Positions 1-64,000 of a stretch of 64,000 bases of DNA are shown here, in pieces. This stretch comes from an uncultured Holophagales bacterium (GTDB lineage: Bacteria > Acidobacteriota > Thermoanaerobaculia > Multivoradales > UBA5704). A program made the position numbers and the translations under genes. The notes below the pieces were generated by a model. It saw only the letters and a program-made list of their open reading frames with translations, was not told the origin of the DNA and did no database searches. The stretch spans positions 416,001-480,000 of the forward strand of contig CAWJGT010000003.1 in the NCBI GenBank assembly GCA_963842525.1. The letters are read 5' to 3'. Every line of letters begins with the position of its first letter. The stretch's first letter is position 1.

Positions 1-3000
1 CCGCTCGCGGCAGAGGTCCGACTCCTGGCGCGCCGCGAGGGTGCGACGCTCTTCATGGTCCTGCTCGCCGCGTACGCGGCGCTGCTGAGCCGCTACTCCC
101 GCCAGGAAGACCTCGTCATCGGCTCGCCGATCGCCAACCGCAACCAGGTGGAGATCGAGCCGCTGATCGGGTTCTTCGTCAACACCCTGGCCCTGCGCCT
201 CCGCACGGGCGGCGCTCCGGGCTGCCGCGAGCTGCTGGCGCGGGCCCGCGAAGCGACGCTGGGCGCGTTCGTCGATTCCGAGCTGCCGTTCGAGCGACTC
301 GTCGAAGCCCTGCAGCCGGCGCGCGCCCTGTCCCACGCGCCGCTCTTCCAGACCCTGCTGGTCTGGCAGAACCTGCCCGCCGGCGCGCTGGCCCTGTCTG
401 CGCTCACTCTGGCTCCCTTCGAGGTGGAGAGGGAGACGGCGAAGCTCGACCTCAATCTCTCGCTCGCCGAGGCCGGCTCCGGCATCGCCGGCCGGATCGA
501 ATACAGCCGCGACCTCTTCGACGCCACCACCGTCGCCCGGATGGTGGCGCACCTCACCGCCCTGCTCGCGGGGCTTGCCGCGGAGCCCGGGCGGCCGTTC
601 GGGGAGCTGCGGCTGCTGTCGCCGGCCGAGCACCAGCAGTTGGTGGCGCAGTGGAACGACACGGCGGCGCAGCGGCCCGCGGGGGCGACGCTGCACGGGC
701 TGGTCGCGGCGCAGGCGAGGCGGACCCCGGAGGCGGTGGCGGTGGAGCTCGGCGGCGAGGCGCTGAGCTACGGCGAGCTGATGCGGCGCTCGGGGAGCCT
801 GGCCGGCCGCCTGCGCGAGCTGGGGGTGGGCCCCGACGTGCGGGTGGCGGTGTGCGCGGAGCGCTCTCCGGAGAGGGTCGTCGCCCTGCTGGGGGTCCTC
901 CGCGCCGGCGGCGCGTACGTGCCGCTCGACCCCGAGTATCCGCGTGCGCACCTGGCCTTCATGCTGGACGATGCGCAGGCCGCGGTGGTGCTGGCCCAGG
1001 AGCACCTGCTGGACGGGCTGCCGCCGGGCGGCGCGCCGGTGCTCCCGCTGGTGGCGGCGATCGCGCGCGCGGGCCGCGAGAGCGACGGCGCAGGAGCCGC
1101 AGCGGATCCGGACAACCTGGCCTGTGTGCTCTATACCTCGGGCTCGACGGGCCGTCCGAAGGGTGTGATGGTGCGCCACGCGGGGATGGTCAATCGCCTG
1201 CTGTGGGCGCAGGAGACCTACCCGGTCACCGCCTCGGACCGGGTGCTCCAGAAGGCGTCGTTCAGCTTCGACTTCTCGCTGTGGGAGTGCTTCGGGCCGC
1301 TGCTGGTGGGGGCCCGGGTGGTGCTGGCCCGCCCGGGGGGCCAGCGCGACAGTGCCTACCTGGTGGAGCTGATCGCCGAGCGCGGCGTGACGCTGGCGCA
1401 CTTCGTGCCGTCGATGCTGGGGGCCTTCCTGGCCGAGCCGGGCCTGGAGGAGCTGAGCAGCCTGCGCTGCGTGCTCTCGGGCGGCGAGGCGCTGACGCGG
1501 GAGCTGGAGGGCCGGTTCTTCGACCGGCTGCCCGCGACGGTGGAGCTGCGCAACCAGTACGGTCCGACCGAAGCGTCGATCAATGTGGCGCACTGGCCGT
1601 GCCGGCGCGGGGAGGCCAGCGAGGGCTGGCGTCCGGTGCCGATCGGCCGACCGCTGGCCAACTGCGCGGTCTACGTGGCGGCCGGCGGTTCGCGGCCGGC
1701 GCCGGCAGGGGTGCCCGGAGAGCTGCTGCTCGGCGGGGCCGGGTTGGCCCGGGGTTACCTGGGCCGTCCGGAGCTGACGGCGGAGCGCTTCGTGCCGGAC
1801 CCGTTCGGCTCCGCGCCGGGAGCGCGGCTGTACCGCAGCGGCGACCGCGGCCGGCTGCTGCCCGACGGCCGGCTGGAATTCCTCGGCCGGCTGGACCATC
1901 AGGTCAAGGTCCGCGGCTTCCGCATCGAGCCGGGCGAGATCGAATGGGTGCTGTCGCGGCATCCGGAGGTGCGGGAGGCGGTCGTGCTGGCGCGCGGAGC
2001 GGAGGCGGAGCGCCGGCTCGTCGGCTACGTGCTGGCGCCGCCGGATGCACAGCCGCAGCCGCAGGCGCTACGGTCCTATCTCGCCGAGCGGCTGCCCGAC
2101 CACATGGTGCCGCAGACGCTGGTGGTGCTGGAGCGCTGGCCGCTGACGCCGGGCGGCAAGCTGGACCGCGCCGCCCTGCCGGCGTCCGCCGCGCCTCGCA
2201 CGGAGATCGAGGTCCAGGAGGTGCCCAGAGCCCCGCTGGAAGAGGTGCTGGCGGGGATCTGGGCCGAGGCGCTGGACGTCCCGGCGGAGGCGATCGGCCC
2301 CGGCGACGACTTTTTCGATCTGGGCGGGCACTCGCTGCTGGCGACGCGGGTGGTGGCGCGGCTGCGCGATGTGCTGCGGATCGAGCTGCCGCTGCGCGAG
2401 CTCTTCGAGGCGCCCACCCTGGCGGCGCTGGCCGCCCGGGTGGCGCAGGCGATGGGGGCCGGCGCGCCGGCGGACGCGCCGCGGATCCGGCCGGTCGCCC
2501 GCGGCGGGGTACTCCCCTTGTCGTACGCGCAGGAAAGGCTCTGGTTCCTGCACCAGCTCGAGCCCGACAGCCCGGCCTACAACGTCCCGATCGCCGTGCG
2601 CCTGCGGGGCCGGCTCGACCGGTTCGCCCTGGCGCGGGCCCTGAGCGCGATCATCCGCCGGCACGAGAGCCTGCGCACGACCTTCGCCGGGCTCGACGCC
2701 GGGCCGGTGCAGGTGATCGGGCCTCCGGCCGCCATGGAGCTGCCCGTCGTGGACCTGGCGGGCCTGCCCGCCGCGCTGCGCGACGCAACCGCCCGGCGGA
2801 TCGCCGCCGCGGAGGCCCGCGGGCCTTTCGATCTGACGGCGGGTCCCGTGGTGCGGGCGGCCCTGCTCCGCGCGGCGGACGGCGACCACATCGCGCTCCT
2901 GACCTTCCACCACATCGCTACCGACGCCTGGTCGATGGGCGTGCTCGTCCGCGAGGTGGCGGCCTTCTACGACGCCTTCTCGCGCGGCGAGCCGGCGTCC

Positions 3001-6000
3001 CTGCCCGAGCTGCCGATCCAGTACGCCGACTTCGCCGTGTGGCAGCGGCAATGGCTGGAAGGAGGGGAAAAGGCGCGTCAGATCGCGTATTGGCGGCAGC
3101 GCCTGGCCGGCGCGCCCACCCTGCTGCAACTGCCGGCGGACCGCCCGCGGCCGGCCGCGCAGACCTTCCGCGGCGCCGTCGAAACGCTGGCCCTGCCGGC
3201 AGACCTGGCGCGGCGGCTCGCGGGCCTCTCGCGGCGCGCCGGCACGACTCTGTTCATGACCCTGCTGGCGGTCTTCCAGGAGCTCCTGCGCCGGTATACC
3301 GGCCAGGAGGACCTCTGTGTCGGATCGCCGATCGCGAACCGGGCGCGCGTGGAGCTCGAAGGATTGATCGGCTTCTTCGTCAATACCCTGGTGCTGCGCG
3401 CCGACCTGTCGGCGGACCCCAGCACGCTCGACCTGCTGGGCCGGGTGCGCGACATGACGTTGGAAGCCTATGCCCATCAGGACCTGCCCTTCGAGTGGCT
3501 GGTGGGCGAGCTGGGGAGTGAGCGCTCACTGAGCCACACGCCTCTCTTCCAGGTCATGCTCGCGCTCCAGAACGCGCCGGCCGAACGGTTGCGGGTCCAC
3601 GATCTCGAGCTCGCCGTTGTCGGCGTGGAGCGGGGGGTGGCGAAGTTCAACCTGGAGCTGGCGTTGAGCGCGACCGGCGACGGCATCACCGGCGCCGCCG
3701 AGTACAACCGGGACCTGTTCGACGCCACCACCATCCGGCGGCTGCTGCGGCACTTCGACACCCTGCTCCGGACGGCCGCAGCGGCGCCCGAGCGGCGGCT
3801 GTCGGAGCTGTCCCTGCTGGCGGACGAGGAGGCGCACCAGCTTGCCGTCGAATGGAACGACAGCCGCGCCGCCGACCCCGCCAGGCTCGGCTTCTCGCAG
3901 CGCTTCACTGCGCAGGCGAAGCGGGCGCCCGACGCCGCGGCGGCCGCCTGCCAGGGCACGGTCCTGAGCTACCGCGAGCTCCACCGCCGCGCCGGCGCCC
4001 TGGCCGGTTGGCTGCGGGCTCGCGACATCGGCTCCGGATCGCTGGTGGCGCTGCTCGCCGACCGCGGCCTCGATTTCCTGACCGCCGTCCTCGGCGTGCT
4101 GGAGGCGGGGGCCGCCTATCTGCCGCTCGATCCGCTGCATCCGCCGTCGCGCCTCGCCCAGGTCCTGGAGCGGAGCGGCGCCCGGGTGGTCCTGGCCGGC
4201 GACCCGCTGCTCGCGATTGCGTACGATGCGCTGGCCGCGATGCGCTCCGGCCGGCCGCCGGCGGTCCACGCACTCGCGCCGCTGGCGGCGCGGCGCGGCT
4301 CCGTCCGGCAGCGTTCCGTCGAGGCTGATCCGGCCGCGCTGGCCTATGTGATCTTCACCTCGGGCTCGACCGGCCTGCCCAAGGGCGCCATGATCACGCG
4401 CCAGGGGATGCTCAACCACCTCGACGCCAAGATCGGCGATCTCCAGCTCGGCAGCGGGGACGTCATCGTCCAGACCGCGTCACAGTGCTTCGACATCTCG
4501 GTCTGGCAGCTCCTCGCCGCCCTGGTCGTCGGCGGGCGGGTCGAGATCCTGCCGGACGAGGTCTCTCACCAGCCGGCACGGTTGCTGGATGCGGCCGAGG
4601 ACGCCGGCGCGACGGTCTTCGAGACGGTCCCTTCGCTCCTGCATCTCCTGCTCGAGGAGATGGAGAGCCGCGGCTCCGCGGCTCCGCGGCTCCGCGCCCT
4701 GCGCTGGCTGGTGCCCACCGGCGAGGCGTTGCCACCCGAGCTCTGCCGCCGCTGGCTCGACCGCCATCCGCGGGTGCCGCTGGTCAACGCCTATGGCCCG
4801 ACCGAGTGCTCGGACGACGTCACACATCATCGCTTGGCCGAGGCGCCGCCCGCCGGCTCCTGGCAGGTGCCGATCGGCCGGCCGGTGGCCAACACCCGCC
4901 TCTATGTGCTCGACCGCGCCTTGCGCCCTGCGCCGCTGGGAGCCGCCGGGCAGCTCCATGTCGGGGGGGCCGGGGTTGGCCGCGGCTATCTGAACGACAG
5001 CGCCCAGGCGGCAGCCGCCTTCCTGCCCGATCCGTTCTCCGAAGAGGCTGGCGCCCGCCTCTACGCCACCGGCGACCTGGCGCGCCATCAGACCGACGGC
5101 CGCCTCTGTTTCCTCGGCCGCGTCGATCATCAGGTCAAGGTCCGCGGCTTCCGGATCGAGTTGGGAGACATCGAGTCGGCGCTGCGCCGCAACCCCGCGG
5201 TGGGCGAGGCCGTGGTGTTGGCCGCCGGCCACGGCGCGGGAGCCGACCGGCTGGTCGCCTACGTGGTTCCCGCTTCGGGCGCGGTCGTCTCGCCGCAGGA
5301 GCTGCGGGCGTGGCTCGCGGAGTCGCTGCCGGATTACATGCTGCCTTCGGCCTTCATGACGCTCGCCGCCTTGCCGCTGCTGCCCAGCGGCAAGGTCGAT
5401 CGCCGGAGCCTCCCGGACGCCGCCGGCGCGACCGGCCTTGGAGCGGCACCGCGCACGGTGCCCGAGGAGCTGATCGCCGCGATCTGGAGTGAGCTGCTCG
5501 GCGTCGACCGGATCGGCGTCGACGAGAGCTTCTTCGACCTCGGAGGGCACTCGCTGCTGGCGACCCGGGTCCTCTCCCGCCTGCGCCGGGCCTTCGGGGT
5601 CGAGCTGCCTCTCCTGAGCCTGTTCAAGGCTCCGACGATCGCCGGCCTGGCCGGCGAGCTGGAGCAGGCGCTCGGCCGCCGGAGGGGCACGGCGCCGCCG
5701 CTCGTCCCACAGCCGCGGGGACGTGAGGTGCCGCTGTCGTTTGCACAGCAGCGCCTGTGGCTTCTCGACCAGCTCCAGCCGGGCGGCACGGCATACAACA
5801 TCCCCTCGGCCTTCGTCCTCGCGGGCCCGCTCGACATGGCCGCGCTGACCGCATCCCTGCGCGAGGTCGTGCGCCGTCACGAAGCCTTGCGCACGACCTT
5901 CGTGGTCCGCGACGGCGAGCCGCTCCAGAGGATCTCGGCGCCAGGGTGCTTCGAGCTGCCGCAGATCGATCTCGCCGCGATCGGCGCAGAGCGCGCGATC

Positions 6001-8970
6001 GCGCTGGCGCGCGAGCTGGCCGGCCGAGACGCGGTGCGGCCGTTCGACCTCGCCCGCGGACCGCTGTTCCGCGGTACCCTCGTCCGCCTCGGTCCTCGCC
6101 GTCACGCAATGCTGTTCTCCACGCACCACATCGTCAGCGATGGCGTCTCGATGGAAGTGTTGATCCAGGAAGTGACCAGCCTGTACCAGGCCTTCTCGCA
6201 GGGGCAGCCCTCGCCTCTGCCGGAGCTGCCTGTCCAGTACCCCGATTTCGCCCTCTGGCAGCGGCAGTGGCTTCAGGGAGAGGTCCTGGAGGAGCACCTC
6301 GCGTACTGGCGCGAGCGGCTGGCCGGCCTGCCGTCGGTCCTGGAGCTGCCGCTGGACCGGCCGCGCCCACCGGTCCAGTCGCATGCCGGAGCGGCCCGAC
6401 CTTTCCGCCTGGATGAAGAGCTCTCGGGCGACCTGGCCCGGATGAGCCGGCGCCAGGGGGTTACCCCGTTCATGCTCTTGCTGGCCGCCTTCGGCGTGCT
6501 GCTCGCGAAACACGCGGGCCAGGACGACGTCGCCCTCGGCACGCCGATGGCCGGGCGCGACCGGGTCGAGCTCGAAGGGCTGATCGGATTCTTCGTCAAC
6601 ACGCTGGTCTTGCGGCTCGATCTGGCGGGCGATCCCGGGTTCCCGGCGGCCTTGGTGGAGGTCCGGCGGTCCGTTCTCGACGCGCACGCGCACCGGGACC
6701 TCCCGTTCGAGCGTCTGGTCGAGGAGCTGCAGCCACAGCGCAGCCTCCAGCATGCACCGCTGTTCCAGGTGATGATGACCTTCGAGGTGGCGCCGCGGTC
6801 GCCCGAGCTGGCTGGCCTCGAGCTGCTGCCGCTGGAGATTCCCGCTGCAACATCTCCGTTCGACCTCACTCTCACGGTCATCCAGCGGGACGTCTTTGCC
6901 GGCGCCATCCGGTACAACACCGACCTTTTCGATGCGACGACGATCGCGCGCCTGGCGCGGCACCTCGAAGCGCTGCTCGCCGGGGTGCTGGAGGATCCGG
7001 CGCGCCGGCTCTCGGAGCTGCCTCTCCTCTCGCAGGCGGAGCGCCATCACCTCCTCCAGGAGTGGAACGACGCGGCGATCGCGCCGCCGCTCGCCGGCGC
7101 CGCCGGCGTGCTGATCACGCAGCAGGTGGAGCGCGCTTCCGAGGCGGTGGCCGTGGTCTCCGGCGAGCAGCACCTGAGCTACCGCGAGCTCGACCGCCTC
7201 GCCGGGCGGCTGGCTGGCGAGCTCGTGCGCCTCGGCGTCCGGCCGGAGGCGCGGGTGGGAGTGCTGCTCGACCGCTCGGCGGCGCTGCCGGTGGCGCTGC
7301 TCGCGGTCTGGAAGGCGGGCGGTGCCTACGTGCCGCTCGATCCCGCCTATCCGGCGGAGCGGCTCGCCTACATGCTCGCGGACTCGCAGGCCGTGGCCCT
7401 GGTCACCGAGGGAGACCTGGCGGCGGCGATTCCCGGCTGGACGAAGCCGGTCGTGCGGCTGGATGGGCGCGTGGCTGCCCTGGTCTCTCCAGATGCCGCG
7501 CCGCCGGCCGAGGTGCCGCTCGCGGCGTTGGCATATGTGATCTACACCTCCGGCTCGACCGGACGGCCGAAGGGCGTCGGCGTCAGCCACGGTGCCCTGG
7601 CCAACTTCCTCCAAGCCATGGCCGTCCGGCCGGGGCTGACCGCGGCCGACCGGCTGCTCGCCGTCACCTCGCCTTCGTTCGACATCGCCGCCCTGGAGCT
7701 CTATCTGCCCCTGCTCGCCGGCGCGCGGCTGATCGTCGCCGGACGCGAGATGGCGCTCGACGGTGAACGGCTCGCCGCCGGCTGGGAGCGGTTCGAAGCC
7801 ACGGTCCTGCAGGCCACGCCGGCGACCTGGGGCGCCCTCGTCGAGGCGGGCTGGCCCGGCGCGGTCCCGGGCCGGGCGCTGTGCGGCGGCGAGGCCATGC
7901 CGCCGCACCTGGCCTCAGCCCTGGCCGCAAGGGCGGACGCGGCCTGGAATCTCTACGGCCCGACCGAGACCGCGGTCTGGTCGGCCGCCTGGCGGCTCGA
8001 CGGCTCCGCGAGCGGGACCGTCCCGGTGGGACGGCCGATCGCCAACACCGGGATCTACGTGCTCGACGAACGCCTGCGCCCGGTGCCGCCGGGCACGTTC
8101 GGCGAGATCGCCATCGGCGGCGAGGGTGTGGCACGCGGCTATCTGGGCAGGCCGGAGCTGACCGCGGAGCTCTTCGTACCGGATTCCTTCGGCGGCCGGC
8201 CGGGAGCGCGGCTCTACCGCACGGGCGACCGCGGGCACGCGCATGCGGACGGTACCCTGGAGCTCGCGGGCCGGCGCGATCATCAGGTCAAGGTGCGGGG
8301 CTACCGCATCGAGCTCGGCGAGGTGGAGGCCGCGCTGGCGTCGCACCCGCAGGTCCGGGCGGCGGCGGTGATCGTGCGCGAGGACGATCCGGGAGACCGG
8401 CGGCTGGCGGCGTATCTTGCGCTTCGCGGCCCGGCGACCGGCCCGGACGAGCTACGGCGGTTCCTCGCCGAACGGCTGCCGCTGTTCATGATCCCCTCGG
8501 TCTTCGTCGTCCTCGCGGCTCTGCCGCGCACCCCCAACGGCAAGGTCGACCGGCGGCGGCTGCCGGCGCCCGACCGCTCGCGGCCGGAGCTGGAGCAGGC
8601 GTTCGCGGCGCCGCGCAACGAGACCGAGCGGCGCATCGCCGGCGTCTGGCAGGAGGTTCTCGGCCTGGAGCGGCTCGGGATCCACGACAGCTTTTTCGAC
8701 CTGGGCGGACAGTCGCTGCTGCTGGCCCGCGTGCATGCCCGGCTGCGGCAGCAGCCCGGCGGCGAGCAGCTCGTCCTGATCGACCTGTTCCGTCATCCCA
8801 CAGTCGCGGCGCTGGCCGAGCACATGGTCGCGGCGACCGGCGCCGCGACCGAGCACGAGCGGCCGGCCGCGGCAGTGGAGGACCAGATCGCCCGGCTGCA
8901 GGAGGGGCGGCGCCGGCAGCGGTCGGGCCGCGAGCTGCGCCAGCGTGCCGGCGGAGCCCATCATGAGTGA
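1..8970 (+). CDS. NRPS subunit, 5'-truncated by window edge: C(partial)-A1-T-C-A2(Dab)-T-C-A3(Gly)-T
   Basis: Frame is open from position 1 (track ORF 55..8970). It has three A domains (YTSGSTG/FTSGSTG, YGPTE), C motifs HHIATDAWS and HHIVSDGVS, and T motifs GGHSL, GGHSL, GGQSL. Hand-read codes: A1 DFWHLGQINK (uncertain, Glu-like), A2 DIWEVTADDK (close to the pyoverdine PvdL Dab code), A3 DILQLGLVWK (Gly). Confidence 0.95.
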
Positions 8971-11900
8971 GCCGTGGATGTCTGATGCGACCGGCAACGA
9001 GGTCGCGATCGTCGGCATGGCCGGCCGCTTCCCGGGGGCTCGCGACATCGAGGAGCTCTGGCGCAACCTCCGCTCCGGCGTCGAGTCGATCTCCTTCTTC
9101 ACCGACGAAGAGCTGCTGGCGGCGGGGTTGGATCCAGCGGTGCTGGCGGACCCGAGCTATGTGCGGGCGCGCGGGGTGCTGGCGGCCGTCGAGGACTTCG
9201 ACGCCCCGTTCTTCGGCTACAGCGCTCTCGAAGCCGAGGCCACAGACCCGCAGCAACGCGTCTTCCTCGAGTGCTGCTGGCAGGCCCTGGAGCAGGCGGG
9301 CTACGACAGCGAGCGATACCGCCGGCCCGTGGGCGTCTTCGCCGGCGTGGGGGCGAACGCCTACGGCTACCACGTCCTCGCGAACCGCGCACTGGCCGGC
9401 GCCATCGGCGAGTTCCAGGTGGTGCTGGGGAACGACAAGGACTACCTGGCAAGCCGGGTCTCCTACAAGCTCGACCTCACCGGACCGAGCCTCGTGGTCC
9501 AGACCGCCTGCTCGACCTCTCTGGTGGCGGTGCACCTCGCCTGCCAGGCGCTGCTCGCCGGCGAATGCGACCTGGCGCTGGCCGGCGGTGTCGCCATCAA
9601 GCTGCCGCAGACGAACGGGTATGTCTACCGCGAGGGCGGGATCAACTCTCCCGACGGGCACTGCCGCGCATTCGACGCTGGAGCGCAAGGCACGATCAGT
9701 GGCGCCGGCGTGGGGGTCGTCGTTCTCAAGCGGCTCGCTGACGCGCTGGCCGAAGGGGATCACCTCCTCGCGGTGATCCGGGGCTCGGCCGTCAACAACG
9801 ACGGCGCTCACAAGATCGGCTACACGGCGCCCAGCATCGAGGGCCAGGCCAAGGTCATCCGCATGGCTCAGGCCGTGGCCGGTGTCGATCCCGCCACGAT
9901 CACCTATGTGGAAGCCCATGGCACCGCGACCCCGTTGGGAGACCCCATCGAGTTCGCTGCCCTGACCGAGGCCTTCCGCGCCGCCGGTGGTACGGCGACA
10001 GGCTTCTGCGCGATCGGCTCGGCCAAGACCAATTTCGGGCACCTCGATGCCGCGGCCGGCGTTGCCGGCCTGATCAAGACCGTGCTGGCGCTCCATCACA
10101 AAGAGATCCCGCCGAGCCTACACTTCGAAGCGCCGAACCCCGCGATCGCCTTTGCCGAGAGCCCTTTCTACGTCAACACCACCCTCGCCCGCTGGCCCGC
10201 CACCGGATCGCCGAGGCGCGCCGGCGTCAGCTCTTTCGGCATCGGCGGCACCAACGCCCATGTGGTGCTGGAGGAGGCGCCCCCGGCGCCGGTGCCCACC
10301 CCCTCGCGGCGCCATCAGCTGCTGGTGCTCTCGGCCCGGACAGCCCCGGCGCTGGAGCACCTCACCGCGCACTTGGCCGATCAACTGGAGAGCCAAACGG
10401 ACGCGAGCCTGCCGGATGTGGCGTTCACCCTGCAGACCGGTCGCCGGCGGTTCCCGCACCGGCGCTTCGCGCTCGCCGAGGACGCGAGCGGCGCCGTCGC
10501 CGCCCTGCGCACGCAGGACCCGGCCCGGGTCGGGAGCCGGATGAGCGGCGCGTCCTCCCGCCCCGTCGTCTTCCTCTTCCCCGGACAGGGGAGCCAGCAC
10601 GTCGGCATGGGCCGTGCCCTCTACGCGAGCGAGCCGACCTTCCGCGCTGGGATCGACCGTTGCGCGGAGCTGCTCGCTCCGGTGCTGGACGTCGACCTGC
10701 GGGACATCCTCTATCCGCCGGCGGGAAGGACTGCGGACGCCGAGGCCCGCCTGCGGCGGAGCGAGCTCGCGCAGCCTGCGCTCTTCGCCGTGGAGCACTC
10801 GCTGGCCCAACTGTGGATGGAGTGGGGGATCCGTCCGGCAGCGATGGTGGGGCACAGCGTGGGCGAGCTGGTGGCGGCCTGCTTGGCTGATGTCTTCTCG
10901 CTGGAGGATGCGCTCCGCCTGACGGCGTTGCGCGGCCGCCTGATGCAGCGCCAGCCGCCGGGGGTCATGCTGGCTGTGCCGCTGGCCGAAGAGGAGCTCC
11001 GCCGGCGTCTGCGGTTGGGAGAGGATCTGGCGCTCGCGGCCGTCAACGGACCGGCCCTCTGTGTGATCTCCGGCGCGGCGGAGGCGATCGGTGCCGCGGA
11101 GGCCGAGCTCGCCGCCGGCGGGGTCGCCTGCCGGCATCTCCACACCTCCCACGCTTTCCACTCGGCCATGATGGAGCCGGCGATGCGGCCGTTCGTGGAT
11201 GCGATCGCGGCAGAGCGGCTCGCGGCGTCCCGGATACCCTTTGCCTCCAACGTCACCGGCCGGCTGATGGCAGACGAGGACGCGACCAGCCCGGCCTACT
11301 GGGGACGGCACCTGCGGGAGACCGTCCGTTTCGGGGACTGCCTGGATGCGGTGCTGGAGGAGCCCGACCGGATCCTCCTCGAGGTCGGGCCGGGCAACGC
11401 TCTGAGCACCATCGCCCGGCAGCATCCGCGGGCCGCGCAGGGAGCGATCGCGATCTCGTCCCTGCGTCGCCCGCGCGAGCAGGAAGACGACTCCGCGCTG
11501 CTGCTCACCGCCGTCGGCCGGCTCTGGCTCGCCGGGGCCGCCGTGGATTGGGACGGCTTCTATCGCTGCGAGCAGCGGCAGCGCGTGCCGTTGCCCACCT
11601 ATCCGTTCGAGCGCCGACGCTACTGCGTGGATCTGCGGCCGGCCGCGGTGTTACGCACCGAGCCGTCACCGCAGCGCGAGGACGGAGCCGTATCCGCGGT
11701 CGAGCCCACGCCGCCGGCCGGGCATGCGAGGCCCGATCTGGAAACCGCCTACGTACCGCCGGGCGGCCCGGAGGAACGGCAGGTCGCCGAGGTCTGGGAA
11801 GGCCTGCTCGGCATTGCGCCGGTAGGCGCCCATGACGACTTTTTCGAGCTGGGCGGGCATTCGCTGCTCGCCATGCAGCTCGTCGCGCGGCTGCGTGAGG

Positions 11901-14900
11901 CGATCGGCGTCGAGGTCCCGTTGCAGGATCTCCTTGCCCGCCCGACGATCGCGGGGATGGCGGCGCTGGTCGCCGAGCGGGCGGCGGTGGGGCCCATCGG
12001 CCCCGGCTCCGCTCTCGGTGCGGCCCGCCTCCTGCCGCGGCTCGTCCCGGACCCCGACCGCAGGTCTGAGCCGTTCCCTCTGACCGACCTCCAGCAGGCC
12101 TACTGGATCGGCCGCAGCGGGGACGTGGCACTGGGCGGCGTGTCGACTCACGTCTACCTCGAGATCGACGCTCTCGGGCTGGACGTGGGCCGGCTGAATC
12201 GCGCGCTGGTGCGGCTGATCGGGCACCACGGGATGCTGCGGGGCATCGTCCTGGCGGACGGTACGCAACGCATCCTCCCGGAGGTGCCTCTCTATCGCAT
12301 CGGGGTGCTCGACCTGCGCGGAGTGACTTGGGATGGGGATGGGGCCGGCGCCGCGCCCGGCCTGGAGCAGGTCCGCCGGCGGATGTCCCATCAGGTCCTG
12401 CCGAGCGATCGTTGGCCGCTGTTCGAGGTGCGGGCGAGCCTGCTGGGCCACGGCCGGGTACGGCTGCACATCAGCTTCGACTTCCTGATCGGCGACGCCT
12501 GGAGCTGGCGGCTCCTGGTGAGCGATCTCGCCCGCCTGTACCGGGATCCGGAGGCGCAGCTCCCGGAGCTCGCCATCTCGTTCCGCGAGTATGTCCTCGC
12601 CGAGCTGGCGCTCCAGGAGGGCGAGCTCTACCGGGCCGCGCTCGCGTATTGGCGCGAGCGCTTGGCGGACCTCCCGGGACCCCCGGAGCTGCCGCAGGAC
12701 GGGCCGGGCCCGCTCCCCGCGGGCTCCCGTTTCACGCGCCGCGGGGCTCGCCTCGAGAAGGAGCTTTGGGACCGGCTCAAGGCGCTGGCGCGCCGGCGCG
12801 GGCTCACCCCGTCCGGCGTCCTGGCGGCCGCCTTTTGCGAGGCTCTCGCCGCGTGGAGCAAGAGCCCGCGGTTCACCTTGAACCTCACCATTTTCAACCG
12901 GCTCCCCCTGCACCCCGAGGTCAACCGGCTGGTCGGGGACTTCACCTCCGTGCTCCTCCTTGCGGTGGACGGCTCGGCAGCCGGCCGGTTCGAAGAGCGT
13001 GCCCGTCTCGTGCAAGGCCGTCTCTGGGAGGCGTTGGAGCACCGCTCCGTGAGCGGCGTCCGCATCCTGCGCGAGCTGGCGCGGTCGCGTGGTTCCGGTC
13101 CGGCGCCGGCGCTGCCCGTGGTGTTCACCAGCATCCTGAACCTCGACGCGGGTGCCGGCGCGGAGCCGGCGTTCGTCGGGGACCTGCCGCGCAGCGAGGT
13201 GGTGTACGGCATCTCACAGACGCCGCAGGTCCTCCTCGATCACCAGGTCAGCGAGTCCGCGGGCACCCTGTTCTACAACTGGGACGCCGTGGATGCGGCG
13301 TTCCCTCCCGGCCTCCTGGACGACATGTTCGCCGCCTACCGGGTGCTGCTCGAACGCCTGGCGGCAGGAGAGGAGGCGTGGCTGGAGGAGTCGCCTCTCG
13401 CGCCGCCGCTGCCATTTCCCGTCCCTGCCTCGCCAGCACTGATGGAGCCCGCACGGCTGGAGTCGCTGTTCGCACGCCAGGTGGCGCGGCACGCCGGCCG
13501 GCCGGCGGTCATCGGTACGGACCGCGTGCTGACCTATGCAGAATTGGACCGCCGCGCGAGCTGCCTGGCGCACCGCCTCTGCGCGCTGGAAGTGAGCCGT
13601 GACCGACTGATCGCGGTCGTGATGGAGAAGGGCTGGGAGCAGGTCGTCGCCGTGCTGGCGATCCTGCGCGCGGGCGCGGCCTATCTGCCGATCGACGCCG
13701 GGCTGCCGCCGGAGCGGCTGCACAGTCTGCTGGCCGAAAGCACGCTGGCGATCACCCAGGCCCGGCTGGAGAAGGCACTCGGCTGGCCGGAGGGCCTCGT
13801 GCTCCTGTCCGTCGCCGAAGAGGAGGAGCAGGGCGCGGCCGAGCCGCCGCGGATCGAGGGCCGTCCCGAGGATCTGGCCTACGTCATCTTCACCTCCGGC
13901 TCGACCGGGACGCCCAAGGGGGTGATGATCGAGCACCGCGCGGCGGTCAATACGGTGCTCGACATCAACCGGCGCTTCGGCGTCGGGCCCGGCGATCGCG
14001 TCCTCGGGCTCTCGTCCTTGAGCTTCGACCTCTCGGTCTACGACATCTTCGGACCGCTCGCGGCCGGCGGCGCACTCGTGCTGCCCGAGCCGTCGGCGGC
14101 CCGCGAGCCGGCGCGCTGGACGGAGATGCTGGCCGGCCAGCGCGTCACCGTCTGGAATTCGGTCCCGGCGCTGCTGGACATGCTGATCGAGCATCTGGGC
14201 CAGCGCGGGGAGCCGCTACCGGACCTCCTGCGGCTGGTGCTGCTCTCCGGCGACTGGATCCCCGTCAGCCTGCCCGACCGGGTGCGGGCGGCGGCGCCCG
14301 GCGGAGTCCAGGTGGTCAGCCTGGGAGGTGCCACGGAAGCCGCCATCTGGTCGGTCCTCTATCCGATCGGCGATGTCGATCCGGCCTGGTCGAGCATCCC
14401 CTATGGCCGTCCGATGGAGGGCCAGCAGCTCCATGTGCTCGACGGCAGGCGACAGCCGCGGCCGGTCTGGGCGGTGGGGGAGCTCTACATCGGCGGGGCC
14501 GGAGTGGCGCGCGGCTACTGGCAGGACGAGGCGAAGACGGAGGCGGCTTTCGTCCGGCATCCGCGTACCGGCGAGCGGCTCTACCGGACGGGGGACCTGG
14601 GGCGGTGGCTCCCCGACGGCAAGATCGAGCTGCTCGGACGCGAGGACGCGCAGGTCAAGATCCAGGGTTTCCGCATTGAGCTCGGAGAGATCGAGGCGGC
14701 GCTCGCCCGGCACCCGTCGGTCGCTGCCTGCGCCGTGGTCGCGGCAGGCGAGCGCACCCGCCAGCGGCTGGTCGGATATGTGGTGGCGGCCGATGCCGGC
14801 ACGCCTGTGGATACGGACGACCTCAAGAGCTTTCTCGCCGCCTGCCTGCCTGCCTATATGGTCCCGGCCGCGTTCATCCATCTGCCGCTGCTGCCGCTCA

Positions 14901-17630
14901 CCGGCAACGGCAAGGTGGACAGAGCCGCCCTGCCGGCGCCCGAGCTGCGGCCCGCCGGCTCGTTCGTGCCCCCCGCAACTTCGGCCGAGCAGGCGCTGGC
15001 CGAGATCTGGCGCGAGCTCCCTGGGCGCCGAACGGGTGGGCTCCGCCGACAACTTCTTCGCGCTCGGCGGCGATTCGGTCCTGAGCCTCCAGGTGGTCGG
15101 CAGGGCGGCGCGCGCAGGGCTCCATCTGACCGCGAGCCAGGTCTTCCAGCAGCAGACGCTCGGCGAGCTCGCCGCTGCGGCCGCCGCCGCCCCGTCCGAC
15201 GACGGACCGGTGCCGGTCCCGCGCGACCGCGACCTGCCTCTCTCCTACGCCCAGGAGAGGCTGTGGTTCCTCGATCAGTTGGCCGATGGCAGCGCCGTCT
15301 ACAACATCCCCAGCGCGGTGCGCCTCGCAGGACCGTTCAATATGGCGGTGCTCGCGCGCAGCCTGAACGAGGTGGTGCGGCGCCACGAGGCTCTGAGGAC
15401 GACCTTTCCGGAGGCCGGCGGGCGGGCGCGCCAGGTGATCGCCGGCTCCCTGCGTGTGGCGATCCCGGTTATCGACCTGCGGCGGCTGCCCGCGAGCGGC
15501 CGGAGCGAGGAGGTCGAGCGGCAGGCGCTGGCGGCAGGGCTCTATCCCTTCCGCCTCGGCAGCGAACCGCTGCTGCGCGCGGTCCTGCTACGGCTGGACG
15601 CCGAGGAGCACGTGCTGCTGTTCACCATTGCGCACATCGCCAGCGACGGCTGGTCGATGGCTCTGCTGGTGCGCGAGGTCGCGACGCTCTATGCCGCGTT
15701 CACGGCCGGTCGCCCCTCGCCGCTGCCGGAGCTGCCCTTGCAGTACGCCGATTTCGCGGTGTGGCAGCGCCGGTGGCTGCAGGGGGACGCCGCGGCGCAG
15801 CGTCTCGCCTACTGGACGCGGCGGCTCGCCGGCTCCGCCTCCCTCGAGCTCCCGGCCGATCGCCCGCGTCCGCAGCGCGCCACGTTCCGCGGCGCCAGCA
15901 GGAGCTTCGACCTGCTGCCCGCGCTCGCCCGGGAGGTGAGGGCCCTGGGCGCGCAGCAGGGGACCACCCTGTTCATGACCCTGCTCGCTGCCTACGGTGC
16001 ATTGCTCCACGTGCTCTCCGGCCAGAACGACGTCGCAATCGGGACCGATGTGGCGGAACGCAGCCGTCCGGAGATCGAAGGGCTGATCGGATTCTTCGTC
16101 AATCAGCTCGTCCTGCGCCTGGACCTCGGCGGCGATCCCACGTTTGCCGAGCTGCTGCAGCGGACCCGCGCCATCGCGCTCGAGGCGTTCGATCATCAGG
16201 GCATCCCCTTCCAGCACCTGGTGGAAGCCCTCAAGCCGCCGCGGCGCCCCGGCCGGCAGCCTTTCTTCCAGGTCAAGCTCGTCCTGCAGGCAGCCCCGGG
16301 GGACGACCGGCCTCCGGAGGAAGGGGACGGGCCGGGCCTGCGCGTGAGCGCCCTCGACCTGGAGTATGGGATCACGCAACTGGACCTCATCCTCTTCGTC
16401 TGGGAGCGCGGCCAGGACCTGCGATGCACTCTTCAATATGCGCGCGACCTGTTCCTGCCGGCGACGATCGACCGGATGATCAGGTTCTTCGTCAGGTCGC
16501 TCGAGCGCGCGGTCGCCGAGCCGACGACCCGGCTCAGCGCCCTCGGCGCCGAGCTCGAAAACGTGGACCTGGAAACCAGAGCCAAGGAGACAACGATGCA
16601 ACAGGGACCCAGCAAGTTCAAATCCATCAAGCCGAAAGCGGTCAACCTCTCGCAGCGGCCGGTCGTGTCGCTGGAGCCGCACGGCGACAAGGGGCTGCCG
16701 CTGGTCGTGCAACCGGCGGCCGAGAACGTGGACCTGGCCGACTGGGCCGCGCACAACGGACAGCTCCTCGAAGACAAGCTGACGCAGCATGGGGCGGTCC
16801 TCTTCCGCGGTTTCGAGATCGACTCGCCGCCGGTGTTCGAGCGCTTCGCGGGGGCCATCTGCCGCGAGTTCTTCAGCGAAAACGGCGAGCACCCCAGGAC
16901 CTCAGTCAGCGGCAACGTCTATACGCCGGTCTTCTATCCGCCCGAAAAGCAGCTCCTGTGGCACAACGAGAACTCCTTCAACCATCGTTGGCCGCGCAAG
17001 ATCTGGTTCGGCTGTGCGCGGCCCGCCGACACCGGCGGCGAGACGCCGGTCGTCGACAGCCGCCAGGTCTACCAGCGCATCAGCCCGGCCCTGCGAGAGA
17101 AGTTCGCTTCCCGGAAAGTGATGTATGTGCGCAACTATGGCGGCGGGCTCGGGCTCGACTGGCAGACGGTGTTCCAGACCGACGACAAGGCCAGGGTGGA
17201 GCAGGTCTGCCGTGACAACCGGCTCGAGGCCGAGTGGAAGGACGGCGACCGCCTGCGCACGCGTTGCGTCAGACCGGCGGTGGTGAAACATCCCCTGACC
17301 GGCGAGATGGTGTGGTTCAACCAGGCCCAGCACTGGCATGTCTCCTGCCTCGATCCGGCCACCCGCGAATCCATCTCGACGCTCTTTGCGGAGGAGGACT
17401 TTCCCAGGGCCTGCTACTACGGGGACGGCTCGCCGATCGAGGACGCGGAGATGCGGGAGATTCTGGACGTCTACCGGGGCCTGGAGGTCAGCTTCCCCTG
17501 GCAGCGCGGCGACGTGATGCTGGTCGACAACCTGCTGGCCGCCCACGGCCGCAACGCCTTCGCCGGTGAGCGCAAGATCATGGTGGTGATGGGCGACATG
17601 ATGAGTTTCGACGAGGTCGAGTGCTCGTGA
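8963..17630 (+). CDS. Hybrid PKS-NRPS: KS-AT(malonyl)-ACP-Cy-A(Cys)-T-C-TauD/SyrP hydroxylase, with an apparent +1 frameshift at ~15020
   Basis: ATG 8963 overlaps the upstream stop (ATGAGTGA), with GGAG upstream. KS: TACSTS, HGTAT, KTNFGHL. AT: GHSVG and HAFHS. ACP: GGHSL. Cy: DFLIGD. A code DLYNLSLIWK. Homology moves from ORF 8945..17215 to ORF 14328..17630 at gag ctc c ctg ggc. Then follow T (GGDSV), C (AHIASDGWS) and a TauD domain (WHNE...AHGR). Confidence 0.9.
16596..17630 (+). other. SyrP/TauD-family Fe(II)/2-oxoglutarate beta-hydroxylase domain (344 aa), fused in frame but with its own RBS and ATG
   Basis: Motifs [18 protein letters not shown] (HxE), [19 protein letters not shown] and [18 protein letters not shown] at 16584-16589 precedes an in-frame ATG at 16596. 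Confidence 0.88.
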
Positions 17631-17649
17631 GCCGGGGCGCGGATAGGGG

Positions 17650-20600
17650 ATGAGCATGGAGATCGAGGGCTACCGGCTCTCGCCGCAGCAGAAGCGCCTG
17701 TGGGCGCGGACTGCCGGCGGTCCGGCCTTGTGCAGCCAGTGCGGGATCCTGATCGAGGGGGAGGTGAGCCCGGACGGGCTTGCCAGGGCGTTCGCCGCCC
17801 TTGTCGAGCGCCATCAGATCCTGCGTACGGCGTTCCTGCGTCAGCCCGGAATCCGCTTCCCCCTGCAGGTCATCGCCGCAGGAGACGCACCGCGCTGGCG
17901 CGCGGTCGACCTGAGCGCCGATCCGGAGCCGGAGCGACAGGCCCGGCTCGGCGAGCTGCTGCGCGCCCAGGCCGGCACGGGCCGCGATCTGGAGAGCGGG
18001 CGCGCCGTCGACGGGGTGCTCGTCCGGCTGTCGGCCGGCCGTCACGCTCTGCTGGTCGGCTTGCCCGCACTGTGTGCGGACGGCCGCACGCTCGCCAACC
18101 TGATGCGCGAGCTCGGACGGTTGTACGCGGTCTGCCTGGACGGCGGACCCGAGCCGGAGGAGCCGGTCCAGTACGTCCAGTTCTCCGAATGGCTCTACGA
18201 GCTGGATCCCGAGGAGGCCCGCGGCGCCAGATATTGGGACGAGCAGGATCTGGCCGCGTCTCCGCCGCCCGCCATCCCCTTCGGCGAGCGCCGGGCGGGG
18301 GGCGTCTTCTCTCCCACCGGCGTTACCGTGCCGCTCGACCCCGGCCTCACCGCACGGTTGCGCGGTCTGGCCGCGACGTGCCGCGCCGCGCCGGCCGACG
18401 TCCTCATGGCCGGCTGGCTGGCGCTGCTCTGGCGGCTCACCGGCCGGCCGCAGCTCGTCGTAGCGCGCCTCTGCGAAGGCAGGAAGGACGAGGAGCTGCA
18501 GGACGCCCTCGGCCTCTTCGCGCGGTTCCTGCCGCTGCGTTGCACCCTCGACGGCAGCGGCCCGTTCTCCGCTCTGGTCCGCCAGCTTCGCGACGCCGGG
18601 AAGCTGGCCGTCCGCTGGGAGGAGCTCTTCGCCCGGCAGGAGGCCGCGGACGGCGCCGGCGAGCCGCCGGTGGCCGCGGCCTTCGAGTGGCAGGAGGAGC
18701 CCGAGCCGTTCGCCGCTGCAGGGGTCGATTTTTCGCTCTTCCACCGCGATGCCTGTTTCGAGCCGTTCGAGGTCAAGCTCGCCTGCCGCGAGCGACAGGG
18801 TGCATTCACAGCCGAGCTTCTGGTTCGACGGCAGCCTCTTTGCGGCCGGCGACATGGAGCGTCTGGCCGGCCGGCTTCTCGCCGTGCTGCGCAGCACTGC
18901 GGCGGATCCCGAGGCTCGCCTCGACGACCTGGAGGCGGTCGGCGACGCCGAGCGGCAGGCGCTGCTGGTGGGCTTCAACTCCACGCAGTCGCCCTCGCCG
19001 CAGGGGCGGTGCGTCCATCACCTCTTCGCAGAGCAGGTCGCGCGCACGCCGGACGCAATCGCCGTGGTCGGTGGCGAGGAGCGCCTGACCTTCCGGGAGC
19101 TCGGCCGCCGCGCCGGCTGGCTCGCCCGCTGGCTGCGCGGCCGCTCTGTCGGTCCGGACGTGCCGGTGGCGCTCGCCGCCGCGCGCTCGCCGGAGATGCT
19201 GATCGCCGTGCTCGGCATTCTCGAGGCCGGTGGCGCCTACGTGCCGGTCGACCCGACTTCCCCGGCGGAGCGCATCTCCTTCGTGCTGGAGCAGAGCCGG
19301 GCGGCCCTGCTGCTGGCGGAGCTCCGGTTGCTCGCGGCGCTGCCGGACGGCGGAGTGGAGGTCGTGGACCTCGATGTGGCCCTCGAGCAGGCGGCAGAGG
19401 GTACCGGAGGCGCGGGCGGCGGAGCCGTCCCGGAAAGCCTTGCCTACGTCCTCTACACCTCTGGCTCGACCGGTGTTCCCAAGGGGGTGATGGTCACTCA
19501 CCAGGGGCTCTGCAACTATCTTACGTGGGCTTGCGAGGCCTACTTGGACGGTAGCGGCCGTGGGGCGCCCCTGCATTCGCCGCTCGGCTTCGATCTGACG
19601 GTGACGAGCCTGTTTGGGCCGCTGCTCGCAGGCGTTCCGGTGGTTGTGATTCCGGAGGAGGGGCCGGGAGCGCTCGTCGAGCCGCTGGCCGCGGGCGAGC
19701 CTTTCGCCCTCGTCAAGGCGACGCCGGCCCATCTGGAGGTCCTCAACCGCCTGCTGCCACCGGAGGCTTTCGCCACCGCGACGCGGGTGCTCGTCGTCGG
19801 CGGCGAGGCGTTCCGCGGCGAAACCGTCCGGCCCTGGGGCGCCGCACCTACCGCGGTCCGGATCGTCAACGAATACGGGCCCACCGAGACCGTCGTGGGA
19901 TGTTGCGTCTATGAGCTCCCGGCCGGAGCCCCAATCGCCAGCAACGTGCCCATTGGCAAGCCGATCGCCAATACGCAGATCTATCTGGTCAACCCCCGTG
20001 GCCGCATCGTCCCGGCCGGTGTGGCGGGAGAGCTCCTGATCGGCGGCGCCGGCCTGGCGCGCGGCTATCTCGGCCAGCCCTCGCTGACGGCGGAGAGGTT
20101 CGTCCCCGATCCGTTTGGAGGCGCGCCCGGTGGGCGGCTCTACCGCTCCGGAGACCTGGCGCTCCTGCGCTGGGATGGAGAGCTCGAGTACCTGGGCCGG
20201 ATCGACCGGCAGGTGAAGGTCCGCGGCTTCCGCATCGAGCTGGAGGAGATCGAAGCGGTGCTGGGACAGCACGCGGCCGTGCGGGAGGCGGTCGTGCTGG
20301 CGCGCGAGGACGTGCCGGGCGACCGGAGGCTCGTGGCCTACGTGGTAGGAGCGGATGGCGGGGCGCGGGAGGCCGGCCTTCTGCGCGAGCACCTGGGACG
20401 GAAGCTGCCGGACTACATGCTGCCTGCGGCATGGGTGTGGCTGGAGTCCATGCCACTGACCCCCAACGGCAAGGTCGACCGGCGGGCGCTGCCGCCGCCG
20501 GACGAGGTGGGCGGCACCGGGGGCGCCGCGGCTCATGAGCTGAGTCCGGTCGAAGAGATGGTGGCAGGCGTCTGGTGCGAGGTATTGGGCCGGGGGCGGG

Positions 20601-23600
20601 TCGGGGCCGACGACGACTTCTTCCAGATCGGCGGCCACTCGCTGCTGGCCACGCAGGTGATGTTCCGCTTGAGCCAGATCTTCGGAATCAGGCTACCGGT
20701 CAACCAACTGTTCGAAACACCGACGGTAGGGGGGCTCGCGGGCCAGATCGAAGCACACCTGCGGCAGCAGATCGGCCCGGTGCCACCCCTCGTGCCGGCC
20801 GGCAGGGAGGGAGAGCTGCCCCTCTCCTTCGCCCAGGAACGGCTCTGGTTCCTCGACCGGCTGCAGGCGGGGCCGCCGGTCTACAACGTCCCCATCGCCC
20901 TGCGTCTCTCCGGTGCGCTGGACGTATGCGCCCTGGAGGCAAGCCTCGGGGAGGTCGTCCGCCGCCACGAGGTGCTGCGCACCGCCTATCCCGAGGTCGC
21001 GGGGCGGCCGGTGCAACGAATCCTGCAGCCCGGCCGCAGCCTGCCGCTGGTAGATCTGAGCGGGCTTGCTCCGGGCCAGCGCGAGCCGGAGGCGCGGCGC
21101 CTCGCCCGGCGGGAGGCGCTCTCCGGATTTGACTTGGCGCGCGGGCCGGTGCTGCGCACGACCGTCGTGCGGCTGGCAGAAGCGGAGCACCTCCTCCTGC
21201 TCACCGTCCACCACATCGCGAGCGACGGCTTCTCGCTGCAGATCCTGATCCGCGAGGCGGCAGCGCTCTATGGCGCCTTTGTTGCGGGGAGGCCGTCCCC
21301 CCTCCCCGATCTGCCGGTCCAGTACGCCGACTTCGCCAGGTGGCAGCGGCACCTGCTGACCGGTGAAGCGCTCGACCGCGAGCTCGACTACTGGCGCGAC
21401 CGGCTTTCCGGAGCCCCATCTTCTCTCGACTTGCCGACTGACCGGCCGCGTCCGCCGATCCCGAGCTACCGTGGCGCCGAAGAGCCATGGGCGCTCTCCC
21501 CGGTTCTGTCACTCGCGCTCGAAGAAGGGGCGCGGCGCCACGGCGCGACGCTGTTCATGGTCCTCGTCGCAGCGTTTCAGGTGCTGCTGGCGCGGTACGC
21601 GGATCAGGAAGAGGTGCTGCTGGGCACCGCCGTTGCCGGCCGGGTACACCCAGAGACGGAAGGGCTCATCGGCTGCTTCGTCAATATGCTGGTTCTGCGC
21701 GCCGCCGTGGGCGACGCGCCGTCGTTCACCGGCTTCCTGGCGCGTGTGCGAGAGGCCGCGCTCGGGGCGTACGCGCACCAGGAGCTGCCCTTCGAGCGTC
21801 TGGTGGAGGAGCTGCGGCCGGAGCGTGACCTCAGCCGGTCCCCCCTGTTCCAGGCCATGCTCGTGCTGGAGCGGGTGCCGCCGGAGACCCCCGGGATCCC
21901 GGGCCTGCTCCTGGCCTCCGAGCCCGTGGGGGCCGCGGTCGCCCGTTTCGAGTGGACGCTGTGGGCGTTCGCCGCCGGTGAGAGGATCCAGGGGACCCTT
22001 GAATACGCCACCGATCTGTTCGATCGGGCGACGGTCCGGCGTGCGGTCGGCCACCTGGGGAGCGTCCTGGCCGCCGCGGCGTCCGATCCGGAGCGCCCGG
22101 TGCGCGAGCTGCTGCTCCTCTCCGCCGCCGAGCGGCAGCAGATCGCGTGGGAGTGGAACGACACCGGCGGCCGTGCGGTGCCCCTGCCGATGCCGCAGGC
22201 ATTTGAGGCGCTCGCCGCGAGCGAGCCCGACCGGGTGGCGATCGAGCTGGCCGGCCTCTGTCTGACCTATAGCGAGCTCGACCGCCGCGCGGCGCGCCTG
22301 GCCGGCCGTCTGCGGGCGCTGGGCGCCGGCGCCGGAGCCCATGTGGGGATCGTCGGGGTCTGCCTCGAACGGTCGCCGCGGCTCCCCCTGGCTCTTCTCG
22401 GCGTGCTCAAGGCCGGCGGCGCATACCTGCCTCTCGATCCCTCCCACCCGCCGGAGCGCCTGCAGCTCATGCTGGACGACTCGGGCGCCGCGATCGTGGT
22501 GACGGAGGAGGCGCTCGCATCCCGGTTCGCAGGCTCCGGCGCCGCACTGCTGGACCTCGACCGCGACGATGCCACGCCTGAGCCGGAGGAGAGCCGGGGC
22601 TGCGGTCCCTCCCCGGACGACCGGGCTTATGTGATCTACACCTCGGGCTCGACCGGCCGTCCCAAAGGGGTCGAGGTCTGCCATGGCTCTCTCGCCAACT
22701 TCCTCGGCTCGATGCGCCGCCGGCCCGGTCTCGATGCGAAAGACCGGCTGCTCGCGGTGACCTCGCCGTCCTTCGATATCACCGCGCTCGAGCTCTACCT
22801 GCCGCTCGCCGTCGGCGCCCGGATCGTCCTGGCGTCGCGCGAGGAGGCGATGGACGGCCGGCTCCTGGCTGCGGCCTGGGAGCGCGCCCAGGCCACAGTG
22901 CTGCAGGCGACGCCCGCCACCTGGGCCCTGCTGACCGCCGCCGGCTGGCCCGGCGCGTCCGCCGGCATGGCGCTGTGCGGCGGCGAGGAGCTGGGGCCTG
23001 CCCTTGCCGAGGCCCTGGCGCGCCGGGGGCCCGCCTGGAACCTCTACGGACCGACCGAGACGACGGTATGGTCGACCGTGGCGCGCGTCGAGCCGGCATC
23101 GGCGGATCGTCCGGTTTCCATCGGCCGGCCAATCGCCAACACCGAGGTCCACGTCGTGGACGCGGATCTCTCGTCCCTCCCGGTCGGCCTCCGCGGTGAG
23201 CTGGTCATCGGCGGGGACGGCGTGGCCCGTGGCTATCTGGGCCGCCCGGATCTGACTGCCGAGCGCTTCGTGCCAGACTCTTTCAGCCAGCGTCCAGGAG
23301 CACGTCTCTACCGCACCGGCGATATGGCGCGCTGGCGTCCCGACGGGACGCTCGCCTTCGCCGGACGACGTGACCACCAGGTCAAGCTGCGGGGGCACCG
23401 CATCGAGCTCGGCGAGATCGAGGCGGCGCTCGCGGCCTGCCCCGGAGTCCGTGAGGCGGTGGCGGTAGCGCAAGGAGAGGGGAGCGAACGGCGGCTCGTG
23501 GCCTACGTCGCGGGCGGCGGTGCGCCGGTCGCCGCGGTGGCGGTGCGCGCTGCTCTCGCGGGCAGGCTGCCGGCGGTCATGCTGCCCGAGGTCGTCGTCC

Positions 23601-26600
23601 TCGACGCCCTGCCGCGGACGCCGAATGGCAAGGTGGACCGCCGTGCCCTGCCGGCGCCGGAACGGCCGGGCTCCGGAGTAGGATTGCGGTCGCCGCGCAC
23701 GCCCACGGAGGAGATCCTGGCCGGCATCTGGGAGGCGGTGCTCGGGCGCCCCGGCGTTGGCGTCGACGAGAATTTCTTCGCCGTGGGCGGGCACTCGCTG
23801 CTGGCCGCGCAGGTGGTCGCGCGGGTGCGCGAGCATTTCGGTGTCGAGCTGCCTGTGGCCCGCGTCTTCGAGGCCCCGACGGTGGAGGCTCAGGCGCGGG
23901 AGATCGCCGTCGCGTCGGCTCCGGACGCGCCGCCTCTGCGCCCGCTGGCGCGCCGGCCGGGCGGCGGCGAGCGCTGGCCTCTCTCCTTCGCCCAGGAAGG
24001 GCTGTGGTTCCTCGCTCAGCTCGATCCGGCGAGCACGAGCTACAACCTCTCGCATGCCGTCGAGGCCGTGGGCGATCTCGACCTGCGCAGTCTGCGGCGG
24101 GCTCTGGCCGCCTTGGTGGAGCGCCACGAGGTGCTGCGTACCACCTTCGGTGTGGAGGAGGGGCGCGGCTTTCAACAGCCCGGGCCTCCATGGGCCCCGG
24201 ACCTGCCGCTCGTCGACCTGCAGGGGCTGGCGCCGGACCGGCGCGACAGAGAGGTCCAGCGGCTCACCGCCGCCGAGGCACAGCGTCCGTTCGATCTGAC
24301 CCGCGGGCCGCTGCTGCGCACGGCGGTGCTGCGCCTCGGCGCTGCCGAGCACGTCGTCCTCCTCGCCATCCACCACATCGTCGCCGACGGATGGTCGATG
24401 GGCCTCCTGGTGCGCGACCTCGCCGAGCTCTATCAGGGCCTGCGCGAAGCGCGGGCGCCGCGGCTCCCCGCGCTGCCGGTGCAGTACGCCGACTATGCGG
24501 CCTGGCAGCGCTCGTGGCTCTCCGGCACTGCTCTGGAACGGCGGCTTGCCTTCTGGCGCGAAGAGCTCGCCGGCGCGCCGGTCGTGCTCGAGCTGCCGGC
24601 CGACCACCCCCGGCCGGCGTCCGGCTCGCACCGCGGCGGACGGCGCCCGGTGCACCTTGGCGAGCCCCTGAGGCGGGGCCTTCGCCAACTCGCCCAGGGA
24701 TCGGGCGCCACTCTGTTCATGGCGCTTGCCGCCGGTTTCGCGGCGCTGCTCGCACGCCACGCCAACCGCGACGACCTGTTGCTCGGAGCGGTGACGGCGC
24801 AGCGCGACCGCTTCGGGACCGACGAGGTGATCGGCCTGTTCGCCAACACGCTGGTGCTGCGAGCGGACCTCTCCGGCCAGCCGAGCTTCCGCGAGCTGCT
24901 CAGGCGCGTGCGGCGGACCGCGCTGGCCGCCCTGAGCCACGGCGACGTGCCGTTCGAGAAGCTGGTCGAGGAGCTACGGCCCGAGCGCGACCTGGCCCAC
25001 TCCCCCCTGGTCCAGGTGGTGACGGTGCTCCAGAACCTGCCGGTCGGCGCGGCGCAACTGCCGGGCCTCGATCTGCGCCCTCTGGACGCCGGGGTCGCGA
25101 CGGCCAAGTTCGACCTCACCCTGGGCCTGGTGGAGGCGGGAGGCGAGGTCGCGGGCGCCCTGGAGCACAGCCGTGACCTCTTCGAGCCGGCGACGGTCGA
25201 GCGACTGATCGGACACCTGGTCAATCTGCTGGGCGCGGCGGTCGCGGACCCCTCTCGCGGGATTTGGGATCTCCCCCTGCTTGCCGCGGCGGAACGCCAG
25301 CAGCTCCTCCTGGAGTGGAATGCTCCGGCCTCCGTGGGCGGCCCGGAGGCCCTCCTGCACGAGCTGTTTGCCGCTCGGGTGGACCGCGATCCGGAGGCCG
25401 TGGCGGTCTTGTGTGCGGCGGAGCGCTTGAGCTACCGGGAGCTGGAAGAGCGTGCCAACCGGCTGGCGGGCTACCTGCGCAGGCTCATCGGCGCCGGCGA
25501 CCTGGTCGGCCTGTACCTGGACCGCTCGCTGGAGCTGCCTGTCGCCGTGCTCGCGGTGCTCAAGGCCGGCGGCGCCTACGTGCCGCTCGATCCGGCTTAT
25601 CCGAGGGAACGGCTGGCCACCGTGCTGGAGGACGCCGGAGTCTCCGTGCTGCTCACCCGGTCGGACCTGCGGCAGCACCTGCCGGAGACGCCGGCGCGGG
25701 TGATCGACCTCGACGCCGAAAGGGAGGCCATCGCACGTCAGCCGGCGGTGCGGCCCGCGGTTTTGGTGCCGGACGGGAGCCCGGCCTACGTGATCTACAC
25801 CTCCGGCTCGACCGGCCACCCGAAGGGATGCCTGATCAGCCATCGCAACGTGGCACGCCTGTTCGCGGCAACCGCCGGGCGGTTCGGATTCGATGCGCAC
25901 GACGTCTGGACGCTGTTCCACTCCTACGCCTTCGACTTCTCGGTCTGGGAGCTCTGGGGAGCCTTCCTCCACGGCGGCCGTCTGGTGATCGTGCCGTATT
26001 GGGTCAGCCGCTCGCCGGATGCTTTCTACGAGCTGCTGGCTAGGGAAGGGGTGACGGTGCTCAACCAGACCCCCTCGGCGTTCCGCCAGCTCGTCCAAGC
26101 CGCAGAGCAGGCGGCATCCGCGCAGCGGACAGCCCTGCGCCTGCGCTGGGTGATTTTCGGCGGAGAGGCGCTGGACCTCGCTGGTCTCGCCCCCTGGCTG
26201 GCCCGCCATGGCGATGCGGCTCCGGCCCTGATCAACATGTATGGCATCACGGAGACCACCGTGCATGTCACCTTCCGCCGTGTGGCCGCGGCCGACCTCG
26301 CGCAGGCACACCGGAGCCCGCTCGGCACCGCCCTGGCGGACCTGAGCCTCGACCTGCTCGATCCGTTCCTCCATCTTGTTCCGATTGGAGCGCCGGGGGA
26401 GATGTACATCGGAGGAGCCGGCGTCGCTCTGGGTTACCTGGGCCGGCCCGAGCTGACCGCCGAGAGGTTCGTCCCCGATCCCTTCGGCCGCACGCCCGGG
26501 GCTCGGCTCTATCGATCGGGGGACCTGGCGCGCTACCGGCCCGACGGGGACCTCGACTTCCTGGGGCGCATCGATCAGCAGGTGAAGGTCCGCGGCTTCC

Positions 26601-29600
26601 GGATCGAGCTGGGGGAGGTCGAGGCGGCCTGCGCCAACCATCCGGCGGTAGGGGAGGTCGCGGTCGCGGCGCGCCGGGAAGGTCCCGAGCGCATGCTGCT
26701 CGTCGCCTACCTGGTGCCGGCGGCGGGGCGGGAGCTCGCCGTCGCCGAGCTGCGCCGGTTCCTGCTCGATCGCCTGCCAGACTACATGGTGCCCGCGGCC
26801 TTCGTTCTTCTCGACCGGCTGCCGCGGACTCCCAGCGGCAAGCTGGACCGTAAGTCGCTGCCCGACCCGCGTCAGGAGCCGCAGCCGCTGGCTGCCGACA
26901 CCTCGCCGCGCCAGCCGGCGGAAGCGTTGCTGGCTGCGATCTGGGCCGATCTGCTGGGTATTCCGCAGCCGGGGATCCACGACAACTTCTTCGAGCTCGG
27001 AGGCGACTCGATCGTCGCTATCCAGGTGGTCGCCCGCGCGAGCCGTGCAGGGCTTTCTTTGACGCCCAGACAACTGTTCGAACGCCAGACGATCGCCGAG
27101 CTGGCGGCGGTCGCAGGGTCGGCGAGGCCGGTGACCGCCGAGCAGGGTCCGGTGACCGGAGAAGTGCCTCTGACGCCAATCCAGCAGCGCTTCTTCGCCG
27201 GCGATCCCGCCGATCCGCACCACCACAACCAGGCCTTGCTGCTGGCGGTGCGGACCCGGCCCGACGCCGCGCGGCTGGAGACCGCAATTGCGACTCTGCT
27301 CGTCCATCACGATGCCCTGCGCCTGCGGTTTCACAACACGGAGGATGGCTGGCGGCAATGTGCGGTCGAGCCGGACGGCCGCGCGCCCTGGACGTGGATC
27401 GACCTTGCGGCTCTGCCGGAGCCGGCGTTCCGGGGCATGATCGAAGGCGCGTGCGCCGCCGCGCAGGCGAACTTCGACCTCACCGCGGGCCCCCTGCTGC
27501 GCGCGATGCTGTTCGATCTCGGCGAGGATCGTCCGGGCCGCCTGCTGCTCGCCGCCCACCACCTGGTGGTCGACGGCGTCTCGTGGCGCATCCTCCTCGA
27601 AGATCTGCAAGCCGCTTACGAGCAGGCCGGCTCTCGGCAGCCCGTTCGATTACCGACGAAGACGACCTCGTACAAGCGATGGGCCGAGAATCTCGCCGGG
27701 GAGGCGCGGTCCGGGGCGCTTCGGGAGCTCGCGGCGTGGACGGCCGCTCTGCCCGGCCTTGCGCCGCCCCTGCCGCTCGACGATCCGGCCGCGCCCGATG
27801 TCGAGGCAGGGTCCGCGCAGGTCCTGACGACCCTGACGGAGGAGGAGACCGAAGCCCTGCTGCGCGGCACGCTCGCCGGCTTCCGCAGCGGCATCCAGGA
27901 GGTGTTGGTGACCTGCGTCGCGCTGGCCCTGGCCGGCTGGACCGGCTCGCGCCGGGTGCTCCTCGACCTCGAGGGGCACGGCCGCGAGGAGTTGGAGAAG
28001 GAGATGGACCTGTCGCGTACCGTCGGCTGGTTCACCGCGATCTACCCGGTGGAGCTCGACTTGGGCGCGGCGGTCGACCCGCTCGCGGCACTGAAGCGGG
28101 TCAAGGAGCAGCTCCGCGCCGTGCCGCGCGGCGGCGTGGGCTACGGTCTGTTGCGTTTCCTGGCCGGCGAGGCTGCGGCCGGGCTGCCGCGCCGCGGCCC
28201 CGAGATCGCCTTCAACTACCTGGGGCAGCTCGACCGCGCCCTCGACACGGATGCGCTGCTCCAGCCGGCTCGGGAATCGGCCGGCCCCCCGCGCAGCCAG
28301 CGGCAGCGGCGGTCTCACCGGCTTGTGCTCGACAGCAGCGTCTCCGGCGGGCGGCTGCAGATGGCATGGACTTTTGGGGCTGGCCACCGCCGCGCCACGA
28401 TCGAGCGCGTGGCCGCGGAGAGCCTGCGCTTCCTGCAAGCCGTGATCGAGCTGGGGCGCGCGACGGAAACCGCCGCCTTCACCCCCTCGGACTTCCCGCT
28501 AGCGCGCCTCGACCAGCGTACGGTGGACCTGCTGGCGGGGAACGATCGCGACATTGAGGACATCTATCCCCTTGCGCCGGCCCAGCAGGGGTTGCTGTTT
28601 CATGCCGTTTCGGCGCCGCAGTCCGGCGCCTATGTCTACCAGATGGCCTGCCGTCTCGAAGGGGCGCTCGACGAGGAGTCCTTCGCCCACGCCTGGCAGG
28701 AGGTGGTGGCCCGCCACGCGGTGCTGCGCACCGGCTTCTCCTGGCAGGCCGCCGACGAGCCGTTGCAGGTCGTGCGTCGGCGGGTCGCAGCGCCGGTCGA
28801 GCGGCTCGACTGGAGCGGCGCCCCGGCGGCCGAGCAACCGGCGAGATTGGACGGCCTTCTCGCCGAGGATCGCCGCCGCGGCTTCGATCCGGCACGGCCG
28901 CCCCTGGCACGCCTGGCGCTGGCGCGGATTGGGGAGGGGAGCTGCTGGCTGGTCTGGACCTGCCATCACCTGGTGATCGACGGCTGGTCGGTGCCGGTCC
29001 TGGTCCGTGAGGTCCTCGCTCTCTGCGGCGCCTTCGCCGAGGGCCGTCCGGCGGCGCTCGACCGCGTCCGGCCTTATCGTGACTTCATCGCCTGGCTTGC
29101 GGACCAGGATCCCTCCGCGGCCGAGGGCTATTGGCGGCAGCGCCTGGCCGGCTTCCGCCGGCCGGTACAGATCGGGTCGGATTCAGCAGCCGGCCGGTCT
29201 GGCGGTACGACCGCGCATCTCGCCTCCGTGCCGGCCGGCTTGAGCTGCGCGCTGGAAGAGCTCGGGCGGCGGCATCGCCTCACTCTCGCCACACTGCTGC
29301 AGGGAGCCTGGGCCCTGCTCCTCTCCGACCTGGGTGGCACGCTGGACGTGGTCTTCGGCGGCGTGGTCTCGGGCCGTCCGCCGGAGCTGTCCGGCAGCGG
29401 AGACATGGTGGGCATGTTCATCAACACGCTGCCGGTGCGGGCCCAGGTCGACCTGCAGGCGGCTCTGCTGCCCTGGCTCGCCGAGCTGCAGGAGCGGCAG
29501 CTCGCGGCGCAGTCGTACGCCCACGTGCCGCTCGCCGAGATCCGGCGGTGGAGCGAGGTCCCTTCCGGGCTGCCCCTGTTCGAGAGCACTTTCGCGTTCA

Positions 29601-29946
29601 ACAACTACCCGGCCGGCGGTCCGTTAACGCGTTCAGGCGGCAGTATGGCGATCGCCGAGGTGCGCGAGCTGGAGGCTACGAGCTATGCCCTCGACCTCAC
29701 CGTGGCCGCCACCGGCGGCGAGCTGTCGCTGCGGATCATGTACGACCGCAGCCGCTTCGGCGGTGAAGAGATCCAGGAGCTGGTTGGCTCGCTCCTGGCC
29801 CTGCTCGCCGCGATGACCGAGCGGCCGGAAGGGCGGCTCAGCGACTGCCTCGCCGCTCTCGCGCAACGCCGCCCGAGCGAGCTGGCCGTGCATCGTTTCA
29901 AAGCGGTCAAGCCCAAGGCCGTCACCTTGCTGGAAGAGGAGGCGAG

Positions 29947-29950
<4 letters not shown>
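17650..29950 (+). CDS. NRPS: I(interface)-A(Asn)-T-C-A(Gly)-T-C-A(Thr)-T-E-C(DCL), with an apparent +1 frameshift at ~18819
   Basis: The N-terminal C-like domain has GYRLSPQQKRLW and LPALCADG in place of HHxxxDG. Homology moves from ORF 17650..19554 to ORF 18749..29950 at gcc gag ctt c tgg ttc gac. A codes: DLTKVGEVGK (Asn), DILQLGLVWK (Gly), DFWNIGMVHK (Thr). T GGDSI precedes E (HHLVVDGVSW, EGHGRE, RTVGWFT). The terminal C has IYPLAPAQQGLLFH and HHLVIDGWS. Confidence 0.9.
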
Positions 29951-37644
<7,694 letters not shown>

Positions 37645-37653
37645 GGAGCACCG

Positions 37654-43368
<5,715 letters not shown>

Positions 43369-46300
43369 CCTGGAGGATGCCTACCCCCTCGCGCCGCTGC
43401 AGGAGGGGATGCTGTTCCACACCCTCTACGATCCCGCAGCGGGGGTGTACGTGGAGCAGCTCAGCTTCCTGCTCCGCGATCGCGAGCCCTTCGATACCGA
43501 GGCCTTCCGGCGGGCCGCTCAGCGCGTGGTCGAGCGGCACCCGGTGCTGCGGACGGCCTTCACCTGGAAGCGGCGCAAGCGGCCTCTGCAGGTGGTCCGC
43601 CGACGGGTGGAGCTGCCCTTTCTGGAAGAGGACTGGAGCGGCCTGCCGACCGCCGAATGCGATGGACGGTGGCAGCACCTCGTGGCCGACGACCGCCGGC
43701 GCGGGTTCGATCCGTCCCGGGCGCCGCTCGCCCGGGTGACCCTGGTGCGGCTGTCGGCAGGCGAGCACCGCTGCCTGCTCAGCTACCACCATCTGCTGAT
43801 GGACGCCTGGTCCCTGCCGCTCGTCCTCCGCGAGCTGCTGGCCTTCTACGACGCCTTCCGCAGCGGGAACGACCTCGAGCTGCCGCTGCCACGCCCCTAC
43901 CGCAACTACATCGCCTGGCTGGAGCGCCAGGACGCCGCGCGAGCCGAGGGCTTCTGGCGGCAGCGGCTCCGCGGGATCACAGCGCCGACTCCTCTCGGTG
44001 TGGACCGTCCGGCCGGAGCAGGGGGCGGCCGCTACGAACGGCGCGCGCTCGCCCTGCCGCAGGAAACCACGGAGGCGCTGGAGGCCTTCGCGCGGAGCCG
44101 GCGGCTCACCCTGGGGAGCCTGGCCCGGGGGGCCTGGGCTCTGCTGCTCGGGCGCTACAGCGGCGAGCGGGACGTGGTTTTCGGGGTCACCGTCTCGGGC
44201 CGCCCCGACGAGCTGCCCGGGGTCGAGCTCATGGTCGGCCTGTTCATCAACACCCTGCCGTTTCGCATCGACCTGCCGCCCACCGAGCGGCTGGCGCCCT
44301 GGCTCCAGCGGGTCCAGGAGCGGCAGTTGGAGCTGCGCGAGCACGAGCACACCCCCCTGGTGGCGATCCAGGGCTGGAGCGAGGTGCCGCGCCATCTCCC
44401 CCTCTTCGAGAGCATTCTGGTCTTCGAGAACGCGCCGGAGCCGTCCGGCGGGGCTGCCGGAGGGAGCCTCGAAGTGCCGGACGCGACTTATGCGCCACAG
44501 TCCAACTACCCGCTGAGCCTGATGATCGTGCCCGGCCGGCGGCTGTCCCTGCGAGCGCTCTCGGCCTCGGAGCGGCTCGACGGTCCGACCGCCTCGCGGC
44601 TGCTCGGACATTTCGCGGCCCTGCTGAGCGGCATGACGGCCGCTCCGGACTGCGTGCTGGCGGACCTGCCGCTGCTGACACCGGCCGAGCGCCACCAACT
44701 CGTCGCCGAGTGGAACGACACCGCCGCCGCCTACGACCGCGAAGCCCTGATCCATGCCCTGGTGGCCGCCCGCGCCGCAGCCGATCCCGCAGCCCCTGCG
44801 GTGCTCGGCGAAGGCGGGGAGCTGTCCCATGGCGAGCTCGACCGCCGTGCCAACCGGCTCGCGCACCTGCTCGTCGACCTCGGGGTCGGACCGGGCGTGC
44901 TGGTCGGGATCGACCTCCACCGCTCGGTCGAGATGGTCGTCGCCGTCCTCGGCGTGCTCAAGGCGGGCGGCGCGTACGTCCCGCTCGACGTCGCGCTGCC
45001 CACGGCGCGGGCGGCGCGGATCGTCAACGCGCTCGGGGTCCGCCACCTGGTGACCGAGAGCCGCCGTGGCGCGGCCCTCGCCGGCCTTGCCGCCGCGGCG
45101 CCAAGCCTGCGGCACGCGGTGCTGCTGGAGACCCCCGGCAGCTGGATCGAAGCCTGCGGCGAGGTGCGCCTGTGGACGGACCGGGACCTCGCGCGGCAGC
45201 CGGACGGCGACCCCGGACCGCGGGCCACCGCCGGCGACGTGGCCTATGTGATCTTCACCTCCGGCTCGACCGGCGTGCCCAAGGGCGTGGTCGTCCGCCA
45301 CCGGCCGGTCGTCAACCTGATCGAATGGGTCAACCGCACCTTCAGGGTCGGACCGGCCGACCGGGTGCTGTTCATCACCTCTCTCGGGTTCGACCTCTCG
45401 GTGTACGACGTCTTCGGCCTGCTCGCCGCCGGGGGGAGCGTCCGGGTTGCCGGCGACGACGATCTGGGCGAGCCGGCGCGGCTGCTCGAGATGCTCCACC
45501 GCGAGCCGATCACATTCTGGGACTCGGCGCCCGCGGCGCTGCAACAGCTCGTCCCCTTCTTTGACGCCGCCGAGCCCCGCCCCGGCCGCCTGCGCCTGGT
45601 CTTCCTGAGCGGCGACTGGGTCCCGGTGAATCTGCCAGGGCTGGTCGAGAGCGAGTTTCCGGGCGTCGAGGTCGTCGCGCTGGGCGGAGCCACCGAGGCG
45701 ACGGTCTGGTCGAACTTCCACATTGTCCGGGAGGTCCCTCCGGGCGCGACCAGCATTCCGTACGGCCGCCCGATCCGGAACGCGCGTTATCACGTGCTCG
45801 ACGCCTCGCTCATACCCTGTCCCATCGGCGTCGCCGGGGATCTCTACATCGGCGGCGAGTGCCTCGCTGCGGGATACGCCCGCGAGCCCGTGCAGACCGC
45901 CGAGCGGTTCATCCCCGACGGCTTCGCAGCCGGCGGCACGGTCCTCTACCGGACCGGCGATCGCGCTCGCCGCTTTGCCGACGGGAGCCTCGAGTTCCTG
46001 GGACGCGTCGACCAGCAGGTCAAGATCCGCGGCTTCCGGGTCGAGGCCGGGGAGGTCGAGGCGGCGCTGCTCGAGCATCCGGACGTCCGCCATGCGGTGG
46101 TGACCGCGCGTGGCGCCGGCGGCGAGAAGCGCCTGGCGGCCTATGTGGTGCCGCAGCCGGAGACCGAGTTGGACGTCCAGACGCTGCGCGATCACCTGGC
46201 GCAGCGGCTGCCCGCCTACATGGTCCCGGGGACGTTCGTCCCGCTCGCGGCGCTGCCGGTCACCGCCAATGGCAAGCTCGACCGGGCCGCTCTCCCCGAT

Positions 46301-47360
46301 CCGGAGCGTCCGCAGCCGGCGGCAGGATACGCGCCGCCGAGAAGCTCCCGCGAGCTGCGCCTCGTCCAGATCTGGGAGGAGCTGTTCGGCATCCATCCGA
46401 TCGGCGTCCGCGACGACTTCTTCGAGCTGGGGGGCCATTCGCTGCTCGCGGTGCGCCTGCTGGCCGAGATCCAGAGCCGCTTCGACTGCGACCTGCCTTT
46501 GCGGACCCTGCTCGCGGAGGCGACCGTCGAAGGGCTCGCGCGGCGGCTGGCCGGTGTTGCGGCCAACGCATGGTCTCCGCTCGTGGCGCTGCAGCCGAGA
46601 GGCTCACGCCCCCCGCTGTTCTGCATCCACTCCGGCGGCGGCGGCGTGCTGAGCTACGTCGGCCTCGCCCGGCATCTCGGCGAGGACCAGCCGGTCTATG
46701 CCCTGGAGGCGCGCGGCCTAGAAGCCGGCCAGGAGCCGCTCGCTACGGTCGCGGAGATGGCGGACCTCTACCTGGAGGCGCTCCGCGGCCTGCGCCCCGC
46801 GGGACCCTATTGTCTTGCCGGCTGGTCCTTCGGCGGCTATGTGGCCTACGACATGGCGCAGCGGATCCGCGCCTCCGGCGGCGAGGTCGCGGTGCTGGCG
46901 CTGCTCGACACCGCCGTCTGGCGGTGGGGCACGCGCCAGGACGCCGAGTTGCTGGCGGATCTGCTCGGCGAAAGGTTCCCGGGGCTGGAGCTGGACGAGA
47001 TGCAGCGCTGCGGGAGCCGCGACGAGCTGCTCGCCCACCTGGTACGGCGGGCGAAGGAGCTGGCGCTGGTACCGCCGGGGTTCGAGGTCGAGCAGGCGCG
47101 CCGGATGTTCGCCGTCCACCGCCGGCACCACGACGCTGCCGCGGCCTACACACCGGCGCCCTATCCCGGCAGGCTTACGCTGGTGCGCGGCCGCGGCGGC
47201 TGGCCGGAGTGGGCCGAGGACCGGAGCCTTGGATGGGGGGATCTGGCGCTCGGCGGCGTCGAGATCCTCGAGGTCTCCGGCGGTCACACCAACCTGCTCG
47301 ATCCGCCGCACGACCGGGAGGTCGCGGCGCGCCTCCGGCAGTGCCTCGACCGGCTCTCCC

Positions 47361-49754
47361 TCAATCCGCCTTGAGCGCCACCGTCGGGCTGACCCGGCTG
47401 GCGCGCAGAGACGGCAGATAGCTGCCCGCCAGTGCGCCCGCCAGCAGGAGGAGCGGGATGAGCGTGAAGGTGAGCGGATCCCGCGAGCTGACCTCGAAGA
47501 GGAGGCTCGCCATCAGCCGCGTGGTCCACAGGGCGGCGGCGAGGCCGAGCACCACGCCGAGCAGGGCGAGCAGGAAGCTGCGCCGCAGTGTCCAACGGAC
47601 GATCTGGCCACGCCGCGCTCCCAGAGCCATGCGGATGCCGATCTCGTGGACCTTGTTGCGCACCGCATAGGACATCACGCCGTAGACACCGATGACGCCG
47701 AGCAACAGGGCGACGCCGGCAAAGCCGGCGAGCAGGGACATGATCACCCGCGGCTGGGCGGCCGATTCGTAGAGCACCTGCTCCATCGAGCGGACCTTGA
47801 AGACCGGCACGCCCTTGTCCACCTCCCAGATCTCCTGGGACGCCGCGCGGGCCACGCGCATCGGGTCGGACCGTGTGCGCAGGAGCAGGCTCATGGTGAG
47901 GTTTCTCCCCACCTGGCCGTAGGGCCGGTACATGACCGGCGCGGGCTCCACACCGAGGCTCTCGTAGCGGCTGTCGCCGACGATTCCCACCACCGTCGCC
48001 CACTCCTCGCCCCCCTCGATCCTGTTGCGGATGCGCTTGCCGAGCGGGCTCTCGCCGGGGAAGAGCTGGCGGGCCATCGCCTCGTTGATGACGGCGGCGG
48101 GCGGCGCGCCGGCCCGGTCGCTCGCGTCGAAGAGCCGGCCCGCCGCCGGCCGCAGGCCCAGGGTCTTGAAATAGCCGGGCGTGACCACCCGCCAGTTGAC
48201 GACCGGAGGGGTCTCGCCGGGTGCCGGCCGGTCCTCGATGGTGAGCCCTCCCCGCCAGCCGCTGCCGGTCATGGGCAGGAAATGGATGGCTCCCGCGGAC
48301 TCCACCTCGGGGAGCGCGGCGAGCTTCTCCAGCGTCTGCTGGTAGAAGACCTCGCGCTGCGCGGCCTCGGCGTAGCGGCTGTCGGGCAGCACCAGGCGGA
48401 GGGTCAGCATGTTCTCCGGATCGAAGCCGATTTCCACGTGCTGGAGTCGCCAGAAGCTCTTGACCAGCAGACCGGCCCAGATCAGCAGGACCAGTGCGAG
48501 AGCCATCTCCGCCACGACGAGAGCGCCGTGGAGGCGGCCGCCTCGCACGCCGCCGGCAGTGCTCGCGGAGCCCTCTTTCAGGGTCTCCTGGAGGTCCGTC
48601 TTGCGGGCCTGGAGGACGGGCGCCAGGCCGAACAGAAAGCCGGTCGCGATCGAGATGGCGAACGTGAACACGAGCACCGGCAGGTCGACGCCGATCTCGT
48701 GCGTCCGCGGCATGCCCTCGGGCAGGAGGGCGACCAGCACGCGGACGGCCCAGAAGGCCAGGAGGAGGCCGAGCCCGCCACCGACCAGGGCGAGCACCAC
48801 GTTCTCGGTGAGGATCTGGCGCACCAACCGGCGGTAGCTCGCTCCGAGCGCGATCCGGACCGCGATCTCGCGGCGGCGGTTGACCGCCTGCGCCAAGGCA
48901 AGGTTGGCCACGTTGGCGCAGGCGATGAGCAGGATGAAGCCGACCGCGCCGAGCAGGGTCCAGAAGACAGGCCGCATGTTTCCCACCATCTGATCGAGCA
49001 GCGGGACCACCGAGGCGTCGGCGCCGAAGTCCTCGGGCAGGGAGAAGCGCTCCCGCATGCGCGCCGCGGCAAGCCGCACCTCGCTCTGCGCCTTGTCCGG
49101 AGTGACGCCGTCCGCCAGCCGTCCCACCGCCAGGAGGTAGGTCCCGTGATAATCCTCGGCGTCGCTGGGATCGAAGGTGAGCGGCAGCCACAGCGCGGCG
49201 TCGATGGGCAGGAACCTGAAGCGGGGCGGCAGGACGCCGATCACGCGGACGGACCTGCCGTCGACGAGGAGGGTCTTGCCGAGGATCTGCGGATCCGCCG
49301 CGAAGCGGCGCTGCCAGAGCTCATGGCTCAGGAGCACTACGTTGCCCCGCCCCGGCTGCTCCTCCTCGGGCAGGAACGTCCTGCCGAGCACGGGCTTGAT
49401 CCCCAGGGTAGGGAAGAACGAGGCCCCCACCGACATGCCGTCCAGCATCTCCGGCGTGCCATCGCCGGTCAGGGTGAAGCCTCCTCCCGCGCCACTGAAG
49501 GCGGCGAGATTCGCGAACGACTTCACCTGCCCGGCGAAGAAGGAGTACTCCTCCTTGGAGAACCACTTCTCGGGGAAGACGCCGACCAGGCGCTCGGGAT
49601 CGGCGTAGGGCAGCGGACGCAGCACCACCGCATTGACGACGCTGAAGATCGCGCTGTTGGCTCCGATCCCCACGGCGAGCGTGATCACCGCCACCACCGT
49701 GAAGCCCAGGCGCTTGTACAGGATCCGCACCGCCTGCTTCAGGTCCTGCTCCAT
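47361..49754 (-). CDS. MacB/FtsX-like duplicated ABC permease (ADOP type, acidobacterial duplicated orphan permease)
   Basis: 797 aa. N-terminus [12 protein letters not shown]...[34 protein letters not shown]. Two permease halves with [11 protein letters not shown]...[10 protein letters not shown] and [10 protein letters not shown]. Strong RBS (AGGAGGGAGGAG). Confidence 0.92.
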
Positions 49755-49795
49755 CGGCTCCTCCCTCCTGACGTCGTCATGGTCCTTTGCGGCCC

Positions 49796-50887
49796 TCAGC
49801 GGTCGCCGCCGTTGTGGATGCCGAGGACCTCTTCGAAGAATTCGAGCGCCCGGGGGTCTTTCGACCGGCCCAGCCAGAAGACCGCTTCCTTGCGCAGGGC
49901 AGCGTCCGGATGTGTGCGGGCGACCCGGATCAGGCGCGGCACCGCCTCGGCGGCCGGCAGCTTGCTGAGCGCGAAGATCGCCTGCTTGCGGACCTCCAGC
50001 TCCTCATCGCTCGTGGCCGCCGATTCGATGGTGGCTCCCGCCTTCTTCCCGGCCTTGTGCGCCAGCCAGAACAGGGCCTGGCCGCGGACGTACGAGCTGT
50101 CATCGCCCCGCGCCACCTGGGTCAGCAGCTCCAAGGCTTCGGGCTCCTTGCTGGCCGACAGCCCGAACACCGCACGCTCCCGGATCCTGGGGCTGGGGTC
50201 GTCCTGCACGAGGCGGCGCAGGACCTTCAATCCTTCAGCCCCCCGCGCCTCCCCGAGCCAGAAGGGCACCCGCTTGCGCAGGTCGTTGGGCCGGCCCGGT
50301 GCCGCGAGGTCGGCGAGATGGCGGTCGGCGGCCGGATCGGCGTGACGGGCCATGGCCCCGAGGGTCGCATGGCTGGCCTGCCCGAGCCCACGACCCGCGA
50401 AATCGAGCACCAGGGCCGAGAGGGTGTCGAGGCTTGCCGCCGGAGCGACGCCGGTCAACCACACGACGGGCATCCCCCCGGCGTCGACCTCGCAATTATC
50501 CGAGAACATGCGGACGAAATCGAAGCCGCCGCCGGCGGCCCGCAGATAGACGATGAGATCAGCCGGCGTGCCCGGGCAGCCCGGGCTGGGCCCGTCGGAC
50601 AGAGCCGTGACGTCCTGGCCGCGGAGCAGGCAGCGTGTGCAGCGGCCGTTCGCGGCATGGCAGCAGATCCAGGAGCGGTCGACCTTGATGGGGACGGAGT
50701 AGGCGATCCACCCCGTTCCGATCTCGCGGGCGAGGGCGCGCACCTGCCGGGTCAAATCCGGCGCGGCGACGACCGTGCGGCGCTGCGCGGCCACGAGCCG
50801 CGGCTCGACCGCACGCGCCGCGGGCGATACGGCGGTCCACGCGAGGAGCAGCGCCAACAGCAGCGGTCCGGAGGATCGGGCTTTCAT
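49796..50887 (-). CDS. Exported HEAT-repeat protein
   Basis: Signal peptide [18 protein letters not shown]-terminal repeats [47 protein letters not shown]-terminal Cys cluster (ICCH...CTRC). Confidence 0.85.
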
Positions 50888-52113
50888 GGGGTCTCCTTGG
50901 GCTGTGCAAGGCCGGAGAGGAATTCGAGGGCCTCCCGCGAGCCGATCCGCGACAGGCCCTGGAGAGCGGCCCGCCTGAGCTCGGGATCGCGTTCGCCTCG
51001 GGCGATTGCGATCAACGCCTGGTCGCGGCGCTGGATGGCGAGCCCTTCGAGCGCCGCGCGGCGGAGCTCACGGTCGGTCTCGCGTTCGTAGATCGCGGTC
51101 AGGGCTTTCTCCAGCCGGCCGGCGTCGACTCCGCGCAGGCTGCCCAGGTGGCGCGCGGCGATCCTGCGCAGACTCTGCGGCTCGCGTCCGTCGGCGGCGA
51201 TGCGGGCCAGGTCTTCGAGCTGGCGTGCGGCGGCCATGGCGGTGAGGACCGCTTCCTTGTCCTGCGGGGCCGACCCGTACAGCTTCCGGAGCTGCTCCGC
51301 GGCCCGGCGTGTACCCAGCCATTGGATGGCGCTGCGGCGCAGGCCGGGGTCGCGCTCGCTCCGGGCGACCGCGAAAAGCCGCTCGACGTCGCCCGCCACC
51401 ATGAGGCCGTGGAGGGCCGCCGCCTTGACCTCCGGGTCGGTAGAGGAGCGATAGACCTCCTCGAGCAGGCGGCGGTTCTCCCCGCTGCCGAGGCTCCCCA
51501 GATGCCGGATCGCCTGGAGCTGGAGGCCGGGGAGGGTGGCACCGCGGGAGACCTCCGCCAGGAGCGTGCGTGCGCGCGGCGACGTGCACTGCGCGAGCAG
51601 GAGGAGGGCCTGCTCCTTGAGAGCCGGCGACGCATCGCTCCGCAGATAGCGGTCGAGCTGCTGCACCACGCGGTCCTGATCGGTATGGAGAAGGCTCGAC
51701 AGGGCGAGCAGCATGGATTCGTCGCCGGTCTGGGCTGATGAATCCACCGCCATGCCCGCGGCGAGCTGTATCTCCGTGCGCAGCGAGGCCGCGTCGTCGA
51801 GCCATGAGCTGCGTGGAGACGAGCGTTGCAGCTCGTCCAGCACGGCGAGCGCCAGGCGCCCCTTGCCTCCCTTGTGGAGTGCGTAGGCCCGCCAGTAGAG
51901 GGCGCCTTCGACACGGGGGCCGCGTTGCCGTGCCGCTCCGTCGAAGGCGCGCGCGGCCTCGTCCCAGCGGCTGCGGTTCAACAGGTCCATGCCCTGCTGA
52001 TAGAGCCGCTCCGCCGCCGCTCGATCCTCCCCGGCCTGCGGCGGCGTCAGGGGAGCTGCGGCGAGCCAGCAGGCGGACAGGAGAAGCCAGATTCCCAGTG
52101 CCGCCGTGCGCAT
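50884..52113 (-). CDS. Exported TPR + HEAT-repeat protein (~409 aa)
   Basis: Likely start is ATG 52113 (MRTAALGIWLLLSACWLAAA signal peptide), coupled to the anti-sigma stop by TGATG. TPR-like LYQQGMDLL...ALYWRAYAL is followed by HEAT repeats (AIRHLG, AIQWLG, ALQGLS). The track ORF starts too early (52605). Confidence 0.8.
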   Translation of the reverse strand: MRTAALGIWLLLSACWLAAAPLTPPQAGEDRAAAERLYQQGMDLLNRSRWDEAARAFDGAARQRGPRVEGALYWRAYALHKGGKGRLALAVLDELQRSSPRSSWLDDAASLRTEIQLAAGMAVDSSAQTGDESMLLALSSLLHTDQDRVVQQLDRYLRSDASPALKEQALLLLAQCTSPRARTLLAEVSRGATLPGLQLQAIRHLGSLGSGENRRLLEEVYRSSTDPEVKAAALHGLMVAGDVERLFAVARSERDPGLRRSAIQWLGTRRAAEQLRKLYGSAPQDKEAVLTAMAAARQLEDLARIAADGREPQSLRRIAARHLGSLRGVDAGRLEKALTAIYERETDRELRRAALEGLAIQRRDQALIAIARGERDPELRRAALQGLSRIGSREALEFLSGLAQPKETP

Positions 52114-52850
52114 CAGAGGCTCCTTTCCAGGGGCGTGATCCCCGCGGCCTGCAACCATTTCCGCTCGACGTCCTGCCGTGCGAGCCGCAGTTCGAAGAGC
52201 AGCCCATTGGCGTCGATCGAGGAGGCGAGAGCGGAGGCTCCCGGAGGCTGGTCGGCGCTGTGGGCCGCTTCGACCAGGACCAGCTCCAGCGCTTGGAGCG
52301 GCGGCAGCAGCCCGGGCTCCTGCCGCGCGGCGAGCTGGCGGTACAGCCGGTTGGCGGCCAGCAGCTCCTGGGCCCGGCTCCGCACGCCGGGAGAGCCGGC
52401 GGCGGGCTCGTTCAACAGCTCGACGAGCAGTCTTTGCGACCGCTCGAGATGCTCGTCGACGGCGTCGAAGAGGAGCACGTCGCGACGGGCGGCGATCTGC
52501 CCGCTGTCCGGGCGCGCCGTGCTGCGCCACCACAGGAGGCCCCCGCCGGCGGCGATCAGGAGCGAGGCGGCCAGGGCGGCCGCGAGGGTGCGGCGGGGCG
52601 CCCACCAGCCGAGCGGTGGCAGGTCCCGTTCGATCTCGGGCTGCAGGCGCCGCCAGACCCGTTCGCCGTAGCCCTCCTCCGGCTCGGGCGGCGGGGCTTC
52701 GTTCAGCAGGGCGAGCACCGCGCGCAGCTCCTCGTACGCGCTACGGCAGCTCTCGCACGTCCGCAGATGGGCGGCCGTGTCCGGGCTCTTCGTCTCGCCA
52801 TAGAAGAGCAGGATCATCTCCTCCTCGCGCAGGTGTCGCGGCGCGCTCAT
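52113..52850 (-). CDS. Zinc-binding (ZAS/zf-HC2) transmembrane anti-sigma factor
   Basis: N-terminal HxxxCxxC (AHLRTCESC), a single TM helix (LAAALAASLLIAAGGGLLWW), and a position directly after the ECF sigma gene (ATGA overlap). Confidence 0.85.
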   Translation of the reverse strand: MSAPRHLREEEMILLFYGETKSPDTAAHLRTCESCRSAYEELRAVLALLNEAPPPEPEEGYGERVWRRLQPEIERDLPPLGWWAPRRTLAAALAASLLIAAGGGLLWWRSTARPDSGQIAARRDVLLFDAVDEHLERSQRLLVELLNEPAAGSPGVRSRAQELLAANRLYRQLAARQEPGLLPPLQALELVLVEAAHSADQPPGASALASSIDANGLLFELRLARQDVERKWLQAAGITPLERSL

Positions 52851-53524
52851 CTCGGCCTCACCAGGGGGGTCAGGATCTGGCGCAGCTTGCGCACCGCCCG
52901 GAACACCGCCTGCTTGGCGGCGCCCTGGCTCAGACCCAGGGTCCGGCCGATCTCCTCGATCGGCATCGCCTCGACGTGACGGAGCAGGAAGGCGGTCCTC
53001 TCGCTGGCCGTCAGGCCGCAGAGGGCCGCGTCGATCCTGCGCTGCGCCTCGGCAGAGGTGGCGGCACGCTCGGGAGAGGCCGCCGTCGACGTCAATGCAT
53101 CGAGATCCCCGGCGGGCTCCTCGTCGAGAGAGGCCGCCGGCCCCGGGGCGCGCTGGCGTGTGCGCAGAAGGTCGCAGGCGCAGTTGATCGCGATCCGGTG
53201 CAGCCAGGTGCCGAAGGCGGCATCGCCTCCGAACTGCGGCAGGCGGCGATAGGCCCGCAGGAAGGTCTCCTGCACGACGTCCTCGGCGTCCTGCCGCTGC
53301 CGTGTGAGGCGATAGGCCAGGCGGAAGACCTCCGCGCTGTGGATCCTGACCAGCGCGGCGAAGGCCTCCATGTCGCCGCCTTGCGCGGCTGCGGGAAGCG
53401 CGGTGTCGCGTTTACGGTCGCGCCGCGCGGGCAGTTCGAATCGCTTCACGTCAAAACCCGCAATGGGTGTCAGCAGGACGCCGAGTCCCGCGGCCAAGAG
53501 CTGTGCGTTGTCCGAGCCGCGCAT
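52847..53524 (-). CDS. ECF sigma-70 family sigma factor
   Basis: Region 2: DAEDVVQETFLRAY...FGTWLHRIAIN. Region 4: LTASERTAFLLRH...IEEIGRTLGLSQGAAKQAVFRA. The exact start is uncertain. Confidence 0.92.
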   Translation of the reverse strand: MRGSDNAQLLAAGLGVLLTPIAGFDVKRFELPARRDRKRDTALPAAAQGGDMEAFAALVRIHSAEVFRLAYRLTRQRQDAEDVVQETFLRAYRRLPQFGGDAAFGTWLHRIAINCACDLLRTRQRAPGPAASLDEEPAGDLDALTSTAASPERAATSAEAQRRIDAALCGLTASERTAFLLRHVEAMPIEEIGRTLGLSQGAAKQAVFRAVRKLRQILTPLVRPR

Positions 53525-53530
53525 ACCAGG

Positions 53531-53558
53531 TTAGACGGTGGCGAGGCCAAACGGTTAG
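53531..53558 (-). promoter_or_regulatory. Putative ECF-type autoregulatory promoter CTAACC-N15-CGTCTAA
   Basis: The minus strand reads cctAACcgtttggcctcgccacCGTctaa cctggt ATG. This is an AAC-N16-CGT arrangement typical of ECF promoters, ending 6 nt before ATG 53524. Confidence 0.6.
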
Positions 53559-53587
53559 GTCGAGCTGCGAGCGGCTCTTTCTCTCTC

Positions 53588-53593
53588 TATAAT
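53588..53593 (+). promoter_or_regulatory. Putative sigma70 -10 box TATAAT for the cytochrome-TPR gene
   Basis: A perfect TATAAT in very GC-rich DNA, 9 nt before ATG 53603. No convincing -35 box. Confidence 0.5.
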
Positions 53594-53602
53594 AAGCGGC
53601 CC

Positions 53603-55888
53603 ATGCCACCCTTCCGTTCCGGGTCCTCCAGGCTGTGGCTCCGGGCCGCAGCGGCCCTGTTGGCGCTCCCCTGCACCCTGGCCGCAGCGGGGCTCCTCGC
53701 CGGGCTCGGGCGGGCCGACCAGGGCCCGGTCGCGGCCGGGTTCTCCAACCCTCCGGCACCGGCCTCGATGGCGGAGCAGGCCATGGGTGGGGAGCGCGGT
53801 CCCTTCTATCCCTCCGCCCTGAGTACCCGCGGCGGCGGCGTCCTGCCGGCGCAGGCAACTCCGCCACCCCAGGCCTGTGGCGGCTCCGGCTGCCATTCCG
53901 AGATCGTCGCCGCCTGGTCCTCGTCGGCCCATCGCTTCTCGGGCCTCGACAATCCGTGGTACCGGAAGACCTACGAAGAGATGAAGCGGCAGGCCGGCGC
54001 GGTCCCGGCGCGCTGGTGCAGCGGGTGTCACACCCCGGGGCTGCTCACCGCCGGCCTGGAGCAGCCGAACGAGGCCATGAGCGCAGCCGCCGCGGCTGTC
54101 TCCTGCACCGCGTGCCATCTGGTCTCGCGGGTCAATAGCTCGATGGGGCAGGCGGACTCCGAGCTCGAAGCCCCGCCGCCCGGCGCCCTGGCCGCGAGCC
54201 CGGACGGCAGGGAGTTGCTCGACCCCAGGCTGCACCGCCGGACGTATGGGAAGCCGCTGCTCGCGACGGCCGAGCTCTGCTCGACCTGTCACAAGGCCGC
54301 TGCCGACCGGCCGGTCAACGGCGGGCATTTTCTCAACGTGATGAACGACTACGACCCCTGGCAGGCGAACAGCAGCTCGGGCCAGGGGATCACGCAGTCG
54401 ATCCACTTCCCCGAGCCCAGGACCTGCGCCGACTGCCACATGCCCCTCATCCCGTCCAAGGATCCCGCGGCCCGCGGTGGACGGATCCACTCGCACCGTT
54501 TCGCCGCGGCCAATACCGGGCTGCCGGCGTTGCACGGCGACGCGGAGCAGTTGCGGCAGGTGATCGAGTACCTGAAGGCGGGCCAGGTCGGCGTCGACAT
54601 CTTTGCCATGGGCAAGGGACGGCCGCCCGGCGCGGGACCCGAATCGCGGGCGGAGCGGCTGGAGCACCTCTATGCTCCGCTGAACCGCCTGCGGGCCGCG
54701 GTGCGCCGAGGGGAGTCGACCCGCTTCGACGTGGTGCTGCGCACCCACGGCGTCGGCCACCTGTTCCCCGCCGGCAAGAATGTTTTCAAGGACTGCTGGG
54801 TCGAGCTCAAGGCCGTGGACAGCCGGGGCCGGACCGTCTTCTGGAGCGGCAAGGCGGACGAGAGCTGCGAGCTCGACCCTGGAGCTCACCGCGTGAGCAG
54901 CCTCTGGGTCGATGTGAACGGGCAGCCGGTCGAAGGCTACGAGGTCTGGAAAAGCCATGCTCGGATCTACACCCAGGCCGTCGAGCCGAATACGGGTTTC
55001 GTGGTGCGCTTCCGGGTCCCTGTGCCTGCCGACGCGGGCGACATGCTGACGCTCACCGCCCGCGTGCAGTACCGCAAGTTTCGCCTCGCGTTCACCCGCT
55101 GGGTGTTCGCCGGCGACGCCAGGGCGCCGCGCCTGCCCATCGTCACGATGGCCGAGGACTCCCTCACCCTGCCGGTCGTAGCGGCCGATGCCGAGCTGCC
55201 GGACATGAGCCGCGCCCAGGCCGAGCCCGAGACCACCGAAGCCGAGGCCGAGCGCTGGACCGACTATGGATACGGCCTCGCCGCCCGCGGGGACCTGCCG
55301 CTCTCGCGCAAGGTGCTCCAGAAGCTCGTCGCGCTCCGGCCCGCTGACCTCGAAGCTCGGACGACCCTGGGCAACATCGAATGGGCGCTGGGCGACCGCG
55401 GCCAGGCCAGGGCCACCTTCGATCGGGTGCTCGCGAGCCGGCCCGGCCACGCCCGCGCTCATTTCTATCTCGGCCTCCTGGAGCGCGACGAGTCCCGGTA
55501 CGACCATGCGCTCGAGCACCTGCGCGCCGCGGCTGCCGCCTTCCCGCACGAGGCCCTGATCTGGAAGGAGATCGGCCGTATCTCGTTCATGAGCGCGGAC
55601 TTCAAGGGAGCCGCCGAGGCCTTCGACAGGGCCCTTGCGATCGAGCCCCAGGACTCCGCGATCCACCTGATGATGTCGCAGGCGCAGCGCGCGTTGGGCA
55701 ACGCGGAGCGCTCACAGCGGCATCAACGGCTGTTCGAGCAGTACCGGCCGAGCTCCGAAGGGGGACGAGCGATCGGCGTCTATCTGGAGAAGGAGCCCCT
55801 CGCGGACGTCGAGCGCCGCCTGTTCCATGAGCATGGGTCCGTGCCGCTTGAAGGCACGGACCGGCCCGCGGCGGGTCACGGAGAATGA
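53603..55888 (+). CDS. Exported multiheme cytochrome c with C-terminal TPRs (~761 aa)
   Basis: In-frame ATG at 53603 within track ORF 52178..55888, with an N-terminal hydrophobic segment. Heme motifs CSGCH, CTACH, CSTCH, CADCH and atypical CGGSGCH. TPR-like helices at the C-terminus (AHFYLGLLE, AAEAFDRALAIEP). Confidence 0.85.
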   Translation: MPPFRSGSSRLWLRAAAALLALPCTLAAAGLLAGLGRADQGPVAAGFSNPPAPASMAEQAMGGERGPFYPSALSTRGGGVLPAQATPPPQACGGSGCHSEIVAAWSSSAHRFSGLDNPWYRKTYEEMKRQAGAVPARWCSGCHTPGLLTAGLEQPNEAMSAAAAAVSCTACHLVSRVNSSMGQADSELEAPPPGALAASPDGRELLDPRLHRRTYGKPLLATAELCSTCHKAAADRPVNGGHFLNVMNDYDPWQANSSSGQGITQSIHFPEPRTCADCHMPLIPSKDPAARGGRIHSHRFAAANTGLPALHGDAEQLRQVIEYLKAGQVGVDIFAMGKGRPPGAGPESRAERLEHLYAPLNRLRAAVRRGESTRFDVVLRTHGVGHLFPAGKNVFKDCWVELKAVDSRGRTVFWSGKADESCELDPGAHRVSSLWVDVNGQPVEGYEVWKSHARIYTQAVEPNTGFVVRFRVPVPADAGDMLTLTARVQYRKFRLAFTRWVFAGDARAPRLPIVTMAEDSLTLPVVAADAELPDMSRAQAEPETTEAEAERWTDYGYGLAARGDLPLSRKVLQKLVALRPADLEARTTLGNIEWALGDRGQARATFDRVLASRPGHARAHFYLGLLERDESRYDHALEHLRAAAAAFPHEALIWKEIGRISFMSADFKGAAEAFDRALAIEPQDSAIHLMMSQAQRALGNAERSQRHQRLFEQYRPSSEGGRAIGVYLEKEPLADVERRLFHEHGSVPLEGTDRPAAGHGE

Positions 55889-55892
55889 TGCG

Positions 55893-57608
55893 ATGAACGT
55901 TGCCCTGAACACGATGAAACGCTCGGCCGCCCGGCTCTCCTCGCTGGGGCTGGCCGCCTGCATCGCGGCGTGCACTGCCGCTTCCCCCGAGGTGAAACCG
56001 GCTGCGGCGGTGCTCCCGGCACCGTCGTCTCCAGCGCCTCGCGAGACGGAGCCCCTGCGGTACGTCGACGTGACCGCCGAGAGCGGAGTCCACTGGGTCC
56101 ACAACCATGGCGGCTTCGGGCAGCGGTGGCTGCCCGAGACGATCGGCCCCGGTGTCATCGTGCTGGACGCCGACGTGGACGGCCGGCTCGACATCCTCCT
56201 CGTCAATGGCCGCAACTTCCCGGGCAAGCCCGGCGAGGCCACGACCTCGGCGCTCTTCCTGAACCAGGGCGGGCTCAAGTTCAAGGACGCGACGCGTGAG
56301 GCGGGGCTTGGCTTCAGCGCCTACTGCCTCGGAGGCGCCGCCGGCGACATCGACAACGACGGAGATGCGGACGTCTACCTCGCCTGCCTCGGGCAGGACC
56401 TGCTGCTGCGCAACGAGGGGGGCCGCTTCCTCGACATCGGCCGGCAGGCCGGCCTGTCGCAGGAGTATGCATTCGGCGCCGCAGCGGCTTTCTTCGATGC
56501 CGATCACGACGGCTTCCTCGACGTCTACGCCACCCGGTACGCCACCTGGACCCCCGAAACCGACATCTTCTGTGCCATCGACGGCAAGACCAAGGTCTAC
56601 TGCACCCCGGCGATCTACAACGGCGCTCCCCAGCGCTACTACCGCAACCGGGGCGACGGCACCTTCGAGGACCGGACCCGCGAGGCCGGCCTGTATGTCA
56701 CCGACGGCAAGATGCTGGGCGTCCTGCCCTTCGATGCCGATGGCGACGGCTGGACGGACCTGGCGGTGGCCGGCGACAACTCGCCGAACCTGCTCTACCG
56801 CAACCTCGGCAACGGCAGCTTCGAGGAGGTCGGGCTCGTCTCGGGGGTCGCGATGTCGTTGGATGGCGGCCTGCGCGGAGGCATGGGGATCGACGCCGCC
56901 GATTACAACCGAACCGGCCGCCCAAGCCTCGCAATCACCTATTTCGTCAACGACATGACCGGTCTGTACCGGAACGAGGGCAACACGTTTTTCCTGGACG
57001 TCGGGCCGAGCTCGGAAGTGGGACGCAAGACCTACGCCACGGTGGGCTGGGGGTGTTTTTTCTTCGACTACGATCTGGACGGCTGGCTCGACTTCCTGGT
57101 GGCCAACGGGCATCTCGACGCCGACCGGCCCTCCCCGTATGCCCAGCCGCAGCAGCTCTTCCACAATCAAGGCCAGGGCAACTTCGTCGAGGTCACCGGC
57201 ACAACGGGCGGCGACCTGGCGCAGCCGATGGTGGGGCGGGGCGCGGCCTATGCCGACTTCGACGAGGACGGAGACCTGGACCTCGTGCTGACCGCGAACG
57301 GCGGGCCGGCGAAAGTCTTCGAGAACCGCGGCGCGGGGCACGGCAACTGGCTGCGGATCGGGCTCCAAGGGACGACCAGCAACCGCGACGGCCTCGGCGC
57401 CGAGGTCAAGATCACCGTGGGCGGCGCAACGCAGATCCAGTACGTCCACAGCGGCGGCAGCTACCTCTCGCAATCGCAGATCGACCCGACGTTCGGACTG
57501 GGGTCTGCCACGACGGTTGACGAAGTCGTCGTCCGCTGGCCTTCGGGCTCGATACAGAGGCTGACGGGCGTCAAGGCCAACCAGAGCATCAAGATCCGGG
57601 AGCCATAA
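55893..57608 (+). CDS. CRTAC1-family FG-GAP repeat / ASPIC-UnbV protein, probable lipoprotein
   Basis: Repeats DADVDGRLDI, DIDNDGDADV, DADHDGFLDV, DADGDGWTDL, DYDLDGWLDF and DFDEDGDLDL. ASPIC-UnbV C-terminus SGGSYLSQS...FGLG...VRWPSG. Lipobox-like LAACIAAC. Start is 55893 (GGAGA upstream) or 55914. Confidence 0.9.
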   Translation: MNVALNTMKRSAARLSSLGLAACIAACTAASPEVKPAAAVLPAPSSPAPRETEPLRYVDVTAESGVHWVHNHGGFGQRWLPETIGPGVIVLDADVDGRLDILLVNGRNFPGKPGEATTSALFLNQGGLKFKDATREAGLGFSAYCLGGAAGDIDNDGDADVYLACLGQDLLLRNEGGRFLDIGRQAGLSQEYAFGAAAAFFDADHDGFLDVYATRYATWTPETDIFCAIDGKTKVYCTPAIYNGAPQRYYRNRGDGTFEDRTREAGLYVTDGKMLGVLPFDADGDGWTDLAVAGDNSPNLLYRNLGNGSFEEVGLVSGVAMSLDGGLRGGMGIDAADYNRTGRPSLAITYFVNDMTGLYRNEGNTFFLDVGPSSEVGRKTYATVGWGCFFFDYDLDGWLDFLVANGHLDADRPSPYAQPQQLFHNQGQGNFVEVTGTTGGDLAQPMVGRGAAYADFDEDGDLDLVLTANGGPAKVFENRGAGHGNWLRIGLQGTTSNRDGLGAEVKITVGGATQIQYVHSGGSYLSQSQIDPTFGLGSATTVDEVVVRWPSGSIQRLTGVKANQSIKIREP

Positions 57609-57652
57609 GGGCCCGTCACGAAATAAGCAGAGTCGCCGCAGTTCCAACGCCG

Positions 57653-58094
57653 CGGAACGGACAGTCGCTACCGGTTCCGGCGCAACCCGCTCCGGCAAAC
57701 GGACAGTGCCGAGCAAAAGTCGGACAGTCCACGCCGGCAAACGGACAGTCCACGCCGCGGAACGGACAGTCTGTTCCATGGAACGGACAGTCCACTCCGA
57801 CCAATGGACAGTCCATGCCGCGGAACGGACAGTCTGTTCGGCGGAACGGGCAATCTGTTCCGCGGAACGGACAGTCTGTTTCGTCAGTCGGACAGTCCGC
57901 TCCGGCCAACGGACAGTCCGTTCCGGTCCAGTGACTGCCCGTTCCACGGAACAGACTGTCCGACTCGTGGCGCAAACTGTCCGTTCCGGTCTGGTGCACA
58001 GCCCGAAACCGGCGTGATCTGTCCATTTCGGAGCCGTGGACAGCGCCAGACCCGAGCTGACTGTCCGTTTGGGCTTGGTGGACAGTTAGAGGCG
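57653..58094. repeat. Tandem array of ~20 degenerate 21-bp palindromes, consensus CGGAACGGAC(A/T)GTCCGTTCCG
   Basis: The core (C/T)GGACAGT starts at 57658, 57700, 57721, 57742, 57763, 57784, 57805, 57826, 57868, 57889 and 57910, an exact 21-bp phase. Degenerate or inverted units continue in near-phase to ~58090. Confidence 0.92.
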
Positions 58095-58143
58095 GGTCCG
58101 ACCGTCCGCTGGCATTTTCTGCGCCGGGTATCTAGAATCGGGG

Positions 58144-58341
58144 TTGCCAAACCTCTGGCCGAACCAATACACCAACGAGAGGAACGTCCTCGCGCACTAC
58201 GAAGGAACCACGCGCGAGATCGCGGCGCTCGACCGGCGGTTGGCCTTCCTGATGGAGCTCCGGGGAGGAGACGACCTGCTGTTGCAACGATGGATCGATG
58301 AGGGCGCCGCGGTTGTGGCATCCGAAGGAGGTATGGCATGA
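58144..58341 (+). CDS. Short ORF or 3' remnant of a gene, translationally coupled to the downstream NRPS
   Basis: 65 aa from a TTG start (frame open from 58090). The sequence looks protein-like (NLWPNQYTNERNVLAHYEGTTREIAALDRRLAFLMEL), and its stop overlaps the NRPS start (ATGA). Family not recognised. Confidence 0.4.
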   Translation: MPNLWPNQYTNERNVLAHYEGTTREIAALDRRLAFLMELRGGDDLLLQRWIDEGAAVVASEGGMA

Positions 58342-61300
58342 ACGGCCCGATTCGGGTCGAGGACCTCCCGCCGGAGATCCGGCGCCACCTCCTCGAGCGT
58401 CTCAAGCAAAAGCACCGTACGGGCACGGGCCGCGACGTGGAGATCCGGCCGCGTCACGCCGGCATGGCTCCTCTGCCGCTCTCCTTCTCCCAGGAGCGCC
58501 TCTGGTTCCTCGACCAGCTCGGAGCCGGGAAAAGCGCCTACAACATCTCGCTGGCGATCCGCCTGAAGGGCCGGCTCGACGCCGAGGCGTTGTGCCGGGC
58601 CCTGGAGGAGGTCATGCGGCGCCACGAGGCGCTGCGGACCACGTTCGGTCAGGAGGAGGGGGTCCCCTTCCAGACCGTGGCTCCGGCCAGCCGCCTCGAC
58701 ATACCCCGGATCGACCTGAGGGCCCTGGCCGGGCCTGCCGCGGATGGCGAGCTCCAGCGGGTGAGCTTCGCAGAGGCAGGCCGGCCGTTCGACCTCGCCC
58801 GCGGACCTCTCCTGCGCATGGCGCTGCTGCAGCTCGGTGAGCAGGAGCACGTCCTGCTGTCGATCCTGCACCACATCGTCTCCGATGGCTGGTCCCTGGG
58901 GGTGTTCATGCGGGAGATCGCGGCGCTCTACGGGGCCTTCCTCGCCGGCAGGCCGTCGCCGCTGCCCGCGCTGCCGATCCAGTATCCCGACTACGCGCTC
59001 TGGCAGCGCGAGCGGTTCCAGGGAACGCAGCTCGCCACCGAGCTCGCCTGGTGGCGCGGGCGGCTCGCCGGGCTTCCCGAGGCCCTCGACGTGCCGGCCG
59101 ACCGGCCGCGGCCCAGGGTGCAGAGCTACCGCGGCGGCAGAGTCGTCATGACTCTCGGTCCGGAGCCCACCGCAGGGTTCCTGGCTTTGGCCAACCGCAC
59201 GCGAACCACTCTGTTCATGGTCCTCCTCACCGGCTTCGATGCCCTGCTCACCCGGACCACCCGGCAGAGCGACCTGGTGGTGGCGACTCCCGTCGCCAAT
59301 CGGAACCGTCCCGTGCTCGCCGACCTGATCGGGATGTTCGTCAACAGCCTGGCCGTACGCGTCGACACGGCTGGCGACCCCACGTTTGGCGAGCTTCTCG
59401 AGCGTGTGCGCCGGGCGTTCATCGGCGACCTGGAGCACCAGGAGCTGCCCTTCGAGAGAGTCGTCGAGGAGCTGCAACCGGAGCGTGATCTCGGGAGATC
59501 GCCGATCTTCCAGGTGATGCTCGTTCTGCAGAGCGCGCCGTTGCCGCCTCTCGCGCTGTCCGGCCTGGAGCTGGAGCCCCTCCCTGTGGATAACGGGGCT
59601 GCCAAGCTCGACCTCCTGCTGAGCTTCACCGAGAGCAAGAGCACGCTGGGCTACAACATCGAGTACAGCGCCGACCTCTTCGAGGTCTCCACGGTCGCGC
59701 GGCTCGCCGGCCATCTGGCAAACCTGCTCGCCGGGGGTGCTGCGGCTCCGGACACGCGTCTCTCCGATCTCCCTCTGCTGAGCGCGGCGGAGACGGAGCA
59801 GCTCCGGGTGTGGAACGAGACCGCGGTGACGTACCCGGCGGGAGGGGCCTGTCTGCACGAGCTGGTCATGGCCCAGGTGGAGCGCACGCCGGACCTCCCG
59901 GCCGTTACCTTCGAAGGCCGGAGCCTGACCTTCCGCCAGCTCGGCGCTGCGGCAGACCGCCTGGCCGCGCAGCTCACCCGTCTGGGTGTCGGGCCCGAGG
60001 TTGCAGTGGGCGTCCTTGCCGAACGGTCTCTGGAGATGGTCGTCGCCCTCCTCGCGGTCCTCAAGGCCGGCGGCGCCTGGCTGCCGCTCGATCCGGACCA
60101 TCCGGCCGAGCGCCTCGCCTACATGCTGGCCGATTCGGGCGCACCGGTGCTGCTCGCCCAGGACCGCCTGCTCGGGTGTCTGCCCGGCCCGGGAGCGCAG
60201 GTCCTGCACCTCGACGGATGCGCCTCTGCGGAGGGGCCCGCTCCGGTCCACACCAGGGTGAATGTCCAGCCGTGGAGCCGGGCCTACATTCTCTACACCT
60301 CGGGATCGACGGGGCGCCCCAAGGGGACCATGAACACCCATCGGGGCATCGTCAACCGGCTGCTCTGGATGCAGGAGCACTTCGGGCTGACATCCGCCGA
60401 CCGGGTGCTCCAGAAGACCCCGTTCAGCTTCGACGTCTCGGTGTGGGAATTCTTCTGGCCGCTGCTGGCCGGAGCGCGGCTGGTCCTCGCCCGTCCCGGC
60501 GGCCACCGCGACCCGGCCTACCTGGTGCGGACGATCGTGGAGGAGGGGATCACCACGCTGCACTTCGTTCCCTCGATGCTCCAGCTTTTCCTGGAGGCTC
60601 CGGAGGTGGAGAGCTGCGTCTCGCTGCAGCGGGTGGTCTGCAGCGGCGAGGCGCTGCCGGCCGATCTCGAACGGCGTTTTTTCGCGCGGCTCGCGGCGGG
60701 CCTGCACAACCTCTACGGTCCGACCGAGGCGGCGGTGGACGTGACGTCCTGGGCCTGCGAGCGCGGCACGAGCCGCCGTGCCTCGGTGCCGATCGGCCGC
60801 CCGGTGGCCAACACGCAGATCTGGCTTCTCGATCCCGCTCTGCAACCGGTGCCGGTCGGCGTCCCCGGCGAGCTGCACATCGGAGGTGCTCAGCTCGGCC
60901 GCGGCTACCTGGCACGGCCGGACCTGACGGCGGCGGCGTTCATCCCGGATCCCTTCGCGGGCTCCCGGGAGCCGGGCGCACGGCTCTACAAGACCGGCGA
61001 CCTCGCCCGCTCTCTCGCGGACGGCGCGATCGACTTCCTCGGCCGTATCGACCACCAGGTCAAAGTCCGCGGCGTCCGCATCGAGCTGGGAGAGATCGAA
61101 GCGGCGCTCGCGGCCCAGCCCGGCGTGCGGGAGGCGGTGGCCGGGGTGCGCGGCGACGGCGACCTGCGGCGCCTGGTGGCCTGGGTCGTCCCCGCGGCGG
61201 GCGGGCAGGACCTGGCCGCCGGCAGCCTGCGGCAGGCCCTGGCGCAACGGCTGCCGGACACCATGATCCCCTCCGCCTTCGCGGTCCTGGAGTCGCTGCC

Positions 61301-64000
61301 GCTCTCTCCCAACGGCAAGGTCGACCGCCGCGCCCTGCCGGAGCCGGAGAGCGGCGAACCGGCGGCGCCGTCAGGCATGGCCCCGCGAACGGCGGTCGAG
61401 GAGATCGTCGCCGGCATCTGGGCCGCGGTCCTGGGCCGTTCCGGGATCGGCATGCAGGACAGCTTCTTCGACCTCGGCGGCCACTCGCTGCTCGCGACGC
61501 GCGTGCTGTCGCGGGTGCGTGCGGCATTCGGGGTCGAGCTGCCGGTGCGCGCGTTGTTCGAGAGCCCGACTGTCGAGGCGCTCGCGTCGAGGATCGAGCC
61601 CGGCCCCGCGTCCGCTCCCGCGGAGACGCCGCTGCTCCCGGCCCCGCGCCACGGCGACCCGCTCCTCTCGTTCGCCCAGGAGCGGCTCTGGTTCCTGGCC
61701 CAGCTCGAGCCCGGCAGCCCGGCCTACAACATGCCGAGCGCTCTCGCTCTACGCGGAGATCTGCGCCCGGGAGCCCTCGCCGCAGCCCTGGACGCGGTGG
61801 TGGAGCGCCACGAGGTGCTGCGCACGACGTTTGCCGCCAGCCCGGCGGGGGTGCCGGTGCAGCGGATCGCGCCGCGCGCCTCCTGGCCGTGCCTGCGGGT
61901 CGACCTGGCGGGCCTCCCCGGGGCCGCGCGCAGCCCGGAGCTGCGCCGCTTGGCCGCCGCGGAGGCGTTGCGGCCGTTCGACCTCGCGCGCGGGCCGCTG
62001 GTGCGCGGCACCCTCCTGCGGCTGGCCGAGGCCGAGCACGCCGTCCTGCTCACGCTCCACCACTCCGTCTGCGACGGCTGGTCGATCGGTCTGCTGGTGC
62101 GGGAGGTGGCGACTCTCTATGACGCCTTCGTCACGGGCCGGCCTTCGCCGCTGCCGCCGCTGCCGGTGCAGTATGCCGACTTTGCCGTGTGGCAACGGAC
62201 CTGGCTGCGGGGCGAGGTGCTGGAGGCGCAGCTCGCCTTCTGGCGCAATGCCCTGGCGGGTGCGCCAGGGGTGCTCGAGCTGCCGGCGGACCGGCCGCGG
62301 CCGGCCGTCCCCAGCGGCCGGGGCGGCACCAGGGTGGAGCGGCTGGGACCGGAGCTGGCCTCGGGTCTCGCGGCGCTCGGGCGCCGCGAGGGGATCACGC
62401 TCTTCATGACGCTTTTCGCCGCCTGGAACGCCCTGCTGTTCCGGACCGCCGAGCAGACCGACCTCGTGGTCGGGACGCCGATCGCCAACCGCAACCGGGT
62501 AGAGATCGAGGAGCTGATCGGGTTCTTCACCAATACCCTGGCCCTGCGTACCCGGCTGGCGCCCGGAACGAGCTTCCTGGAGCTCGCGCGCAACGTCCGC
62601 GACGTTGCGCTCCAGGCCTATGCCCACCAGGACCTGCCCTTCGAGCGCCTGGTCGAGGAGCTGGCTCCGGAGCGCTCGCTGGCCCATACGCCGCTCTTCC
62701 AGGTGCTGTTCGCCTTGCAGAACCTGCCGGCCGGCGGCCTCGCCCTGCCGGACCTCACCCTGTCAGCCCTGGACCTCGGGGGGCGGACGGCGAAGTTCGA
62801 TCTCAGCCTCTTCCTTGGCGAAGCGGGCGACGGCCTCTCCGCTGCTCTCGAATACGCCGCCGATCTGTTCGACGCGGTCACGGCGAGCCGGCTGCTGGAG
62901 CGTTTCCGGACGCTGCTGAAAGGAGCAGTGGCCGATCCGGAGCGCAGCCTGGCTGAGCTGCCGCTTCTGCCCGCGGCCGAGCGCCATCAGCTCCTCGCCG
63001 AATGGAACGACGTCGCCGCCTTGGAGGGCTCCCCCTGCGTCCACCACCTCGTCGAAGCGCAGGCGCGGCGCACGCCGGAGGCGACCGCGGTCCTGGCAGC
63101 CGACGGCACGGAGCTCTCCTACGGAGACCTCGACCGGCGGGCGGACCGGCTGGCGCGCCGGCTGTGCGAGCTGGGCGTACGGCCCGACGACCGCGTCGGC
63201 GTCTGCCTGGAGCGGAGCTGGGAGGGGGTGACGGCCCTGCTTGCCGTGCTCAAGGCGGGGGGCTGCTACCTGCCGCTCGATCCGGCCTATCCCCAGGAGC
63301 GTCTGGCCTTCATGCTGGCCGATGCCGTGGCGCCGGTGATTGTCACCCGCGACCGGCTGGCCGCAGCTCTGCCGGCCCATGGGGCGCACGTGCTGTCTCT
63401 CGACGGCGGCTGGCCCGGGGAGGGAAGTGGAGTCCTCCCCACGGTCGGCCCGGACCACCTGTCCTACATCATCTATACCTCCGGCTCGACGGGTCGGCCC
63501 AAGGGCGTGGCCCTGCCGCATCGCACGCTGGCTAACCTCATTGCCTGGCAGCTCAACGCCTCGGCCGTGCCGGCCGGAAGGACTCTTCAGTTTGCGTCGC
63601 CGAGCTTCGACGTCTCGGTGCAGGAGGTGTTTGCGACCTGGTCCGCGGGGGGCACGCTGGTGCTGGTGCCGGAGGAGATCCGCAGCGATGCCGAGGCCCT
63701 GCTGCATCGACTGCGCGAGGCCCGTGTCGAGCGGCTGTTCCTGCCCTTCGTCGCCCTCCAACAGCTCGCCGAGGTGGCGGCATCCGATCGTGGCGAGCTT
63801 TTCCTGCGGGAGGTCGTCACCGCGGGCGAGCAGCTCCAGATCACCCCCGAGGTGCGGGCTCTGTTCTCGCGACTGCCGGGCTGCGTGCTGCGCAACCAGT
63901 ACGGACCGTCCGAGACCCACGTAGTGACCGAGGCCTCGCTGTGGGGCGAGGTGGAGCAGTGGCCGGCGCTGCCGCCGGTCGGCCGGCCGATCGCCGCCAC
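58338..64000 (+). CDS. Second NRPS, 3'-truncated by window edge: C(LCL)-A(Ser)-T-C-A(Pro-like, partial)
   Basis: Absent from the ORF track because there is no stop in the window. RBS AAGGAGG at 58325-58331 and ATG 58338 give MNGPIRVEDLPPEIRRHLLERLKQK...[16 protein letters not shown] motif HHIVSDGWS, A code DVWHVSLVDK (Ser), T GGHSL, C motif HHSVCDGWS, A code DVQFVAQVVK (Pro/pipecolate-like). Confidence 0.92.
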   Translation, partial: MNGPIRVEDLPPEIRRHLLERLKQKHRTGTGRDVEIRPRHAGMAPLPLSFSQERLWFLDQLGAGKSAYNISLAIRLKGRLDAEALCRALEEVMRRHEALRTTFGQEEGVPFQTVAPASRLDIPRIDLRALAGPAADGELQRVSFAEAGRPFDLARGPLLRMALLQLGEQEHVLLSILHHIVSDGWSLGVFMREIAALYGAFLAGRPSPLPALPIQYPDYALWQRERFQGTQLATELAWWRGRLAGLPEALDVPADRPRPRVQSYRGGRVVMTLGPEPTAGFLALANRTRTTLFMVLLTGFDALLTRTTRQSDLVVATPVANRNRPVLADLIGMFVNSLAVRVDTAGDPTFGELLERVRRAFIGDLEHQELPFERVVEELQPERDLGRSPIFQVMLVLQSAPLPPLALSGLELEPLPVDNGAAKLDLLLSFTESKSTLGYNIEYSADLFEVSTVARLAGHLANLLAGGAAAPDTRLSDLPLLSAAETEQLRVWNETAVTYPAGGACLHELVMAQVERTPDLPAVTFEGRSLTFRQLGAAADRLAAQLTRLGVGPEVAVGVLAERSLEMVVALLAVLKAGGAWLPLDPDHPAERLAYMLADSGAPVLLAQDRLLGCLPGPGAQVLHLDGCASAEGPAPVHTRVNVQPWSRAYILYTSGSTGRPKGTMNTHRGIVNRLLWMQEHFGLTSADRVLQKTPFSFDVSVWEFFWPLLAGARLVLARPGGHRDPAYLVRTIVEEGITTLHFVPSMLQLFLEAPEVESCVSLQRVVCSGEALPADLERRFFARLAAGLHNLYGPTEAAVDVTSWACERGTSRRASVPIGRPVANTQIWLLDPALQPVPVGVPGELHIGGAQLGRGYLARPDLTAAAFIPDPFAGSREPGARLYKTGDLARSLADGAIDFLGRIDHQVKVRGVRIELGEIEAALAAQPGVREAVAGVRGDGDLRRLVAWVVPAAGGQDLAAGSLRQALAQRLPDTMIPSAFAVLESLPLSPNGKVDRRALPEPESGEPAAPSGMAPRTAVEEIVAGIWAAVLGRSGIGMQDSFFDLGGHSLLATRVLSRVRAAFGVELPVRALFESPTVEALASRIEPGPASAPAETPLLPAPRHGDPLLSFAQERLWFLAQLEPGSPAYNMPSALALRGDLRPGALAAALDAVVERHEVLRTTFAASPAGVPVQRIAPRASWPCLRVDLAGLPGAARSPELRRLAAAEALRPFDLARGPLVRGTLLRLAEAEHAVLLTLHHSVCDGWSIGLLVREVATLYDAFVTGRPSPLPPLPVQYADFAVWQRTWLRGEVLEAQLAFWRNALAGAPGVLELPADRPRPAVPSGRGGTRVERLGPELASGLAALGRREGITLFMTLFAAWNALLFRTAEQTDLVVGTPIANRNRVEIEELIGFFTNTLALRTRLAPGTSFLELARNVRDVALQAYAHQDLPFERLVEELAPERSLAHTPLFQVLFALQNLPAGGLALPDLTLSALDLGGRTAKFDLSLFLGEAGDGLSAALEYAADLFDAVTASRLLERFRTLLKGAVADPERSLAELPLLPAAERHQLLAEWNDVAALEGSPCVHHLVEAQARRTPEATAVLAADGTELSYGDLDRRADRLARRLCELGVRPDDRVGVCLERSWEGVTALLAVLKAGGCYLPLDPAYPQERLAFMLADAVAPVIVTRDRLAAALPAHGAHVLSLDGGWPGEGSGVLPTVGPDHLSYIIYTSGSTGRPKGVALPHRTLANLIAWQLNASAVPAGRTLQFASPSFDVSVQEVFATWSAGGTLVLVPEEIRSDAEALLHRLREARVERLFLPFVALQQLAEVAASDRGELFLREVVTAGEQLQITPEVRALFSRLPGCVLRNQYGPSETHVVTEASLWGEVEQWPALPPVGRPIAA

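Follow-up and report, generated by a model that had tools for sequence, protein, structure and literature searches.

Organization of the subunit junctions

The 64-kb window (the whole stretch of DNA that was analysed) contains, on its forward strand, one assembly line with two subunit junctions at which a Condensation (C) domain and a short basic peptide are followed by a subunit beginning with an interface (I) domain. Both states of such a junction, with and without a hydroxylase, are present in this assembly line and share the same A-domain signature.

The subunit upstream of junction 1 (8945-17630) is a PKS-NRPS hybrid, for which Pfam domains and translations gave the order KS-AT-T-Cy-A-T-C-peptide-TauD; it is read in two frames (from 8945 and 14328-17630), with a break of one base near 15008-15012. 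The open reading frame 14328-17630 encodes a T domain, the terminal Condensation domain (15231-16544; PF00668, aa 302-739 of P0001; AHIASDGWS at 15630-15656), peptide 1 (16614-16643, aa 763-772) and a TauD/TfdA-family Fe(II)/2-oxoglutarate dioxygenase domain (PF02668, aa 795-1087), which spans 16710-17630 including the stop codon at 17628-17630. The TauD domain scored 164.6 bits against PF02668 (cut-off 27) over profile positions 8-266 of 267, and contains the residues H135, E137 and H329, which are invariant in an alignment of 76 TauD sequences and which we take to be the His-x-Asp/Glu...His metal-binding triad. An AF2 model of the domain reached a mean pLDDT of 90.4. Residues 1-30 of the modelled monomer, which include the motif, are predicted to be disordered (pLDDT 47-64, no secondary structure), with the remainder modelled confidently, and none of the solved structures includes the N-terminal peptide, the best TauD-family chains aligning from query residue 46 or 68 onwards. 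The coding sequence also contains, at 16584-16598, a Shine-Dalgarno-like AAGGAG (16584-16589) and an in-frame ATG (16596-16598) standing six codons ahead of peptide 1, which may act as a start site for TauD. This is the single TauD domain of the window; the other seven of the genome are located on other contigs.

The gene carrying the first interface domain starts at 17650, 19 nt after the TauD stop codon. I1 (17650-18950; GYRLSPQQ at 17668, LPALCAD at 18061-18081) stands at the subunit start with the TauD domain adjoining, ends in the frame of ORF 18749, and is followed by an A-domain core at 19583-19900. An earlier note on this DNA had listed a subunit at 17650 and made no mention of a frame break; the I1-A reading frame breaks near 18812, and the subunit is therefore split in the assembly. 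Because two frame breaks are present, the gene cluster might be decaying. One public sequencing run was matched (share 0.05), with no cover at either frame break over positions 14800-19000.

At junction 2, the upstream subunit (18749-29950) ends with a Condensation domain (28553-29860; CHHLVIDGWS at 28961-28990) located after an E domain. Its C-terminal tail of 45 residues (29813-29950, stop included) contains peptide 2, RFKAVKPKAV (29894-29923), followed by TLLEEEAR and the stop codon, so that the peptide ends 8 residues ahead of the stop with no TauD domain there. The last codons of the tail contain a GAGGAGG ribosome-binding site for the following gene, which starts at 29947 and overlaps the upstream stop codon as ATGA. 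Its interface domain I2 (29947-31266; GYRLSPRQQ at 30007, LPALCAD at 30391-30411) also opens the subunit and precedes an A-domain core (31879-32193), with no hydroxylase. Both A-domain cores show the signature DLTKVGEVG, whose positions and reading as Asn are assumed here for the two domains. Thus, the two peptides, the detached C domains upstream and the LPALCAD-containing I domains with an A domain downstream, as described in the earlier note, are all found in the sequence. We rejected the possibility that junction 2 arose from junction 1 by recent duplication, since the DNA of the two junctions has just three short weak matches in common and the I1 and I2 domains are 36% identical.

Forms of the basic motif and origin of the junction-2 tail

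The basic peptide follows the consensus h-[KR]-x-h-[KR]-[PR]-[KR]-x-[VI], with [KR]FKxxKPKAV in this cluster, and the pattern [KR]F[KR]..[KR]P[KR]AV occurs exactly twice in the six-frame translation of the 9.95 Mb genome, at junctions 1 and 2. Two forms of the motif were distinguished, one for C-ended subunits (L-K-x-x-K-R-K-x-V) and one for hydroxylases (F-K-x-I-K-P-K-A-V). In this hydroxylase family the peptide forms an N-terminal extension: standalone TauD homologues (~347 aa, 58-68% identical) have the motif close to their start, at residues 10-22, and TauD N-termini are where it is most sharply conserved; among the matches listed, the strict pattern was found in 3/120 standalone TauDs and a looser pattern in 21/120, with degenerate forms visible in most. 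A member of the motif family also lies between the C and TauD domains in all fused junctions (20/20).

The position-specific scoring matrix (PSSM) with which the last 45 residues of subunits were scored was derived solely from the N-termini of standalone TauDs (96 distinct peptides). Peptide 1, which has the hydroxylase form, scored 37.1 bits, and the junction-2 tail (27.8 bits) ranked first among the 29,813 ORF ends of the genome. At each of the three positions that tell the two forms apart (F2, P7 and L12), this tail has the hydroxylase residue, and its closest relative among 5.8 billion proteins is P0126, a C-TauD fusion, with the alignment running through AFSRFREVKPKALDL; the terminal C domain of the junction-2 subunit is 55% identical to that of P0126 over 388 aa. 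From the hydroxylase form of its motif and from this relative, the junction-2 tail is to be read as the remainder of a lost hydroxylase. When the last 400 residues of the junction-2 subunit were searched in 41 genomes, the best matches (48-49% identical) were generic C-domain paralogues, and therefore this set provided no orthologue of the subunit for comparison.

Census of subunit junctions

The census covered a sample of loci, the best 80 of 587 and the best 80 of 556 confirmed candidates, and the locus scan used a subset of four I-domain sequences, the nine-domain alignment being too divergent. In this sample, among the I-led subunits whose upstream gene could be identified, 27 of 88 (26 plus one junction added by hand) and 19 of 72, about a quarter to a third, lacked a hydroxylase there. 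Tails of TauD-less, C-ended subunits preceding I-led subunits beat 95% of their own shuffles in 14 of 16 cases (median 9.5 bits), one of the 16 junctions, L093:7740, having a doubtful I domain, whereas 4 of the 52 control tails preceding ordinary C-led subunits did so (median -4.9 bits). The difference gave p-values of 2.6e-9 (Fisher) and 6.8e-8 (Mann-Whitney), which overstate independence because the census loci are relatives of each other, with L035 and L097 as near-copies. A replication on 80 metagenome loci, the best 80 of a longer list, gave 8/12 against 1/32 (Mann-Whitney 3.5e-6, to be read in the same way). Thus, the motif co-occurs with a downstream I domain both with TauD and without it, which was the check proposed in the earlier note, and since it is nearly absent before ordinary C-led subunits, it is not a common feature of NRPS tails that lack a downstream I domain. 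The tails that did not beat their shuffles amounted to 2/16 in the first set and 4/12 in the replicate, and two of three C-ended subunits preceding a domain other than I had no motif (L143 and L120).

When the two subunits are separated by a standalone TauD gene, as in L062, the tail of the C-ended subunit carries the motif in 21 of 31 junctions (p ≤ 0.05), with three more at 0.05-0.11; the other seven include two whose upstream ORF is a C-TauD fusion and two whose upstream ORF does not encode an NRPS. At some I junctions a B12-radical-SAM protein is inserted, and its N-terminus showed no basic motif.

Three Arg-rich tails of this genome scored 5.0, 1.4 and -4.3 bits and are unremarkable against the genome-wide background, in which 793 of 29,813 ORF ends reach 5 bits with the PSSM. 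Arg-rich ORF ends are frequent in this high-GC genome, which, together with the sharp conservation of the motif on TauD N-termini, would fit a peptide that belongs to the hydroxylase itself, as a TauD lid or substrate-binding arm, with the basic tails elsewhere being unrelated low-complexity sequence. We regard this explanation as very improbable, since composition-preserving shuffles were beaten by 14/16 and 8/12 tails, the tails of C-ended subunits align with each other over 45 residues, and those from AT-rich cyanobacteria fit the same pattern, such as LQQKLSNIRRKSVN of L088.

The junction-2 tail might also be a neutral scar, the leftover first codons of a deleted hydroxylase without any function, in which case I2 would work or fail regardless of it. 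Its hydroxylase-form motif and the C-TauD fusion as its closest relative indicate that a deletion did happen, and the two frame breaks in the cluster, as well as an I domain dispensable in vitro in one system (passages of PMC13638107), also favour this explanation. Nevertheless, a neutral remnant would be expected to decay and its breakpoints to scatter, whereas in many lineages a peptide of the same class closes the C-ended subunit of an I junction, and all 16 first-set tails stop 1-23 residues past the motif core. In addition, C-ended subunits next to a separate TauD gene carry the motif in their own form (L2, R7), which therefore cannot be a TauD remnant. A neutral scar thus appears improbable. 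The earlier note had offered a kept docking element and a deletion scar as alternatives; these are not exclusive, the tail being a remnant by origin that selection has apparently retained.

Interface domains and predicted binding

I1 and I2 both belong to the Condensation superfamily (PF00668; 125 bits for I1) and have LPALCAD at the position of the HHxxxDG motif. A FastTree tree of 104 N-terminal C-like domains, nine of them canonical C domains, separated 96 rows (95 I-type domains, I2 included in this clade, plus the canonical C domain L090_p9980) from the other eight canonical C domains at 99*; the method was a quick one, and long branches were flagged. On this tree, tail-only I domains are interspersed with TauD-linked ones, with 14 changes between the two states, at least four of which are forced by starred branches, and the tail-only L088 is sister to the TauD-containing L062 at 97*.

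In the census sample, all I-type domains stand at the subunit start, none inside a polypeptide, and every one of them is followed by A-T. Likewise, no natural single-chain C-peptide-I fusion was found among the census loci examined. Of ten apparent cases, one proved to be a TauD/I pair separated by a stop codon (L037) and another an ordinary C domain, with the others explained by spurious open frames ahead of the true starts.

Complex prediction for I2 with the 45-residue tail gave a score of 0.48, compared with 0.00 for the best of three controls, which is a weak pass with no contacts returned. In the calibration, 58 of 80 solved complexes and 2 of 110 mismatched pairs passed the mark; seven of those 80 complexes and both passing mismatches did so at a score of 0.60 or under. 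The runs agreed in at least 53% of contacts, and the pLDDT of the partner was at least 51. This prediction lends weak support to binding of the tail to I2.

Since every I domain of the census is followed by A-T, the census cannot separate the I domain from the rest of its module, and the association could be with any part of I-A-T. In such a reading, the motif would dock to another part of the downstream module (the A domain, the T domain or an accessory protein), with the I domain as a co-travelling marker, which would also agree with the missing contacts in the complex prediction. However, the tail passed, if weakly, with the I domain alone where the three controls scored 0.00, and the motif is rarely found ahead of ordinary C-A-T subunits, whose A and T domains are the same (4/52 and 1/32), making docking away from the I domain an unlikely explanation.

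Proposed role of the peptide

Because the motif marks such subunit junctions in many bacteria, the basic peptide probably holds parts of the assembly line together, and we consider it reasonably probable that selection has kept it as a short motif for docking to the I-led module. In the mechanism that we propose, every protein acting in trans on an I-led NRPS module would carry the motif, whether it is a C-ended upstream subunit, a C-TauD fusion or a free-standing TauD hydroxylase, and these carriers would most likely dock through it onto the I domain or onto the I-A-T module headed by that domain. Peptide 1 would hold the hydroxylase at I1 together with the C domain. The junction-2 subunit would descend from a C-peptide-TauD fusion whose hydroxylase body was lost; its peptide would presumably have been kept since this subunit, now ending in C, depends on it for finding I2. 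Binding by the peptide, the I domain as its target and selection as the cause of its retention are the inferred parts of this mechanism.

A broader version, which is possible but somewhat doubtful, would make the I domain the acceptor and the basic peptide the donor of a general docking system for NRPS modules split between C and A, which the hydroxylases joined by wearing the tag; the I domain may then not be primarily a device for positioning the hydroxylase. In this version, the two forms of the tag could be directed at two different sites or could arrange two partners in order on a single I domain. From the internal ribosome-binding site and ATG at 16584-16598, the single hydroxylase of the window could also be made as a free tagged enzyme and serve the I2 module in trans, and one hydroxylase gene would in that case give two β-hydroxy-Asn residues.

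If the docking motif is real, the presence of an I domain alone would not predict a β-hydroxy residue, which would change the reading of such clusters, and the ten-residue tag would offer a way to rearrange the order of subunits in engineered NRPSs or to bring tailoring enzymes to them.

Comparison with known systems

I domains with fused or standalone Asp/His β-hydroxylases in siderophore NRPSs were reportedly described by Reitz et al. 2019 (PNAS 116:19805). In passages of PMC12230676, PMC12971057 and PMC12628792, the Asp or His β-hydroxylases of such systems are likewise fused or standalone: a TauD-family hydroxylase at the C-terminus or in a free gene is followed by a subunit starting with a C-like domain that lacks HHxxxDG, and then an A domain. 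This is exactly the architecture of junction 1, whereas junction 2 combines an I domain with the peptide and lacks a hydroxylase. A further difference concerns the A domains, which read as Asn-type here, in contrast to the Asp or His of the siderophore systems. The passages cited contain no mention of the basic peptide.

The cyanochelin B cluster on plasmid 2 of Leptolyngbya sp. NIES-3755 (AP017310.1) has, according to passages of PMC12628792, one fused and one standalone hydroxylase junction, each preceding a LPALCAD-type subunit. At its fused junction, RFKQTAPKAISLS (22.3 bits) lies ahead of TauD, and the following protein starts with the LPALCAD domain; at the standalone junction the PSSM found nothing (-2.3 and -5.6), with a degenerate basic run recognizable by eye. 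In contrast to the present cluster, cyanochelin B has a hydroxylase at both junctions, and both Asp residues of the product are described as hydroxylated in the same passages of PMC12628792.

The same division into C-oxygenase and I-A-T is seen in the myxoglucamide proteins MxgA (C-dioxygenase) and MxgB (I-A-T) and in GlmF of glidomide (passages of PMC13638107). According to these passages, hydroxylation of the carrier-bound amino acid by MxgA/MxgB is coupled to condensation, and the I domain of MxgB was dispensable in vitro for the coupled reactions, whereas that of GlmF was reported to be indispensable (PMC13638107, where Chen et al. 2022 is cited). The 2026 study with the dispensable I domain asked what else I domains might do (PMC13638107), and the word "docking" does not occur in its available passages, which do not discuss a docking peptide. 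A tag common to the C-ended subunit and the hydroxylase suggests that the I domain may be a docking platform, which is a testable answer to the question of its role. In the full-text literature searched, we found no peptide described as docking to I domains, although the motif may have been noted elsewhere, for example by Reitz et al. 2019 or Chen et al. 2022.

Docking elements of NRPSs and PKSs include COM domains and β-hairpin docking domains, the latter binding short C-terminal peptides. As in these systems, a short C-terminal tail is paired here with an N-terminal element of the next subunit. They differ from the present case in that here an entire C-like domain would serve as the acceptor, the subunit break falls after C and ahead of A instead of at a T/E-to-C boundary, and a tailoring enzyme bears the tag as well.

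Like the I domain, the X domain of glycopeptide NRPSs is a catalytically dead C-type domain, although it is located at the end of the last module, whereas I domains stand at the subunit start. X domains recruit P450 tailoring oxygenases in trans by binding the surface of the folded P450 and are not known to bind a short basic peptide. The X-domain chain 4tx2 was the third-best solved match to I2 (E 9e-18).

Two I-domain junctions in one assembly line

The window (72% G+C; host genome 9.95 Mb in 34 contigs) carries a single long NRPS/PKS assembly line on the + strand: an open-ended gene with three C-A-T modules (1-8970), KS-AT-T-Cy-A-T-C-TauD (8945-17630), I-A-T-C-A-T-C-A-T-E-C (17650-29950), I-A-T-C-A-T-E (29947-37644), a C..A-Ox-T gene (37654-43368), and C-A-T-TE (43334-47374). 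Further 3' come a MacB/FtsX permease, unrelated genes and, from 58338, a new NRPS. As the earlier note had described, a basic peptide (16614-16643) lies between the C and TauD hydroxylase domains at junction 1, and its counterpart RFKAVKPKAV (29894-29923) is followed at junction 2 by TLLEEEAR and a stop codon. Both next genes open with a C-like interface (I) domain, in which LPALCAD takes the place of HHxxxDG (18061 and 30391, domains I1 and I2). The A domains after I1 and I2 share the signature DLTKVGEVG, which reads as Asn-type.

The domain content proposed for the two I-led subunits was confirmed, but the one starting at 17650 is not one open frame. One-base frame breaks occur near 15008-15012, where CTCCCTGGG in the T domain preceding C-TauD has a surplus C, and near 18812, where there is one base too many at CTTCTGG, close to the I1 terminus. 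In this assembly, both the I1 subunit and the subunit upstream of junction 1 are therefore split between frames. These breaks could be assembly errors or genuine inactivation. The G+C content is 0.674 across the TauD region (16001-18000) versus ~0.72 in the rest of the cluster, and an AAGGAG with an in-frame ATG (16584-16598) is found in an A-rich stretch six codons 5' of the junction-1 peptide. The fused TauD resembles a free-standing gene that was captured, and it might also be translated separately, from the ATG at 16596.

Distribution of the basic peptide

The pattern [KR]F[KR]..[KR]P[KR]AV has exactly two occurrences in the six-frame translation of the whole genome, both at these junctions. 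A homologue search with the junction-1 TauD domain plus 50 upstream residues returned thousands of relatives, of which the best 120 were inspected. Most of these are free-standing enzymes, ~347 residues long and 58-68% identical, from Acidobacteriota and cyanobacteria. The motif occupies residues 10-22 at their N-terminus, and one example matches the junction-1 peptide letter for letter. This indicates that the peptide is a feature of the hydroxylase family rather than a C-domain linker. A degenerate motif is present in six of the eight TauD copies of the window's genome. In the AF2 model of the TauD domain, the mean pLDDT is 90.4, but the motif falls within the N-terminal 30 residues, which are modelled at pLDDT 47-64 without secondary structure. 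A search of solved structures found none covering this N-terminal stretch.

For a wider census, a matrix was built solely from standalone TauDs (96 distinct N-terminal peptides, the window's own left out) and applied to the last 45 residues of C-ended subunits, with significance set above 95% of each tail's own shuffles. The loci with I-type domains (80 from reference genomes, 80 from metagenomes) were the best 160 of >1,100 candidates; start codons and upstream ORFs were assigned by simple purpose-made rules. In the first set, tails before I-led subunits at junctions without TauD had a median of 9.5 bits, with 14 of 16 significant; for control tails before ordinary C-led subunits the median was -4.9 bits, with 4/52 significant (Fisher 2.6e-9). 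With matrix and thresholds unchanged, the metagenome set gave 8/12 tails versus 1/32 controls. As the loci are mutually related, these tests overstate independence. Two more clear tails, at loci L086 and L066, were initially filed as "other" and stand outside the 16. The motif also lies between C and TauD in all 20 fusions. When a separate TauD gene intervenes between the C-ended and I-led subunits, the motif still ends the C-ended subunit (p ≤ 0.05 in 21 of 31 tails) and TauD bears its own copy, as in L062, where the NRPS ends in ..IQQKLTNVKRRTSKES.. and TauD starts with MTKIKSLGSVRRKAVNIS. The motif is more than a hydroxylase remnant. The co-occurrence with a downstream I domain that the earlier note proposed to test, with or without TauD, is seen at most of these junctions, and the motif is rare on control tails.

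Nine I junctions with a non-NRPS gene upstream showed no clear motif (L071 reached 4.3 bits, shuffle p 0.03), and in the sampled loci no polypeptide had an internal I-type domain. Among three C-ended subunits preceding a non-I domain, the motif is absent in L143 and L120 and present in L066:5631. This gammaproteobacterial MAG locus has a strong tail (KLKTVSRKSVDLS, 19.6 bits) before a subunit whose first domain contains the HHxxxDG-like VIHHIISDGW; that domain may be an I-like acceptor with its histidines still kept.

The C-subunit tails are alignable over ~45 residues, from the RLSxL end of the C domain through a charged helix-like stretch to KLKxxKRKxV, and differ in form from hydroxylase N-termini. 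Position 2 is Phe in 42/96 hydroxylase N-termini versus Leu in 27/31 tails, position 7 is Pro (55/96) versus Arg (27/31), and position 12 is Leu (57/96) versus not conserved. C-ended subunits, fusions and separate TauDs, as every kind of partner needing to act in trans on an I-led module, therefore bear the tag. By eye, K-P-K peptides track one large clade of the I-domain tree and [KR]-R-K peptides the other, which could reflect co-evolution or mere shared descent.

Origin of the junction-2 tail

The window's genome encodes nine I-type domains, each at the extreme start of its protein. Five have no nearby TauD, and in each of these cases the upstream subunit is C-ended and has a short basic tail; at the four besides junction 2 (C3:527042, C3:590225(-), C3:1539914(-) and C34:294823) the tail is Arg-rich. 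The only TauD on contig C3 is that of the window. The junction-2 tail ranks first among 29,813 ORF ends of the genome (27.8 bits versus 16.4 for rank 2), and three of the Arg-rich tails are unremarkable on this scale.

At each of the three discriminating positions the junction-2 tail matches the hydroxylase form, and as far as its stop codon it tracks the TauD consensus (KAVTLLEEE versus KAVSLPQEE). In a search of 5.8 billion proteins, the only significant relative of the last 151 residues of the subunit was the C-TauD fusion P0126 (55% identity over 388 residues), the alignment passing through AFSRFREVKPKALDL into a complete TauD. In the I-domain tree (quick method), tail-only junctions are interspersed among TauD-linked ones, forcing at least four changes. 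Together, these sequence comparisons make a C-peptide-TauD fusion the most likely ancestor of junction 2, with the enzyme body since lost and the tag retained. Comparison of the two junctions ruled out that they are recent copies of each other.

Candidate docking function

The earlier note had offered two readings, a docking element or the scar of a hydroxylase deletion. An origin as a hydroxylase remnant is supported by the form and closest relative of the tail. Docking has weak support, a hint rather than proof, from a controlled complex prediction, in which I2 with the 45-residue junction-2 tail scored 0.48 versus 0.00 for the best of three controls. This output is a score without a contact list, with contact agreement between runs of at least 53% and partner pLDDT of at least 51. 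The mark used for such predictions is reached by 58/80 solved complexes and 2/110 mismatches, and at scores ≤0.60 by 7/80 solved complexes and both passing mismatches. The best reading of the peptide is a candidate short docking motif, which would recruit the preceding C domain, together with the hydroxylase, to the I-led module. In the chemically characterized cyanochelin B cluster, the motif is clear at the fused junction (22.3 bits), which precedes an LPALCAD subunit; the standalone junction has just a degenerate basic run below matrix detection, which counts against an essential role. PMC13638107 describes the I domain of MxgB as dispensable in vitro, which also counts against such a role, and cites another system with an indispensable I domain.

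It is already known that I domains occur with hydroxylases, fused or free, and antiSMASH 8 includes profiles for both. A full-text search of the accessible literature found neither the shared basic peptide nor its retention at I junctions lacking a hydroxylase described.

Other features of I-domain junctions

A-domain signatures are more varied after tail-only I domains (12 modules: four Asn-like, two Asp-like, three DAWQ[FY]GLID, three other) than after TauD-linked ones (24 of 43 Asp-like). A gene for a B12-type radical SAM protein (CxxxCxxC, about 560-600 aa, conserved end ..LSLEIASV..) lies between the TauD-fused NRPS and its I-led subunit on contig C9 of the same genome (1582937-1584622) and in L034, L064 and L167. 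On C9, the TauD stop is directly followed by a second copy of the residues that begin the I protein (MNQAPAAGFPLT), as would be expected from insertion of the gene into the junction. Two hydroxylases sit at one junction on contig C23 (116754-118950(-)) and in L056 and L058, where a free-standing TauD comes between a C-TauD fusion and the I-led subunit.
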